Origin: a virus | Taxonomy: Duplodnaviria > Caudoviricetes | Strand: one strand, 5' to 3' | Length of the DNA: 62,309 nucleotides | Virus record (IMG/VR): IMGVR_UViG_3300022929_000020 | Location: 1-62,309 of that record | Shown here: positions 1 through 62,309 of the stretch, one piece after another | Layout of the letters: each line of letters begins with the position of its first letter | Numbering within the stretch: position 1 is the stretch's first letter | Notes under the pieces: model-generated | Databases searched by the model: none | What the model saw: the letters and a program-made list of their open reading frames with translations, nothing else | Told to the model about the DNA's origin: nothing | Program-made: the position numbers and the translations under genes

Positions 1-144
1 ATTTAAAAATAGTGACAATAGCCTATTACTAGGATATCTTTACAGGCTAATGTCACACTGCTTGATTATTTTGATTAGATGTATAGAAGTATTGTGTTGC
101 CCCCACTTCTCCGTTCTTCGCTTGTAATTTAAAACTAATTTATA
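1..144. repeat. Terminal direct repeat, left copy
   Basis: 1-126 identical to 62166-62291; 3 mismatches in the last 18 nt. Confidence 0.95.
12..56. promoter_or_regulatory. Inverted-repeat operator-like site TGACAATAGCC-N21-GGCTAATGTCA
   Basis: Imperfect palindrome; same half-sites recur at 9366-9409 and in the right terminal repeat (62177-62221). Confidence 0.7.
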
Positions 145-245
145 AAAACTGGGGCCCCCTAATTTTTCACAATTTTTGTAAATATTTTTACGTTTTCATT
201 TTAATTAATATTTATATATTATTACTTTTATTTGTAAATTCGCTA

Positions 246-274
246 CAACTTTTCTACGATACAATTTCGATAGT
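246..274 (+). promoter_or_regulatory. Early promoter-like motif, copy 1
   Basis: caa-cttttc-tacga-tacaatt-tcgatagt. Confidence 0.7.
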
Positions 275-312
275 ATTAGTGTAAGTTAAATAAATAAGTT
301 AAAAAATAAAAT

Positions 313-341
313 CAAAGAATTTACGAGAGTAATTCGATAGT
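313..341 (+). promoter_or_regulatory. Early promoter-like motif, copy 2
   Basis: caa-agaatt-tacga-gagtaat-tcgatagt. Confidence 0.7.
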
Positions 342-368
342 AATAGTGTAAGTAAAATAAATAGAAAT

Positions 369-545
369 ATGAAAAAGAAAATATTAGATGAATTAGAATT
401 CAATGTAGATTTCTCTGCATTATCTGTACACTTGCAAGATGCAATGCATATGCATGAGTTAAAGCCAGAGGAAAATATCAAAGAGTTATTGCTAGAGTTA
501 ATGGATCAAGTAATTGACGATGCAATAGAAAGTAATATATCTTAA
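369..545 (+). CDS. Small acidic hypothetical protein (58 aa)
   Basis: MKKKILDELEF...ESNIS read from sequence; below the ORF-track cutoff; follows the promoter motif. Confidence 0.7.
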   Translation: MKKKILDELEFNVDFSALSVHLQDAMHMHELKPEENIKELLLELMDQVIDDAIESNIS

Positions 546-547
546 TG

Positions 548-576
548 CAATAAAAAAACGTAGAGCAACCGATAAT
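548..576 (+). promoter_or_regulatory. Early promoter-like motif, copy 3
   Basis: caa-taaaaa-aacgt-agagcaa-ccgataat. Confidence 0.6.
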
Positions 577-616
577 ATAACAAATAAGTAAGTATAACAG
601 TTTAAAGTAAAATATT

Positions 617-859
617 ATGAGTAAAGAAAAAGTAATGAATTTAACTTCAAAGAGATTTGTAATTCGTAAAAGTTTGATCGGTAAAAATGCTAAGATCAAA
701 GTAGAGTTTAAAAGTGGTAAAGTATTTGAGTACAATCACGACGATGCTTTCGAGCTAATGAAAGACAACTTAACTAAGTTGGCATGTTGGGAAAAGTACA
801 AGTCGTACACTTCAAGTACTTCTATTCCAAGAGTATTACAGCAAGAAAATGCTAAATAA
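617..859 (+). CDS. Hypothetical early protein (80 aa)
   Basis: ORF with AT-rich leader, followed by a terminator. Confidence 0.8.
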   Translation: MSKEKVMNLTSKRFVIRKSLIGKNAKIKVEFKSGKVFEYNHDDAFELMKDNLTKLACWEKYKSYTSSTSIPRVLQQENAK

Positions 860-875
860 TACTTAAATGCAAATG

Positions 876-909
876 AAGAGAGGTGAAGCAATACCTTCTA
901 CCTCTTTTT
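876..909 (+). terminator. Intrinsic terminator
   Basis: aagagaggt-gaag...cttc-t-acctctttt hairpin plus T-tract. Confidence 0.65.
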
Positions 910-936
910 ATTCACCAAACAAACAATATACTTTTA

Positions 937-965
937 CAACGCAATTGCGATGGCGTCTGGATAGT
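937..965 (+). promoter_or_regulatory. Early promoter-like motif, copy 4
   Basis: caa-cgcaat-tgcga-tggcgtc-tggatagt; directly upstream of tRNA-like element 1. Confidence 0.6.
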
Positions 966-974
966 ATATATACC

Positions 975-1019
975 AAGTCACAACGGTTAGTGTAGGTTCG
1001 ATTCCTACGGTGACTTCCA
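975..1019 (+). ncRNA. Anticodon-less tRNA-like element 1
   Basis: aagtcac/gtgactt stem; T-arm gtagg-TTCGATT-cctac; ends in CCA, whose A is the A of ATG 1019. Confidence 0.8.
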
Positions 1020-1201
1020 TGAGTAAAGTAAAATTTCAACACAAAGCAATCGTTACTATAAGTGATGTGGCGATCAAAACAATAGTAGCAACAGTAACAA
1101 CAGCACTAGTTGGTGCAGTGGGTTTGGCAGTTATCGCAGCGGTTTCCGACGTAGCTCCAAAGTTTATCTACGATCTCGATATCATGTGCAATGCAATGTA
1201 G
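1019..1201 (+). CDS. Small membrane protein
   Basis: Hydrophobic stretch IVATVTTALVGAVGLAVIAAV. Confidence 0.7.
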   Translation: MSKVKFQHKAIVTISDVAIKTIVATVTTALVGAVGLAVIAAVSDVAPKFIYDLDIMCNAM

Positions 1202-1216
1202 AGATCCTCACGATCA

Positions 1217-1266
1217 AACTCTTCTCTGGTGAGTAGCATGTAGTTCGATTCTACACAAGAGTTCTA
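1217..1266 (+). ncRNA. Anticodon-less tRNA-like element 2
   Basis: aactctt/aagagtt stem; T-arm tgtag-TTCGATT-ctaca; ends in CTA overlapping ATG 1266. Confidence 0.8.
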
Positions 1267-1424
1267 TGAGTATATTAAAAGCAGAGCAAATTGCAAGTGG
1301 ACACTTGTATGCTCAAGAGTATGAAATTATCGAAGCGTGGCAAATGCTTCACAACGAGTATTTAAAAGGTAACTTTGATTACAGTTACTCTTTGTTTGAA
1401 ATCTTAAAGAATCAAGAAAAATGA
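1266..1424 (+). CDS. Hypothetical protein (52 aa)
   Basis: MSILKAEQIASGH...KNQEK; ATGA overlap with the next gene. Confidence 0.7.
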   Translation: MSILKAEQIASGHLYAQEYEIIEAWQMLHNEYLKGNFDYSYSLFEILKNQEK

Positions 1425-1516
1425 GTAGAGAAGATTTAAAAGAAACAATTGGGCTAGTAGTAGCCGTAGGTGGATTATTATTTTTCGTACACTTCTTATT
1501 GACAGTGTTTGCATGA
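1421..1516 (+). CDS. Small single-TM protein (31 aa)
   Basis: MSREDLKETIGLVVAVGGLLFFVHFLLTVFA; ATGA overlaps at both ends. Confidence 0.65.
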   Translation: MSREDLKETIGLVVAVGGLLFFVHFLLTVFA

Positions 1517-1803
1517 GTAATTGGGATCGATTGATGAATGAAGCCAAGAAAATGGAACAATTGCAAGAAATAAAGCAAGAGTATTTTGGCGATCGTAAGT
1601 TGACCAATGAAGAAAACAGAATTTTATACTTCATTCTTCATGAGAGAAACAAACAAAATATGAAAGAACATACTTTACAGGAAGTCGCCGATGACATCAC
1701 AGGAATGATTGGATCACTGGCTTACCTTATTGAATCAGAAGCTTTAGACGTTACTAATCTAATGGACAGATTGGAAGCTATCAGAGATAAGATTGCTTCA
1801 TGA
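1513..1803 (+). CDS. Hypothetical protein (possibly two fused ORFs)
   Basis: Internal ATG at 1660 follows a 23-bp direct repeat. Confidence 0.65.
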   Translation: MSNWDRLMNEAKKMEQLQEIKQEYFGDRKLTNEENRILYFILHERNKQNMKEHTLQEVADDITGMIGSLAYLIESEALDVTNLMDRLEAIRDKIAS

Positions 1804-1818
1804 GAGAAACAAACAAAA
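1636..1818 (+). repeat. 23-bp direct repeat pair cttcatgagagaaacaaacaaaa
   Basis: Copies at 1636-1658 and 1796-1818. Confidence 0.85.
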
Positions 1819-1838
1819 AACAATGAGTGATCGATAGT
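1810..1838 (+). promoter_or_regulatory. Early promoter-like motif, copy 5 (degenerate)
   Basis: caa-acaaaa-aacaa-tgagtga-tcgatagt. Confidence 0.55.
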
Positions 1839-1855
1839 ATAACAAAGAAAACGAT

Positions 1856-2038
1856 ATGAAATTAACAGCAAAAGAAAGAGATTTGATACTGCAGTGCTTG
1901 CTAAAGCAAATTGAAAGCAATGAAGTAGTGTTAATTGACTTCGGTCACAATGAGTTTATTCGTGGTCGAGCGCACGCTAAGATCATGGAGTTAGAAGAAT
2001 TAATTACAAAAATAGAAAATGACACTAGAACAGTTTGA
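1856..2038 (+). CDS. Hypothetical protein
   Basis: ORF in the early cluster. Confidence 0.7.
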   Translation: MKLTAKERDLILQCLLKQIESNEVVLIDFGHNEFIRGRAHAKIMELEELITKIENDTRTV

Positions 2039-2228
2039 AGAATTATCAGTAGAAGAGATGATGTATCACCATGACGGTTGGTATATGATGAGTGACGATC
2101 ACTCTAAGTATGAGCAAGGCGTATGGCAGCGTAACATTATCGAAGATCGAGTAGCAAACAAAGGCGGCTGGACAAAGGATCTTGTAGAGCTTTGGAACGC
2201 AAGCTATAATCCACCAAAACAATTATGA
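2019..2228 (+). CDS. Hypothetical protein
   Basis: Overlapping ORF in the early cluster. Confidence 0.75.
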   Translation: MTLEQFEELSVEEMMYHHDGWYMMSDDHSKYEQGVWQRNIIEDRVANKGGWTKDLVELWNASYNPPKQL

Positions 2229-2515
2229 ATAAAAAAGTAAGATTTCAAGTAGACTCGTTCTTTCCTGTTACTAGGATAGACGTAGAAATAGAGACATGGC
2301 GAGACAGTAAAGGCGAAGTGTCAGGTTGTTTTGAGTTTTATGACTTAAGAACTAATGGCGAAGACATATACGCTGAAGGCGGTCTTTGGTTTCAAGAGGA
2401 TCAAGGCGGTCTTATTCTATCTGACTATGATGGTGTATTTGAAATACCAATGTTTATACTTGAAAAACTAAGCGACGAGTTTGGTGTAAACGTTGAAGAC
2501 CACTTAGATATATAA
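2225..2515 (+). CDS. Acidic hypothetical protein
   Basis: ATGA overlap; AEGGLWF and DYDGVF motifs. Confidence 0.8.
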   Translation: MNKKVRFQVDSFFPVTRIDVEIETWRDSKGEVSGCFEFYDLRTNGEDIYAEGGLWFQEDQGGLILSDYDGVFEIPMFILEKLSDEFGVNVEDHLDI

Positions 2516-2583
2516 CGCGTCTCTTGACCGAGACAGGAGTGCTACCCAGCGCGAAGAAGCCAGTTAGTCGAGGCATGGGTTGA

Positions 2584-2642
2584 TAGCGAGGAAATTGGTT
2601 CCGCCGTATGGCAAGGAGGTTCGACTCCTCCCTCGCTACCTA
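2584..2642 (+). ncRNA. Anticodon-less tRNA-like element 3
   Basis: Perfect 7-bp tagcgag/ctcgcta acceptor stem; T-arm ggagg-TTCGACT-cctcc; discriminator C then CTA overlapping ATG 2642. Confidence 0.85.
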
Positions 2643-2929
2643 TGACAGAAAAATATAATGGATACACTAACTACGCTACATGGCGTGTTAATTTAGAGAT
2701 AGTAGAGCAAATAGATATTGAATTTGCAGTAGAAGAAGATCTTCGTTTTGACGCAGATATGGTTAAAGAATGGGTCGAGTATGCAGTATTTGGCGATGAA
2801 GATCCAGGTAATTTAATGTCTAGTTATGCGGACTCGTTTTTAAGTGAAGTGAATTATTACGAGTTAGCTAGTGATTTAAACGAAGAAATAGAAGAGCGTA
2901 TCAAATATAATACGACAAGTGATCGATAA
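2642..2929 (+). CDS. Acidic phage protein with YNGxTNYxTW N-terminus
   Basis: N-terminal motif typical of small early phage proteins. Confidence 0.8.
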   Translation: MTEKYNGYTNYATWRVNLEIVEQIDIEFAVEEDLRFDADMVKEWVEYAVFGDEDPGNLMSSYADSFLSEVNYYELASDLNEEIEERIKYNTTSDR

Positions 2930-2930
2930 T
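2902..2930 (+). promoter_or_regulatory. Early promoter-like motif, copy 6
   Basis: caa-atataa-tacga-caagtga-tcgataat. Confidence 0.75.
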
Positions 2931-2940
2931 AATTACGAAT

Positions 2941-3102
2941 ATGGACGAACATTTTGACAGATTAATCAGAGAAATTAAAGATGCGATCGATCTATACAAG
3001 ATCGGTGTGCAAGACGGAGAGCGTACAATAGCTAGCATCTACATGAGTGACATGTGGATTGCAAAGAAAATCAGAGAAAACGAACGAAAAGAAAAGAAAT
3101 GA
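2941..3102 (+). CDS. Hypothetical protein (53 aa)
   Basis: MDEHFDRLIREIK...KEKK, directly after the promoter motif. Confidence 0.7.
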   Translation: MDEHFDRLIREIKDAIDLYKIGVQDGERTIASIYMSDMWIAKKIRENERKEKK

Positions 3103-3311
3103 AGATATGCAAGTGCGGGGACGCTATCCATCCAGTAAGAATTAAGTTGAACTATCCAACATGTGTAAAGTGTTCTACAACAGAGCCTTATGGCGCAGTT
3201 CAAATAGTTAACCACAAAACAGGTAATGAGTTTCAATTCTTACCTAAATCTCAAGCAGACGCTATCAATAAGATGGGCGAACGCAAAGGTTATGGCACTT
3301 GCCTAAGATAA
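3099..3311 (+). CDS. C4 zinc-finger protein (DksA/TraR-type finger)
   Basis: CKCGDAIHPVRIKLNYPTCVKC. Confidence 0.65.
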   Translation: MKICKCGDAIHPVRIKLNYPTCVKCSTTEPYGAVQIVNHKTGNEFQFLPKSQADAINKMGERKGYGTCLR

Positions 3312-3318
3312 CCTACAT

Positions 3319-3405
3319 GGGCGTGAATTGGTAAGTCAACACAACTCGATCGAAAATCATCTCGAGTGTGTTGTAACGCAGGTTCGATTCCTGCCACGTC
3401 CACTA
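3319..3405 (+). ncRNA. tmRNA tRNA-like-domain mimic (element 4)
   Basis: gggcgtg/cacgtcc acceptor stem with G3.U70 and A73; stemless D-loop; long helix caacac-a-actcga/tcgagt-gtgttg; T-arm gcagg-TTCGATT-cctgc; then CTA. Confidence 0.85.
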
Positions 3406-3408
3406 ATT

Positions 3409-3669
3409 ATGGAAATAAGAATAAATAAAGATGCACAAGAAAAGCAGCAGCGAGAAGAGCTAAACAGAGTTATTGTTAGAGCTAAAACGTATGCTAATGC
3501 AGGTGTAGAGTTTTTTGACTTCAAAAGACAAATAGCGATCGGTTTATCTCCTTATGAATTAATACAAATAGTAGAGAAAGAAACTAATGGCACAGTATTT
3601 TGCGAGCAAAGATTCAAAGTAACATTGAAAGAATTCTGCGACACAATAACGTTCACCATAAAGAAATAA
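3409..3669 (+). CDS. Hypothetical protein
   Basis: ATG 4 nt after element 4; the longer track ORF runs through the RNA element. Confidence 0.75.
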   Translation: MEIRINKDAQEKQQREELNRVIVRAKTYANAGVEFFDFKRQIAIGLSPYELIQIVEKETNGTVFCEQRFKVTLKEFCDTITFTIKK

Positions 3670-3672
3670 AAT

Positions 3673-3828
3673 ATGTATAGTATAGCTTGTAGTTATTACA
3701 CGAAAGAATTTAGCACGCTAGAAGAGTTAATAGATGATGTAATTCTAGTTGGCATGGATCCTAATTATGAAGTAACTTTTAATGGAGAAAGTACGGGAGA
3801 AGATCTATGCGAATTAATAATTTTATAA
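3673..3828 (+). CDS. Small acidic protein (51 aa)
   Basis: MYSIACSYYTKEFSTLEELIDDV...GMDPNYEV. Confidence 0.7.
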   Translation: MYSIACSYYTKEFSTLEELIDDVILVGMDPNYEVTFNGESTGEDLCELIIL

Positions 3829-3829
3829 A

Positions 3830-3858
3830 CAACAAAAACACGAATAGTAATCGATAAT
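3830..3858 (+). promoter_or_regulatory. Early promoter-like motif, copy 7
   Basis: caa-caaaaa-cacga-atagtaa-tcgataat. Confidence 0.7.
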
Positions 3859-3868
3859 ATAACTGAAT

Positions 3869-4090
3869 ATGAACTTAAAACAACTAATGAACGAGCAAGG
3901 TATGGTGCTAGATAAGCGTGTGATTTTTAGTACGGAAGATGTAAAACACCTTGCAAACTATGAAAACGAATCGCACGGTGAATTACTAAGTGTACTGCAT
4001 GAATTCTATGATGTTATGCATCAAGAAATCTACGAGGCACAAGTAGAAGCATTTGAAAGATTTATGGAATATAAAAGTAACGAAGGATGA
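3869..4090 (+). CDS. Hypothetical protein
   Basis: ORF after the promoter motif. Confidence 0.75.
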   Translation: MNLKQLMNEQGMVLDKRVIFSTEDVKHLANYENESHGELLSVLHEFYDVMHQEIYEAQVEAFERFMEYKSNEG

Positions 4091-4503
4091 AATTAGAACC
4101 ACTAGAAATACTAAAAACAATTGGCGTAACGGAAGTTACTACAAGCAGGCAGAGAGCCAATGGCACTCGCATGTTCTTATATCCACAAAAGAAGATGTAT
4201 AACTCAGGCCACACTGAACCTATTCGTTTCGCTATATACGAGTCAGGTTATGTACGAAGAGTTACAAATGGACATGCAGCAAATTACTATATAAACACAA
4301 GATTCAAAAGCATGGTAGCATGGTATAGTACTATAAAGAAAGGCCATGTGCTACATGAGGTTACAAAACCGCTTTTAATACTTGATGAAGATCACCGCTT
4401 AGAGTATTTATGTGGCTATATCTTGCGAAACTACGTAAGAAATAACAAAAACAGTATAGTAAAAGAAGAGGCTGTTGAATATATAAAGCAAAATAGAAAA
4501 TAG
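4087..4503 (+). CDS. Hypothetical protein
   Basis: 138-aa ORF with ATGA overlap. Confidence 0.8.
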   Translation: MKLEPLEILKTIGVTEVTTSRQRANGTRMFLYPQKKMYNSGHTEPIRFAIYESGYVRRVTNGHAANYYINTRFKSMVAWYSTIKKGHVLHEVTKPLLILDEDHRLEYLCGYILRNYVRNNKNSIVKEEAVEYIKQNRK

Positions 4504-4505
4504 AA

Positions 4506-4772
4506 ATGAACACTAAATTAATAAGAACAAAGCTAGAAGCAGCAAAGCTTCTAAGATCCTTCTACAAAGTAGAGGTAGATGAGAAAAATTATTCTATATC
4601 TGTGCTTGACTTTGAAGAAGATCATAGTTTTGCAGCAGTTTATACATGGCAAGTTGATGAAGATCGAGCTTATTGCGAAGACTTAACACAACCTTTTCCT
4701 CTAGGAGATGACGTAGATAACATTACAAGCGCATCAGAGTTTGAAGCATGGATAGATAGTTACTATGAGTAA
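4506..4772 (+). CDS. Acidic hypothetical protein
   Basis: ORF in a tightly packed operon. Confidence 0.75.
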   Translation: MNTKLIRTKLEAAKLLRSFYKVEVDEKNYSISVLDFEEDHSFAAVYTWQVDEDRAYCEDLTQPFPLGDDVDNITSASEFEAWIDSYYE

Positions 4773-5049
4773 ACATAGCGAAGAGTCAAAAGACTTTCTA
4801 AAGAAAGTTGAAAAAATGACCAAGTATGCATGGAAAAGAGCAGAGCAGGAAGCAGAAGAATATAAAATATCTTTATTTCTATGGGTCTTAGACTACGAAG
4901 ACGCATATATATACAGGTATGACGTAAGCGAAGTCAAGTTTGACTTCACTAGGATCGACTGCTTTGACAGATTTATAGAAGATCAAGGTCACAACCTGCA
5001 AGACTGCGAGTTCATGCTAACAGATCAAAGTAATTTTCATATTGGATAA
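4765..5049 (+). CDS. Hypothetical protein
   Basis: Overlapping ORF. Confidence 0.75.
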   Translation: MSKHSEESKDFLKKVEKMTKYAWKRAEQEAEEYKISLFLWVLDYEDAYIYRYDVSEVKFDFTRIDCFDRFIEDQGHNLQDCEFMLTDQSNFHIG

Positions 5050-5052
5050 TTG

Positions 5053-5081
5053 CAACTAAAATACGATGACAGTAGGATATT
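5053..5081 (+). promoter_or_regulatory. Early promoter-like motif, copy 8
   Basis: caa-ctaaaa-tacga-tgacagt-aggatatt. Confidence 0.6.
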
Positions 5082-5104
5082 AAATAAAAAATTAAATTAT
5101 ATAT

Positions 5105-5350
5105 ATGAAGACATTATTAGAAAGACTAAAACCAAATGTCAGGCAAAAGCTTGACGCGAACGAAGAAAACTATAGCTTTTCTGTCAGAAGGATCAAAGAA
5201 GCATTAAACAAAAAAGTTCACTTTGGCGAACTAACAATTTCAGAGGTTCAAGATCTTTACACGTTCTCTGAAGAGCATGTATTTAAAGTATCATCTTGGG
5301 ATCTTATGTATGGCGGTAACTTATTTGAAAAATTAAACGATGAAAAATAA
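5105..5350 (+). CDS. Hypothetical protein
   Basis: ORF starting MKTLLERLKP. Confidence 0.75.
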   Translation: MKTLLERLKPNVRQKLDANEENYSFSVRRIKEALNKKVHFGELTISEVQDLYTFSEEHVFKVSSWDLMYGGNLFEKLNDEK

Positions 5351-5777
5351 ACTAACACAACAAGTAATCGATGAAAGATTAGAAGCAAAAGGCGTCAAAG
5401 ATGTTAACGAATTAGACACAGATGAGCAGCTTTCTATTGTTCTAGATCACTTCGATGCAGAGATTACGCATGATTTTATGAATGGACAGATAAAGTTCTA
5501 TGAAGAAACAACAGCAGATGGCTACAGTATATACATAGCAACCGAGAACCCAGATAATGTAAGTATATGTGATGATGTATTCTATTATGAATCAGACAGG
5601 TTTTCTAAGTTTGAAGACGCAGTACTTGACGGCTTGAATATATACATAGATGACTACGACATGGGTGATTATGGCTTGCAAGATCAAATCGAAAGAGTTT
5701 ACCAAAGATACTACAGAGAAATGCAAGCTAGAGTTGAACAAGAACTAATTGAAGAAGGTTATGAGCAAGCTGAATAG
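5340..5777 (+). CDS. Highly acidic hypothetical protein
   Basis: 145 aa, D/E-rich. Confidence 0.8.
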   Translation: MKNKLTQQVIDERLEAKGVKDVNELDTDEQLSIVLDHFDAEITHDFMNGQIKFYEETTADGYSIYIATENPDNVSICDDVFYYESDRFSKFEDAVLDGLNIYIDDYDMGDYGLQDQIERVYQRYYREMQARVEQELIEEGYEQAE

Positions 5778-6039
5778 AGATGACATGATCAAGTGGTTGC
5801 AGCAGTACGTTAAAACTGTTAGAACCACAGAAGAGTTCCGTGACGGTATGGCAGAAGGTATATGGATCAGCGGAGAGCACGATTATGAGTTTAAAGGCAA
5901 TATAATGTATGCTTACTACTCTGAAGACTATAAAAATAGAACATTTGGCGTATTAAATACGTGGGAAAACGAATTAAATAAGCGTGGTTGGTACAGTGAG
6001 TGGCACGACGCAGGCACAGTAATGATATACGAAGATTAA
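5761..6039 (+). CDS. Hypothetical protein
   Basis: ATG 5761; GWYSEWHDAGT motif. Confidence 0.75.
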   Translation: MSKLNRDDMIKWLQQYVKTVRTTEEFRDGMAEGIWISGEHDYEFKGNIMYAYYSEDYKNRTFGVLNTWENELNKRGWYSEWHDAGTVMIYED

Positions 6040-6052
6040 AAAAAAAAAAGAT

Positions 6053-6256
6053 ATGAATATGAGTTATTGCCGTTTTGAAAACACGGCCAAAGCAATGAGA
6101 GACTGTTTGTATGCGATCCATGATGGTGATCTATACGACTTCAGTACACAAGAGTTAATATACTTCAGAAAGTTTTTTGAGATGGCACAAGAGATCTTAG
6201 ATAACGAAGAAGTTAAAGAAAGAATGTTAGAATGGTACTCAGAAAATGCCGAATAA
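6053..6256 (+). CDS. Conserved small phage protein (MSYCRFENT motif)
   Basis: Recognisable N-terminal motif. Confidence 0.75.
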   Translation: MNMSYCRFENTAKAMRDCLYAIHDGDLYDFSTQELIYFRKFFEMAQEILDNEEVKERMLEWYSENAE

Positions 6257-6680
6257 AAAGAAATTAGACGAGACATACATGAACGTAGCCTACCAAATAG
6301 CTGGGCTAAGTAAATGTAAACGAAGAATAGTTGGTGCCATTATAGTCAAAGATAATAATATACTTTCCTTTGGCTACAATGGTACACCAGCCGGAATGGA
6401 TAACTGCTGCGAAGAAGATACTGGTAACGGATTATATACCAAGCGGGTAGTACTACATGCAGAAGCTAATGCAATAACTAAAGTAGCTAGAAGCACTATG
6501 TCTAGTACAGGCGCTACTTTATATACTACTACTTCTCCATGTGCAGAGTGTGCAAAGCTGATCATTCAGGCAGGAATTAAACGCGTAGTATTTCACGAAG
6601 AGTACCATGCATCTAAGCAAGCATTTGACCTCTTTTCAGAGACAGGTGTTAAAGTTAAACAATTAAAATACGACGAGTAG
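6246..6680 (+). CDS. dCMP deaminase
   Basis: GYNGTP, HAEANAI and PCAECAK zinc-binding motifs. Confidence 0.93.
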   Translation: MPNKKKLDETYMNVAYQIAGLSKCKRRIVGAIIVKDNNILSFGYNGTPAGMDNCCEEDTGNGLYTKRVVLHAEANAITKVARSTMSSTGATLYTTTSPCAECAKLIIQAGIKRVVFHEEYHASKQAFDLFSETGVKVKQLKYDE

Positions 6681-6688
6681 TCGATAAT
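6660..6688 (+). promoter_or_regulatory. Early promoter-like motif, copy 9
   Basis: caa-ttaaaa-tacga-cgagtag-tcgataat. Confidence 0.75.
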
Positions 6689-6704
6689 AAAACAAAATAA
6701 AATT

Positions 6705-6908
6705 ATGTTTTTAAAATTAAAATTATCAAAAAGAGAAAGAATCCAACTTAAGAAAGTTGAAGAAGAATTAGCAATACGAATGATCGTTGCGGCACAGGAG
6801 GTTTTAGAAGAAGAAAAACTAGCCTTCGTGGATACATTGAGCCAAGAGGATTACACAGACTTGCAAGAGTTAGTAATTGTTAATGCAATATCAAATGTAA
6901 TACTGTAA
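6705..6908 (+). CDS. Hypothetical protein
   Basis: ORF between two motif copies. Confidence 0.7.
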   Translation: MFLKLKLSKRERIQLKKVEEELAIRMIVAAQEVLEEEKLAFVDTLSQEDYTDLQELVIVNAISNVIL

Positions 6909-6937
6909 CAAATAAAATACGACGTAGCGCCGATAAC
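6909..6937 (+). promoter_or_regulatory. Early promoter-like motif, copy 10
   Basis: caa-ataaaa-tacga-cgtagcg-ccgataac. Confidence 0.75.
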
Positions 6938-6950
6938 AAAATAAAACAAT

Positions 6951-7793
6951 ATGATAAAACCAATGTTAGCACATAAGTTCGACGAGTCACGCATTGACTG
7001 GAACGATAAGGTATTCTTACAGCCTAAGCTAGATGGTGTGCGTTGTTTGTTTACTAAAGACGGAGCATTCTCTCGTACAGGTAAACAGTTCATGAATGTA
7101 CAACACTTGCAAGATGCGCTTAAAATATTCTTTGATATTAATCCAAATGCGATACTCGATGGCGAGCTTTACAACCATAGACTGAAAGCAGACTTTGAAA
7201 GAATTATTTCACTAGTACGCAAACAAAAGCCAACGGATATAGACAGAGCTGATGCTCAGGAAATGATCCAGTTTCACGTGTATGATCTTATAGACGGTAC
7301 AGATAAGTCTTACGAGCAACGTAGACTCATGATAAACCGTTTCTTAGGCGAGCACGCATGGATGTTCTTTGGCGTAAGGCTTGTTGATACCAAAGAAATA
7401 CTACGTATTGAACAAGCAGAGTTCTTGCATAAGAAAAACCTAGAACTAGGCTTCGAAGGCTCGATATTACGTCTAAATACTCCGTACAAACACGGCAGAT
7501 CATTCGGCTTGATGAAGATGAAAGACTTCTCAGACACAGAAGCTACAATCATCGACTTCGAACCAGGCAAAGGTAAGCGCAAAGGCACGTTAGGCAAGTT
7601 CATTATGATGGACAGCGAAGGTGTTAAGTTCGGTTGCCCGCCAGGCAAAGGCTTCACGCACGATCATCTAAAGCTAATGCTTAAAAACGTCAACGACTAC
7701 ATTGGCAAGACAGCTACATTTACGTACTTCCAGCGTACTAAAGCTGGTAGCTACAGGCATCCACACTTTAAAGGCTTACGAGACTATGAGTAG
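6951..7793 (+). CDS. lig: ATP-dependent DNA ligase
   Basis: KLDGVR (motif I), DGELY, FHVYDL, EGSILR, MKMK, C-terminal OB fold. Confidence 0.93.
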   Translation: MIKPMLAHKFDESRIDWNDKVFLQPKLDGVRCLFTKDGAFSRTGKQFMNVQHLQDALKIFFDINPNAILDGELYNHRLKADFERIISLVRKQKPTDIDRADAQEMIQFHVYDLIDGTDKSYEQRRLMINRFLGEHAWMFFGVRLVDTKEILRIEQAEFLHKKNLELGFEGSILRLNTPYKHGRSFGLMKMKDFSDTEATIIDFEPGKGKRKGTLGKFIMMDSEGVKFGCPPGKGFTHDHLKLMLKNVNDYIGKTATFTYFQRTKAGSYRHPHFKGLRDYE

Positions 7794-7842
7794 CATTAAA
7801 GAAACAAAAACGTGACTATGAGTAGTATTAAAGAAACAAAAA
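7779..7842 (+). repeat. 32-bp tandem duplication
   Basis: cg(a/t)gactatgagtag(c/t)attaaagaaacaaaaa x2. Confidence 0.9.
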
Positions 7843-7855
7843 GAAAATATATTAT

Positions 7856-8059
7856 ATGAATAGAAACAAAGAAATATGGGAAGGTTGGACAGTAGGAGAT
7901 TTTATAGACGAACTAAACATAACTTTTGAAACAGCTATGTGGATGTTTAATTCTAAACAAGATGTAAAAGAATGGGTAATCTCAGAGCAACCTTACTACA
8001 AAAAGAATATACCTGAAGTTACAAAATACTTTATAGATAAATATGAAGAAAGTATATAA
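7856..8059 (+). CDS. Hypothetical protein
   Basis: ORF with IWEGWTVGDFI and QPYYKK motifs. Confidence 0.75.
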   Translation: MNRNKEIWEGWTVGDFIDELNITFETAMWMFNSKQDVKEWVISEQPYYKKNIPEVTKYFIDKYEESI

Positions 8060-8552
8060 AATAGATACAGAGACGTTAAGACCTAGTAGATGTATAGATT
8101 ATAAGGTACCATTCTATACTCTGCTAGGCATAAGTACAGTGACAATAGCTGCATTAATAAACAAAGATCCACTTAGAGTAACTAAAACAAAGATCATTAA
8201 CACAATAGACACGATGATCATTAAAGACATGGATATAAAGCTAAACGACTCAGCCATCACAGCAGAGCTAGTTAAGCTTGGATGTGTGTTACCTAACGTA
8301 GCTGTTGCACAGTTTAAAATTGAGACAGGCCACTACAGATCTGCAATATGTCGTGAGAATAAAAACCTAGCCGGTATACGCAATTCTGCGTCCCCTCTGA
8401 GCATAGGAAAAAATCGAGGGCATAATGTATACGCGACATACAAAGACTGTCTTAAAGACTACGTAAGGGTACAGAATAAGTATCTTAAGAATATAGACGG
8501 CAAGTATGCCGAGGCAAAAGGTTACATAAAACAAATAAAGAAAATTAAATGA
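8043..8552 (+). CDS. Glucosaminidase (GH73-like) with N-terminal hydrophobic segment
   Basis: AQFKIETG, NKNLAGI, YATYKDCLKDY, YAE motifs. Confidence 0.75.
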   Translation: MKKVYKIDTETLRPSRCIDYKVPFYTLLGISTVTIAALINKDPLRVTKTKIINTIDTMIIKDMDIKLNDSAITAELVKLGCVLPNVAVAQFKIETGHYRSAICRENKNLAGIRNSASPLSIGKNRGHNVYATYKDCLKDYVRVQNKYLKNIDGKYAEAKGYIKQIKKIK

Positions 8553-9004
8553 ACATATTTTATTTAGACGAGTGCCCTATAAAGGCCGCAGAAAAACAAT
8601 ATAATAAGCACGTAGTTAAAATGGTGCTAGAATCAGCCCAAATGTTATGCACTGCGCATAGGTATTATGGTAATGACGATGTGCCATACAAGATGACGCA
8701 TTTAAATCATCCATCTAGCAAATGGGTTAGGCAAAGTAACGAGCATTACGAATGGTTGTACATCCACATGTTGGCCTTAGGTCAAGAGTATAAAAACAGA
8801 TACAACAAAGAGCATTTAGTTATTCAAAAGTGTAAAGATGTATTACACAAGCTACCACCAAGAATACCTAAGCGCAAGTTCGTACAGCCACCACAGGCGA
8901 TGCCAGATGAATACAAAGATAGTGACAGTGTTACTGCTTACTGGAACTACTACATAGCAGAAAAACATAAAGTAGCAAGTAAAACAGAATTTATATACAA
9001 ATAA
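8549..9004 (+). CDS. Pyrimidine-dimer DNA glycosylase-like protein (DenV-related)
   Basis: MNIFYLD...KHVVKMVLESAQML...THLNHP..W...PPQAMPD signature. Confidence 0.7.
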   Translation: MNIFYLDECPIKAAEKQYNKHVVKMVLESAQMLCTAHRYYGNDDVPYKMTHLNHPSSKWVRQSNEHYEWLYIHMLALGQEYKNRYNKEHLVIQKCKDVLHKLPPRIPKRKFVQPPQAMPDEYKDSDSVTAYWNYYIAEKHKVASKTEFIYK

Positions 9005-9005
9005 A

Positions 9006-9353
9006 ATGAGAAAGATATTATTATTATTATTATTAATGGGTGCATCATTATCATTACATGCACAAGATATACCTGAGTTTGAAAGTGATACTACAGGCAA
9101 GGCAAGTTTAAAGATCAAAGCATTGCATGATCTTACTAATGTAGAAACTTTTATTATGCATCTTTTAAGATCTAAAGTAGAATATGGAGAAATACAAGAT
9201 GGTATAGTATTTAAAATGTTACCTGATAGATCTAAGTTTATTATAGTTTATGAAAATGCAAAATTAATTGCATGGATTAAAGATGATGATGTAATTAAAA
9301 AAGAAGTTAAATGGAATGATGGAGATGTTGTAACAACTAAATTCAATGATTAA
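9006..9353 (+). CDS. Signal-peptide-bearing exported protein
   Basis: MRKILLLLLLMGASLSLHA-Q Sec signal; very AT-rich. Confidence 0.75.
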   Translation: MRKILLLLLLMGASLSLHAQDIPEFESDTTGKASLKIKALHDLTNVETFIMHLLRSKVEYGEIQDGIVFKMLPDRSKFIIVYENAKLIAWIKDDDVIKKEVKWNDGDVVTTKFND

Positions 9354-9365
9354 AAATAAGGGCTA

Positions 9366-9410
9366 TGACAATAGCCTATAAGATTATAACAAGTAAGGGG
9401 CTAATGTCAC
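9366..9410. promoter_or_regulatory. Inverted-repeat operator-like site TGACAATAGCC-N22-GGCTAATGTCA
   Basis: Same half-sites as in the terminal repeat; the right half contains ATG 9404. Confidence 0.7.
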
Positions 9411-10018
9411 AAGATAGAAATATTAAATGGTTGCATGATAGACGTATAATAACGAGATGTTATCCATGGACTGACGTACCAACTAAAGAAACAGGTATTT
9501 ACATGTACTATGAAAACGGTACCTATCAGTGCTATACACTGTTCAACAGCAAAGCAAAGATAACTACATATAAATCTCTCAAATGGCATTACTTGGTATT
9601 AAGGTTTTTAAATTATCAAGAACCACCTGAAGTTATGGATCATGTGTTTAGGTTTATATCAGATAAAGAAAATGGCTTTGTTACTTTTTTTATAAAGCAA
9701 AGAACATTAAATGAAATGATAGATGAGGTACTAAATAACAATGCGGAACCGCCAATAAATAAATCTAGAAAAGTAATATTTAAAAGCGGCGCAATACTTA
9801 GTATAAATGAGAAACTAAGAATAGTTGGTAAACTAATAGGTAGAAGTAAGATAACAGAAGATATAATTTATACAAGCATGTTAGAAATAAACCACGAAGG
9901 AGAAAAAATAACAATGAACAAACTAGCTGATGCTTTGCACTGTACGGTAAGGACACTGCATCGTAATATGTCTAGTCAATTAAAACAAGAAAAACAAAAA
10001 CTAAATGAAGAACTATAA
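9404..10018 (+). CDS. DNA-binding protein with C-terminal HTH
   Basis: ITMNKLADALHCTVRTLHRNM; start 9404 preferred over 9365. Confidence 0.7.
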   Translation: MSQDRNIKWLHDRRIITRCYPWTDVPTKETGIYMYYENGTYQCYTLFNSKAKITTYKSLKWHYLVLRFLNYQEPPEVMDHVFRFISDKENGFVTFFIKQRTLNEMIDEVLNNNAEPPINKSRKVIFKSGAILSINEKLRIVGKLIGRSKITEDIIYTSMLEINHEGEKITMNKLADALHCTVRTLHRNMSSQLKQEKQKLNEEL

Positions 10019-10763
10019 TTTACAGAACTACAACAGGTATAAGGACGATGTAATAGATTCTGTCTCAAGACTTCCAGATCATGGAGATAATTACTCTGCG
10101 TACACTAGAGATGAATTAATTATCAAGTTCATGCCTTTGGTAGAAAATCTAGCAAAGAAGTTTCCTACATCACAGCAAGCAATAGGTACTTTAAACATAC
10201 AAGATCTAATACAGTTCGGCCACGTAGGCTTGATCAGCGCAGTTGACAGGTTGAATTGGGAGGTATTTGCTAAGTCTGAGAACAAAGAGCAAACAATCAA
10301 ATCTTTTTTAACTAAAAGAATAAAAGGTGCTATACGAAGAGCAATAGACATAAACAGAGGAGACATACGTATACCAGAGCACAAGCTAAACGACATACGA
10401 AAAGACTTTGGTAAAGACGAAAAAATGGTTGCTATGTTTTTTAATTCTATATTCTTAAGCATAGACGATAGAGATCCAACAGATCCAATGTTTGACATAC
10501 CAGACAACTCTGAAAAATACAACAAAGAGATATTGAATATATACCTAAAAGGTTTACTCAAAAAATATCTTAATAATAATGAGTATGAAGTACTAAGATT
10601 ATCATACGGTCTTGATTGCGATAAGATGCCAGCAGTTAAGATCGCGGAAGCAATAGGCATTAAAGGAGAGTCAGCATACGTTAGGGTTTCACAGCTAAAA
10701 AGACAAGCAGTAAACAAGCTTATCGAGAACGTGGACCACTCGCAAGTGCTTGATTATCTTTAA
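10005..10763 (+). CDS. Phage sigma70-family RNA polymerase sigma factor
   Basis: Region 2 (LVENLAKKF...DLIQFGHVGLISAVDR), IRIPEH, region 4 HTH (EVLRLSYGL...IAEAIG...RVSQLKRQAVNKL). Confidence 0.9.
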   Translation: MKNYNLQNYNRYKDDVIDSVSRLPDHGDNYSAYTRDELIIKFMPLVENLAKKFPTSQQAIGTLNIQDLIQFGHVGLISAVDRLNWEVFAKSENKEQTIKSFLTKRIKGAIRRAIDINRGDIRIPEHKLNDIRKDFGKDEKMVAMFFNSIFLSIDDRDPTDPMFDIPDNSEKYNKEILNIYLKGLLKKYLNNNEYEVLRLSYGLDCDKMPAVKIAEAIGIKGESAYVRVSQLKRQAVNKLIENVDHSQVLDYL

Positions 10764-10772
10764 ATTAGATAT

Positions 10773-10800
10773 TAAATAAATTAAATTATGTGTAATTATA
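10773..10800 (+). promoter_or_regulatory. Candidate middle/late promoter TAAAT-N12-GTGTAATTATA
   Basis: Same motif lies on the - strand upstream of the first late gene (62143-62170). Confidence 0.5.
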
Positions 10801-10822
10801 TAAGTAACAAACCACAACACCA

Positions 10823-11353
10823 ATGACATTAAACGAAAAGTTAATTGAGATCCAAACTAGATTCAAATCTAAGAAATCTAGATTTAATTCCTTCGGCAAA
10901 TACCATTTCAGATCAGCCGAAGACATCCTTGAAGCAATAAAGCCCTTTTTAAAGGAGTTAGGAGTAACAGTTATTATCAATGAAGATTTAATAACTGAAG
11001 GCTACAGTCAATCACCAATCATTAAGACTACTGCGTCGATTAGTGACGGCGAGCTTAGCATAACAGCTCAAGCTATAGTCGGAGTAGACATGATGCAAAA
11101 AGGTATGCAAGTACCTCAGCAGTTTGGTTCGGCTTCTAGCTATGGTAAGAAATATGCATTAGGTAATCTGTTCTTGATCGATGACACACAGGACAGCGAT
11201 GCAACAAACAATCATCAAAAAGAAGAAGCAACACCTGAAGTTATGAAAAAAGCTACGGCTTATATAGAATCAGGTGGTACACTCGAAAAGATCAAGAGCA
11301 AGTACAAGCTTTCAGCTGCACAGCAAGCAGCACTCGAAACACTAAATGGATAA
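10823..11353 (+). CDS. ERF-family ssDNA annealing protein
   Basis: NSFGKYHFRSAEDILEAIKP; GSASSYGKKYALGNLFLIDD..DSD. Confidence 0.9.
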   Translation: MTLNEKLIEIQTRFKSKKSRFNSFGKYHFRSAEDILEAIKPFLKELGVTVIINEDLITEGYSQSPIIKTTASISDGELSITAQAIVGVDMMQKGMQVPQQFGSASSYGKKYALGNLFLIDDTQDSDATNNHQKEEATPEVMKKATAYIESGGTLEKIKSKYKLSAAQQAALETLNG

Positions 11354-12077
11354 AAATGAGATAATAGAAAAACTCAGGGACGATGTAAATTATTATGGAG
11401 AGTATGGTAAAAAATACTTAAGTAATAGTGATATCAAAACCCTATTAAATAATCCTTTAGCGCTAGGGGAGCCTAGCAAGCCTAACCCAGCGTTCCTTGT
11501 TGGCGGCTACTTTCACACTGCAATACTTGAACCTGACAAGTTGAAGAAATACAAAGTGATACAGTCAAAGACAAGGAACTCTAAGGCTTATAAAGAGATG
11601 TCTGGTGGAGAGTTATGTTTACTACAACAAGAAGTCGATAACATAGAGTTACTAACTGATACAATAATGAGTAACCAAATATGCCATGACTTGATAAGAT
11701 CAGGAGACGTAACGTACGAGCAACCAGGCATTATGGAAATAGAAGGCGCGATGTGGAAAGGTAAAGCAGATATTATTAATCACAGTGAACAACTGATAGT
11801 AGATCTGAAAACAACCAACGACATACACGCATTTAAAAATTCTGCATGGAAATACAACTACGACAGTCAAGCTTACATATATAGCAAGCTGTTTGGATAT
11901 GATATGGTATTCATAGCCATTGATAAGAACACTAGACAAATAGGTATATTTGATTGTTCAGGTGATTTCTTGCAGAGAGGTTTAAACAAAGTACAAAAAG
12001 CAGTAGAAGTTTACAACTTGTTTTATAACACAGAAGGCTTCGATGCTAAACAATACTTTATAAATAAAACGCTTTGA
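11346..12077 (+). CDS. PD-(D/E)XK exonuclease (RecE/Exo VIII-like)
   Basis: LSNSDIK, GGYFHTAILEP, KGKADI..IVDLKTT, YDSQAYIY. Confidence 0.85.
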   Translation: MDKNEIIEKLRDDVNYYGEYGKKYLSNSDIKTLLNNPLALGEPSKPNPAFLVGGYFHTAILEPDKLKKYKVIQSKTRNSKAYKEMSGGELCLLQQEVDNIELLTDTIMSNQICHDLIRSGDVTYEQPGIMEIEGAMWKGKADIINHSEQLIVDLKTTNDIHAFKNSAWKYNYDSQAYIYSKLFGYDMVFIAIDKNTRQIGIFDCSGDFLQRGLNKVQKAVEVYNLFYNTEGFDAKQYFINKTL

Positions 12078-12106
12078 CAAATAAAATACGAAAACTAATC
12101 GATAAA
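12078..12106 (+). promoter_or_regulatory. Early promoter-like motif, copy 11
   Basis: caa-ataaaa-tacga-aaactaa-tcgataaa. Confidence 0.7.
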
Positions 12107-12112
12107 ATAAAT

Positions 12113-12298
12113 ATGAAATTTAAATTAAAAAAACCAAAACCATTAACTAGAACGTGTACCGTGACAGGTATCGTAGCAAACCAAGATGACTTCTACGCTA
12201 AGCAAACCCACTTAAAAGCAGTGGATAATATAAGGCGCAACACTAGCGTTACTAAGGAGCAACTTAAGTATATGTTTAGACAAATTAACAACTTATAA
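12113..12298 (+). CDS. Small basic hypothetical protein
   Basis: ATG 12113 follows the motif. Confidence 0.7.
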   Translation: MKFKLKKPKPLTRTCTVTGIVANQDDFYAKQTHLKAVDNIRRNTSVTKEQLKYMFRQINNL

Positions 12299-12300
12299 TA

Positions 12301-12615
12301 ATGGCAAGTATAATAGCAACAAGTATTGATCTTAACAAAATTCCAAAAGATAAGATCATCAACGGTAAAAAAGGTAAGTATTTACCTATCACGATCACAT
12401 TAAACGACGAGCCAGATCAATTTGGTAACTCTGGCCCAGTCATTGTACAACAAACCAAAGAAGAGCGCGATGCTAAGTCTGAAAAGGTTTATCTTGGCAA
12501 TGTCAAGGTAGTGTGGACAAACGGTACAAATGTTGAACCTGCTCCACGTGATGGTCAACCTATGCAGCAATCAGCTCCAGCTCCATCAGTTGTCGACGAC
12601 GACCTACCATTCTAA
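12301..12615 (+). CDS. Single-stranded DNA-binding protein (putative)
   Basis: Flexible tail ending DDDLPF; next to primase-helicase. Confidence 0.7.
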   Translation: MASIIATSIDLNKIPKDKIINGKKGKYLPITITLNDEPDQFGNSGPVIVQQTKEERDAKSEKVYLGNVKVVWTNGTNVEPAPRDGQPMQQSAPAPSVVDDDLPF

Positions 12616-12624
12616 TTAAATTAA

Positions 12625-14337
12625 ATGCAAGAAACAGAGATCAATGGATTCTTGATTGACGAGTTCAATCAGTACAGCCTAGATACAAAGAAGACTCAAG
12701 GTGTTTGTCCTCTTTGTTCTCACGATAGGCAACCCAAAAATCAGAAAGCACAATGTGCATCTTACGATTGGGAACGGGGTCTCGGGACTTGTCACAACTG
12801 TAACACTACGTTTCAACTACATACATATCAGCGTAAAGGTTCTAGCGAAAGAGTATATGTTCGTCCTCAAGTAGCAATACAAACTAATAGACCTGATAAC
12901 CCTAAAGTATTTAAGTGGTTCGAAACAAGAGGTATATCTCAGAAAACTCTCGAAGACTTAAAAATCACCGAGAGTTCTGAGTTCATGCCGCAGACCGGCA
13001 AAACCGAGAATACCATCAACTTTAATTATTATATGGGTGATCAGCTCATCAATATAAAGTATAGAGATGGTCGCAAAAACTTTAAGTTGTACAAGGGTGC
13101 TGAAAAAGTATTTTATAACATCAACAGTATAGTAGGTTATGAATCATGTATTATAACTGAAGGCGAGATGGATGTGCTAGCTTTTCATGAAGCTGGAATT
13201 AAAAATGCTATATCAGTACCCAACGGTGCAACTCTAACGAACAACAACCTAGACTACCTAGATAATTGCATTGATTATTTTGAAGACAAAGAGAAAATAA
13301 TCTTAGCATTAGACAAAGACGAGCCAGGCCAAATGCTACAACAAGAGTTCGTACGAAGACTTGGCGCAGAGAATTGTTTCATAGTAGACTTTGACGATTG
13401 CAAAGATGCCAATGAGTTTTTAGTTAAGCACGGCAAAGAAAAACTAAATGATGCAATTAAAAAAGCAAGACCATATCCCTTAGAAAACGTTACAACGTTT
13501 AAAGATATAGAGGGTGAGGTTACAGAGTTTGTCAAGCACGGTTTTAAACCTGGCTTTCAAGTAGGTCTAGACAACTTTGATCAGATATTTTCAACATATA
13601 CTGGTCAATTCATTACAGTAACCGGTGTACCATCGTCTGGTAAGTCAGACTTTGTAGATCAAATGGTTGTTGGTTATAACCAGAAGTATGGATGGAAGAC
13701 TGCATTTGCGTCTCCTGAAAACCAACCAACTTATCTACATGCACACAAGCTAATGCGTAAAGTATGGGGCGACATGCCTAGTACAAACGATATCGGCGGA
13801 AACAAATGGACAGAGGTTGCTGAGCATGTTAATGATAGTTTCTTTTTCATTGACATGGACAAGTACGACTTAGACTCGGTGCTCAAAAAGGGTGCCGAGC
13901 TAGTCAAACGTAAAGGTATTAAATGCCTTGTTATTGATCCTTATAATAAAGTAAGAGACATAAACGCAGCATCAGATGATGTGAACCGTTACACAATGGA
14001 TTACTTAATGAAGATCGAAACGTTTGCTAAGAAGTACGATGCTTTAGTATTTATAGTAGCACATCCAACAAAAATGATGAAGAACCAAAATGGTAAGATT
14101 GAAGAGCCTACGATGTATAACATCAAAGGCGGTGGCGAATGGTATGATGCTAGTTACCATGGGTTATTAGTCCACAGAGACTACGAAGCTAAGAACACTA
14201 AAGTAAAAGTATTAAAGGTTAAGTTCCAGAACCTTGGTGAAAACGGTGCTGAAGCATTCTTCACGTGGGAACCTAAGTCTGGAAGATTTGTACCACAAGC
14301 TAATATAATGGAAGAAGACTCGTTGCCATGGGAGTAA
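12625..14337 (+). CDS. Primase-helicase (T7 gp4/Twinkle-like)
   Basis: CPLC...CHNC Zn ribbon; TOPRIM EGEMD and DKD; Walker A GVPSSGKS; VIDPYN; AHPTK. Confidence 0.93.
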   Translation: MQETEINGFLIDEFNQYSLDTKKTQGVCPLCSHDRQPKNQKAQCASYDWERGLGTCHNCNTTFQLHTYQRKGSSERVYVRPQVAIQTNRPDNPKVFKWFETRGISQKTLEDLKITESSEFMPQTGKTENTINFNYYMGDQLINIKYRDGRKNFKLYKGAEKVFYNINSIVGYESCIITEGEMDVLAFHEAGIKNAISVPNGATLTNNNLDYLDNCIDYFEDKEKIILALDKDEPGQMLQQEFVRRLGAENCFIVDFDDCKDANEFLVKHGKEKLNDAIKKARPYPLENVTTFKDIEGEVTEFVKHGFKPGFQVGLDNFDQIFSTYTGQFITVTGVPSSGKSDFVDQMVVGYNQKYGWKTAFASPENQPTYLHAHKLMRKVWGDMPSTNDIGGNKWTEVAEHVNDSFFFIDMDKYDLDSVLKKGAELVKRKGIKCLVIDPYNKVRDINAASDDVNRYTMDYLMKIETFAKKYDALVFIVAHPTKMMKNQNGKIEEPTMYNIKGGGEWYDASYHGLLVHRDYEAKNTKVKVLKVKFQNLGENGAEAFFTWEPKSGRFVPQANIMEEDSLPWE

Positions 14338-14606
14338 AGAAAAAGATCGATCAGTATACAATGTCAGATGAAGAACTAAAAGCTTCTGCTTGGTGTGTTC
14401 GAAACAAGATATGTATAACTGCAAGAGAGTCTGGATATAGAACTGGTAGATACTATATTGACATAGAAAAAGGAGATTATCCTAATAGAGTATTGATAGG
14501 TTCTACAGAAGAGACTTATAGATTTCCAGAGCAACAGAAAAAATTAGCTGAATATAAAATGTATTATTACAAAAAATATGCGGACAAAGTTCAAGAACGC
14601 AAGTGA
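14328..14606 (+). CDS. Hypothetical protein
   Basis: Overlapping ORF. Confidence 0.7.
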   Translation: MGVKKKIDQYTMSDEELKASAWCVRNKICITARESGYRTGRYYIDIEKGDYPNRVLIGSTEETYRFPEQQKKLAEYKMYYYKKYADKVQERK

Positions 14607-15222
14607 AGCATTTGATTATTTATATATCAAGATTAAAAACACTGGTATAGATTTTGATAATACTAAAGCTTTATTTAATGTAGGCTTCTATCTAAATAGG
14701 CCACAAGAAACATACATAAGATCTGGCTTCAGAAAATGGAGCAAAGAGTATGCACAAGCCGAATGGCAATGGTATTTGTCACACGATCGAAGAGTCAAAA
14801 CTCTTGGAGAAATATACGGCAAAGTACCTGACATATGGAATATGATGGCCGACGAAAACGGTGAAGTCAACTCTAATTATGGTTGGCAGTGGCAAAGAGA
14901 AGGCCAATTAGATAAGGTTATAGAAAAACTAAAATCAAATCCTAACACTAGACACGCTGCAATAAGTATATACGATGGTAAAGAGATAAACAAATACAGC
15001 AAAGACACACCATGTACTTACGCAGTTCAATTCACAATCATAGATGAGAAATTAAATATGTCTGTGTATATGAGATCTAACGACTTATGGTTCGGCTTTT
15101 GCAATGACCAATACCAATTTAGCATGCTGCAACAAAGAGTTGCTACAGAGCTAGGCATAGAGGTCGGATGGTATTATCATCACGCTCACAATATGCACTT
15201 ATACAAAGACAAAATAAAATAA
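14578..15222 (+). CDS. Thymidylate-synthase-family enzyme, T4 gp42-like dCMP (hydroxy)methyltransferase
   Basis: GEVNSNYGW, PCT, MRSNDLWFGFCND; Asp at the position of E. coli ThyA N177. Confidence 0.75.
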   Translation: MRTKFKNASEAFDYLYIKIKNTGIDFDNTKALFNVGFYLNRPQETYIRSGFRKWSKEYAQAEWQWYLSHDRRVKTLGEIYGKVPDIWNMMADENGEVNSNYGWQWQREGQLDKVIEKLKSNPNTRHAAISIYDGKEINKYSKDTPCTYAVQFTIIDEKLNMSVYMRSNDLWFGFCNDQYQFSMLQQRVATELGIEVGWYYHHAHNMHLYKDKIK

Positions 15223-16005
15223 TGTATTATCTATATCACATACCCGGTAATAAAATCGGAGTAACACAAAACCCAGAAAAAAGAATAACCAAAGAACAAG
15301 GCTACAAAGAAGGCGAGTATGAAATACTAGTAAAGACAGACGACATAGATATGGTATCTGATCTTGAATTAAGATTACAACAAGCCTTTGGCTATCGAAA
15401 AGACATGAAGCCTTACAAAAAAGTGATTAAAAAAAGAATGAAAATAAACGTAACAGAACAAACCACAACATTCCCATGCCCATTAAATAAACTAAAAGGA
15501 AACTTAATGGATAACCTAGGTTTAAAATGGAAAACACAGTTTGGATTATTTAAACTGTCAGAGAAAACAGTATCTTGGATCGTAGCAAATTCAAAGGTAT
15601 CAATGTATAACCCAGAGCGTTGCTACATATATAACAAAGCTTACTTCGAAGCATTTGCTCCTGACAAGTATGATATTAATGGAGCTAAGTCAGTAGTTGA
15701 TATGCCTAAACCTGCTATCTTTGATGCGATCAGGATGTGGGCAGAAGATCGAGGCATTTACGATAAAGGCGATGAAGACTCAATACATAAAGCTATCTGA
15801 AGAGTTTGGTGAGCTTGCTAAAGCTCTGCTAAAAGATGATCAACCAGAAGTTATAGATGCTATAGGCGATATGGTTGTTGTACTTACGAACTTAGCACAT
15901 CAGCGTGGCGTAAACATTGAAGCTTGTATTCAATCAGCATACGACGTTATTAGTAAAAGAAAAGGTAAAATGGTAAACGGAACTTTTGTAAAAGATGAAG
16001 AGTAA
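15222..16005 (+). CDS. GIY-YIG-like N-terminus fused to MazG-like NTP pyrophosphohydrolase (frameshift near 15775)
   Basis: MYYLYH..KIGVT...KR; IRMWAEDRGIYDKGD continues in another frame as KTQYIKLSEEFGEL...DAIGD...RKGKMVNGTFVK. Confidence 0.75.
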
Positions 16006-24023: not shown

Positions 24024-27000
24024 TTAATTTCGTCTTTTTGAATCTCTATTTTGACCCATACGTCTTAGTTCTAATAAGCTTTTGCTTTTTGTGAATGAAC
24101 CTCTATACCCTTTGGCTTTTGATTTTTTATTTTTACTTTTCTTTTCTAAGCCAAGCTCCCATTTTTGCCAACCACCTAGTAGCGCTAATCTTTCGTAGAG
24201 CTCTAGCTCTTGACTCAAAGCGTAATCAACGTTGTTTATCTTCTTTATAACACGATCAGCTGGCACGTTTGTAGTAGCAGATATCACGTTGCCTGCAGCT
24301 AGCCAAGCTGGATTATCCAAGCTGAAACCTTTAGTTTCCATTTCTTTTCTGTTCCATTGAACTTCTCTAGCTGCTTGTTGTAGCTTAGATATTTTAGAAG
24401 AAACAGGAGGCGATATTCTAAGTATTTCATTTACGACCTTGTTGTATTTAGGACTTTTCTTTTCTGACTCTTCAATAGCTTTTAATGTTGCATTTTTAAC
24501 AACACTTGTTACAGCTCCTTGAACACCAGCTCCTCTCATTATACCATCTACAACACTGTTAGACATTTTCCATATTCTATCTTCCATCTCTTCTTCGTCG
24601 TCAAAGTCTGCTGCAAACAATGCTGACTGTAGCGACGTGAATATAACGCCCTGTATTACGCTGTAATACATAATCTTTGATAGGTTAGTTTTGAAGTCTC
24701 CTCTATTGTTGGCCAAGTCTAAGCTAGCTTTCTTTATTATTCTGGCGTACTGACTTGGTGTATTAGCAAACGCTAAAACTACACGACCTAAAGGACCAGC
24801 TTGCTGTTGCGATATTCTATCTGGTCTACTAGACTGCTGTGATTCTTCAGCTGCTTCTCTAAAGTCTTCAAACGCTTTTGTTTCGGCTTCTTTCTGAGAC
24901 ATGCCTTCTTTTAAGTAGGTTTTTATTCTGTTTCTATAGAAAGTAGAACCACCAGATGCAATAGCAAATCCGTCAGCAATCTGCGTAGGTAAAAATCCTT
25001 TTTGTAGTAGGTATGCTAACGCACCTTTTGCTCCACCTTTGTTTGCCATTTCCGCAATGTCAGCTTCGTTAACATTAATAGTTAAGTTATCTCTACGTTC
25101 TTTTAAGAAATCTGAATTAAATAAGAACATAAAGTCTTTCCAGTATTGCTTTTGATTTGCGAAAGCGGCTGAAGCCTTAAATACGTTGTTGTCAGACCAG
25201 TTTATAAAGTTAACAGCAGATATAGTCTGAAGTATAGCAGATCTAGTGTTAAAGAACATTATAGCGCCTGTACTACCGTTAACCCAATCTAAAAACTTAC
25301 CAGTCAAAGAATCACCATCGAAGTTTCTATTTTTACCTGACTTCATTCTTTGAAGTATGTTTTCCATAGCGCCTCTATAAGTAGATCCATAAGCAGCTTC
25401 CATCTTGTTTAGATTTTCTTTTGAAAATATAACGTCAACGTTTTGCTGCCACTCTTCCAAGTGCTTAGCGCGTTTAGTAACTTGCAAGGTATTTAGTAGA
25501 TCCGTTGTTATACTTCCAGCCATCCAGCTTTCACCTGGTGTAGCATAGCCATCGCCTTTGGTTATTTCTACTAGTTGGTCCGCAAACACTTGTAACGTAG
25601 CGTCGTTTTCTACATACTTTGTCATGTCAGCTAAGTCTGTTTTGCTAAGACCAGGAACATCAAACCCTTGCTTGTTCCATATGTATATCCTAACGGCCTG
25701 CTCTTTGTTGAATCCTTCGCCTTTGATTTTCTGCTTCAACTTCTTAGGCACAACACCTAGTTGCTTTTTTAAGGCTTTATAATCAGCGGCCAAAGACATC
25801 CTTTCGTTTGCTATATTGTTCATGGCTCTAGTATAAGGATCTAATAAATTCTTTTTGTACCACGCCATTTGGTTTTCACCAAGCTTTCCTTTTGATAGAG
25901 TTGAATACAATAATCCTACGAAGTCCTCAGCTGATGGAGATATAAAGAAATTAAACTTACCCTTACTCACTCCTATTACCTCGGCCTTAGCATCGCTATA
26001 TCTTTTTTCAGAAGCAATACCCGTTTTAGCCTCGAGTATATCGTTGAACTCTTTGTCTAACTTTTCATAAGCATCTTTATATACAATACGTTCTTTAGAT
26101 TTTACATCTAAAACTTTCATTGCATCTTGAACAGCTTTCACATTCTTATATGCGTCATCTGTAAAGTAAAAATCGTTGTAGCCTTCTGCAGCCTTATCAA
26201 CCATCCATTGCGCCTTAGCTTCAGGTGAACTGTTTGCTAAGCCAGTTATGTTTTCTAATGGTATCTCGTAACCAAGACCTTTTAAAAACTCATATATTGC
26301 CGATGCTGAATTAGCAGGTCTAGCTGTTAACACAAACACATCTTTGTTACCAAACTTTTTAATTGCTTTGTCCAACTTGGCAATTAAAGGGCCAGGTTCA
26401 CCACCGACAACTTTGCTGAAATCGCTAAAGTCAAACTCAGCTCCTTGCTTTAATAGTTCGTCTCCACGCTTAGCAAATTCAGTGGCATCTATTTGGGTTT
26501 CAGTACCATCAGGCATAGTTACTCCTACCACGCTCTTGGTGGTTGCAAGAGTATCGTCAAAGTCAAACACAGATATACCTTTTACTTTAGCTTTAACATT
26601 TCTAGCGTTACGTAAGGCTTTGTCTCTATTGGAAAGATCATTTAATATTTTTTCATTAGATAGGTCTTTTTTCTTAGAGAATTTAGTTGTTACATTTTTT
26701 AATCTACTTTGATTTGCAGCTGCCGCTTCCTCTGTTTTTAACTTTATATGTTCGTTTAAATATTCTTGATGGTTGCTATATTTTTCCTCTCCTTTTATTT
26801 TATCAAGTAATAATCTATTTTGAAGATTTAAATTATCTACTGTTTCATACTCTTTAGGTAAAGTAACGCCTATCTCTTTAGCCCAAGATTCGTTTGTTTC
26901 AATGTTTACTATATCATTGAAGTTCATCCTAGGAAGGTTTTCTATATTCTCGGTTAAAATATTTGCAGTAAGCATTCTTATAGCCCCAACGTTTTCATCA

Positions 27001-30000
27001 AACAAGCTGGATCCTTCAGCTAGTGTTGCGTCAAGCTTCGCTTTGTCTAGTATAACGTCATATTGTTTGCCTAGTACGACTTGAAAGAAGTTTTTTCTAA
27101 CAGCACTCATTGCTTCTTTAGCTGTATTGGTTAAAATACCATGTATTAAATAACCACCAATCACAGAGGCTGGAACCGTATGTTCTTCTCTTATTAACTC
27201 TCCTTTGTTCTGTTCTGGCTTACCATATTCCCCTGCGTATTTAGGGTTCATGGTTTTGTATTTAAAAGGTGCAGATATTTTAATTACGCCAGATGTAGCT
27301 TGGTAAGCTTTAGTTATGAACTTAACAGCGGCATCAGCAGATAATTTTTTGTTATTAACTGCATCAGCTAACTTAATAGTCATTTCCTCTAGAACATCTA
27401 AATTAGTAGCAAACTGTTCATTAGCCTCCTTAGTTCCAGCTTTTTTAACTGAAACTCTTTTAGGTTTTTTAGCTTCTAACTCAGTATTTTGTCTTGCTAG
27501 TTCTTCTGCTCTTCTATAAGCAGGGTCTTCAGTTCCGTAATATATATCACTTCTATCCGGTGTGAAGTCTCCAGATCTAGATTTTTTTATTTTGTCTGCT
27601 TTTTCTTTATCTTCTACTAGGTTTCCTAATTGATTCTTTTTAACAGGAACTTTTACAAACTCATTGTTTTTTAAAGCGTAGTATTTAAATTTAAGTTTGT
27701 TTGAGCCTTTGGCGGCTTTTTCTTTTTTACTAAACTCTACAAATTTACCATCTTTATTAAACTCGCCGTAAACGGTTTTTACTCCAAAGTTAGTAAACTT
27801 AGCTGATCTAAACATTTCCAATGTTATGCCTCCAAGTTTTATTATTTCTTCTATTTCAGAGTGCAGTATGTCTATTTCTTTAGTTGTGTTTATATCTTTT
27901 AAATCAACTCCGTTGTCTTTTAAAACTTTATAAACATCTTTTATAGTTCTAGTTGATCCAAGTTCTTTTTGTACTTTTTGTACTTTTTTAGATAGCATAA
28001 CTCTAGGTTTACCAGCAGCAACATCAGCAACCTCTTGCTTTGTAGCTCCAGCTGCTTCCATCTCTTGTCTAACCAAGGTATTTGCAGCTAGAGTAGAATA
28101 AGTCTTAGCCATGCCTTTCAATAGCTGACCAATAGGGCTTCGTAACTCTCCTTTAGGTAATATATTAAGTTCTCCTTTTGGAGTTATGCCAATATCTTTT
28201 TTGATCTTATCTATGATTTCTTTAGAAACAACACCTCTAAACTCAGGCTTCAATCTTTTAACGGCTGTCTGACTTGTCAATCCTTTGCTTCTACCTTTTG
28301 GACTAGTTAGTTTACCAGTTGGATCAATGAAGTCTTCGTAGAAATAATCAAGTATACGCTTAGGCAATCCTAGGCCTGTGCCTTGAACTCCTTTAGATAC
28401 ATCTATTGTTTCGATACCTATTTGAGTTTCAGGTAATGCTATATTTGTTTCTGGTAGTATCTTGACGAATTTATCTAAATTGTCAGCTTTAAAAAAGAAT
28501 TGTTGTATAGCCCTTGCTTCATTTACAGATCCAAGGTTGGCTGCAGATTCTGTGATCTTTTTAGCTGGTATACCTATAGCTTGCTCACCTACTTCACCAG
28601 CATATTGCTTTGCTACTTTCTTGAATGTTAAGCCTTTGCCAGGTTTGTCACTTAATTTTATTTCAGCTGGCACGCCAGTGAATTTAAGTGGATTTATTTT
28701 TGGCTTTTCTTTTGTTTCAACTTGTTCTTCTACTGCTGTTTCAACATCTGCGATTTGTTTAGTTGACTCATCTATACTAGTTTCTTTTGATCTACGCTCA
28801 GACTCTTGGAATAATTTTTTCTTGGCATCTAGCTTTCCAAACGCGGTGTTAGCAAATATAAACTCACCAAATCCTTCGCGGCCAATGATTGATCCATCTT
28901 TTCGTTTAGCTTGAGGATCAAAGTTCATTAACCTCTCAAGCACAGAGTCGACAGCTAGCTCAGCTTCCATAGCGCTAGAAGTTCTAGACTTTATGTAGTT
29001 ATTTATAGCACCGCCAGGATTCATAGCGGACTCATATACTTTAGTGAAAGATCTATCAGATAGAAACTGCTCTTTTGTTTCTATTCCTTCTGGTATTAAA
29101 TTGTTTATTTCTTCAAGTACCGTAGATTTAGAATACATTGCTCTTCTACTGTCTACGCCTACACCTTTGTACACTTTATCTAAAAAGTCCTGTGGTAAGT
29201 CTTTGCCGTACTCTATAGCTTCTGTGTTTATTTCATAAAGCTTGTCTCCAAAATCTTGCTTGTATTTAGCTAGACTTTCTTGCACTTGATCGTAAGTCTT
29301 TGTTACTATTTTGTCAGGAAGAGATCTTTCTTTTCTAGCCTTGTTTCTATCCAGGGCAGTTTGTAAAGGAGTGTTAGCGACAACCATGGATACGTCAAAT
29401 CCAGCGTTTTCGAGCTCTTTGACTTTCTTCATGGTTGCGTTATACGATGCGCCAGTCCCGTCTATAACCATATCATTTTTATTAGAAACGTATTGGTTAA
29501 ACTTTTCTTTAGCTGCTTTAACGGCGTTTGCACCAAGTTTAGATCTTAACGATCTTTGCTCTGCTGTGTACTCAGACTCTTCAGCAGGTAGACCAGCTTC
29601 TTCTTTCATAGCTTCCAATGCTATGTCTTGGTTTACAACTTTGAAACCTCTTCTACCTAGCTTAAGCCCTTTACCAACATTAGTCTTACCAGCGCCAGGG
29701 CCACCAACCATGAATATAGCTTTAGGTTTTTCTGCTGCTGACTCTTTAACCTTAGTCTCAGTCTCTTTAATTGTAGGTTCAGAAACTAAACGACCTTCTG
29801 CTGTTTGCTTTAGTAACTCGCTTTGCGCTTTTGTAAATCTGCCTTTAGTTACACTTTTATTATAGTCTTTTATGAAATTGAAAACATCATTAGAGTTATT
29901 GAAGTTTATCTTGGTGAAGCCTACGGACTGTAATACTCTTCTTATTGATCCACCTATTTTTTGAAACAAGCTTTCTTCAAACTCTATTTCTCCAGTTGCA

Positions 30001-32102
30001 ACAGCATCGGCAAATAAAGTAAGTGTCTCTTCGGGTTTTGCATCTGAGCTGTATCTACTAAGTCTATCTTTGAATTCGCTTTGCTCTAGTATAGATGGAT
30101 CTATTTTTTCTATTTCTTTTTCCAACGAAGCTGCTAATGATTTTGCTACTTCTTGGTTTTCACCAACAGTTTTAAACAATACAGCATGTAACAGCTCATG
30201 TGATGCTACGTTAACTGCTTGATCTTTGTTTGCTACTTCCTTATTAATAACAATAGTTTGCTTGCCATCAGATCTTTGAGCTATGTAGCCTTGTTCAAAT
30301 GAAGCTTTCTTATCTATGTCTTGCTCTTCAGCTATAGCGTTTGCTTCTTCTGTGTTCTCTGCAGTTATTATTTCTACGTTGTCAATACCTTCTACTATCT
30401 TAGCTACATTTTTAGTAGTTTTAAGAGTTTTGTTTTCAATCCCTATTTGCGCTAGGCGTTCATCTACTTGTTTTAATCTATTTATATCATCTGAAACAAT
30501 CGCTTTGTTATCACCAGCGTCTTGAACTCGCTGATTAATATCTGCTCTTTCTTTTATTAAAGATACCGTTTCTTCAGAAAGTTCTTTTTCTATTCCTAGT
30601 TTTTCTGATATATTTACAGCAGCCTTAGTCCTGTTAAAGTTTGCTTGTATATCTTTAGACTCTTGCTCTGTTATTTCGCCTAGCTTTTCTTTTATTTGTA
30701 ACTCGTTTTTAAGTACGTTTTCAGTATACTTGTTTTTAGCTATATCTATAGACTCTAAGTCAGAAGCTCCAGAAATAAAAGCATCAGATACGTTGTTGTA
30801 GTTTGTTTTATTTAATACTCTATTAACTATTTTATCTTCTGTTATTGATTTAGATAGTTCTATAGTGTTACTAGCTGCCTTTATGCCACCACCTGTAATA
30901 AAAGACAGGAAGAAAACATCAGCGAACTCTCCCCAAGATTCGCTAGTTTTAAAGTCTTTATTTAAGTATATGTCATCGGCTAGCTTATTAATAACTTCGG
31001 TGCTAACTTCGGATGCTCCTTCTTTGCCTCCTTCTTTTATTACTCCTTTGGATATCTCAGTTAAGTTCTTTTTAATTATTGCTCTTGGCTTGTTAGCTAA
31101 TGACTTAAATAAAGACTTTCCAAGTCTTCTAGTTGTTATTTCTAACAAGGCTTCTGATGCTCCTCTAGTTGCACTATAAGCTATTAAACCAGCGTCTATT
31201 TTTTTACCTTCTTTTATAGCTTCCTCAGAAGCTGAAGCCGCAGACTGTAGACCTATAGTAGGTAAACCAACTACAGGTACAAATGCTTCACCTATGGAAG
31301 GCAACAAACCACCTATGTTGCTAAACGTTCTAGCAAAACCTCTAGAGTAATTACCTATTTGGAAATCTTCTACTATACCTTCTGTGTACTGTGGTAGTCC
31401 TTTTTCTATTTCTTGTATTTCTATATCTAGTTCTTTTGCTTTTTTAGAAGCTTCTATAGAAGGTGTCAAGCCTATAGCTTGAGCATATATATCTTGAGCT
31501 TTAGGACTTAGTCTATCAAAGCCTTGTTTTTGTTCATCAGTCATAAACAATCTTCTAATAGCCATGTTTGCCCTGTTAGCTAGTAAAGGTATTTTAAGTA
31601 TATCTGATTCTATTTGTAAAGCACTAGCTTTTAATCTTTCTCCAAATGTTTTAACTTCAGTTAAATTACTAGGTCTCTTTTTTACTTTTATATCTACAGG
31701 TGCTATCTTTTCTATTTCTACGTCTCCTTCTTCATCAATAATCAAACCCATATTAGCTAAATCTGATTTTGAATACTTACCAGACGTCAGCATTTTTTCT
31801 AAACCAGGATATTTTTCTAGCCCAGGCAGAAACACTTCTTTAGAAACTTCAGTTTTAGGTTTTGGTTGTTTTTCTTCGTCAACTTCAAATCCATATAAAT
31901 TACCTGTAGGTGACTCCAATGAACCACCTTCCAAGTTGGAGACCATATCGTTTGTAGATCCCGTGCTTGTCTCCTGTTTCAAGGGATCTGTGGTCTTTTT
32001 TGGCGGGTCTGTATCGTTATCAAACTCATCTAGCTTTGCAAGAATTTCTTCGTCAGTTAAGTTTTGATTAACTAAGTCTTGTATGTATTGCTGTCTTTCC
32101 AT
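24024..32102 (-). CDS. Giant (2692 aa) probable ejected/internal virion polyvalent protein with zincin, P-loop kinase and HAD phosphatase domains
   Basis: HELLH (30186-30200); GGPGAGKT...DGT...RNKAR (~29170-29730); FDFDDTL...LTAR...TDD (~26090-26590); last gene of the tail/ejection operon. Confidence 0.8.
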   Translation of the reverse strand: MERQQYIQDLVNQNLTDEEILAKLDEFDNDTDPPKKTTDPLKQETSTGSTNDMVSNLEGGSLESPTGNLYGFEVDEEKQPKPKTEVSKEVFLPGLEKYPGLEKMLTSGKYSKSDLANMGLIIDEEGDVEIEKIAPVDIKVKKRPSNLTEVKTFGERLKASALQIESDILKIPLLANRANMAIRRLFMTDEQKQGFDRLSPKAQDIYAQAIGLTPSIEASKKAKELDIEIQEIEKGLPQYTEGIVEDFQIGNYSRGFARTFSNIGGLLPSIGEAFVPVVGLPTIGLQSAASASEEAIKEGKKIDAGLIAYSATRGASEALLEITTRRLGKSLFKSLANKPRAIIKKNLTEISKGVIKEGGKEGASEVSTEVINKLADDIYLNKDFKTSESWGEFADVFFLSFITGGGIKAASNTIELSKSITEDKIVNRVLNKTNYNNVSDAFISGASDLESIDIAKNKYTENVLKNELQIKEKLGEITEQESKDIQANFNRTKAAVNISEKLGIEKELSEETVSLIKERADINQRVQDAGDNKAIVSDDINRLKQVDERLAQIGIENKTLKTTKNVAKIVEGIDNVEIITAENTEEANAIAEEQDIDKKASFEQGYIAQRSDGKQTIVINKEVANKDQAVNVASHELLHAVLFKTVGENQEVAKSLAASLEKEIEKIDPSILEQSEFKDRLSRYSSDAKPEETLTLFADAVATGEIEFEESLFQKIGGSIRRVLQSVGFTKINFNNSNDVFNFIKDYNKSVTKGRFTKAQSELLKQTAEGRLVSEPTIKETETKVKESAAEKPKAIFMVGGPGAGKTNVGKGLKLGRRGFKVVNQDIALEAMKEEAGLPAEESEYTAEQRSLRSKLGANAVKAAKEKFNQYVSNKNDMVIDGTGASYNATMKKVKELENAGFDVSMVVANTPLQTALDRNKARKERSLPDKIVTKTYDQVQESLAKYKQDFGDKLYEINTEAIEYGKDLPQDFLDKVYKGVGVDSRRAMYSKSTVLEEINNLIPEGIETKEQFLSDRSFTKVYESAMNPGGAINNYIKSRTSSAMEAELAVDSVLERLMNFDPQAKRKDGSIIGREGFGEFIFANTAFGKLDAKKKLFQESERRSKETSIDESTKQIADVETAVEEQVETKEKPKINPLKFTGVPAEIKLSDKPGKGLTFKKVAKQYAGEVGEQAIGIPAKKITESAANLGSVNEARAIQQFFFKADNLDKFVKILPETNIALPETQIGIETIDVSKGVQGTGLGLPKRILDYFYEDFIDPTGKLTSPKGRSKGLTSQTAVKRLKPEFRGVVSKEIIDKIKKDIGITPKGELNILPKGELRSPIGQLLKGMAKTYSTLAANTLVRQEMEAAGATKQEVADVAAGKPRVMLSKKVQKVQKELGSTRTIKDVYKVLKDNGVDLKDINTTKEIDILHSEIEEIIKLGGITLEMFRSAKFTNFGVKTVYGEFNKDGKFVEFSKKEKAAKGSNKLKFKYYALKNNEFVKVPVKKNQLGNLVEDKEKADKIKKSRSGDFTPDRSDIYYGTEDPAYRRAEELARQNTELEAKKPKRVSVKKAGTKEANEQFATNLDVLEEMTIKLADAVNNKKLSADAAVKFITKAYQATSGVIKISAPFKYKTMNPKYAGEYGKPEQNKGELIREEHTVPASVIGGYLIHGILTNTAKEAMSAVRKNFFQVVLGKQYDVILDKAKLDATLAEGSSLFDENVGAIRMLTANILTENIENLPRMNFNDIVNIETNESWAKEIGVTLPKEYETVDNLNLQNRLLLDKIKGEEKYSNHQEYLNEHIKLKTEEAAAANQSRLKNVTTKFSKKKDLSNEKILNDLSNRDKALRNARNVKAKVKGISVFDFDDTLATTKSVVGVTMPDGTETQIDATEFAKRGDELLKQGAEFDFSDFSKVVGGEPGPLIAKLDKAIKKFGNKDVFVLTARPANSASAIYEFLKGLGYEIPLENITGLANSSPEAKAQWMVDKAAEGYNDFYFTDDAYKNVKAVQDAMKVLDVKSKERIVYKDAYEKLDKEFNDILEAKTGIASEKRYSDAKAEVIGVSKGKFNFFISPSAEDFVGLLYSTLSKGKLGENQMAWYKKNLLDPYTRAMNNIANERMSLAADYKALKKQLGVVPKKLKQKIKGEGFNKEQAVRIYIWNKQGFDVPGLSKTDLADMTKYVENDATLQVFADQLVEITKGDGYATPGESWMAGSITTDLLNTLQVTKRAKHLEEWQQNVDVIFSKENLNKMEAAYGSTYRGAMENILQRMKSGKNRNFDGDSLTGKFLDWVNGSTGAIMFFNTRSAILQTISAVNFINWSDNNVFKASAAFANQKQYWKDFMFLFNSDFLKERRDNLTINVNEADIAEMANKGGAKGALAYLLQKGFLPTQIADGFAIASGGSTFYRNRIKTYLKEGMSQKEAETKAFEDFREAAEESQQSSRPDRISQQQAGPLGRVVLAFANTPSQYARIIKKASLDLANNRGDFKTNLSKIMYYSVIQGVIFTSLQSALFAADFDDEEEMEDRIWKMSNSVVDGIMRGAGVQGAVTSVVKNATLKAIEESEKKSPKYNKVVNEILRISPPVSSKISKLQQAAREVQWNRKEMETKGFSLDNPAWLAAGNVISATTNVPADRVIKKINNVDYALSQELELYERLALLGGWQKWELGLEKKSKNKKSKAKGYRGSFTKSKSLLELRRMGQNRDSKRRN

Positions 32103-32108
32103 TTTATT

Positions 32109-33965
32109 TTATTTGTTTGCTCTTGCGGCGTTGATCATTTTAAGATCAATTGCTTTTTTGTTCTCTTTGTAAAAATCTTCCCATGTGTTAATAGTAGAAG
32201 ACATCAATGGTATTCCTCTAGATTGTTTTTCAGCTAAGTAATTTATCAATCTATCTTTTTGTCCTCTTCTACTCAACCATTTAACCCACTTGGACATACC
32301 GTTATTGTCAAGCCTAGCTAATCCGTTATCTGTGCTAAACTCTTTAAGCATAATATTATTGAAGTCTTTTTGTTTCACCTTGCCAATAGCTAAATCTTTA
32401 AATGCAAAAAACATAGCATCTGGATCTTTTTTATCTACTTCTTTCGATCTTCCTTGCTGACCATAAAATATTTTAAGCTTTTCAGATCCTTGTTTTTGCT
32501 CTACAAATTCTACGTCTTGCTGTCTACCACTAGCTCTGACTTTCCCTCTAGTAAAAGCTTTACCTTCATCTAATGAAGTTACCGTACCTCCAGTTTCTAA
32601 TTCTTTATCCCCTGGTATAAACTGCATGTTTTCGCCTTTATAATTCCACATGCTTGTTAAAACTTCTTCGTCTTCCGGAGACAAGCTTGATGGTTTAGTT
32701 TTACTGTTCGAGCCGTATGGTCTTTGTCTTTTTCTTAATACTGATTGACTATCAACGCCGCTAGCTACAACGTCCAAGTCTACTACTTCTTTTACAACTT
32801 GAAATTGATACTCTTGCAATGCTTCGTATATTTCTGGAACTTCAGCTTCACTTAGTAAACCAGCTTTGCTTAGTTCACCGATATAACCATCCATTCTTTT
32901 ATCACTTAATGGAAGATCTAATACAGCTCTAAGTAATTGATTGACGGTTTCTTTATTTTCATTATTGTCAATCCTATCTATAATGTTTTTACCTATTTGT
33001 GTTTTAGCAAATAACTCTTTTTGAGTATTGCCATACACTTCTACGTTGGGTTCGAAATCAAAAGGTACGTTATCACCTAAATTGGCAAATGTTTTTTCAA
33101 AGAAACCAGGACCACCAGCTGTATTTTGTCTAGTCTTTTCGCTTAGATACATTCTTCTAAGCATAGGTTCAGTTTCTTCTTTAGTACGCTTTATGCCATC
33201 TATAAAAAGATCTTGATTGTTTTTTCTTGCTTCCTCTTTATCTCTATCTACTCCGCTTTTTATTGTGTTCTTGAACTTATCTACAACATCGTCAAACTGC
33301 TTATCGAAATCTTCTCTGCCTTGAAGCGTAGTTAACTTAGCTCCAAGTACATCAGTGGGTATGGTAGAATATTTCTGACCATCTTCTCCAGTTAGCTCTC
33401 CGTTAGGGTTTGGATATGTGATGTATGCAGAAAAATCATCACCATATTGCTCTACAGTTAGTGACTCTGGATTGGACTTGGCGTAGTCCATTATCATTTG
33501 AATATCTGCATAGTCTTTATTAGACTTGTCTACGTCTTTATATTTTCTACTGTCTACTAGAAACTCAGATATTTGGTTCAGCTGAGTTGCTACTCCTTTA
33601 AAACTACCTTCTGCTTTTTGCATACCAGCAGCAGATGATCCACCGAGAGCTCTTGCCGATGCTACATTTGTTAATGCTCCACCTTCTTCGTTTCTTTTTT
33701 CAAAAGCTCTATTATCTTGCATCCAAAAGCTACCAGCTTCAGCTAGCTTATTAGACCAAGTACCAGTTAGGTTTTTACTTTTATCAATAGCATCTTGCAA
33801 GTCCTCACCAGTCTTTCTTAACGCCTTGTTCTTCTGCTCTACTTGACTCCTAACTGTAGCTATGTGGTCTTCTACTCCTTGAAAGCCAGCCTGAAAAGCC
33901 TTTTTAAAGCTATTAGCAAAAGCCAATGGATCTTGTAAGTATATTTTTGGATTACTATAACTCAT
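32109..33965 (-). CDS. Putative internal virion/ejection protein
   Basis: 618 aa, helical, between the pilot-like gene and the giant gene. Confidence 0.55.
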   Translation of the reverse strand: MSYSNPKIYLQDPLAFANSFKKAFQAGFQGVEDHIATVRSQVEQKNKALRKTGEDLQDAIDKSKNLTGTWSNKLAEAGSFWMQDNRAFEKRNEEGGALTNVASARALGGSSAAGMQKAEGSFKGVATQLNQISEFLVDSRKYKDVDKSNKDYADIQMIMDYAKSNPESLTVEQYGDDFSAYITYPNPNGELTGEDGQKYSTIPTDVLGAKLTTLQGREDFDKQFDDVVDKFKNTIKSGVDRDKEEARKNNQDLFIDGIKRTKEETEPMLRRMYLSEKTRQNTAGGPGFFEKTFANLGDNVPFDFEPNVEVYGNTQKELFAKTQIGKNIIDRIDNNENKETVNQLLRAVLDLPLSDKRMDGYIGELSKAGLLSEAEVPEIYEALQEYQFQVVKEVVDLDVVASGVDSQSVLRKRQRPYGSNSKTKPSSLSPEDEEVLTSMWNYKGENMQFIPGDKELETGGTVTSLDEGKAFTRGKVRASGRQQDVEFVEQKQGSEKLKIFYGQQGRSKEVDKKDPDAMFFAFKDLAIGKVKQKDFNNIMLKEFSTDNGLARLDNNGMSKWVKWLSRRGQKDRLINYLAEKQSRGIPLMSSTINTWEDFYKENKKAIDLKMINAARANK

Positions 33966-33979
33966 GTGTTGATTTTGAT

Positions 33980-34630
33980 TTAAGCACCTAGCGCTACTAA
34001 ACTATTTTTAAATGTTTCACCTTGGCCTTGATTTAGCTTAGCAGCACCTAATGTTCCGCCTGCAGCTCCAAGTGCACTACCTAAGCTAGAATACATAGCT
34101 TGCTTGTTCATTTGAGTTTGTTGATTTTGCGCATCTAATAAATTGGAAGCTCTCTCTATTGCTTGCTGAGATCTTGCATCTCTAATGTCAAATTCTCTAT
34201 TTTGTTGAGCTACTCTCTCTCGCTGAGCTTGCATCGCTCCCTTCGCTCTTAGCTCTGCGTTTTTAGCTTCTTGTTGTTCTATGCTAGCTGCTACACCTCT
34301 TTTACTTCTAAGCGCGGCCTGTGCTAATGCTGTTGCACCACCAGCTCCCATGCCTGTTGCTCTTAATGTGTCTAATGTGTTAGCAAGGGAAACATCTGCT
34401 TCTTCTGCTTGCATTTCTGCTGCTCCTGTTGCTACTTGTAGATTTGCGTATTGGTTTTGTATTTGACCAGAAAGATTTTGTACTTCTGGTCTATTGGCTA
34501 GTTCTCTATCTAGCGTTGCTTGAAACTTGTCAGCTTGCTTTTGAGACTGTCTAGCTTGATAAGCCGAAGTTGCCGCTCCTACTAGTCCGCCAATTACTTG
34601 TGCGCCTGCCATTGCTAAAAATGCTGCCAT
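33980..34630 (-). CDS. Putative ejection/pilot protein
   Basis: Ala/Gly/Gln-rich with hydrophobic N-terminus and coiled coil. Confidence 0.6.
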   Translation of the reverse strand: MAAFLAMAGAQVIGGLVGAATSAYQARQSQKQADKFQATLDRELANRPEVQNLSGQIQNQYANLQVATGAAEMQAEEADVSLANTLDTLRATGMGAGGATALAQAALRSKRGVAASIEQQEAKNAELRAKGAMQAQRERVAQQNREFDIRDARSQQAIERASNLLDAQNQQTQMNKQAMYSSLGSALGAAGGTLGAAKLNQGQGETFKNSLVALGA

Positions 34631-34632
34631 AC

Positions 34633-36027
34633 TTATATTTTAATTTCGTTTGATACTGCGAATAACTCAACTAGTTTTCCGTTACCTGTAGGCTCATGAT
34701 ATAACATGTCTATTTCTAAATGGTAACCTTTTATACCCAGTGTTGTATTCAATGTGCTATTGTTAAAGTTAGAATTATAGTCAGCCGAATTGTAAGGGAC
34801 TTTCTGCTTTAAGTCTGCATAGTATTTACTTTCTCTAAGCCTAAACCCTACCTCTATAGGTAATCCGTCTGCACCTATTATAGTTACACCATTCTCTGGT
34901 ATTTTATATGCTTCTTCTTTCTGAACGCTATTGGTATATCCAGGCTTAGAAACATTTTCTGCTTGTGCTCTATCCATTCTCCAACCAGTAGAACCTTCGT
35001 AATTTACAGTCATGAATGTCTTCGTGCTACTTATAGAGTCGTTCATTACAAATGTCACGTAAGAAGGATCATTATAAGTAGAATTGTAAAAGTTATTGTA
35101 GTTTCCATTCTCTGCATAATGCATGTACAACTGATCAGTGTTAAAAGTGTAAAACTCATTCATCATGCTAAATCCAAATGTTGGTTTATAAGAATAAAAA
35201 CTAACCCATCCGTTAGACATTTCACTAAAGCCTAGAGTTAAAAACCCATTTTGATCAGTAGTAGTAGGTGACGTTGCAGTTGTCTTCTTTCCTCCTATCA
35301 CGTTGCTACGCTGCATAGACACTATGTATTCTCCATGTCTTTCGTCGTACATACCATATACTTTGCCTTTTTCTGCTAATCCTGCCGCTAATGGTGCTCT
35401 TAGTTTCTTTAAATTGTCTCTAAAGAAATCATTCATTCCATATTTTGATATTGGTTCCAATCCGTTTTGAGACAATCTCATTACAGTTCCACGCTGTCTA
35501 TCAACAAAGTATTTTCTACTACCAAAAAAAGCAAAGCTTTCTGGATTATCAGATATACCATATTTACCAGCATATGGAATTGTTTGCCCTATAACTTGGT
35601 TCCCTGTAGCTGTTATGCCGACGCCTTCAGCTGTATAAACAGCATCCTTGTCTATCAGCGCTTTGAGAACTCTATGTTGTTGGAATACGCTTAAGTTTCC
35701 ATCTTCTGAATGTAAATGTTGTATATTTCCGTCTGATATATCAACTGCTCTAGTTATAGACTCAGCTATAGAAAACTGATTAGTATTATTAGTTTTTGTT
35801 TTAGAGTTGTACACTCCAGAATACATCATAGCATTACCTCTACGGCGAATACCATATTCATTATCCGTAGTATACGCTCTAGCACCATAATCAGTACTTA
35901 CCCCATTGAAGTCTCCTTTGATTCTAGATTCTTCGACATGCCAAGCTTGTCCGTCTGCGTTCCCAATGTCTACACCTCCGTATAGTACGAAAGCGTTGTA
36001 ATAACTTATTTCTATTTCTTTGCTCAT
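34633..36027 (-). CDS. Tail stabilisation protein (P22 gp10-like/crAss-type), C-terminal part
   Basis: YGISDNPESFA, YFVD..RG.V.RLS, GWVSFYSY.P. Confidence 0.7.
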   Translation of the reverse strand: MSKEIEISYYNAFVLYGGVDIGNADGQAWHVEESRIKGDFNGVSTDYGARAYTTDNEYGIRRRGNAMMYSGVYNSKTKTNNTNQFSIAESITRAVDISDGNIQHLHSEDGNLSVFQQHRVLKALIDKDAVYTAEGVGITATGNQVIGQTIPYAGKYGISDNPESFAFFGSRKYFVDRQRGTVMRLSQNGLEPISKYGMNDFFRDNLKKLRAPLAAGLAEKGKVYGMYDERHGEYIVSMQRSNVIGGKKTTATSPTTTDQNGFLTLGFSEMSNGWVSFYSYKPTFGFSMMNEFYTFNTDQLYMHYAENGNYNNFYNSTYNDPSYVTFVMNDSISSTKTFMTVNYEGSTGWRMDRAQAENVSKPGYTNSVQKEEAYKIPENGVTIIGADGLPIEVGFRLRESKYYADLKQKVPYNSADYNSNFNNSTLNTTLGIKGYHLEIDMLYHEPTGNGKLVELFAVSNEIKI

Positions 36028-36032
36028 ATTGT

Positions 36033-39000
36033 TTATTGAAGATAAACTACTTGTGATGATATAGATGTGATTTCTCCAGAGCTGTTAACTGTAATTGTTT
36101 GCGCAATAGCAGGGCTACCATCAGGACCCCAGTAATAAGCATATAATCCTACATATGTGCCAGAAGGAATAAAGCTTGATAGGTTTTTGTTCGTGTACAA
36201 TTTGTTGCCAACGTATAGCTTCCATCCAGGATCCCACGTTCTTTGATATGCTTCTGTTTGTTCTTCTGGAGCTTCGCTACCGACGCCTTGCGTCGCGTAA
36301 TACCAAGTTCCATTGCTAGGTGTTCCGCCAACTAGTGAGTATATGCTATCAGCAATCACTTGCTGACTAGCTCCAGCGGCTGGAGGGTTTGTCTGCTCCC
36401 AAAGCCAACCGCTAGCTAAACCTAGTGAGTCTTCGTCTATTCTAGTTGAAGTAGTAGCAGATAAGCCCCCAGAGTCTGTTGCGGTTATCGTTATCGTTCT
36501 ACTTCCATCTAACCCGCTTCTAGCGAAGAAATTTTGAGCTGATTCTATATCCCACTCTCCTGTTGTCCTTAGTTCATACTTGCCATCTTCTAAGCCTTCT
36601 GTTACTATCTTAAATAAGTTATTTAATGAGTTATCTGTAAAAGAGTGCGTTATGACAACATCGCTATATTTGTTGAAAAATCCACTAGCTAGAGCTCCTC
36701 CGTTAGTATAGTCGTTACTTGCAGATATAACTTTAGCGTTATCTCCAACGTCTATTCTAACGCTTACCGAAGACGGCAATGACGTTATAGTTGGCACGGA
36801 ATTTTTTACTTCTACTTGAACTTCTAAATAAGCTGTTTGACCATCAGATACACTTTCGTCTGTTATTGCTATAAGCAAAGATATAGTATCGTTAGATCCA
36901 GTGAAAACAAAATCACCGCTTGTTTGTACTTTGTAAGTAGAGCTTTCAAGAACTATTATAAATTTATTTGTTACGTTTTCATTAGTCCCTTTTACTGTCG
37001 CTTTTCGCAAAGAAAAACTTAAATTTTTTGTTGATCGAGAAGCAGGTTTTGTTGCGTCTAAATCTCCTATGTTAGTGCCAGAAACAATATTTTCATACAA
37101 GAACGCTCTTGAGCCATATTGTGGACCTGATGTACCCAATGGTTCTTGTCCAGCTCCAAAGCTGTAAGTGTCTTGCTTTATTGTTAAGCCAGTAGGTAAG
37201 TCTGATTGGGCTACTACTATTTCTTTCACTAGGTCAGCAACTAATCCACTTGTCGATGTCTCGTAATATATATCTATATTGGAAAAGAAAGGTTCTGTTT
37301 CAAAAACAGAAAGACCTTCGTAGTACTTACTAAATACCAACTTGTCAGCAGCTGTAACGACTTGCGGGCTAGATATAGTGATTACTTGTTGAGCAGATGT
37401 AGTATCAGTTACTGTCACATCTGTATGTAAAGACAAACTAGTGAAATTAATAGAGTAGTCATTTAGTTCATCATTACCAATTGATGCCGCTGTCCCTATT
37501 TGATCAGAGTCTAAGTTAATGCTCGTTCCTTTATTTACATTACTTCTAGACCAATAAACTGCAGCTTTGTTATTACTTGCATCACCAGTGTATGCTTTTA
37601 AGTTCTGTATCTCTGCTACTAGTGGATTTTTATCTTTACCATATATAAATTTATATCCAGTAAACCCACCGGTTCCAGACTTGTTATCATCGCCAGATAT
37701 GTAGAGATTTTGCTCATACATTGTACCAAGACTTATGACCTCTGCTAATTCATGATAAGAGGTATTTTGTTTTGATTCTCCTTCGGTACTAAACACATCT
37801 ACAGCTGCTAGAGTTATAACTATATTGCCAGCTGTTTGCTGCGGGATTGCAGCTTCTGTTATAGTTATTGTATCTCCAACTTTAAAGTTAACGCCTGGTT
37901 CTACTACTTCCAAAGCTGTGATTGTTCCTTGATTTTCTGTAGGGCCGCAAGTACTTGTTAGTTTTATTATAGCTTCACTACCGTTTCCGCTAGTTGTTAC
38001 CCCATCGGTAACTCCAACTTCTAACGTGAATATAACATCTGTGTCTGCTTCTTGCGTTATATCTATTTGATTGTTCGTTATATTGCTTATATCGACTTCG
38101 GAAGGTCTTAGACCAGTTCTAGAGCTAAACACAACTTTAGGGTAAAGTCTAACGTCTGAACCCATTGTTCCTTCTCTATTAACGTCTGAATCGTTTATAG
38201 ATCTTGGTATCTTATTAATATTATCACCATGCAAAGACAACCAACTTCTTCCTCCGCTCAAGCTATCATTAGGTATTTCTTTAATATTATCCCAACCATC
38301 AAATGCATGTGGCGCGTATACGTTGTAGTATTCCTGCTCTTGTTGTTTTACTACTATACGATACGAGTACCATCCATGTGGATTATAATCCAATCTTTTT
38401 TGATATTCGACCGGTGTTGCCCCGAATGGTAAGCTAGCAACAAACTTATCGTCATTTGTTAAGTCATTTTCTTCAAACTTTATAGACAAAGACTTTCCAT
38501 AGGAATTTATATTACTATCCCAAACAGCATCCGCATTAGCACCATAGTTATTAGTTTCAGGAGATACGGTTATAGTATCTGGATTATCAAATTGTTTATT
38601 AGAGGATAATATAACAGGTGATTGCCTGCCAAATGCATCAGAAAAAACAATACCCACTTGATAAGTTCGTCTTTGCTTTACCGTATGATACTTGTATGTT
38701 TTACTAAGCCACTGCTTAAGCCCATACATGTAAGGCTCACTAGCACTTTGGCCAGCTTGATCTATTTGTCCTTTTGTGGTTTCTGTTACTGTGTAGTTTA
38801 TTCCTTTTCTATTGTTTACATCTGTTGGATAATTGTAGTTTTCAACATAGTTTCCGAATACTATTCTATTTCCAACAGCCTCTAGAGTTTTAGCCATTAA
38901 TGGTACTTGGTCGTACACCCTGTTCACTTGGCCTTCAGGCAATACACTAGTGGGTTCTGTTGAAGTGTATTGGTATCTTAATGCATGCCTCTTATGTAAG

Positions 39001-40136
39001 CTAGTATCACTTCTACTCTGATGAGTGTAGACTAATATGTCATCCGTGTCTACTTCGTCTATTTTTATAGTCTTAACTAGCTTAAAAGATATACCGTTGG
39101 ATTCTTTTAGCAGTATGTCTATTTCTTTTATTCTATACGGATTATCATAAGAACCTGCGCTTGGATTAGCCAAGCCAGTTTTAAACTCGTCTTTATTAGG
39201 CAATGGAATCATAAGCTTCATAGTGTTTATTCTATTCTGCATTATATCAACAAGGCCTTTTTTGTAAACTTCTTTTTTACCAGTTAATACTCTTGGTTCG
39301 TTAGCTGTAGAGTTTCTTTCATCGTCATCATCACTGTTAGTGATTTTACCTCCGTTTAAAGGTTCAAAAACAGCCTGCGTGAAAGGTGCTATCAAAGAAT
39401 ACTCTCCATCTTCGTATTTATATCTATAAGAGAACCTTATGAATCTTTCTTTAGTATACTCTGATTTTACTTGTGGATCTATGTTTGGAAGCGAACCAAT
39501 ACTGGCTTCGTCATCGCTTAGCATTATGGCTTTGTAAGGCGCATACTTTGCTACACTTATATTCTCTTCGCAGTCATAGTAATCAGGTCCCTCTTCTATA
39601 GCTGTATTTATATTTATCTTTCTGGGTTGATTAAGATTATCTGTCCAAAATAAAAGATCCTCTATTATGGCTGAACCAGTTATTAAGTGATTTTTACTAA
39701 AGTTGAGCCAAGGTCCTTTAGCTAGTATTTTTTGGTTTTTGTTTTCTATATCGTAAAGTACTATGGCGCAATCATGTCCAAGATTAAAAGCATACTGTCT
39801 TGTACCAACATTTAATGCTCTATTTATGCCTCTTATGTCATCAACAAAGGTTGTGCTTGAAAAATTAGTTATAAAGTAAACTACTCTTTTATTTGCCAGA
39901 TCTTTGCAGTAGCCTATAACATCGTAGCCTTCGCCGGAAGAGTTAGTACCTAGGCCTGATATAGCAGTTGTTAGCTTATCGTTGCTTAATATATTTTCAA
40001 TAGCGCCTACGTCAGAACCTTCAGATTCTGATATATGTATATTTTGAGCTTCTCTATATTCTCCCTTAGGTATTAACCTCTCATCGAGGTCTTTGTTCAT
40101 TTTACCTTTGGTAAAGTTCTGTTTAATTTCGGGCAT
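36033..40136 (-). CDS. Tail stabilisation/nozzle protein, N-terminal part with C-terminal Ig/cadherin-like extension
   Basis: GKMNKDLDERL.P.GEYR.A.N, LFWTDN.NQPRKIN, RFSYRYKY.DGEYS, GNRIVFGNY, YQVGIV..D.FGR. Confidence 0.75.
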   Translation of the reverse strand: MPEIKQNFTKGKMNKDLDERLIPKGEYREAQNIHISESEGSDVGAIENILSNDKLTTAISGLGTNSSGEGYDVIGYCKDLANKRVVYFITNFSSTTFVDDIRGINRALNVGTRQYAFNLGHDCAIVLYDIENKNQKILAKGPWLNFSKNHLITGSAIIEDLLFWTDNLNQPRKININTAIEEGPDYYDCEENISVAKYAPYKAIMLSDDEASIGSLPNIDPQVKSEYTKERFIRFSYRYKYEDGEYSLIAPFTQAVFEPLNGGKITNSDDDDERNSTANEPRVLTGKKEVYKKGLVDIMQNRINTMKLMIPLPNKDEFKTGLANPSAGSYDNPYRIKEIDILLKESNGISFKLVKTIKIDEVDTDDILVYTHQSRSDTSLHKRHALRYQYTSTEPTSVLPEGQVNRVYDQVPLMAKTLEAVGNRIVFGNYVENYNYPTDVNNRKGINYTVTETTKGQIDQAGQSASEPYMYGLKQWLSKTYKYHTVKQRRTYQVGIVFSDAFGRQSPVILSSNKQFDNPDTITVSPETNNYGANADAVWDSNINSYGKSLSIKFEENDLTNDDKFVASLPFGATPVEYQKRLDYNPHGWYSYRIVVKQQEQEYYNVYAPHAFDGWDNIKEIPNDSLSGGRSWLSLHGDNINKIPRSINDSDVNREGTMGSDVRLYPKVVFSSRTGLRPSEVDISNITNNQIDITQEADTDVIFTLEVGVTDGVTTSGNGSEAIIKLTSTCGPTENQGTITALEVVEPGVNFKVGDTITITEAAIPQQTAGNIVITLAAVDVFSTEGESKQNTSYHELAEVISLGTMYEQNLYISGDDNKSGTGGFTGYKFIYGKDKNPLVAEIQNLKAYTGDASNNKAAVYWSRSNVNKGTSINLDSDQIGTAASIGNDELNDYSINFTSLSLHTDVTVTDTTSAQQVITISSPQVVTAADKLVFSKYYEGLSVFETEPFFSNIDIYYETSTSGLVADLVKEIVVAQSDLPTGLTIKQDTYSFGAGQEPLGTSGPQYGSRAFLYENIVSGTNIGDLDATKPASRSTKNLSFSLRKATVKGTNENVTNKFIIVLESSTYKVQTSGDFVFTGSNDTISLLIAITDESVSDGQTAYLEVQVEVKNSVPTITSLPSSVSVRIDVGDNAKVISASNDYTNGGALASGFFNKYSDVVITHSFTDNSLNNLFKIVTEGLEDGKYELRTTGEWDIESAQNFFARSGLDGSRTITITATDSGGLSATTSTRIDEDSLGLASGWLWEQTNPPAAGASQQVIADSIYSLVGGTPSNGTWYYATQGVGSEAPEEQTEAYQRTWDPGWKLYVGNKLYTNKNLSSFIPSGTYVGLYAYYWGPDGSPAIAQTITVNSSGEITSISSQVVYLQ

Positions 40137-40140
40137 TTAA

Positions 40141-41265
40141 TTAATGTTTAATATGTTTGCTTTTACCTCTCATTACATTCGCCATTTCAGTCGTATTAAA
40201 ATTGTACAACCTTATTTTAGCATTGCGCATTGCAGCGAATCGTTCTTTCTGAGCTCTTCTTATTTGATATTCAGGTATATTTAGCTTAGTTGAAAGTATA
40301 GCATGGTATACATATTTGTATAGCGCGTCTTCGGCGAGCTTGGAAACCTTCATTTCTGCATCAGTACCTAATCCGTCTGATATGTATTTTATTAATATAG
40401 TTTTACCAGCTAAGTCACTAGTAAATCCGAATTGTCCATTGGCTTCGTCAACTACAAACATACCATTTGAGTTAGCCCTAGAAGCATCGATGCCATATCT
40501 ACTACCTCTATTGAAAACTCTATTTGCTATATAATGAGTATATAACCAATAATCGTCATCTTTTAAGTTACCGCTAAAAGTATATAAATCAAACTCTTCA
40601 AATCTAGTTTGAGTAACTGATGGATTTATTTGAGTTACAGAACCATCGCTGTTAAACAAATAGTTACCATTGTCATCCTGCGCAACTGACTGAGACGGTC
40701 TGCTTGTTAATTCTCTCGTTGGAAATATAGGATGCTCAAGTCCTGCTGTGTCTACCCAAGACAACATTGTGTATTGTACGTAGTCTTGTGGCATTGGTAA
40801 CGTTAAGTTCGGTGGTATATCTAATTCTTGTATTTTTTCTATTTTAGATATATCGTAAGAAAACTCTTGTATACCTCTTTTAGCATGAAATAGTATATCA
40901 GATCTTCTAACTTTGTTTAGCACTTTGCCTTCTCCAGTGTAGCCATACATAAAGTTATTAACAAAGTCTTCAAGCGTTATATACCTATAGTCACCTAATG
41001 ATCTATCTACAAACTTTACGGTAACTACAGAGCTTAATGCTGGTTTACTAGAACTAAAAGTAATTAACCCAGACACAGCGTCATAGCTATAATTAGATTG
41101 ATCTACTTCTACTCCGTCATCTTCTATGATAAACCCATCGATGCTATCTGGTAGATCTTGAACGGTCAATTGATATTCACCGCTAGTTACTTGAGCAGAC
41201 GTAGTTGTAAACTTCTGACTCAGGCTATAATACTGTTCTGCTGTAGTTGTTCCTAGTAATCCCAT
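40141..41265 (-). CDS. Tail ring/tubular (head-tail connector) protein
   Basis: HAKRGIQEFSYD, PQDYV.Y, YISDG; position downstream of MCP. Confidence 0.6.
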   Translation of the reverse strand: MGLLGTTTAEQYYSLSQKFTTTSAQVTSGEYQLTVQDLPDSIDGFIIEDDGVEVDQSNYSYDAVSGLITFSSSKPALSSVVTVKFVDRSLGDYRYITLEDFVNNFMYGYTGEGKVLNKVRRSDILFHAKRGIQEFSYDISKIEKIQELDIPPNLTLPMPQDYVQYTMLSWVDTAGLEHPIFPTRELTSRPSQSVAQDDNGNYLFNSDGSVTQINPSVTQTRFEEFDLYTFSGNLKDDDYWLYTHYIANRVFNRGSRYGIDASRANSNGMFVVDEANGQFGFTSDLAGKTILIKYISDGLGTDAEMKVSKLAEDALYKYVYHAILSTKLNIPEYQIRRAQKERFAAMRNAKIRLYNFNTTEMANVMRGKSKHIKH

Positions 41266-41271
41266 TTTGTA

Positions 41272-42285
41272 TTATTGTTGTTTTTTATTCATGGCGTCAG
41301 CTGAAGCCAGCTGTGTGACACCTTGTACTATAGATGGATCTTTTATTATTAATCCAGCGTAACCTAATATAGATAGTATCAAGTTTGTTTCTAACGATTC
41401 GTGAAGTGCAAAATCAGTAGAGCCTTGATTTGTAGTAGCATACAAGTCTTGCACTCTAAGTGTTAAGACTACATTTGTTGAACCTCCAATTATGCTTGTT
41501 GGTATTTCTATTTGATCACCATTTACGAATCCAGAACCTGCACTAGTTACTTCGACTGCTGATACTTCATTACTACTAATAGTTAACTTTATAACGGCGC
41601 CTGTTCCGCTTCCAGTTGTTGTTACTCCTCCGCTTCCTACCGTTACCGTTGACGTAGTGGTAGCGTTTGAAGAGTTCGTAGTTACTATACCTGTACCTCT
41701 ACTACCAACTATAATTCCACCGTCAACGAACGTATTAGGATCGTAAATTTCCGTACCGTATTGCGTATTGACAATATATCCAAATCTAGGATCACTTGGT
41801 TTTGCAATATAGTTAACAGCTACATTCTCTGTAATGCTAGGATCGAAAACAACCTCAGTTGCCTCTTGATAGTAAATAGGAAAAGTACTTGATGGTTTAG
41901 TTAAAGGCGATGATTTTAAAAAAGGTAATCTTACTTTATCTACCTTCTCTACCTTCAACCCGTGATTACGCATGGTTACATCTAATATTCTGTACGCATC
42001 TGTAGGTACAGTAACCTTGCCACTTGATGGAGTTAATGTAGCAGACTTATAATGTTCATCTATCTGCTCTTGTATTTTTTCTGCTAAATCAGCGTAACCT
42101 TCGTTCGTCCGATTTATGTTTTCAATATTTAAAAACTGGTTGTACTGATAAAACAAGCTATCTAGTAATTCTAGCTGAGCTTGTCTTGCTAAGTTATTGA
42201 ACTCATAAGGTGTTAAGTAACCTCGTTCTTCTTTGTTCAATATCGATAAAACGGATTTATAAACTTTATTTACGTTGATAGCCAT
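41272..42285 (-). CDS. Tail ring/adaptor protein
   Basis: NKE.RGYLTP.EFN..A..AQ N-terminus; Gly/Ser/Thr-rich insert. Confidence 0.6.
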   Translation of the reverse strand: MAINVNKVYKSVLSILNKEERGYLTPYEFNNLARQAQLELLDSLFYQYNQFLNIENINRTNEGYADLAEKIQEQIDEHYKSATLTPSSGKVTVPTDAYRILDVTMRNHGLKVEKVDKVRLPFLKSSPLTKPSSTFPIYYQEATEVVFDPSITENVAVNYIAKPSDPRFGYIVNTQYGTEIYDPNTFVDGGIIVGSRGTGIVTTNSSNATTTSTVTVGSGGVTTTGSGTGAVIKLTISSNEVSAVEVTSAGSGFVNGDQIEIPTSIIGGSTNVVLTLRVQDLYATTNQGSTDFALHESLETNLILSILGYAGLIIKDPSIVQGVTQLASADAMNKKQQ

Positions 42286-42340
42286 AATTCTTTTTTGATT
42301 ATAGCCTAAGGGCGAGTTGCCCCGCCCTTGACTACATTAG

Positions 42341-43087
42341 TTATTTTAGTTTTTTCTCGACAGTTTGGTAAACTTCAATACCATCATCTGTCTTAAAATA
42401 TGCGGCCAATGCCGAGTATGGGTTTTCATCAAATGGTACAGTGATTAACTTTCTACCATTACTTCCCCACTTAAATGTTCGTTGATCTTCAGATAACTTA
42501 ATAATGTTTTGCTCTACAGCTTTAATACCAATGTTCCTAATATTAATATTTTCATCATTAACTAACTCTAAGAACATTCCAGGATTATTCTGAGCAAATA
42601 TCAATACATCGCGCTTAAGCTCCTTAGAAGTCATCTTAGTGACATCAGAGCCATACTCAGTACGTAGTACTGCTTCTGCTCTATCAACTTCTAATGCTTT
42701 AGCCACGTTCATTGCTTCTAGTTGCATCTCTAAAATATCGATATCAGCTTCGGCTACTTGCTCTGCGTTGTATTCTTCGTATACTAAGTCTCTCTCAGGA
42801 TGGTATAGTGATAAAAACTTCTGCAAGATCACTTGCTCTTTTTCCACCATTAATTTACCGTTCCTAAATACAATATGACCAAGACGCTGAGGTCCTTTCA
42901 TTTCGTCTACAAAAACTGTTTGTTGGTTTCTGCAGAATTTAATTTCTCTTTCCATGCCTAATTCTTCATCGAAGAAATACATAGATCTTGATTTTAAGAT
43001 ATATACGGGCGGAATTTTACCACCTTTCAATTCGTACAATCTATCTTTGGTTTGCCACGTAGTGGCTGTTTTAGTTTGCTTTGTCAT
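42341..43087 (-). CDS. Conserved structural-module protein
   Basis: 248 aa, immediately downstream of MCP. Confidence 0.7.
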   Translation of the reverse strand: MTKQTKTATTWQTKDRLYELKGGKIPPVYILKSRSMYFFDEELGMEREIKFCRNQQTVFVDEMKGPQRLGHIVFRNGKLMVEKEQVILQKFLSLYHPERDLVYEEYNAEQVAEADIDILEMQLEAMNVAKALEVDRAEAVLRTEYGSDVTKMTSKELKRDVLIFAQNNPGMFLELVNDENINIRNIGIKAVEQNIIKLSEDQRTFKWGSNGRKLITVPFDENPYSALAAYFKTDDGIEVYQTVEKKLK

Positions 43088-43106
43088 AATATAATAAAAT
43101 AAATAT

Positions 43107-43148
43107 TTAAAAATAAAGATGCGGAGCGCCGTTAGACGCCCCGTATCT
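43107..43148 (-). terminator. Terminator after the major capsid gene
   Basis: GC-rich hairpin 43117-43148 followed on the - strand by ttattttt. Confidence 0.65.
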
Positions 43149-43159
43149 CTATAAAAGTA

Positions 43160-44566
43160 TTACTTCAATAATACGAAGTTGTTAGCAGCTTGAACTACTA
43201 GGCAACGCTCAGATAGGTAGTTAATCTCCATCTTGTCGATGTTAGATGTAACTGCTCCACCTACAGAACCAGTAACCCAAGACTTAAGCTTGCGATCGTC
43301 AGCTTGACCAGCGCGGTAACGTACGTGCAAGAATGGACGACGAACGTTAGCACCAACAGTTTGATCGTAAACTGAAGAAGTACCAGCAGGGATAATAACA
43401 CCCTTAACGCCACCAACGTGTCCACGTGTAGAAGCATCGTTCAAGTATTTCCAATCAGTCTTGTAGAAGTCGTAAGATCCACGACGGAATCCAGTGAAAC
43501 CAAGATTCAATGCCATGTCCTCAGAGTTTTCAAATACTCCGTAAGCAGTACCACCTTGAGTACCAGCTGAAAGACCAGCAAGCATATCATCGAATACTAA
43601 GTTAGAAGTACGATCTAAGTAAAGCATGTTCTCTTCAATTGCACCTTGCTTGTCTAATTCAGCAAGTAAGCTATCGAAATCAGCTAAAGCATCAGAAGCA
43701 ACGTCTACCAAGTTAGTAGCTACGATACCACGATTCTCAATAGCAGAGAATAAACCTTCAGTACCTTCAACACCTACAACAGATGCAGTCTCAGCTTTTT
43801 CAGCTTCAACCATTGACATCTCTAAGTAGTCGTTGAAACGACTGCGAGTATCACCAGCAGACTTCAAGTACCATAAGTAACCACCTTGACCAGACTCACC
43901 AGCAACCTCGATCCAACCGATCTGAGCAGTGTCAGAACCGTTAACTTCGAAATGATCTTTGATGATCATAGGACGGTTAGTGAAAGTCTTAAAGTTAGGC
44001 TCGATAGACTCGGTCATTGTATCAGTTCCTTTGTCAAACTCAGAACCGTATACAAAGAACTTAATAACCTGATTGTCAGTAACAGCAATACCAGCTAAGT
44101 CATCAACGTTTTCAGCGCCGTAAGGCTTGATAGTTAAACCAGAAGTAGAAGTCTCTACACCAGCTGTAACTAAAGCTTTAAATACCACGTTGTTTACAAC
44201 AGCTACTACAGTAGCGCCTTTACGTACAGCGTGAGCTTCAGAAGCGTTACTGTCGATATTTTTGATAGCATCAACCGCACCTGTAACTGGATTAATTTCA
44301 CCAGTATAAGCTAAGTGCAAGCGGCCTTGCTCAGACCAGATAACCTGATCAGATTGCATAGGCATTTCAGCGCTAAGCATTGCTAAGAATCCAGAGATGG
44401 TACGGTTACCATATCTGTCAACCTCCTGCTCATAAAGCTCAGGAAGGTATTGTTGTGCCCAACCGTTATTTTGGATATCCAAATAGTTTCCAGCTAGGGT
44501 CATTTTTTCATACGAAGGACTTACGACACCAGCGGCCGCAGGTCCTGCAAAAGATACATTTGCCAT
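43160..44566 (-). CDS. Major capsid protein
   Basis: 468 aa after scaffold and portal; strongly biased codons; W.EQGRLH and EGLF..I..RG motifs. Confidence 0.85.
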   Translation of the reverse strand: MANVSFAGPAAAGVVSPSYEKMTLAGNYLDIQNNGWAQQYLPELYEQEVDRYGNRTISGFLAMLSAEMPMQSDQVIWSEQGRLHLAYTGEINPVTGAVDAIKNIDSNASEAHAVRKGATVVAVVNNVVFKALVTAGVETSTSGLTIKPYGAENVDDLAGIAVTDNQVIKFFVYGSEFDKGTDTMTESIEPNFKTFTNRPMIIKDHFEVNGSDTAQIGWIEVAGESGQGGYLWYLKSAGDTRSRFNDYLEMSMVEAEKAETASVVGVEGTEGLFSAIENRGIVATNLVDVASDALADFDSLLAELDKQGAIEENMLYLDRTSNLVFDDMLAGLSAGTQGGTAYGVFENSEDMALNLGFTGFRRGSYDFYKTDWKYLNDASTRGHVGGVKGVIIPAGTSSVYDQTVGANVRRPFLHVRYRAGQADDRKLKSWVTGSVGGAVTSNIDKMEINYLSERCLVVQAANNFVLLK

Positions 44567-44585
44567 TTTGTTTTGTTTTTAGTTT

Positions 44586-45722
44586 TTAGTAATTTTTTAG
44601 TTTCAATTTTGTTGTTGAACTATTTTCACCACTAATAACTCTTACTTTAGTACCACCAGCGTTTACCATACCATCAGATGTAGTACGATCGACTTTGATG
44701 TTTTTAGCTTGAGCAGTCATATCTCTAACTGCGTCGGCTTTACCTTGTTCGTAAAAGTGATTAGCAAGTGCATCAGCATTACGTGCAGCAAACAAAGACT
44801 TGTGATAACCTTTAGCGTCGTTAAGTAAATTGTCTTGGCCGATAAACTTATCGAACACATTCATAACATTGCTTTGAGCTTGCTTTGTTTCTTGCACATC
44901 TTTCACATTGAAACGATATTTCTTTTCGCCGACTTGAAAATCAAAACCTTTGAACTTATCGTTGAAAACTTTATTTGTTTCAGCTTGAAAGTGTTGCTGC
45001 TGTTTGGTGGTTAGTTCTTCCACCGATTTTTGTTCCTCGTTGTACCTGTTAAAGAAATCTATTGCTTGCTGTTGATCTTTAGTAAGCCTAGAGCCTAACT
45101 TAAGCTCTTGGTAATATTTGGACTTCATGCCCTCTAAATGATTTCTAGCCTGTGCGATCTCTTCTTTGTACGCGAGCTTTTTTCTTCTTATATCCCTATC
45201 TTCGTCCATGTCTTCATCGTAATCGAATTTATCTTCGATAACGAAGTTTATTTCATCTAGACTTAAATGAGGTTTAGTCGCCTTGTAGTATTCAACTAGT
45301 AGAGCTTTATCGTCTACGCCACTGTAATCTGCATTTAGCCTAGCGTAGTCTTCAATTGTTCCACCAGTCTCTTTCATGAATTCAACTAGCTTTTCAATCC
45401 CTTCAGGCAAATCAACCGATGGTTGCTCCTGAGCTACAGTTTCTTCTTGAACTGTTTCTTGCTGTGGCTCTTCTGTAAGTGGCTCTTCAACTTCAGGCTC
45501 TTCAGTAACTTCTTGTAAAACAGGAACATCCTCTTCTACTGTTGGTTCTTCTGGCGCCTGTGGCTCTTCTGTTGTTGGCGTTTCGTTAGTGTCTGAGAAA
45601 CCTACTCTGTAAGTTCCGTCTTCTAATACTTCGCTTTTAACTTTTGGTTCTTCAACCGGTGCTTCTTCAGTTGGTGTTACCTCCTGTTCTACAACTGGTT
45701 GTTCGTCTTTAATTTCTTCCAT
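44586..45722 (-). CDS. Capsid scaffolding protein
   Basis: Very acidic E/P-rich N-terminus; between portal and MCP; HFYEQGKADA. Confidence 0.7.
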   Translation of the reverse strand: MEEIKDEQPVVEQEVTPTEEAPVEEPKVKSEVLEDGTYRVGFSDTNETPTTEEPQAPEEPTVEEDVPVLQEVTEEPEVEEPLTEEPQQETVQEETVAQEQPSVDLPEGIEKLVEFMKETGGTIEDYARLNADYSGVDDKALLVEYYKATKPHLSLDEINFVIEDKFDYDEDMDEDRDIRRKKLAYKEEIAQARNHLEGMKSKYYQELKLGSRLTKDQQQAIDFFNRYNEEQKSVEELTTKQQQHFQAETNKVFNDKFKGFDFQVGEKKYRFNVKDVQETKQAQSNVMNVFDKFIGQDNLLNDAKGYHKSLFAARNADALANHFYEQGKADAVRDMTAQAKNIKVDRTTSDGMVNAGGTKVRVISGENSSTTKLKLKNY

Positions 45723-45753
45723 GATATAATATTATATAAGTGTTTGTTTGTTT

Positions 45754-48171
45754 TTATCTTGGTTCAAACTGCTCCAAGTCAAAACCTCCTAAGTTATCAA
45801 ATCCAGCGGACTCGAATCTTTTAGCAGGTGCGTTTTGCTTTCTTTGTTCGATCATTTCAGACTGCTGAGTAGCTTGTATTCTAGTTCTTTCGTCTTTACG
45901 ATCTTCTTTATACTTCTCCTTATCCTTTATCACTTGACTTTCTGCATCTTTAAGCTGCATATTCAATTGGAACTCTTTCTCCATCAGATCAAACTTTATT
46001 TGAGCTTGTCTTTCCATCTTTTCTATTTCGAATTGATTCTTAGCTTGATGTATTTGTATTTCAGTAGATGCTAGTGCTTGTTGCTTTTGCATCTCAGCCT
46101 CTGCTGCAACTCTAGATGATTCTTGGTTTGCTTGAGCTTGCATCTGTATGTTACGCTCTTTCATCTGTTGATCAAGTGCCATCTTCTTAGACTTTCTAAC
46201 CTTAAGCAATTGATTAGCCAGCTTACTATTTCTTATGTTTCTAATATCTATAGCGTCTTCTAGATTAATAACCTGCTGTTGCAATGCCATTTGAATATTA
46301 TTCTCTAGTCTAGTTCTCTCTTCTTCATCAGGTTCTATTTCTAAGAATATACCGAAGTCATGCAAATGTAGCTGTTTTACTTCGTTAAGTGTACCCACGT
46401 TAAATCGCCCTAAAGACTGTACAAATTGGTTTTGAGTGTTAGAGTATTCAAGTACGTCAGATATTCTAAGAGAGCACGCCTCTGCTGTTTTAAGAGTGAG
46501 GTATAAGCCTCCATCCTGTATGTGCTTAGTAGCGACGTTTGAATTTGCTGCGGCTAGTTTTTGTAATCCAACCAAAGAGTTCTCATTTGGCTTGCTACCA
46601 TCTCTAGCTTCGTTTAAGCCTGTGACATCTCTAATCATCTGCAAGTAGTAATTATAAGAATTAATAAGCGCAGATATCTTAGCGTTACCACCACTGGTTT
46701 GTAACTCTTGGATAGGTACTCTTGCATTGTTAAAGTCTCCATCTTGTGTCATTGATCTACCAATAACAGAACCAGTTTGGAAATACATATTCAACGCTTC
46801 TTGTGGATTGTAGTTTGTACCGTTACCTAAGTCGATCTCAGCGATACCGTCGGCGTCTAAGTAAACACCATCTGGTACCATACGAGACATAACCTGCTGT
46901 AGCTTCAAATGCGTTAACTGAATCATATCAGCAAACGTCATCATTCTACTTACTAATGACTCAGCAACTCCTTTGTACATTCTTGGGGCCACTATGTTAT
47001 AACCCATAGATACCTTTGTTATATCAGACTTTGGACGCGTCATGTTTTCACATAGCTTCCAGTCTAATATTATGTCGTGACCTAATATCTTTACACCAGA
47101 ATAAACAACCTCAATAGATCTTGATACTCTTTCAAATCTAGCTCTTTGATCTTTAGGTGGATTAAACGTGTCTGCTTTTTCTATAGCTTTATCAGCACCA
47201 GTTGCAGTTTGCTTTATCTTGTAAGTTTGTGTGTTGAATGTCTTATACTCGAAGTACAATACATTAATATAGTCTTTGTCTTGACGATGCTCAGGGTAAT
47301 AATTGTACCTATCGTAATTAGAGCTTTGGTATTTATTTTCTAAATCTTCTAGTTGCTCTTGGGTTAGGTTAGGGAATTGCTTCTTTAATTGCGTTAAAGT
47401 AATTCTTCTGACTTCACCAACGTAATACAAGTCGTCAAAGTATGGTGACTCACTGTACGAGTAAACTATATTTGCCGGATCTACATACTCGATTGTAACT
47501 CCTTCAGCTGTATTGAAACCGTTTTTAACACAGGCAATACCAAGTACAGTTAAGTCGTAATCTAATCTCTTCTTGATTAAACTATATTTATTTAAGTTGA
47601 ACAAGTTATCTAGCGCTTCTTCTTCTGCTATCTCTACACCTTGCTTATAATCTAACTGCATGTGTATTGCTAGCTCATCATCGTCTTCAGGTATAGCAGC
47701 TGGATCATTGTTAAATGTATTAACACCAGTTTGTTCTTGCACAGTTTGCTTGAACGTCTTGAACTGCATGTCTTCCATCATTGCCTCTACGTAGTCTGTT
47801 CTCTGTTTAATAGACGCAGGATCTTGCGAGAAGGCTTTTATTTTGTATAATCTTTCAGATATACCATTGACAACGATATCAACAAATTTAGGAACAATTG
47901 GAACTGGCTTCCAGTCTAAGTTTAGATAAGACAAATCACCGTTGATAGATAATTCATCTTTGTATTTCTGGACTGACTGTTCGCCTCTAGCATATAACCT
48001 AAGCTCATGAAACCTATTTTTGGTGTCATAATACCTAGAGCTACCACCGTCTCTGTCAAACCATTCCGCCTCAACTGCCTTAGCAACTTGCAGGCCGTAG
48101 TCAAAGCTTGACTTCTCCTCATCAGGCACTGCCTGACTAGGGAAAACGGATTTAGTTTTAGTTTTAATCAT
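45754..48171 (-). CDS. Portal protein
   Basis: 805 aa after terminase; PIVPKFVDIVVNG; IRDVTGLNEARDG; C-terminal coiled coil. Confidence 0.88.
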   Translation of the reverse strand: MIKTKTKSVFPSQAVPDEEKSSFDYGLQVAKAVEAEWFDRDGGSSRYYDTKNRFHELRLYARGEQSVQKYKDELSINGDLSYLNLDWKPVPIVPKFVDIVVNGISERLYKIKAFSQDPASIKQRTDYVEAMMEDMQFKTFKQTVQEQTGVNTFNNDPAAIPEDDDELAIHMQLDYKQGVEIAEEEALDNLFNLNKYSLIKKRLDYDLTVLGIACVKNGFNTAEGVTIEYVDPANIVYSYSESPYFDDLYYVGEVRRITLTQLKKQFPNLTQEQLEDLENKYQSSNYDRYNYYPEHRQDKDYINVLYFEYKTFNTQTYKIKQTATGADKAIEKADTFNPPKDQRARFERVSRSIEVVYSGVKILGHDIILDWKLCENMTRPKSDITKVSMGYNIVAPRMYKGVAESLVSRMMTFADMIQLTHLKLQQVMSRMVPDGVYLDADGIAEIDLGNGTNYNPQEALNMYFQTGSVIGRSMTQDGDFNNARVPIQELQTSGGNAKISALINSYNYYLQMIRDVTGLNEARDGSKPNENSLVGLQKLAAANSNVATKHIQDGGLYLTLKTAEACSLRISDVLEYSNTQNQFVQSLGRFNVGTLNEVKQLHLHDFGIFLEIEPDEEERTRLENNIQMALQQQVINLEDAIDIRNIRNSKLANQLLKVRKSKKMALDQQMKERNIQMQAQANQESSRVAAEAEMQKQQALASTEIQIHQAKNQFEIEKMERQAQIKFDLMEKEFQLNMQLKDAESQVIKDKEKYKEDRKDERTRIQATQQSEMIEQRKQNAPAKRFESAGFDNLGGFDLEQFEPR

Positions 48172-50378
48172 TACTCAATTATCTTTGATATTGCTCCTTT
48201 GTTATCAAACTTTGAAAAGCCAAAGCTCAATTTATTTGTTTGTCTTTCTGTTTTAGGTTGATACATATGTCTATTGCAAGCCATGATAGCAAGTCCAGAA
48301 CTGATAGACGCGTCAAACTGCGTTCGTTTATTTATATCAAACTTAGCCCAATCGTTAAGCGTTCTATTAAATTCTATATTACCGTAGTCGCCTTGCTCGT
48401 TTAAACCTACATAGCTTGATATATAACTTTCAATCGCTGATGCGTGGGCTTGCTTTATATCTTCACTAGAGTTAGGTATACCACCTATTTCTTTTTCAGC
48501 AGGTGATAACTTGTTCCAAGTCTTATCAGGCCTGTTCATTGAATATCCTCTATAACCTCTCCTCTTTAAATAATACAATAAACGTGGTTTGTTATTCTCT
48601 GCTAGTATTGGCATGCCATAAAAAACCAAAGACATTAAAACATCTTCGAAAAATATCTCAGATGTTTGTGGTCGAGCTATGTATTCTAAGAAGAAAGTAT
48701 TAGGTGGTGCATCTTCCATGCTAAACTTAGTAAGTCCGTGCAATGCACCTTTAGAACCTCTTCCATCTACTGTCCCTGATATATCGTAACTATCACAACC
48801 GAAAGCTCCTATATGCTCGTTGCCAGGAAACTTAAGCCCGTTCTTTAGTATCACTTTGTTTTGCAAGTGTGTACCTGGAACCCAAGATATATTAAACCTA
48901 CCGTTATTTAAATCAGGAACAAATAAAACCTTTGAATCTTTAACTCCGTTCTCCCATTGAAAGTTTCCTTTAATAGGCCTTGCAGTCTCTTCGTTATAAT
49001 CTATTTGCTCGTATATTTTCGTTAGGTTAAATATACTATTCTTTGTTTCATCTCTAAACGCATGCTCTTCGGTTCTTGGGAACTGTCTGTAAAATTCGTT
49101 TAAAGAATCTTGATCACTTCTTAAACCTTCCGCTTCGTTTTGCCAGTGCTCTATAACACCTAAATCTATTTCACTCCCATCAGGACCTATCACCGGTTTA
49201 TCAGGAGTATTAAATACCGGAACACCATACTCGTCCATGAATCCTTCGTAGTTCCACTCCATTGGGATAAACAAAGAATAAAGACCTGAACTAGTTTGTC
49301 CGTTCTTATTTCTTTTAGTTACGTCAGAATCGTTGTATAACTTTTTAAAGTTTGATCCACCTTTGTCTAACGCATTTGATGTTGAACCCATCATACACTT
49401 GCCTATGACCTTACTACCTAACCTGAGCGTAGTCTTTGTTACTCTCCAGTTATTTAGTATATTCTCAGGCTTCTCCCACTTACCTGCCTCATCGTGTATT
49501 AGTAACGCAAGCTTCTCACCATCATAGGAGTTATCTCCTGTATTCTTCCAGTCTATAGTAGTATCAAGTCCTTGCATTTCTTCTAGACCTTCAGATGATG
49601 ACATCCTCTTTCTAGTCAGCTTGCTTGCTGGAACTCGGTATGCTAGCTCTGTCTTAGGTCTATCCATACCATCTTGTATAGGCTTGAAAAAGAAAGGATA
49701 GTTTATAGAAATAGGTACAACCTTATCTGTAAACATTTTCTTTGCGTCAGCACCAGACTTTGATAATATACCGTATCTAGAATCTGACTTAATCGTGGCA
49801 GAAGAAACTGTCTCGCTCGATGCCATAAATGAAAAACCAGAACGTCGATTCTTCAAATAACACATACCATAAGATCTAGTATCTGCCTTGCAAGCCTCCC
49901 AAAATATAAAGAATAATCTGTTTGCTTCTCTATAGTCAGGTTTACCTACGTCGATCTTACTCCACTGTAGGTACATATAATGGCTACCAGTTATATACGT
50001 TGGTACACCATTGTTGTAAAACCAAAAGCCTTCATCTCTTCTTTTAAACTCTTCTTCAATGTAATCTATCCATTGCTCTTTAAAGTTATCAGGAAGATCT
50101 CTCCAATCAAATATAGACTTGATATTACTCAAGTCTTTAGGTAATGGTTCTACGTTCCATTTGTTATCATCCCAGCGTTTAACCTGTGTTGGTTGCTTTG
50201 GCAGAGCTATTTGTAGGTTTTGTATCTCTACTATTTCACCTATTTGCCCTGTCTTACTAATAACAATTATGTCGTGTTCTTTATTATAACCGTATTCCCA
50301 ACTCTTAGACTTATTAAGTCTTTTGATCGTATTAATACGTATTGGTTCTACGACTTTTACTAGACTTTGCTGGTACAT
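48171..50378 (-). CDS. terL: Terminase large subunit
   Basis: KNRRSGFS Walker A, IHDEAGK Walker B, GCDSYD nuclease, AENNK. Confidence 0.92.
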   Translation of the reverse strand: MYQQSLVKVVEPIRINTIKRLNKSKSWEYGYNKEHDIIVISKTGQIGEIVEIQNLQIALPKQPTQVKRWDDNKWNVEPLPKDLSNIKSIFDWRDLPDNFKEQWIDYIEEEFKRRDEGFWFYNNGVPTYITGSHYMYLQWSKIDVGKPDYREANRLFFIFWEACKADTRSYGMCYLKNRRSGFSFMASSETVSSATIKSDSRYGILSKSGADAKKMFTDKVVPISINYPFFFKPIQDGMDRPKTELAYRVPASKLTRKRMSSSEGLEEMQGLDTTIDWKNTGDNSYDGEKLALLIHDEAGKWEKPENILNNWRVTKTTLRLGSKVIGKCMMGSTSNALDKGGSNFKKLYNDSDVTKRNKNGQTSSGLYSLFIPMEWNYEGFMDEYGVPVFNTPDKPVIGPDGSEIDLGVIEHWQNEAEGLRSDQDSLNEFYRQFPRTEEHAFRDETKNSIFNLTKIYEQIDYNEETARPIKGNFQWENGVKDSKVLFVPDLNNGRFNISWVPGTHLQNKVILKNGLKFPGNEHIGAFGCDSYDISGTVDGRGSKGALHGLTKFSMEDAPPNTFFLEYIARPQTSEIFFEDVLMSLVFYGMPILAENNKPRLLYYLKRRGYRGYSMNRPDKTWNKLSPAEKEIGGIPNSSEDIKQAHASAIESYISSYVGLNEQGDYGNIEFNRTLNDWAKFDINKRTQFDASISSGLAIMACNRHMYQPKTERQTNKLSFGFSKFDNKGAISKIIE

Positions 50379-50380
50379 GA

Positions 50381-50656
50381 CTATTTACTTTTACGTTCAG
50401 CAAAACCACTAAAGGCTTGCTTTGTTTTTTCTACAGTCTTGTTCTCTAGCAAAGCTTTTTCTTCTTCAATCCTAGTTAATATTTCAAAGGCATCGAATAT
50501 AGCAAGCTTCTTTGTAGCTGCGGCATTTTTAAGTCTATCAGCAGACACGTCTTCTTCAGTGTTTGTGATAATCTTTTCTTCTGCTACTTTGATAAGTTCC
50601 TCAACGGCCTTATACCCAGCTTCGATTATGTTGCTTTTCTTCTCCTTGATATTCAT
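50381..50656 (-). CDS. Putative terminase small subunit
   Basis: Small helical protein directly upstream of terL. Confidence 0.45.
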   Translation of the reverse strand: MNIKEKKSNIIEAGYKAVEELIKVAEEKIITNTEEDVSADRLKNAAATKKLAIFDAFEILTRIEEEKALLENKTVEKTKQAFSGFAERKSK

Positions 50657-51155
50657 ATTTAATTGTAATAAAATCTGTTTTAAGTCTATACAGCTTTTCT
50701 TCGTCTATATTAAACTCATATTCTCCAGCTGGTCTATAACCAACTATATCGCCTTTATCGTAAACGTCAGAATATACAACTTCACCTATGAACTCTCCAG
50801 CGGGCTTAACAAATGTATAACCTGGTAAGGCTTTCCATTGTTCATCCCTTTTATAAGCAAATACTTGATCAATGTTTATTTTATATAGATCTTCTTCTAT
50901 ATAACTAGTACTGTTTCTTTCTTTGCCTCTAGCGTCGTGCCATCTTCTAAATACATTGTGATGCACGATTACTTCATCTTTCTCTTTAACAGGTGTATTG
51001 AACTCGGTTGGCAAGCCAACCACTACACCTTGTCTGCTTATATAACCGTGGTTAAATATCTCGGTGTTAAGTATAAGCTCTTTGTCACCGACCTTTTTAG
51101 TGTTGTTGTATCTTTCGTTTTTAGGCTTTATTAAAAAATAAAAAGTGCCTTTCAT
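50610..51155 (-). CDS. GroES-like fold protein (tandem domains)
   Basis: FLIKP...GVVVGLP...VKEKDEVIVHH, then FVKP...GEVV...KGDIVGY. Confidence 0.55.
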   Translation of the reverse strand: MKGTFYFLIKPKNERYNNTKKVGDKELILNTEIFNHGYISRQGVVVGLPTEFNTPVKEKDEVIVHHNVFRRWHDARGKERNSTSYIEEDLYKINIDQVFAYKRDEQWKALPGYTFVKPAGEFIGEVVYSDVYDKGDIVGYRPAGEYEFNIDEEKLYRLKTDFITIKYEYQGEEKQHNRSWV

Positions 51156-51373
51156 TAATACTCTAGGTTATATTCAACAGAGATCGCCATGTTCTTGTTG
51201 AAATCTTTCCAAGGTAAAACTTCTTCGTTCTTCCTTATATAGATACTATACTTAGTGTCGTCTTCAACTATATCACAGATGGTATGCCCTCCGTAGACCT
51301 CTTGACCTACGGAGTAGTGCATAGCATCGTTTTTATAATCTCTCCCTACACTAATCTTACGGATTAGTTTCAT
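51155..51373 (-). CDS. Hypothetical protein
   Basis: IRKISVG.DYK..AMHY.VGQ. Confidence 0.75.
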   Translation of the reverse strand: MKLIRKISVGRDYKNDAMHYSVGQEVYGGHTICDIVEDDTKYSIYIRKNEEVLPWKDFNKNMAISVEYNLEY

Positions 51374-51599
51374 CTTCCCCTTCTTTGATAGTACCATCTT
51401 GGATGTTGATACTAACTTTACCGTACTCTTTCTCTAGTTCGTTTTGGAACTCTGTAAGCTCTTTACGCACTGTAGGAATAGCAGCGATAACGTCGTACTT
51501 CCTAGATTCTACTTGACCCAACTCCATTTGTAATTGGTTAATTTGGTTTACTAGCCCTTGCAACTTCGCGAGTTGCTCGTCTTTGATTTTGTTTTCCAT
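51357..51599 (-). CDS. Coiled-coil protein
   Basis: Heptads; LEKEYG.VSINI.DG. Confidence 0.75.
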   Translation of the reverse strand: MENKIKDEQLAKLQGLVNQINQLQMELGQVESRKYDVIAAIPTVRKELTEFQNELEKEYGKVSINIQDGTIKEGEDETNP

Positions 51600-51666
51600 A
51601 ATAAAATTTTAATGTTTGGTTTTTTAACTTATCTATAGTATTACTCTATTTTACTATTTTTTACTC

Positions 51667-51972
51667 TTATGTTGCTTCTGTAAACCCTAGCTCAGTCAAA
51701 GCCCAGTCTGTTACTACAGAGTCGTCAGTACCCCAAGTGTCATAGCTAGCTTGAGGAAAGCTTAAATTGCCTTCCATTAGCATACCACCAGGAACAGAAA
51801 TAGTCGCGCCTTCTTCTGCATCTTCAGATTCGTCTGGTATCATTTCTTCTTTGTGTAGAGACCAATACAAGGTAATACCTGCTGTTGGTGATAAGTCAAA
51901 GCTTAAAGCTTTTACATTTAGGTACTTTCCAGTTCCTTTGGTTGGTACCGTTACGTCGTTAATGTTAATCAT
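51667..51972 (-). CDS. Hypothetical protein (possible fibre assembly chaperone)
   Basis: Follows the fibre gene; WGTDDSVV.DW. Confidence 0.65.
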   Translation of the reverse strand: MININDVTVPTKGTGKYLNVKALSFDLSPTAGITLYWSLHKEEMIPDESEDAEEGATISVPGGMLMEGNLSFPQASYDTWGTDDSVVTDWALTELGFTEAT

Positions 51973-51984
51973 GTTGTTTAGTTT

Positions 51985-54531
51985 TTATGTTACGTTTGTT
52001 ATAATTCCACCGTTTACTGTTATAGCGACTGGTGGGTTAGTTGAAATGTTAATTGTACCGGTCCATCCTTGCGTTCCGTTTTGGTAAAAGTCTCCGTCTG
52101 CGTTAATGTCGCCCGCCGAATCAACTTCGTAATTAGGACTTGTTTTATTCACACCTAATTTACCATCCCTTGTAAGCTCCATTTTCGCATCAGCAGATGT
52201 TACGACAGCTGATTCCGAATTTGAAGCGGTATCCTCTAAACAAAACAATAATTTGCTTCTTGAGTAAGTCCCTACACCTTGAGCAATTATTGCAGCCTTA
52301 GTAGGTGCAGTATAGGCGCCTGAGGTATAGGGAGTGCCTAAGTATACGCCGGCCTCATCCGAGGTTGATTCACCATCTGTTCTGATTTCAGCTATTGCAT
52401 TACTAGGTTCTAAATTAATGGTATTGCCTTCGGCTCCAGAATTAGCGGTGATTTTTACATCATTTAAAATCCTGGCGGTTCCATTAATGTCAATTTTATA
52501 ACCCGCATCAGTAGTTTTGCCTATTAAAACGTTGCCGCCTGAAGTGATGCGCATTCTTTCAGAAGCGTTAGTTCCAATAACCATATCAGTACTATTGTAC
52601 CCAAACAATATGGGTTGCTCAGAACCATTTATGCCTACAAAGAAACCAGTATCACCGTCTTCTCCAGTAGTGCTATTTGTAAACTTAGCCGTAGAAGTAC
52701 CACTTGTTGACTCGTGTACTTGAATTTGTCTATCAGGGCTCGAAGTACCAATACCTACGTTGCCGTTAACAATAGTCAAATCATTCGCAGCTGATGTACT
52801 ACCATTTGCTTTCTCTCTTCTAATTCTAAAACGAGAATTTATACCGTCATCGTCAACAATAAAACGGTAACGTGCACTGTCATCAGAGTCTGATATACCA
52901 ACGTGCCCATAGGCATGCAAGGGGTAAGCCGGGCTCGAAGTTCCAATACCTACCCGACCAGCAGTATTTATTGTTACTCTTGCAGTTGAATTGGTTTTTA
53001 ATTGTAACTCGTGATTGCTATCTGTTCCAATTACACCTCTTGCAGCTTGTGCTTGTAGATTTATCTGCGCCCCTCCACTACGTTCAACCTCTAATTCACC
53101 ATTTCCAGTTGAGAAAACTCTTAAACCACTACCATTATCAACCGTAGTGCCAATGAGGACGTTGCCAGTAGAGGTGATATTTAATAACGGAGACCCCGCT
53201 CTTCCTATAGAAAATTTATCGCTACCTACAGAGTTCGTGCCAACTCCTAAGTCCCAATAAGTAGAGGCTGATGTATTAGACGCAAATCTAACAGTTGCTC
53301 CAGTCATTGCTGAACCAGTATACCCATTTACTCCATTAGCAACATATGAAATATGTGGGTTTATATGCATAACCCATCTGGCGGCATCTGATCCGTACAA
53401 TGTGGGGTAATTAGTGTTTCCTGCCCATGAGGCAGAAATTGCTCCTATAAAAGCAGAATAAGAAGTATGAGAAACCTTTAGTCTTCCAGCGATTTCTAAC
53501 TTTTCTCCCGGGTTCGAAGTTCCAATACCAAGACTACCTGAGAAATAAGCATCTCCGTTGTTTTCAATGTTAACGGTGTTTGATGCAGAGCCAGATGAAT
53601 AATCATCCAATCTTAGATCTCCTACAATCGATACTCTTCCTCTTTGTCCGTTACCTGATGTGGAATTGTCCCATGTTAGTACATTTCCGTTATTATTGGT
53701 GCTAGCACTATGTTGAACATAGTTTAAAGCCCCAGAAGAGTATACACTTACTTCAGATGTACTTTCTCCTCTTAATATTATATAGTTTGTTCCATCACTT
53801 ACTTGAAAGTATCCTGATTGAGTGTTAAATTGGAAATATTGTGTTCTACCACTTTTTTGAAGATATATAGTATTGGAATTACCATGCCAATGATGAAGGC
53901 CAAACTTAGCAAAAGGGTTAGATATACCACCAGACTCATGCGTTCTGTCTACGTATATACCTTGAGCAGATATGTCTCCACTAACTTGTAACTTATCTCC
54001 TCCATCAGTAGTAGTGCCAATGAGGACGTTGCCGCCTGAAGTGATACGCATACGTTCAGTAGCGTTTGTAAACACTCTCAAATTAGCATTATCACGAAGG
54101 TTTATAATTCCATTACCATTTCCAGTTTCTTGACCTATATCTATTCCAGTAAATGCAGATTCATTTATTCTTATATATGGATTTGTACCACTTGCAGTTA
54201 TGTGAACCTTCTGGGAGGGGCTCGTAGTTCCAATGCCTACGTTAACGTTTTCAAAAGTAAAATTACCAGAAGAAGGAAATCCTATTGCTTGAGTTCCTGC
54301 GCTTGCATTTTTTATTCTATAAGATCCTTGAGAAATATGTATATTACCCGTTTGTATATAAGCATCTCCTATTACGTGTAAAGGATGTGCTGGACTTGTC
54401 GTACGAATACCCACCCGATTAGTACTAACATCAACAAATAAAGTATTAGTATCGACAGCAAAATCGCCATCGATACTAAGCCCTGAGGAAGTATCCTCGA
54501 AATCTATAGGTGAATAAACCTTTATCGCCAT
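51985..54531 (-). CDS. Tail fibre/receptor-binding protein with GNVGIGT repeats
   Basis: Repeated ERMRIT..GNV(G/L)IGT.SP modules. Confidence 0.8.
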   Translation of the reverse strand: MAIKVYSPIDFEDTSSGLSIDGDFAVDTNTLFVDVSTNRVGIRTTSPAHPLHVIGDAYIQTGNIHISQGSYRIKNASAGTQAIGFPSSGNFTFENVNVGIGTTSPSQKVHITASGTNPYIRINESAFTGIDIGQETGNGNGIINLRDNANLRVFTNATERMRITSGGNVLIGTTTDGGDKLQVSGDISAQGIYVDRTHESGGISNPFAKFGLHHWHGNSNTIYLQKSGRTQYFQFNTQSGYFQVSDGTNYIILRGESTSEVSVYSSGALNYVQHSASTNNNGNVLTWDNSTSGNGQRGRVSIVGDLRLDDYSSGSASNTVNIENNGDAYFSGSLGIGTSNPGEKLEIAGRLKVSHTSYSAFIGAISASWAGNTNYPTLYGSDAARWVMHINPHISYVANGVNGYTGSAMTGATVRFASNTSASTYWDLGVGTNSVGSDKFSIGRAGSPLLNITSTGNVLIGTTVDNGSGLRVFSTGNGELEVERSGGAQINLQAQAARGVIGTDSNHELQLKTNSTARVTINTAGRVGIGTSSPAYPLHAYGHVGISDSDDSARYRFIVDDDGINSRFRIRREKANGSTSAANDLTIVNGNVGIGTSSPDRQIQVHESTSGTSTAKFTNSTTGEDGDTGFFVGINGSEQPILFGYNSTDMVIGTNASERMRITSGGNVLIGKTTDAGYKIDINGTARILNDVKITANSGAEGNTINLEPSNAIAEIRTDGESTSDEAGVYLGTPYTSGAYTAPTKAAIIAQGVGTYSRSKLLFCLEDTASNSESAVVTSADAKMELTRDGKLGVNKTSPNYEVDSAGDINADGDFYQNGTQGWTGTINISTNPPVAITVNGGIITNVT

Positions 54532-54558
54532 TTACATTTTATTTAATTTTATTTATAC

Positions 54559-56286
54559 TTATGCGTAAGCTACGCTAGCAGTAGTCGCTCCTTTAGCAGA
54601 GGTGATGACAACTCCAACGTTGTTTGGAGGTGCAATACCAAAAGATATCTTAACCTTACTAGTAGATGCAGCGTCTAACTTATCTGTTCTCGCTACGTCT
54701 GCTACAATCGTTTGCTTTGTAGACACATCGAATAACTCAACGATTACATCTTCAGTTCCTAAGTTATGTGTGATCTCAGCGTATAGGTTAGTAGTAAAAC
54801 TAGGATTTGTAACATCAATAGCAGCAGTTACAGATCTAGCAGCTAATCCATCAGGTGTTACCGCGCGTGTTGCATCAGTTCCTGTTTGAGTCTCAGCGCT
54901 AGTAGCAAGCTCAACAATACCTCGAGTACTTGTGCTAGCATTAGGTTCGTCACCAGTGTTAGAACCACTCAATACGGTAAGACCATCTAGCAAGTTGATT
55001 TCAGTAGCTGTTGCAGTTACTCCGTCTAAGATATTAATCTCAGCAGTAGTAACAGTAGCTCCATCTAGCTTGTTAAGCTCCGCCGCTGTAGCAGTGACGC
55101 CTAAGTCAGATAAGCTACCTGCTTTAGCGTTCAACTGCGTTTGAATATTAGATGTAACACCATCTGTATAGTTAAGTTCAGTAGTGGTCGCTGTGAGGCC
55201 ATCTAGCTTGTTTATTTCAGCTGTGGTAGCTGTAACGCCATCTAAGATGTTTAACTCAGCAGGAGTAGCACTAACAGCAGTTGTAGGCGCAGTAGAGAAT
55301 AAAGCCACATGACCAGTTAAGTCTGGAAGTGTCGCAGTTCTGTCTGCAGTAACTGTAGCCGCTAATAATGTAACCTCGTTTGCGTCAGCTGCATTACCTT
55401 CGAATACTACACCATTGGATGTACTTACTGTTTCAACATTATTAGTTGTAGTAGTACCAGTGACAACAAGATCACCAGGGATAGTAATAGTATCATCTGA
55501 GTCACCAATTGTTAAGCTAGTCAAGTTAGCGTTAAGTGCTGCTTTAACGTTAGCAGTATCAGTTACGTCAGCGTTTGTTTCTACGCTATCAAGTTTACTT
55601 TCTTGAGCATCGGTCATGAACCTCTTGTTAGAGGTGTCAGTCATATTAGCTGTACTAAATGTAGGAGCAGCACCACTAACTACAGACTGATTTAAAGCTT
55701 TAACATCCGTAATAGACGTAAGCTCACTATCCATCAAAGCGCCAGCCGCAGTTACATTTGTAGTATCTGTAACATCTGCTCCGGCTTCAATACCGTCTAA
55801 TTTGTTTTTAAGCGCGGTAGTGAAGTTTTCATCAGTTTGAGAAGCAACTACAAAGTCTAATGAATTACCAGCATCGTCATATGTAACAGTAATACCAGTT
55901 TCAGTATTACCAGTAACCATACCACCAACAATGTCTTGAACTTGCTCGTTGCTAAGCTGTGTGTTAGTAGAAGCAATCGTGATAGTATCAGTTCCCGCAT
56001 CAGTTGTAATTGTTACGTTAGAGCCAGCAGCCAACGTTAACGTATCATTGGTTCCGTCAGCTACAACGCTTGTTTGTCCTGATACAGCGATAGTGTCAAA
56101 CTTGTTACCACCAAGAGCAACCCAAGAGCTGCCATTGTACACGTAGATCTGTTTGTCACCACCAGTGCTGTCGTAATAAATTTGTCCTTCAGTAGGTGAA
56201 GATGGCGCAGACCCTAAAGGATGCACCACTGCGTTTTGTAGTTCGTTCTTGTTAAGATCAATACTAGCGTAGTATTCTAATGCCAT
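54559..56286 (-). CDS. Tail fibre-like structural protein
   Basis: TxxELNxLDG repeats; ASTSTRGIVELAT.AE...G...AVTP phage fibre repeat. Confidence 0.75.
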   Translation of the reverse strand: MALEYYASIDLNKNELQNAVVHPLGSAPSSPTEGQIYYDSTGGDKQIYVYNGSSWVALGGNKFDTIAVSGQTSVVADGTNDTLTLAAGSNVTITTDAGTDTITIASTNTQLSNEQVQDIVGGMVTGNTETGITVTYDDAGNSLDFVVASQTDENFTTALKNKLDGIEAGADVTDTTNVTAAGALMDSELTSITDVKALNQSVVSGAAPTFSTANMTDTSNKRFMTDAQESKLDSVETNADVTDTANVKAALNANLTSLTIGDSDDTITIPGDLVVTGTTTTNNVETVSTSNGVVFEGNAADANEVTLLAATVTADRTATLPDLTGHVALFSTAPTTAVSATPAELNILDGVTATTAEINKLDGLTATTTELNYTDGVTSNIQTQLNAKAGSLSDLGVTATAAELNKLDGATVTTAEINILDGVTATATEINLLDGLTVLSGSNTGDEPNASTSTRGIVELATSAETQTGTDATRAVTPDGLAARSVTAAIDVTNPSFTTNLYAEITHNLGTEDVIVELFDVSTKQTIVADVARTDKLDAASTSKVKISFGIAPPNNVGVVITSAKGATTASVAYA

Positions 56287-56305
56287 AGTTTATAGTTTTT
56301 TATTT

Positions 56306-57013
56306 TTAGTTTAGATATGCGGTTCCGCTAAATGAAGCAGAAAACGTAATTGTCAATTGATTCTTGTTAACGTGAGTAATCGCACCAACGGCTTGATTAT
56401 CAGCTGAATCAAATACAACAACGTTTGGAAACTTATTCAAGTTGTGAGTGATAGTCCATGTTGAACTAGCAGAGTTTTGGTTGTGCCTATAGTCTTTATC
56501 TTGAGCACCTGAATATAATATAATTGAATAAAATTTCTCCACTTCTAAACTGCCGTTACCATTTATGTATGACAATGTTAGATCGTAGAAGCTGGTTTCT
56601 AATGGATCTTGCGTTACGGCTGTACAAGTATATACGCCGAAATTATCTTGGTTTTCGTTATTAGCTATAATCACTTGCTTGTCAACGAAGTTATTCATTG
56701 CATTGACTAAAGTGTAATCTCCTTTGTAAATTTTATTACTAAGCTTAATGGTAGATACAGAACCAAATGAGACCTCTGTGTTACTAGTATCTATAGTCAT
56801 AGACCCAGCTGGTCTAGTATCGCCACCTCCAAAGCTGTTGTTATAAAATACGTAGGACAATTGCCCTACAACACCTGCCGAGTTAGTGTCTCTGATAAAT
56901 ATAGAAATATCATCTATACGATAGTTTTTAGTTCCACCGCCAGCGTTAGACCCAAGAAGCTTATCTCCTTTATCTACGGTTTGATCTATCGCTATTTGAC
57001 TAATCTTTGGCAT
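56306..57013 (-). CDS. Virion structural protein
   Basis: DKLLGS...TKNY N-terminus shared with 60748-62133; WTITHNL C-terminal domain. Confidence 0.65.
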   Translation of the reverse strand: MPKISQIAIDQTVDKGDKLLGSNAGGGTKNYRIDDISIFIRDTNSAGVVGQLSYVFYNNSFGGGDTRPAGSMTIDTSNTEVSFGSVSTIKLSNKIYKGDYTLVNAMNNFVDKQVIIANNENQDNFGVYTCTAVTQDPLETSFYDLTLSYINGNGSLEVEKFYSIILYSGAQDKDYRHNQNSASSTWTITHNLNKFPNVVVFDSADNQAVGAITHVNKNQLTITFSASFSGTAYLN

Positions 57014-57016
57014 GTT

Positions 57017-57469
57017 TTATTTCTTAGATATTGATTTGAATTTTTCCGCACCACGAGAACCGAAGTACGCTACGTATACAGTAACTAGTAATGTTTCTAG
57101 TAACATAACCCAACTATGTTTAACCTCAAAGTTTAAACCAGTGCTATCTACTATTATCATTAACGTAGTTGCTATCGTTAAGAATATAAGGGCAAGTGGT
57201 CTAGTGTTTTTAGACAGCCATGAATCAGAGCTCATATCACTGCTCCATCTTTTAGTAACCTCTTGCATTTCAATAGTCTCTTGATTGAGTAATGCCATTG
57301 CAGTTTCTTTGTCCTGCGGTAGCATCTTCTCATCTTTGTCTATTAGGTTTTTGATTATGCCTAATACACCTTTATCAGGCAAGACATCTCCAACCTGATC
57401 TAATATGCCTGGTGCTTTCTCTTTCAAGAACTTACCGACTTTGGTATCTTTAAATTTTTTATTACTCAT
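57017..57469 (-). CDS. Holin (GTA-type 3TM family-like)
   Basis: RW.SD..SDSWLSKN.RP, TMs, YFGSRG.EK. Confidence 0.75.
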   Translation of the reverse strand: MSNKKFKDTKVGKFLKEKAPGILDQVGDVLPDKGVLGIIKNLIDKDEKMLPQDKETAMALLNQETIEMQEVTKRWSSDMSSDSWLSKNTRPLALIFLTIATTLMIIVDSTGLNFEVKHSWVMLLETLLVTVYVAYFGSRGAEKFKSISKK

Positions 57470-57633
57470 TTCTTTCTACACCCTTGCATATTAATAAACC
57501 AGTTTGCTAACTGGACATCACGCTTGGTTGCGCCATCACGTGACTTTAGCTTTTTAACTTTAGCACACGTGACGTCTCCTCCATATAGCTTATTAATCCT
57601 AGCCTTCAAGACGCCACGATATGCTTTAGCCAT
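57466..57633 (-). CDS. Small basic protein (55 aa)
   Basis: MAKAYRGVLKARINKLYGGDVTC...ANWFINMQGC. Confidence 0.7.
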   Translation of the reverse strand: MAKAYRGVLKARINKLYGGDVTCAKVKKLKSRDGATKRDVQLANWFINMQGCRKK

Positions 57634-57635
57634 AA

Positions 57636-58121
57636 TTATTTCTTTTTTCCGTACTTGTTTGGAAACTTCTTTTTGAATGCTTCTACAGCTTCCTTGGTAG
57701 GTCTAGATCCTAGCGCCTTTTTAGCAGCTGCTTTGTCGCTAGCGTATTTTCTTTTTTCAGCCGCGTTTGCGCCAAATTTTTTATTGTAAGTCTTTTTTGA
57801 TCTATCAGCAAACTGCTCTTTAGTTTCCGGTTTGCCTTTAGTAGCGATTACTCCACTACCCATGTTTCTTTCTTCGCTTAGTTTCTTAACAGATTCCCTA
57901 ACTTTAGCCGGATCTTTATCTCCAGTTTTTTTAATTACTTTTTTAACTGGATCACTTTCCATTTTCGGTTTTCCGTACATAGCTGGCATGTTCTTCATGT
58001 ACATCATAGCTTTGTCGCTAAAGTTCATAGGTGAGTTTCTTTCTTGAGAACCTATCTTGTACATGTTGGGTCCGCCGCCTGAGCAACCCATTTTCTTTGG
58101 TGATTTTTTTCCGTAAGGCAT
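57636..58121 (-). CDS. Lys-rich basic protein
   Basis: 161 aa, low complexity. Confidence 0.65.
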   Translation of the reverse strand: MPYGKKSPKKMGCSGGGPNMYKIGSQERNSPMNFSDKAMMYMKNMPAMYGKPKMESDPVKKVIKKTGDKDPAKVRESVKKLSEERNMGSGVIATKGKPETKEQFADRSKKTYNKKFGANAAEKRKYASDKAAAKKALGSRPTKEAVEAFKKKFPNKYGKKK

Positions 58122-58125
58122 AATT

Positions 58126-58566
58126 TTATCGTTTGTTATCTTTTATCATATCATCTACGGCCTTGTTGAATACTTTATCCGTATATGTTTTGTTTTTATA
58201 GAATACATTTCTTTCTCCGGTAGGTATATCCTCTTCGCCTAGTAGTATTCTGTATATTCTACTAATAAGCTGAGAACATTTAAACGACGTTTTGTATATT
58301 GTATACTTAATCGTTACCCTATTCCTATGTCTCCAAGGTTCTATCCATCCTTCGCTACGTAACCTATCCCACCTTGCTTTATCCCATGACATTATGTATT
58401 CTCCATCTTGGAACTCTTTTCTAGTAAAACGCCCAATACAATCAAGACTTATTAATAACTCTAGATCTGCATCAGTTAGTCCATAAGTTTTACAGGCCCA
58501 TTTACGCACGAGCCTGTAATACTTGAATAACTGAATATCCCTTAAATCGGAAGCGCTTAACCTCAT
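58126..58566 (-). CDS. Winged-helix-like DNA-binding protein (putative)
   Basis: YGLTDADLELL...RLRSEGWI MarR-like pattern. Confidence 0.5.
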   Translation of the reverse strand: MRLSASDLRDIQLFKYYRLVRKWACKTYGLTDADLELLISLDCIGRFTRKEFQDGEYIMSWDKARWDRLRSEGWIEPWRHRNRVTIKYTIYKTSFKCSQLISRIYRILLGEEDIPTGERNVFYKNKTYTDKVFNKAVDDMIKDNKR

Positions 58567-58820
58567 TCCAATATAACTATGTCACTATATTTAATCACAT
58601 AGTAATAATCATTATTAAACTCTATACCGTGACCTGCGTGTTTATCATACCATACCACATCACCTTCAGTAACATGCCCAGCATTCTCACCTGCACTCAC
58701 GATCTTACCTCTTAAATACCTAACGTCTTCATTTTGGCTTTCACTCAAGACAAAACCGCTAGTAGATTTAGGTTCTTCTTTTAACTTGTCGATGACTATG
58801 TAATAATTAACTGCTTTCAT
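58563..58820 (-). CDS. groES: Co-chaperonin GroES
   Basis: KSTSGFVL mobile loop, GKIVSAG, GDVVWY.K.AG. Confidence 0.88.
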   Translation of the reverse strand: MKAVNYYIVIDKLKEEPKSTSGFVLSESQNEDVRYLRGKIVSAGENAGHVTEGDVVWYDKHAGHGIEFNNDYYYVIKYSDIVILE

Positions 58821-60375
58821 TAGTCCTCATATTACTTATTACACAATCTGCTGAAATTATAGTGGAAACCACAGAAACAGCGTTTTTTAATGCAGACTTA
58901 GTAACGAGCACTGGATCTATAATACCAGCGCCTACCATATCTACGATCTCTCCAGTTACTACATTGATACCTTGTCCTTCATCTAGCTCTTTTACTACAT
59001 CAAGGTCAGCATTGCTTAATATAGTCATAAGCGGAGCTTTGATAGCATCTAGCAAAATCTTTTCACCTAAACCTTCAGGTTCAATAAATTCCGATGCGTT
59101 ATATAAAGCAACGCCACCACCAGGTACGATGCCTTCTTTTAGTGCAGCCTTGGTAGCATGAATAGCGTCTTCAACCCTGTCTTTCTTTTCTTTAAGTTCA
59201 ACCTTAGAGTCCGCACCAACGCGTACAACTCCTACGCTACCTGCTAGTATCGCTAATCTTTCCTCTAGCTTTTTCTTCATGAAAGGATTTTTATCCTCTC
59301 TAGCTATAAGATCTTTTACTTGTGCGATACGATCGTTTAAATCTTTATCAGCTTTATCTACAGTGAATACTGTATGCTTGCTATCAGTTACAACTTTCTT
59401 AGCTGTACCTAAAGCATTTGTATCAATTAAATCAAAGTCATCACCAAGCTCTTCTGAAATAACCTTAGCTCCAGTAATGATAGCCAAGTCTTCAATGGCA
59501 TCATCTTTAGTAGGGCCAAAACCTGGTAGATCAATAAAGTTTACTTTGATGTTTCCTTTTACTTTGTTAGTTAATAATGCTGCAGTAGGTTGTTGCTCTA
59601 GATCTCCTACTATTAATAAGGCTTTACCTTTTTTAATAACATACTCTAAGATATTTTGGATCTTACGAATGTTAGGTATCGGTGACTTACTGATTAAGAT
59701 ATATGGATCTTCTAGCTCGGCTACTCCTTTGTCCTTGTCTGTGATGAGGTAGTTTGATTTTAAGCCACAATCAATTTGAACACCGTCAACCACGTCAACG
59801 TATGTTTCATTGGTTGGTGACTCTTCCATCATTACTACACCATCAGTTCCTACTTGCAAGTAAGCCTCAGAAATAATTTTTCCAAGCTCACTATCGTTAT
59901 TACAACTAATAGCACTAACATGCTGAAGTAGTTCTTCTCCCACTTCAATAGTACTGTCCTCAAGGTATTTGTTGACTTTTTCCACGCCAGACTTAATACC
60001 TTCTTTAATTTCTCTAATACTTTTATTTTCATTATATTCATCTGACACTTTATTCAACAATGAGTGAGCAAGGACGGTAGCTGTAGTAGTACCGTCACCT
60101 GCTTCTCTCACAGTGTTGTTGGCTGCCTCTTTAATAAGTGTTGCACCTATGTTTTCAACCGGATCATATAAGACTACGCTTTCCGCAACGGTTACTCCAT
60201 CTTTTGTAATTACCGGTTTACCCATGGCGTCTTCATAAATAACACATTTACCAGAAGCGCCGAGTGTCGATTTCACTGCGTCAGTTAGCTTACTGACACC
60301 AGTCATGATTTTAGTTTTTGCCGCATCGCCAAAGTTTAAATCCTTGACAATTTGGCTTGGTTGATTATATTCCAT
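58807..60375 (-). CDS. groEL: Chaperonin GroEL
   Basis: [36 protein letters not shown]. Confidence 0.96.
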
Positions 60376-60398
60376 TTAATTTAAATTTGATTGGTTGT

Positions 60399-60716
60399 TT
60401 ACTTGAATGTCTTAACTACTTTAGGTCCTTTTAGAAACTCGAGTTTCTTTTTGTAATGGTCGATACTTCCATCAATTGCAGCCTCAGCTGATTCAATCGT
60501 TTCGCGTCGTGTTACATCATGCCAATCGCCGCAGCATTCTCCATCTGGATCACACTCGCAGTCGATGCCTTTGTACTCGGTTTGAAAATACCCGTTAGGT
60601 AGTTGAACAATTCTCCAGTTCTTCTTTTCAGAAAGGTGTTTCCACGTTCTTACTAGGTCTTCTGTTGGTTGTGCCTGTTGAGGCATCGTGTTTGTTTTGT
60701 AATAATAGTACGTCAT
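60399..60716 (-). CDS. Hypothetical protein
   Basis: WRIVQLPNGYFQTE...WHDVTRRETI. Confidence 0.75.
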   Translation of the reverse strand: MTYYYYKTNTMPQQAQPTEDLVRTWKHLSEKKNWRIVQLPNGYFQTEYKGIDCECDPDGECCGDWHDVTRRETIESAEAAIDGSIDHYKKKLEFLKGPKVVKTFK

Positions 60717-60747
60717 TGGTTTATATATATTTGGTTATTGTTATTGT

Positions 60748-62133
60748 TTATGTAAAGTCAACTTCTCTGTAGATGATCTTTACTTTTAGATCACCATTAC
60801 CAGCCGTGACAGTAGCTCCACTTGTCGCGTGTAAAACTAATGCATCATTTGTCCTAATATCAACGTGCTCATTTGCCGCCTTTGTTATAGGGAAATGTCT
60901 AAATGCTATAGTCGAGCTATTTATAAAGCCTGCACCAACTAACACGAAGTAATCAGTGCTATTTGAACTAACTTCATTTTCGTGCCCTACGTATAGATCT
61001 TCGTTGAAGTTAAATGCTGTAGCTCCTGGATCCGATGCCATTGTTATAGACATTGGTATGATAGCCCTATTGTTGCCAGGCGCTGCGATCAAAGTATAAT
61101 CACCACCATTGTTCAATGCTAGCAAGTCTATAGAAGATACAGTTACAGATGCCTCTTTAATTTTACCTAATGTGCTAGAGAAAGATATCTCAGTTACGGT
61201 AGGATTACCAGTTAAATTACCCGTAACATTTCCAGTTACGTTACCAGTTACATTACCCGTAACGTCTCCAGTTACATTACCTGTTAAATTACCGGTCACA
61301 TCGCCTGTCAAATTACCTGTTATAGTTCCAGTTATCGTAGCGCTTCCACTTACCTGCAGCTTATTTCCATTATTTGTCGTGGTTCCTATTAATACATTAC
61401 CTCCGGCTGTGATACGCATTCTTTCGGTATTGTTAGTACCTAATATGAAGTTGCTATTTGAAAAAGAACCCAACAAGAATTGGCTGCCACCGTTGTACAT
61501 TAAAGAACCGCATCTAGCTAAAGATTGACCCAACTGTGTACCGGTAGCTCCAGATCCAAAGATTCTATATACCACATTGTCGTCTTGATTATTATACGCT
61601 ACCCAAGCCGCAGTACCATCTGCGTTAGTTGAATCAACTACACCGTACACGTTGGAAGCTTCGTTCGAAACAATCTCCAAATTATAAGAAGGAGAGCTAG
61701 TACCTATACCTACGTTATCAGTAAAGTTTTTAACTCCAGCGATGCTTTGTGCTCCGCTTGTTCGCACAACTGTTGTATCTACTGAAAACTCTGTAGATGT
61801 CAAATCTAAACCATCGCCAGCAGTATATGTCGTGTCAGTATCTGTCGATGCGATTGTTACTGTATCGGTGTTTGGATCCGTCGTGAGTGTTACATTACTA
61901 CCACCCGCCAATGTTAATGTATCAGCCTTAGCATCTGCTACTACACTACCTTGCCCGCTAACAGCAATAGTCTTAAAGCTCTGCAAGTCGTCGCTATCCA
62001 ATATGAAAGTCTTCAAGTCGTTTATCAAGTAGTTCTTAGTATGGTTCTTTGTACCAGCAGAACTATCAGAACCTAGCAACTTATCCGAGCCGTTAACTTC
62101 TGTGTCTGTAGTTATAGTATGTATCTTTGGCAT
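60748..62133 (-). CDS. Mosaic fibre/structural protein
   Basis: Shares modules with three other fibre genes; about 11 (G)(N/D)(V/L)T tetrapeptide repeats at ~61205-61330. Confidence 0.75.
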   Translation of the reverse strand: MPKIHTITTDTEVNGSDKLLGSDSSAGTKNHTKNYLINDLKTFILDSDDLQSFKTIAVSGQGSVVADAKADTLTLAGGSNVTLTTDPNTDTVTIASTDTDTTYTAGDGLDLTSTEFSVDTTVVRTSGAQSIAGVKNFTDNVGIGTSSPSYNLEIVSNEASNVYGVVDSTNADGTAAWVAYNNQDDNVVYRIFGSGATGTQLGQSLARCGSLMYNGGSQFLLGSFSNSNFILGTNNTERMRITAGGNVLIGTTTNNGNKLQVSGSATITGTITGNLTGDVTGNLTGNVTGDVTGNVTGNVTGNVTGNLTGNPTVTEISFSSTLGKIKEASVTVSSIDLLALNNGGDYTLIAAPGNNRAIIPMSITMASDPGATAFNFNEDLYVGHENEVSSNSTDYFVLVGAGFINSSTIAFRHFPITKAANEHVDIRTNDALVLHATSGATVTAGNGDLKVKIIYREVDFT

Positions 62134-62142
62134 CTTACGCTC

Positions 62143-62170
62143 TATAATTACACGTAGCGAAGTTAATTTA
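62143..62170 (-). promoter_or_regulatory. Candidate late promoter TAAAT-N12-GTGTAATTATA
   Basis: Same motif as 10773-10800; upstream of the first late gene. Confidence 0.5.
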
Positions 62171-62309
62171 AAAATAGTGACAATAGCCTATTACTAGGAT
62201 ATCTTTACAGGCTAATGTCACACTGCTTGATTATTTTGATTAGATGTATAGAAGTATTGTGTTGCCCCCACTTCTCCGTTCTTCGCTTGTATTTTAAAAA
62301 TAATATATA
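62166..62309. repeat. Terminal direct repeat, right copy
   Basis: Matches 1-144; implies a complete genome with unit length 62165 bp. Confidence 0.95.

Follow-up and report, generated by a model that had tools for sequence, protein, structure and literature searches.

Anticodon-less tRNA acceptor/T-arm mimics between early genes of an uncultured marine phage

In eukaryotic nuclei, the mascRNA/MALAT1 and herpesvirus tRNA-like precursors keep a cloverleaf-like body, and their tRNA-like fold signals RNase P or RNase Z to set the ends of another RNA. Species 1 and 2 of phage T4 as well as RNA1-3 of phage T5 are small tRNA-like stable RNAs from early or tRNA regions, which are co-transcribed and require host tRNA processing. 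Bacterial RNase P, RNase Z and the CCA-adding enzyme accept minihelices made up of acceptor stem and T-arm, and AlaRS accepts those with G3:U70. Plant mitochondrial t-elements are described as tRNA-like folds of non-canonical form that share a conserved T-arm motif, lie in mRNA precursors and have borders coinciding with mRNA 5′ or 3′ ends (PMC1920247). Cutting by RNase Z and RNase P is proposed in that source, with experimental support for cox1, ccmC and nad6, and the mRNA 5′ end of the rps4 t-element is listed at +2 of the start codon (PMC1920247). Complete tmRNAs encoded by phages (PMC9004378) and reduced tmRNAs in jakobid mitochondria (PMC3590771) have also been described.

The window, i.e. 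the whole stretch of DNA analysed here (62309 bases), is from an uncultured marine phage, the host of which is probably a flavobacterium. Four tRNA-like elements (W1-W4) were located in it between ORFs of the same strand. The elements and their surroundings are as follows:

939..972, + strand: early promoter-like motif, a diverged copy, with core GATAGTAT at 960-967
976..1019, + strand: W1, minimal top-half mimic; its final A opens the ATG at 1019
1019..1201, + strand: 60-aa ORF, starting on the last base of W1; no Pfam family
1218..1266, + strand: W2, minimal mimic with tail U-CUA; A1266 is the A of an ATG
1266..1424, + strand: 52-aa ORF, starting on the last base of W2
2516..2583, + strand: non-coding leader rich in GC, lying after the stop at 2515 and before W3
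2584..2642, + strand: W3, mimic in which all 7 acceptor pairs form, with tail C-CUA; A2642 is the A of an ATG
2642..2929, + strand: 95-aa DUF7249 ORF, starting on the last base of W3
3319..3405, + strand: W4, mimic of the tmRNA tRNA-like domain, with A73 and CUA as its tail; next ATG at 3409
3409..3669, + strand: 86-aa ORF, starting 4 nt after W4

Direct reading confirmed that W1-W4 are real tRNA acceptor/T-arm top-half mimics without an anticodon arm, each with the acceptor strand and T-arm that the initial annotation had described. Of the parts of a canonical tRNA, the acceptor stem with discriminator and the T-arm with T-loop are present; the D-arm stem and the anticodon arm with its 7-nt loop are absent, and the connectors measure 9, 14, 24 and 52 nt. 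W1 has the acceptor AGUCACA/GGUGACU (six pairs and A.G at 7:66), a 9-nt connector with GG, the T-arm GUAGG-UUCGAUU-CCUAC and discriminator U73, followed by CCA. W2 combines the acceptor ACUCUUC/CAAGAGU (six pairs and C.C at 7:66) with a 14-nt connector and the T-arm UGUAG-UUCGAUU-CUACA. All seven acceptor pairs are formed in W3 (UAGCGAG/CUCGCUA; T-arm GGAGG-UUCGACU-CCUCC) and in W4 (GGGCGUG/CACGUCC, including G3.U70; T-arm GCAGG-UUCGAUU-CCUGC), position 3:70 in W1-W3 being U3-A70 or G3-C70, not G3.U70. The connector contents were likewise as claimed: no stem in W1 and W2, a 3-bp hairpin within the 24 nt of W3, and a long helix in W4, where the 52 nt comprise a stemless GG loop, the helix, which is variable, and AAC before the T-arm. 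The T-arm motif is GGTTCGAYTCC in W1, W3 and W4, and AGTTCGATTCT in W2. Minimum free energy folding recovered acceptor stem and T-arm together in W2, W3 and W4; for W1 the T-arm was formed and part of the acceptor strand was paired in another register. Folding z-scores were weak (W1 -1.3, W2 +0.25), so energy alone is insufficient to reveal W1 and W2.

GTTCGAYTC occurs at four sites in the 62309 bases (0.53 expected; 1 of 100 shuffles reached four), and all four sites are on the + (gene) strand, within 2.4 kb, in gaps between ORFs. ARAGORN returned 0 tRNA and 0 tmRNA genes for the window, in line with the earlier expectation that no complete tRNA would be called, and Rfam gave 0 matches at gathering scores. 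With the Rfam tRNA models at E up to 10, W3 was weakly matched by tRNA-Sec (19.7 bits, E 1.3), and no other match was found in the window. A literature search found no description of such phage mimics.

Conservation was analysed in 81 sources from related uncultured phages by using a covariance model (R1) seeded with W1 and eight relatives, W2 being outside the seed. As the initial annotation had proposed, related phages could be searched in this manner: R1 gave 46 matches in 41 of the 81 sources, with pairing kept and all on the + (gene) strand. Its matches within the window are the W1, W2, W3 and W4 sites only. W1 (52.5 bits) and W2 (31.4 bits) are matched over the full length and W3 in the T-arm only; at W4 the match (3364-3405) places the model 5′ acceptor strand on the 3′ side of the internal helix and misses the true 5′ acceptor strand at 3319. 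In the resulting alignment of 36 distinct sequences, which was fitted to the model itself and is biased toward pairing, 93.3% of cells pair (57.2% when shuffled, at most 52% when slid), both-side changes are found in 12 of 12 pairs, and covariation is 0.864 versus 0.205. Counts of the motif itself gave a corresponding picture: among unique TTCGANN sites in 82 sources, all five flanking pairs were present at 104 of 436 sites on the gene strand versus 0 of 325 on the other. A complete 7/7 acceptor complement was found within 160 nt in 43 of 93 cases (8.3% for shuffled 3′ strands), and GG within the first nine connector bases in 66 of 84 (18% by chance).

Compensatory changes are also seen in close relatives. 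The W2 T-stem, UGUAG/CUACA in the window, is UGCAG/CUGCA in the relative L006, a compensatory change from U-A to C-G that is also found in the L004 copy, and a tandem duplicate in L004 has its acceptor stem re-paired. Despite differences in the flanking coding sequence, L004 and L006 have the W3 stems and connector without a change, and W1 differs from a relative by 3 changes in 125 nt, compared with 10 in 72 and 9 in 34 in its flanks. Judged by these comparisons, the fold is under selection in related phages, and the claim of selection on structure was borne out by the 12 covarying pairs, the excess of pairing and the restriction of matches to the gene strand. Genuine tRNAs, mostly Met-CAT, do occur in the same early region of relatives (15 loci with 16 ARAGORN calls, including an unassigned 'tRNA-???'), and the elements may plausibly have arisen from tRNA genes through internal deletions. 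That they are functionless, decaying remnants of such genes is nevertheless extremely improbable: all 12 pairs were kept through both-side changes in 36 distinct sequences, the elements are found on the gene strand only, W1 changes less than its flanks, and duplicates re-pair their stems. Decay as the sole explanation is refuted by the strand bias, the R1 matches on one strand and the covariation, and the earlier view that the elements are not decayed tRNAs was upheld.

Like t-elements, W1-W4 are tRNA-like folds that bear the conserved T-arm motif and sit within what is probably a protein-coding transcription unit. No terminator of its own was found for any element, and W1-W4 would be co-transcribed with the early genes. 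The putative promoter at 939..972, compared with copies at 269, 336, 571, 1833, 2925, 3853 and 6683, ends about 3-8 nt 5′ of W1. The leader at 2516..2583 contains two predicted hairpins (fold z-score only -1.27) and is identical in L004. The DUF7249 profile aligns from residue 1 of the 95-aa ORF, and the orthologue of the 52-aa ORF in L004 and L006 is preceded by a mimic there too. Placement at start codons, which had been claimed for the elements, stands in the window for W1-W3 but not as a general rule: of 91 distinct elements, 11 have the ATG that opens an ORF exactly at +3, and these 11 belong to several unrelated element families; the next ORF of the others is 7-118 nt away or not within range. 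Since abutment is absent in 80 of 91, near-leaderless mRNAs cannot be the general role of the family.

The tail was reassessed similarly. An encoded C(C/T)A follows the discriminator in W1-W4 as described, but CCA is not the rule, being encoded in only 2 of 91 distinct elements; the usual tail is C-U/A-A (CTA in 37 and CAA in 17 of the 91). Genuine tRNAs in the same loci have CTA in 7 and CAA in 3 of 12, and at the W1 tail a relative of about 92% similarity, from an RNA library, reads CUA where the window has CCA (C1018T). A trailer common to mimics and genuine tRNAs would fit shared tRNA-type processing; the conservation of C74 and A76 within it is unexplained by a simple cut after the discriminator.

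Metatranscriptome contigs bridge W1 (800-1118), W2 (1156-1307) and W3 (2466-3301); as assembled contigs they are uninformative on ends, and they imply either that uncut RNA exists or that DNA was carried into those libraries. Such bridging would suit elements that act uncut in cis, as folded 5′ caps or 3′ ends guarding early mRNAs from exonucleases or as structures that set translation rate. W1, a few bases after the promoter-like motif, may be a transcript 5′ end, and a promoter-core-like motif lies at most 60 nt downstream of 20 of 105 elements (3.1% background), which would place these just before the next promoter, at a 3′ end. For such roles a plain hairpin would suffice, whereas tRNA enzymes read just what the elements have kept: an invariant T-loop with its GG elbow partner, a 7-nt acceptor of fixed geometry and a tRNA-type trailer. 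A stable helix reaching up to -4 should hinder initiation. A purely cis-acting role is considered decidedly improbable.

The initial annotation had treated the four elements as a single class. The common top-half fold stands, the single family does not: judged from its alignments, W4 belongs to a conserved family of its own, similar to the tRNA-like domain of tmRNA but lacking the message part. The Rfam tmRNA model (RF00023) matched W4 with 34.2 bits (E 1.9e-11), below the gathering score of 47 bits; the alignment consists of both ends, 314 interior model positions being replaced by 27 unaligned bases. Five of six W4 loci of relatives were also matched (31.5-49.0 bits), L043 alone exceeding the gathering score (49.0 bits) and the four others scoring 31.5-38.8 bits; the 47-nt form in L016 gave no tmRNA match at E 0.01. 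Twenty-two members of the W4 family were aligned. G3.U70 is present in 21 of these, pair 4:69 covaries (CG 18, AU 2, GC 2), and nearly every member has an interior helix of its own sequence. Within the window, the features of the tmRNA tRNA-like domain (G3.U70, A73, a stemless D-loop analogue and a T-arm) are combined in W4 only, and the features of an AlaRS minihelix substrate (G3:U70 with A73 on a stacked acceptor/T helix) are found in W4, not in W1-W3. G3:U70 together with A73 points to a free, probably charged RNA and not solely to a cut site.

For the W4 family only, a tag-less mini-tmRNA can be envisaged, which would be charged with alanine, bind SmpB and EF-Tu, and enter stalled ribosomes, either rescuing them with no tag added to the peptide or blocking the trans-translation of the host. 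We regard this as a tentative but real possibility. The alignment of tmRNA to both W4 ends, the matching loci of relatives with one above the gathering score, the retained G3.U70, the stemless GG loop and the helix that replaces the anticodon arm all argue for it, and the phage (PMC9004378) and jakobid (PMC3590771) tmRNAs are precedents. On the other side, the mRNA-like domain (resume codon, tag frame, stop) and the pseudoknots are absent from W4, in which ARAGORN identified neither a tag nor a tmRNA; W4 itself scores under the gathering threshold; an SmpB-like gene was not found among the ORFs scanned, which include the small ORFs in part; and G3:U70 with A73 suits any AlaRS substrate, not tmRNA alone.

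The best explanation overall, to which we attach somewhat better than even confidence, is that W1-W4 are selected top-half mimics that are treated as pre-tRNAs by host maturation enzymes. Two kinds would be involved, i.e. three minimal minihelices (W1-W3) and one tmRNA-like element of alanine identity (W4). RNase P and RNase Z probably cut at the elements: the 5′ border would be the RNase P site, and RNase Z or an equivalent 3′ pathway would act after the discriminator, splitting the early polycistronic RNA at unit boundaries. At W1-W3, cutting would take away a stable helix that reaches 4 nt before the AUG and leave an mRNA with a 2-nt leader. Small top-half RNAs able to receive CCA would be set free, and the W4 type would probably be charged by AlaRS and act in trans, for example in SmpB-dependent ribosome rescue. 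Fold, strand, position, conservation, covariation, retained G3.U70 and the tRNA-type trailer were observed, and from these we infer all enzymatic steps and the role. Many acceptor stems have only six pairs and a 7:66 mismatch, and 48 of 84 elements start with a base other than G; such stems and starts may make poorer RNase P substrates.

Each phage has several elements with differing acceptor stems, as if several tRNA identities were copied. This would suit released top halves that serve as decoys or sponges for host defences or toxins reading the tRNA acceptor end or elbow, for example enzymes by which the 3′ tail is cut, extended or pyrophosphorylated, processing serving only to liberate the top halves. 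The AlaRS identity pair kept in the W4 family and a 2692-aa virion-type protein with a P-loop kinase domain (AAA_33 / Zeta_toxin matches) are compatible with decoys, and published defences directed at tRNA tails or acceptor stems, including Cas12a3 (PMC12851939), FaRel2 (PMC11559606) and MenT (PMC7450476), are counted in their support. Against this, no defence or anti-defence gene was linked to the elements, and no host tRNA was matched to the W1-W3 acceptor stems. A search for exact copies of the 25-base 3′ half of the W4 family found none in bacterial tRNA or tmRNA genes of 185,579 species genomes, only copies on 12 MAG contigs, and a decoy function would not account for where the elements sit, at unit boundaries and start codons. 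Decoys are held to be unlikely. Processing by host enzymes, the preferred reading, can also be extended to a phage tRNA punctuation in which RNase P/Z cuts convert helix-blocked starts into mRNAs with 2-nt leaders, thereby switching on the abutting genes, and release top halves, one of them a mini-tmRNA without a tag that is charged with alanine and redirects or blocks host ribosome rescue during takeover; in this full form it is doubtful.

If host enzymes do cut the early messages, transcript punctuation in the organelle style would exist in bacterial viruses and would add a new tier of control to the expression of early phage genes. The consequences would be greatest in Bacteroidota, where translation starts without Shine-Dalgarno pairing. 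In phages, the W4-type RNA of 47-125 nt, in which just the alanine identity set and the tmRNA-like body are retained, would be the smallest candidate found in nature for a tRNA mimic that is charged but does not decode. Roughly half of the related contigs analysed carry such elements; since they are invisible to tRNA finders and at the curated thresholds of Rfam, a whole class of RNA genes is overlooked when phages are annotated.

As far as t-elements are described by Forner et al. (2007), the phage mimics resemble them as tRNA-like folds with a conserved T-arm between coding genes; they differ in belonging to a bacterial DNA phage instead of an organelle, in being much shorter, with connectors from 9 nt, and in forming several covarying families per genome, one with alanine identity. 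With phage tRNAs they share the early region and the trailer of relatives' genuine tRNAs; unlike these and the T4 and T5 RNAs, they have neither D nor anticodon arm. In contrast to the mascRNA and herpesvirus elements, they belong to a bacterial virus and have no cloverleaf-like body. W4 is like the tRNA-like domain of tmRNA (RF00023) in G3.U70, A73, the stemless GG loop, a helix at the place of the anticodon arm and the T-arm. It differs from tmRNA in an interior of 52 nt versus roughly 300, in having no tag frame or pseudoknots and in a helix that varies among relatives, and W1-W3 differ from tmRNA in having no G3.U70.

Four anticodon-less mimics of the tRNA top half (acceptor stem and T-arm) were read directly in the window sequence, exactly as described in the initial annotation. 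In each, an acceptor stem and an unpaired connector containing GG are followed by a 5 bp T-stem closing the loop UUCGA(U/C)U, which leads directly into the 3′ acceptor strand, one discriminator base and C(C/U)A.

976–1019, + strand: W1, 7-position acceptor with six pairs and a 7:66 mismatch; the tail A is the A of the next ATG
1218–1266, + strand: W2, 7-position acceptor with six pairs and a 7:66 mismatch; the tail A is the A of the next ATG
2584–2642, + strand: W3, 7-position acceptor stem; the tail A is the A of the next ATG
3319–3405, + strand: W4, 7-position acceptor stem; the next ATG is 4 nt further on

The motif GTTCGAYTC occurs four times in the window (0.53 expected), each time on the + strand and between ORFs. 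Minimum-energy folding recovered acceptor and T-arm for W2, W3 and W4; for W1 it gave the T-arm, and some of the acceptor strand was paired in a different register. The folding energies of W1 and W2 were not unusual, and energy alone fails to single them out; nor did it single out W3 with its leader (2512–2646, z only −1.27). This leader (2516–2583; 68 nt, GC-rich) has the same sequence in the related contig L004 and may form one larger RNA with W3. Two other identities were rejected for the elements: attP or integration-site remnants, since both acceptor strands are present, the copies number four and no integrase was seen, and intrinsic terminators, since there is no U-run.

Relatives were gathered by using the DNA ligase and then the 70-aa zinc-finger protein adjoining W4 as queries; this yielded 81 loci, which are related uncultured phage contigs of 60–70 kb. 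Loci L001–L003 (pieces of the window) were left out of all counts, and L024 (same contig as L005) out of the survey with R1, a covariance model of the minimal mimic. R1 was based on seed alignment A4 (nine sequences, W1 and eight relatives), the structure of which was written by hand; mixed-type MAFFT alignments A2 and A3 misaligned the 5′ strands and were not used for counts.

Pairing was not presupposed when the flanks of unique TTCGANN sites in the loci and window were compared: all five flanking pairs were present at 104 of 436 sites on the gene strand (the + strand of the early region) versus 0 of 325 on the other. For 43 of 93 distinct non-tRNA T-arms, seven bases fully complementary to the 3′ strand occur at most 160 nt upstream (8.3 % with shuffled 3′ strands). 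The connector has GG within its first nine bases in 66 of 84 elements (18 % expected), which fits a T-loop/D-loop elbow. R1 matched only the four sites in the window: W1 and W2 at full length, W3 by its T-arm only, and W4 at 3364–3405, where the 5′ acceptor strand of the model was placed on the 3′ side of the internal helix and not on the true 5′ strand at 3319. Over the 81 sources it gave 46 matches in 41 sources, all 46 on the + strand. In the alignment of 36 distinct rows, which is fitted to the model, 93.3 % of cells were paired versus 57.2 % after shuffling and at most 52 % with partners slid; changes on both sides were seen in 12 of 12 pairs, and the covariation score of 0.864 (versus 0.205) was reached by none of 500 shuffles.

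Single cases agree in kind. In W2, the T-stem UGUAG/CUACA of the window is replaced in L006 by UGCAG/CUGCA, and L004 carries a tandem duplicate of mimic and small gene (2897–3146) in which acceptor and T stems are both re-paired; the paralogous ORFs (MNIYTAEQV.. and MSILTAEQI..) each have their own upstream mimic. Strand bias, covariation, re-paired stems and the GG elbow therefore identify the elements as selected structures; decayed tRNA copies, the alternative named at the outset, are ruled out as the sole explanation by the covariation and the compensatory changes in relatives. Identical copies of W3 were seen in L004 and L006 and none further afield. The gene that follows one and the same mimic sequence differs between the window and L004; the elements may therefore be points of recombination or travel with gene cassettes.

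The initial annotation had treated the four elements as a single class, which was not borne out: W4 belongs to a distinct tmRNA-like family. At a permissive threshold, Rfam tmRNA matched both ends of W4 (34.2 bits, E 1.9e-11; the gathering score of 47 was not reached), W4 differing from tmRNA by lacking the 314 interior model positions. A W4-family member also matched tmRNA in five of six further loci, one above gathering (49.0 bits); W1–W3 had no Rfam relative except that W3 weakly matched tRNA-Sec (19.7 bits, E 1.3). The W4 relatives, 22 sequences in alignment, make up a tight family. The acceptor is of the GGGCGUG type, the loop resembles A(A/U)AUGGU(A/U)AG, and the interior helix (15 to >100 nt) differs in sequence in almost every member; it is followed by AAC, the T-arm, a discriminator that is A in nearly all rows, and CUA or CAA. 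A G3.U70 wobble is present in 21 of the 22 members; the adjoining pair 4:69 covaries (CG 18, AU 2, GC 2), as do two T-stem pairs. W1–W3 have U3-A70 or G3-C70 at this position. G3:U70 with A73 constitutes the alanine identity set, and retention of the wobble at a position where a Watson–Crick pair would give greater stability suggests selection for recognition by AlaRS, which implies a role as a free RNA, beyond that of a mere cut site. Among 185,579 species genomes, no tRNA or tmRNA gene contained the exact 3′ half (25 bases) of the family, so the family was not copied recently from a host gene; the only occurrences of this 3′ half were on 12 MAG contigs with mixed labels, suspected to be mis-binned phage DNA.

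A third family of mimics was found in seven loci:

L022, L027, L041, L055, L066, L072 and L078, around 6200–7900: constant 3′ part, long variable 5′ interiors

Its 3′ part reads ..GACG(A/G)GUA UGAGG-UUCGA(A/U)U-CCUCA CUAGUUA C, and a W4-type element follows the mimic directly in L066 and L078.

The trailer after the discriminator was CTA in 37, CAA in 17, AAA in 14, TAA in 11 and CCA in two of 91 distinct elements; many AAA and TAA trailers become a 6 bp stem, A and CAA or CTA after a register shift of one position. An encoded CCA is accordingly not a conserved feature of the elements: that of W1 is CUA in a relative, and just 2/91 have it. Twelve distinct genuine tRNAs in the same loci have CTA (seven) or CAA (three) among their trailers, and this 3′ context, common to mimics and real tRNAs, argues for one shared maturation route. 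In the early region, relatives carry genuine tRNAs, with 16 ARAGORN calls (L005 6478–6551 and 14 other loci): Met-CAT 11, Arg 2, Ala 1, Glu 1 and one unassigned; several of the Met-CAT genes have G1.A72 or U1-A72 as terminal pair. In the window phage, where no complete tRNA had been expected, ARAGORN called none, and no Rfam model of any kind matched at gathering scores.

Placement at start codons is exact for W1–W3 and recurs in relatives, but does not define the elements. Abutment, taken as an ATG exactly +3 from the discriminator that opens an ORF of at least 35 codons, was found for 11 of 91 distinct non-tRNA elements, including unrelated sequences in L009, L010, L016, L031 and L045; for the others the ATG is 1–118 nt away or there is no such ORF within 120 nt. 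In a rough control, 3.2 % of all + strand CTA triplets were followed by an ORF-opening ATG in the same manner, and abutment is thus recurrent in several unrelated elements. It is the closest packing seen; no ATG lies further into an element in the common register. The ORFs downstream of W1–W4 encode small proteins of unknown function. That after W3 matches DUF7249 from residue 1, which confirms its start codon.

A promoter-like motif, roughly ACGA-N2-AGT-N-ATCGATA(A/G)TAT(A/T)A (variant in relatives AAATACGA...GGATAATA), precedes early gene blocks:

269, 336, 571, 960, 1833, 2925, 3853 and 6683, + strand: early promoter-like motif

It is unlike the sigma-70 consensus and presumably also unlike that of Bacteroidota promoters; a scan for sigma-70 promoters and terminators gave no more matches than shuffles. 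The motif core lies 11–33 nt downstream of 20 of 105 T-arm elements (background 3.1 %), and W1 starts a few bases past a diverged copy; these positions place the elements at boundaries of expression units. A hairpin at 879–909 (AGAGGUGAAG / CUUCUACCUCU, then UUUUU), positioned directly behind the ORF that ends at 859 and ahead of the motif and W1, looks from its sequence like an intrinsic terminator. The block of putative terminator, motif, W1 and 60-aa ORF is missing from the close relative L004 and resembles an inserted module.

In the viral contig (62,309 bases, 97 % complete), the early genes occupy about the first 20 kb of the + strand; the structural genes are on the − strand. The nearest cultured phages, Flavobacterium phages of the elemo group, were reached through a single structural protein (~34 % identity, also to a Maribacter phage); leaders are A-rich and devoid of Shine–Dalgarno-like sequences, and the host is likely a flavobacterium. 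Among the phage genes is one for a sigma-like protein; 47 ORFs compared with Pfam and PHROG (small ORFs covered in part) yielded no tRNA-processing, CCA-adding, SmpB or RNA-ligase gene. Other products are a 2692-aa protein (24024–32102, −) with a P-loop kinase domain (AAA_33/Zeta_toxin, residues about 783–951), a GroEL-type chaperonin (58807–60375, −; Cpn60_TCP1, E 4e-57) and a PhoH-like ATPase (20877–21557, −). In GenBank, the first 8 kb had zero blastn matches among 50,697 phage records and the zinc-finger protein had no tblastn match; W4 DNA retrieved only T-arms of ordinary phage tRNAs. R1 had no match in two records scanned from end to end, MT497071.1 (elemo) and uncultured MW202828.1 (Manatee Spring), and so no laboratory system is at hand.

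RNase P, RNase Z and CCA-adding enzyme read the acceptor/T helix, T-loop, GG partner and tail, as does AlaRS with G3:U70, and phage tRNAs are cut out of operon transcripts. The parts conserved here are the coaxial acceptor/T helix, T-loop, GG partner, single-stranded tail and tRNA-type trailer. Because none of W1–W4 has its own terminator and the promoter-like motif is present at W1 only, the elements, whatever their role as RNAs, would have to be cut from operon transcripts. We favour, with confidence a little better than even, a scheme in which host tRNA enzymes would cut the early transcript at element borders. Such cuts would separate expression units, for W1–W3 remove a helix otherwise extending to −4 of the AUG, and set free top-half RNAs, of which the W4 type would probably receive alanine and act in trans. 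Counted against cutting are assembled contigs from RNA libraries (four of the six RNA runs among 24 listed) that bridge W1, W2 and W3, although contigs cannot show RNA ends; the lack of start-codon abutment in most members; the conservation of C74 and A76, which the proposed cuts do not explain; and the many stems with six pairs and a first base other than G. One RNA-library contig starts exactly at 2516 and another stops at 1253, contig limits that need not be RNA ends. Several match only the 3′ half of W4 (3369–3406) and then run into other interiors; these are W4-family relatives in RNA libraries, whose presence does not prove that they are transcribed or processed.

In the searchable literature, which excludes subscription journals and supplements, no account was found of phage tRNA mimics that lack an anticodon; older T4/T5 work may hold some. 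For the proposed cutting, the closest precedent comes from plant mitochondria: their t-elements are folds of this kind at which RNase Z and RNase P cleave and so set the ends of mRNAs, and one such end is listed at +2 of a start codon (PMC1920247). Classed with known tRNA-like processing and mimicry elements, the phage elements are unusual in two respects: their abutment on start codons is exact where it occurs, and the W4 type is a minimal tmRNA-like RNA carrying alanine identity.

What the first reader, a model, noticed from the sequence alone, without database searches (positions are those of the whole stretch)
3319..3405. Mini-tmRNA: alanine-identity tRNA-like domain with no mRNA domain
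Seen: acceptor stem GGGCGTG/CACGTCC with a G3.U70 wobble and A73 discriminator; a stemless D-loop (aattggtaagt); a ~12-bp helix closed by a short loop in place of an anticodon arm; a short connector; and a T-arm. Established: G3.U70 plus A73 is the AlaRS identity set, and this stemless-D-loop/long-helix architecture is that of the tmRNA TLD bound by SmpB. Inference: an ~85-nt alanylatable TLD lacking a tag reading frame could sequester SmpB/EF-Tu and inhibit trans-translation, or release stalled ribosomes without tagging. The encoded end is ACTA, so CCA would have to be added after trimming.
Basis: partly seen in the sequence, partly recalled or inferred. Interest (0 to 1): 0.85.

Follow-up and report, generated by a model that had tools for sequence, protein, structure and literature searches.

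The report
Tag-less alanine tRNA-like phage RNA
An uncultured phage of marine Flavobacteriaceae-type bacteria carries a small RNA gene that copies the alanine-accepting top half of the ribosome-rescue RNA tmRNA but has no anticodon and no tag message; its whole phage clade keeps the same frozen shell around an ever-changing middle, and its job is untested.

Summary
Window 3319-3402 (+) folds as described: a 7-bp acceptor stem with G3.U70 and A73, an 11-nt stemless GG loop, a 12-bp helix, a TAAC connector and a canonical T arm.

It is neither a tRNA nor a standard tmRNA:
- ARAGORN finds nothing.
- Rfam tRNA scores 28.8 bits against a cut-off of 29.
- Rfam tmRNA scores 34.2 bits against 47.

It belongs to a family found in 69 viral and 6 MAG contigs. 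All share the 5' and 3' shell. The centre runs from none (47-nt form) to about 100 nt and is replaced wholesale between near-identical loci. Carriers form one phage clade (terminase 70-89% identical). G3.U70 and A73 held in 34 of 34 acceptor-blind hits and survived compensatory changes at pairs 4:69 and 5:68. Two members have A3-U70. No tag frame is conserved.

The published TLD-only tmRNA of mycobacteriophage DS6A has the same architecture, size (83 nt) and CTA trailer, and scores 43.2 bits in the same test.

Alanylation, SmpB binding and any effect on trans-translation remain inferred. Processing-signal and RNA-scaffold roles are live rivals.

This scan has noted such RNAs before on other DNA.

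The parts
3319..3325 (+). Acceptor stem, 5' strand (GGGCGTG); G3321 is position 3 of the G3.U70 wobble
   Evidence: Identical in 70 of 74 unique family members.
3326..3336 (+). Stemless D-loop analogue (AATTGGTAAGT) with the GG dinucleotide
   Evidence: The family consensus is AAATGGTTAG, found in 31 of 74 members. Bacteroidota tmRNA genes have ACTGGTTTTGAC at this place.
3337..3373 (+). Central helix in place of an anticodon arm (P2-like): 3337-3349 pairs with 3362-3373; loop 3350-3361. This is the hypervariable part of the family.
   Evidence: Fold. Compensatory changes in relatives. The centre is replaced wholesale in 14 of the 17 locus pairs whose two flanks match over at least 300 nt.
3374..3377 (+). 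Connector TAAC before the T arm
   Evidence: In the family the connector is TAAC in 33 and AAAC in 28 of 74 members.
3378..3394 (+). T arm: GCAGG, T loop TTCGATT, CCTGC
   Evidence: It matches the T arm of the Rfam tmRNA consensus except for one compensated pair (alignments).
3395..3401 (+). Acceptor stem, 3' strand (CACGTCC); T3399 is U70
   Evidence: Part of the exact 25-mer found in 69 viral and 6 MAG contigs.
3402..3405 (+). Discriminator A73 (3402) and trailer CTA (3403-3405); no CCA is encoded
   Evidence: The discriminator is A in 73 of 74 members. The trailer is CTA in 65, CAA in 5, CCA in 2, CAC in 1 and CTG in 1, so it always starts with C. All 18 Bacteroidota tmRNA genes read also have C right after the discriminator A, followed by TT (10), AA (4), TA (2), CA (1) or AT (1); only one encodes CCA.
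3054..3311 (+). Upstream early ORF (85 aa from GTG, or 70 aa from ATG 3099; cysteine-rich; no Pfam family). It ends 7 nt before the element and is syntenic with it in L003 and L004.
3409..3669 (+). Downstream early ORF (86 aa, no Pfam family). Its ATG lies 6 nt after the discriminator.

Best explanation
The element is a gene for a small stable phage RNA of the 'TLD-only' (tag-less) tmRNA kind. My reading of how it works has five steps.

1. It is transcribed inside an early operon (inferred).
2. Host tRNA-maturation enzymes cut it out: RNase P at G3319, and 3' trimming after A3402 or C3403 (inferred).
3. It is completed to CCA (inferred).
4. Host alanyl-tRNA synthetase charges it with alanine, because it carries G3.U70, A73 and G2:C71 on a 12-bp acceptor/T minihelix. 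This rests on the established rule that these marks suffice even on minihelices (recalled knowledge).
5. With no anticodon and no tag frame it cannot decode or tag. The most likely use is to engage host SmpB and EF-Tu. It would then either soak up SmpB and damp tmRNA tagging, or free stalled ribosomes without tagging, during host takeover (inferred by analogy with DS6A and with TLD constructs reported to inhibit tmRNA).

What is shown: the frozen shell is the functional part. The central helix is a replaceable strut; 47-nt members lack it altogether.

My odds, step by step:
- Real, selected RNA gene: about 0.9.
- Alanine acceptor: about 0.65.
- Acts through SmpB/trans-translation: about 0.35.
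For: Structure and selection
- The fold is as described (z = -4.2).
- Covariation is seen in all three central helices of the subtype.
- 70 of 74 unique members form the acceptor stem and T arm in an unconstrained MFE fold.

Family
- The exact 3' 25-mer occurs in 69 viral stretches and 6 MAG contigs.
- 42 of 45 carrier records searched encode a terminase 70-89% identical to the window's. This includes 30 of 30 records that are at least 90% complete.
- 731 of 1378 pairs of instances share no detectable similarity in either 600-nt flank. The shell is kept while its surroundings diverge.

Alanine marks
- 34 of 34 acceptor-blind hits have G3.U70 and A73.
- The wobble is kept when pair 4:69 changed (C-G to U-A in L140; to A-U in L073 at 162), when 5:68 changed (L110), and when 7:66 changed (second copy in L012).

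Sequence-specific constraint
- In the same phages, the non-alanine mini elements change their acceptor sequence freely with compensation (AACTCTT, AACTTCG, AACCTTG).
- This family's acceptor stem is frozen by contrast.

Likeness to the tmRNA tRNA-like domain
- The Rfam tmRNA model gives the window's element 34.2 bits and relatives 24.8-45.2 bits.
- Ordinary tRNAs of a Bacteroidota MAG score at most 28.4 bits. The two best-scoring of the three fetched are tRNA-Ala.
- The published DS6A TLD-only gene scores 43.2 bits in the same test. It has the same plan, 83 nt and a CTA trailer.

The centre is dispensable
- A 47-nt member has no central helix (L025).

No coding role
- No conserved tag peptide was found in 74 members.

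Context
- A cultured relative, Cellulophaga phage phi38:1, holds a full-length tmRNA-like gene (87.6 bits).
- Phage Calle of the same genus is reported with one tmRNA gene (PMC8776804 passages).
Against: - No experiment or read-level data show a discrete RNA, a CCA end, charging or SmpB binding. The RNA-library data are contigs only.
- Rfam cut-offs are not met. In cmscan the best clan hit for the window's element is tRNA (28.8 bits), not tmRNA.
- Two members have A3-U70 (L073 at 79, L098) and one has U73 (L107).
- A sister shell (AGGCGTG...CACGCCT, discriminator T; L062) has G3-C70. Alanine identity is therefore not obligatory in all relatives.
- Most of the 74 members were found with a pattern that fixes U70.
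- The whole shell is frozen, not just the identity positions. Gene conversion or another sequence-specific partner could explain the conservation.
- The wholesale swapping of the centre is not explained by a pure SmpB-decoy role. Nor is the occurrence of one centre module as a free-standing hairpin elsewhere.
- The phage encodes no SmpB and no visible tRNA-handling enzyme among the 25 Pfam families listed of 38 found.
- The window holds three similar elements with no alanine marks, which points to a shared, more general role.
Confidence: 0.45

Rival explanations
1. The element is mainly a processing signal ('tRNA punctuation'). It is a tRNA-shaped handle that recruits RNase P and RNase Z to cut the early polycistronic RNA. 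This releases the upstream message and leaves the downstream gene with a very short, A/U-rich leader. On this reading the alanine marks are a relic of its tRNA or tmRNA ancestry, or serve only to stabilise the excised piece.
For: - The window has four such elements on the + strand of the early region. Each ends 1-6 nt before an ATG (975-1017, 1217-1264, 2584-2639, 3319-3402).
- Three of the four lack G3.U70 and A73.
- Both copies in L004 end 2 nt before an ATG.
- Family-wide, 45 of 81 instances have the next ORF start within 25 nt.
- In some loci the family sits directly beside genuine tRNA genes (L011, L017, L098). This suggests a shared maturation pathway.
Against: - Only 10 of 81 instances lie within 10 nt of the next start. 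In 24 of 81 the next start is more than 60 nt away or absent.
- RNase P and RNase Z read shape, not sequence. The non-alanine elements vary their acceptor sequence accordingly, whereas this family's acceptor stem, including the weak G.U pair, is frozen across a clade whose terminases are only 70-89% identical.
- The downstream genes are of many unrelated kinds.
Confidence: 0.25
2. The element is a natural tRNA scaffold. The frozen shell provides processing, stability and perhaps EF-Tu or SmpB targeting. The swappable central hairpin is the working part. It could be a decoy or binding site for a host or phage protein, under diversifying selection in a phage-host arms race.
For: - In 15 of 17 locus pairs with at least 300-nt matches on both flanks the centre differs. 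In 14 of them it is unrelated sequence (26-58% identity in forced global alignment), while the flanks are 66-97% identical.
- An RNA-library contig of a relative carries 100 other letters in place of 63 at this very spot.
- The same centre modules recur in different flank contexts.
- One module is embedded in the shell in L015, L040 and L078. In L008 it stands free upstream of another element, closed by its own 8-bp helix.
- Many centres end in GNRA-type tetraloops.
Against: - Members with no centre (47 nt) or a minimal one (68-69 nt, found in 7 contexts) exist. The centre is therefore dispensable.
- No centre matches any Rfam family at its cut-off.
- No target or partner is known.
- The swapping could be a by-product of recombination at the identical shell sequences.
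- A mere scaffold would not need a frozen acceptor sequence with a G.U pair.
Confidence: 0.2
3. The element is a decayed tRNA-Ala or tmRNA pseudogene, or an attP core copied from a host tRNA or tmRNA gene for integration.
For: - The acceptor stem and T arm resemble those of tRNA and tmRNA genes.
- Phages often integrate at such genes (recalled).
Against: - Both strands of the acceptor stem are present and pair perfectly.
- The element is conserved in 69 viral contigs, with covariation.
- A scan of one genome per species of 185,579 species found the 3' 25-mer only in 6 MAG contigs. Those read in detail look like phage DNA. No host tRNA or tmRNA gene carries it.
- No integrase family appears among the 25 Pfam families listed of 38 found.
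- Tail-fibre, portal and muzzle-protein genes mark a lytic-type podophage.
Confidence: 0.03

Closest known systems
'TLD-only' tmRNA gene of mycobacteriophage DS6A (tmRNA Website; PMC4131195 and PMC11915505, passages read)
   Same: - Phage-borne and about the same size (83 vs 84 nt).
- Same plan: a 7-bp acceptor stem with G3.U70 and A73, a stemless GG loop, one helix in place of the tmRNA body, a 4-nt connector and a TTCGATT T loop.
- CTA trailer instead of CCA.
- Sub-threshold score with the Rfam tmRNA model (43.2 vs 34.2 bits).
Sources.
   Different: - No sequence similarity beyond the generic tmRNA-domain consensus.
- Different host phylum.
- DS6A is a single reported case. Here one phage clade holds at least 74 sequence variants with a frozen shell and a centre that runs from none to about 100 nt and is swapped like a cassette.
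- In cmscan DS6A's best clan hit is tmRNA (34.7 bits). The window's best clan hit is tRNA (28.8 bits).
CDS-less tmRNAs of jakobid mitochondria and Mallomonadaceae plastids (PMC3590771 abstract, from the listing; PMC11915505 passage)
   Same: tmRNA reduced to a tRNA-like domain with no tag reading frame.
   Different: - Those are organellar genes that descend from the resident ssrA, with a nucleus-encoded SmpB.
- The Rfam mt-tmRNA model (RF02544) does not match the element at all. Its best hit in the window is 13.9 bits, elsewhere.
Full-length phage tmRNA of Cellulophaga phages of genus Callevirus (Calle: PMC8776804 passages; phi38:1: KC821614.1 26803-27164)
   Same: - Podophages of Flavobacteriaceae, distantly related to the window's phage (terminase 37.6% identical).
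- Acceptor stem with G3.U70 and A73, a TTCGATT T loop and a CTA trailer.
   Different: - The phi38:1 gene is 362 nt and passes the Rfam cut-off (87.6 bits).
- The window's RNA is 84 nt, with no room for pseudoknots or a tag frame.
Alanine minihelices and microhelices as AlaRS substrates (established biochemistry, recalled; no paper read here)
   Same: An acceptor/T-arm stack carrying G3.U70 and A73; 47-nt members of the family are essentially such minihelices (L025).
   Different: Those are laboratory constructs. This is a natural, conserved gene.
tRNA-like processing signals in mRNAs
   Same: An anticodon-less tRNA-shaped element between ORFs of one transcript. In the window it ends just before the next start codon.
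   Different: This family keeps a frozen acceptor sequence with alanine marks and is often far from the next start.

Membership tests
tmRNA (Rfam RF00023, standard form) | Acceptor stem with G3.U70 wobble and discriminator A73 | tested here: met
   Conserved in 34 of 34 acceptor-blind family hits.
tmRNA (Rfam RF00023, standard form) | T arm with a canonical T loop, plus a D-loop analogue that has no D stem and contains GG | tested here: met
   Compared with the Rfam consensus shown and with 18 Bacteroidota tmRNA genes.
tmRNA (Rfam RF00023, standard form) | A long helix (P2) leaves the tRNA-like domain where a tRNA has its anticodon arm | tested here: met
   The helix 3337-3349/3362-3373 is supported by compensatory changes.
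tmRNA (Rfam RF00023, standard form) | mRNA-like domain: a resume codon, a tag reading frame and a stop codon | tested here: not met
   The window subtype has a frame ending at the TAA of the connector, but it shifts by 1 nt between the window and L003. No tag peptide is shared across the 74 members.
tmRNA (Rfam RF00023, standard form) | Pseudoknot-rich body (PK1-PK4) | tested here: not met
   The RNA is 84 nt in all. The fold is a single hairpin between the D loop and the T arm.
tmRNA (Rfam RF00023, standard form) | Score at or above Rfam's gathering cut-off (47 bits) | tested here: not met
   34.2 bits. No hit at gathering level. In cmscan the best hit in the clan is tRNA at 28.8 bits.
TLD-only (CDS-less) tmRNA, DS6A type | A complete tRNA-like domain of tmRNA type with only a short hairpin in place of the body, encoded by a phage | tested here: met
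   Side-by-side reading of DS6A 28478-28560 and the element.
TLD-only (CDS-less) tmRNA, DS6A type | The tmRNA model scores it above ordinary tRNAs, as it does DS6A | tested here: inconclusive
   Window 34.2 bits; family 24.8-45.2; DS6A 43.2; ordinary tRNAs of MAG G005 at most 28.4. The 47-nt member scores below tRNA-Ala.
TLD-only (CDS-less) tmRNA, DS6A type | Binds SmpB and/or inhibits trans-translation; can be charged with alanine | not testable with these tools
   No RNA-protein modelling or bench assay was available. The inhibition claim for a similar molecule is taken from the PMC4131195 passage; the primary paper was not read.
tRNA (Rfam RF00005) | Cloverleaf with a D stem and an anticodon arm (5-bp stem, 7-nt loop); score at or above 29 bits | tested here: not met
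   ARAGORN finds 0 genes in the window. The score is 28.8 bits, with the D and anticodon arms unaligned. Genuine tRNAs in sister phages score 62-65 bits.
tRNA-like mRNA processing signal (punctuation, t-element) | Sits between ORFs of one transcript, with its 3' end at the start of the next gene | tested here: inconclusive
   True in the window for all four elements. Family-wide, only 10 of 81 instances lie within 10 nt of the next start.
tRNA-like mRNA processing signal (punctuation, t-element) | Cleaved by RNase P and RNase Z in vivo | not testable with these tools
   The RNA runs were available as contigs only, so transcript ends cannot be seen.

The most novel reading that the evidence does not exclude
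This phage clade runs a natural 'tRNA-scaffold' system. An alanine-chargeable, tmRNA-like shell is kept letter for letter. Into it, different structured RNA cassettes are swapped by recombination at the shell. The charged shell, with SmpB and EF-Tu, takes the RNA to ribosomes with an empty A site. Alternatively it acts as bait for host immune proteins that carry SmpB-like domains (predicted for CoCoNuT systems; PMC11090510 passages). The cassette would then tune which host factor is blocked or evaded. That would be a new class of phage counter-defence or translation-takeover RNA with a built-in diversification mechanism.
Probability: 0.15. Interest if true: 0.85.

Novelty: new variant of a known kind. 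Interest (0 to 1): 0.62.

Why it matters
Tag-less tmRNA look-alikes in phages are known in print from essentially one case (DS6A), and no natural role has been shown. This finding adds a whole clade of marine, salt-marsh and freshwater podophages, most likely of Flavobacteriaceae, that keeps one.

The sequence pattern separates what is selected from what is free:
- Selected: the alanine-type acceptor stem, the elbow and the T arm.
- Free: the centre.

If these RNAs are charged and meet SmpB, phages would be manipulating ribosome rescue as a routine part of host takeover. The family would also supply many natural variants for dissecting what a tRNA-like domain needs to enter the ribosome.

The cassette-like turnover of the centre is unexplained and may point to an arms race.

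On the practical side, these genes are invisible to ARAGORN and to Rfam cut-offs. They go unannotated, and phage phi38:1 shows that even a full-length tmRNA gene can be missed.

Tried and rejected
Detectors
- ARAGORN found nothing in the window.
- Rfam at gathering level found nothing.
- The Rfam mt-tmRNA model RF02544 did not hit the element.

Cultured phages
- blastn of a 2-kb stretch against GenBank phages found no match.
- blastn of the element alone hit only the T arms of ordinary tRNAs in unrelated phages. None covered 80% of the query.
- The tmRNA model on five GenBank relatives found no TLD-only gene. It found a full-length tmRNA-like gene in phi38:1.
- No cultured carrier of this family was therefore found.

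Tag idea
- The window subtype has a frame ending at the connector's TAA.
- It is out of register between the window and L003, and it is absent in other subtypes. Rejected.

attP or pseudogene idea: rejected.

Partner genes
- No SmpB gene was found.
- No tRNA-handling family appears among the 25 Pfam families listed of 38. The other 13 were not shown, so this is not exhaustive.
- The flanking ORFs have no Pfam family.

Fixed neighbour gene: none. The downstream ORFs are of many kinds. 7 of 80 are DUF7249-like.

First pattern scan: a scan with the window's own D loop found nothing.

Expression
- 6 RNA libraries hold small shares of the stretch.
- Laying four of them gave contigs only.
- Several distinct RNA-library contigs end in or cross the 3' shell with other centres, some at higher contig depth than neighbouring contigs.
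- Contigs cannot show ends, strand or level, and DNA may be present in such libraries. I draw no conclusion on transcription.
- Parts of the stretch without cover mean nothing.

Literature
- Searches found no paper describing this family, or any phage TLD-only RNA other than DS6A.
- The library lacks most subscription journals.
- Mao et al. 2009 was not read; it is known only through PMC4131195.
The tmRNA database tables (PMC11915505) and SI file 7 of PMC8776804 could list further phage tmRNA-like genes that I could not see.
Full report
WHAT IS THERE

Window 3319-3402 (+) lies in the 97-nt gap between two small early ORFs of a 62.3-kb virus record. The record is estimated to be 97% complete.

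The element reads, in order:
- acceptor strand GGGCGTG;
- an 11-nt unpaired loop with GG;
- a 12-bp helix with one bulged A and a 12-nt loop;
- connector TAAC;
- T arm GCAGG-TTCGATT-CCTGC;
- acceptor strand CACGTCC;
- discriminator A;
- trailer CTA.

The third acceptor pair is G.U. RNAfold returns this structure without constraints (-32.2 kcal/mol; z = -4.2; 0 of 200 shuffles as stable). The only quibble is that the loop is 12 nt rather than short.

WHAT IT IS NOT
- ARAGORN calls no tRNA or tmRNA anywhere in the window.
- No Rfam family reaches its cut-off.
- With relaxed thresholds the tRNA model gives 28.8 bits against a cut-off of 29. It aligns only the acceptor stem and T arm. Genuine tRNAs in sister phages score 62-65 bits.
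- The tmRNA model, run alone, gives 34.2 bits against a cut-off of 47.
- The mitochondrial mini-tmRNA model does not match.

THE FAMILY

The upstream ORF led to three syntenic viral contigs. Two of them hold the same element with an extra 19-nt hairpin in the centre. The third contig ends 4 nt into the element.

The exact 3' 25-mer occurs in 69 stretches of IMG/VR contigs. It also occurs in 6 MAG contigs out of one genome for each of 185,579 species. Those I read look like phage DNA, and none is a host tRNA or tmRNA gene.

I extracted 74 unique elements of 47-149 nt. One 169-nt regex over-extension was corrected to 110 nt.
- 70 have the identical acceptor stem.
- 73 have A73.
- All trailers start with C: CTA 65, CAA 5, CCA 2, CAC 1, CTG 1.
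- 70 of 74 form the acceptor stem and T arm in an unconstrained fold. In 63 of those 70 the centre is closed by a helix ending within 6 nt of the T arm.

Of 45 carrier records searched, 42 encode a terminase 70-89% identical to the window's. This includes all 30 records that are at least 90% complete. The family marks one phage clade.

The clade's nearest named relatives are Flavobacterium 'elemo' phages (46%), Cellulophaga phages (38-40%) and a Tenacibaculum phage (32%). The host is therefore probably a member of the Flavobacteriaceae. DNA runs that hold the stretch come from salt-marsh, seawater and freshwater metagenomes.

IS THE ALANINE MARK SELECTED?

Most members were found with a pattern that contains U70, so I ran two scans that leave positions 1-4 and 63-73 free. 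With the loci already held, 34 of 34 matches have G3.U70 and A73.

More telling are the variants in which a neighbouring pair changed and the wobble stayed:
- L140: pair 4:69 changed from C-G to U-A.
- L110: pair 5:68 changed from G-C to A-U.
- L073 at 162: pair 4:69 is A-U and the T stem is different.
- The second copy in L012: G7.U66, with CCA encoded.

Evidence against:
- L073 at 79 and L098 have A3-U70.
- L107 has U73.
- A sister shell (AGGCGTG...CACGCCT, discriminator T) has G3-C70.

In the same phages, the other anticodon-less tRNA-like elements change their acceptor sequences freely with compensation. The freezing of this shell therefore reflects a sequence-specific constraint, not only shape. 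The known reader of G3.U70 and A73 on a minihelix is AlaRS (recalled, established). Charging itself is not shown.

THE CENTRE

Within the window's subtype (5 sequences), all 134 pair cells are paired. Each of the three central helices has a compensatory double change.

Across the family the centre is not homologous at all.
- Among 53 instances with 600-nt flanks there are 1378 pairs. In 731 of them neither flank shows detectable similarity.
- In 17 pairs both flanks match over at least 300 nt. In 15 of these the centre differs. In 14 it is unrelated sequence, while the flanks are 66-97% identical.
- An RNA-library contig of a close relative likewise carries 100 other letters in place of 63 at this spot.
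- The same centres recur in different contexts.
- One centre module (embedded in L015, L040 and L078) also stands free, closed by its own 8-bp helix, just upstream of the element in L008.
- A 47-nt member has no centre (L025).

The shell is therefore the constant, functional part. The centre is either a replaceable strut or a cargo.

No tag peptide is shared. The frame that ends at the connector's TAA in the window subtype is out of register between the window and L003.

COMPARISON WITH tmRNA

Eighteen tmRNA genes from relatives of a Bacteroidota MAG read GGGG..G-ACTGGTTTTGAC...TTTGGAC-(T arm with TTCGATT in 14, TTCGAAT in 3, TTCGAAA in 1)-...CTCC-A. This is followed by CTT, CAA, CTA, CCA or CAT.

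The same features hold for the family:
- a stemless GG loop of the same length;
- the same T loop as most of those genes;
- 'AC' before the T stem;
- G7-C66;
- a C-initial trailer that is not CCA.

The MAG's tRNA-Ala differs at each of these points, and it encodes CCA.

With the tmRNA model, family members score 24.8-45.2 bits and ordinary tRNAs of that MAG at most 28.4 bits. The three I fetched are two tRNA-Ala and one tRNA-Phe.

The published benchmark is mycobacteriophage DS6A. It is listed as 'TLD only' (PMC4131195, passages read) and mentioned again in PMC11915505 (passages read). In the same test its gene scores 43.2 bits. It is 83 nt long, has the same plan and even the same CTA trailer. 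Both passages say that such a molecule inhibits tmRNA when expressed in E. coli. I did not read the primary paper.

A cultured distant relative, Cellulophaga phage phi38:1, holds a 362-nt tmRNA-like gene (87.6 bits) that is not annotated in its record. Phage Calle of the same genus is reported with one tmRNA gene (PMC8776804, passages). Meddling with ribosome rescue is thus already documented in phages of this host family.

CONTEXT IN THE WINDOW

My own scan found exactly these plus the element under study.

All four end 1-6 nt before an ATG. Only 3319-3402 has G3.U70 and A73. This makes a processing role plausible for all four.

For the alanine family as a whole, the distance from the element to the next ORF start is:
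- 0-10 nt in 10 of 81 instances;
- 11-25 nt in 35;
- 26-60 nt in 12;
- longer than 60 nt, or no start found, in 24.

The downstream genes are unrelated to one another. The phage has no SmpB gene. It shows no tRNA-handling enzyme among the 25 Pfam families displayed of 38 found.

VERDICT

This is a real, selected small-RNA gene of the tag-less tmRNA (TLD-only) kind. It belongs to a large, unannotated, clade-specific family.

The proposed action on SmpB and trans-translation is the best available mechanism, but it is inferred. A processing-signal role and an RNA-scaffold role remain open and are not mutually exclusive with it.

Relative to print, this is a new variant of a known kind. What is new is the scale, the frozen shell and the cassette-like centre. 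The same scan has recorded similar phage RNAs on other DNA (e1-6223015 is a sister phage; also e1-6091656, e1-6078984 and e1-4046740). I treat those notes as leads, not as support.

Noticed in passing
window 975-1017, 1217-1264, 2584-2639 (+): Three further anticodon-less tRNA-like elements (7-bp stem, GG loop, TTCGA-type T arm). They have no G3.U70, their discriminator is C, and each ends 1-2 nt before the ATG of an early gene. Homologues in L003 and L004 change the acceptor sequence with full compensation (AACTCTT, AACTTCG, AACCTTG).
   Followed up: partly
L172 1501-1862 (-) = KC821614.1 26803-27164, Cellulophaga phage phi38:1: A 362-nt tmRNA-like gene (87.6 bits; cut-off 47) that is not annotated in the record. 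A 'hypothetical protein' (gp041) is annotated on the opposite strand over it. By eye it holds an open frame of about 30 codons ending GTA TAA that could be a tag; this was not tested.
   Followed up: partly
L062, L074, L042, L050, L056 and others: Sister phages hold many other classes of anticodon-less tRNA-like elements. One is a sister shell AGGCGTG...CACGCCT or CACGTCT with A1-U72 and discriminator T. Another is a set of 47-nt minis that share the loop CTACGGTACTAAAGT but have different acceptor stems (GAGCATA, GAACATG, GGGCGTG). There are also 41-45-nt minis.
   Followed up: partly
L138 88-175 and 186-240: A second, diverged copy of the alanine shell (G7.U66, one G.U pair in the T stem, CCA encoded) lies about 70 nt upstream of the main copy. 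Between the two is another RNA-like element with a 7-bp terminal stem (GCACCCG/CGGGTGC) but no T arm.
   Followed up: no
L008 95-212; L078, L015 and L040 centres: The same RNA module of about 90 nt is embedded in the alanine shell in three loci. In L008 it stands free, closed by its own helix (GCTACAAG/CTTGTAGC), directly upstream of another element. The flank 'tagcttgtagcatat' that ends it also precedes the element in L037, L061 and L066.
   Followed up: partly
50 family loci: A tRNA-Met(CAT) gene lies near the element in 21 of 50 loci scanned, and within about 10-15 nt in L011, L017 and L098. I did not determine whether it is an initiator, an elongator or tRNA-Ile2.
   Followed up: no
Downstream flanks of L010, L013, L016, L025, L026, L048, L063, L070, L077 and others: A conserved motif follows the element (TTACAAA..AAATACGAAT..GGATAATATAAT), with the next ATG about 47-58 nt after the discriminator. 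It looks like a promoter of the next unit.
   Followed up: no
G055, G059, G036: In three carrier records the terminase match is interrupted by in-frame stops or split into pieces (for example 4 TAA in G055; mixed stops in G059). Possible causes are an intron or intein, frameshifts, or assembly errors.
   Followed up: no
L008-L011: Four contigs of one MAG labelled Aliivibrio sp. each hold a different member of the family. Given the phage clade's relatives, these are probably phage contigs binned by mistake.
   Followed up: no
window 24024-32102 (-): The phage encodes a 2692-aa protein, GroEL- and GroES-like chaperonins, a crAss-type muzzle protein homologue, and ribonucleotide reductase. No DNA polymerase family appears among the 25 Pfam families listed.
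   Followed up: no
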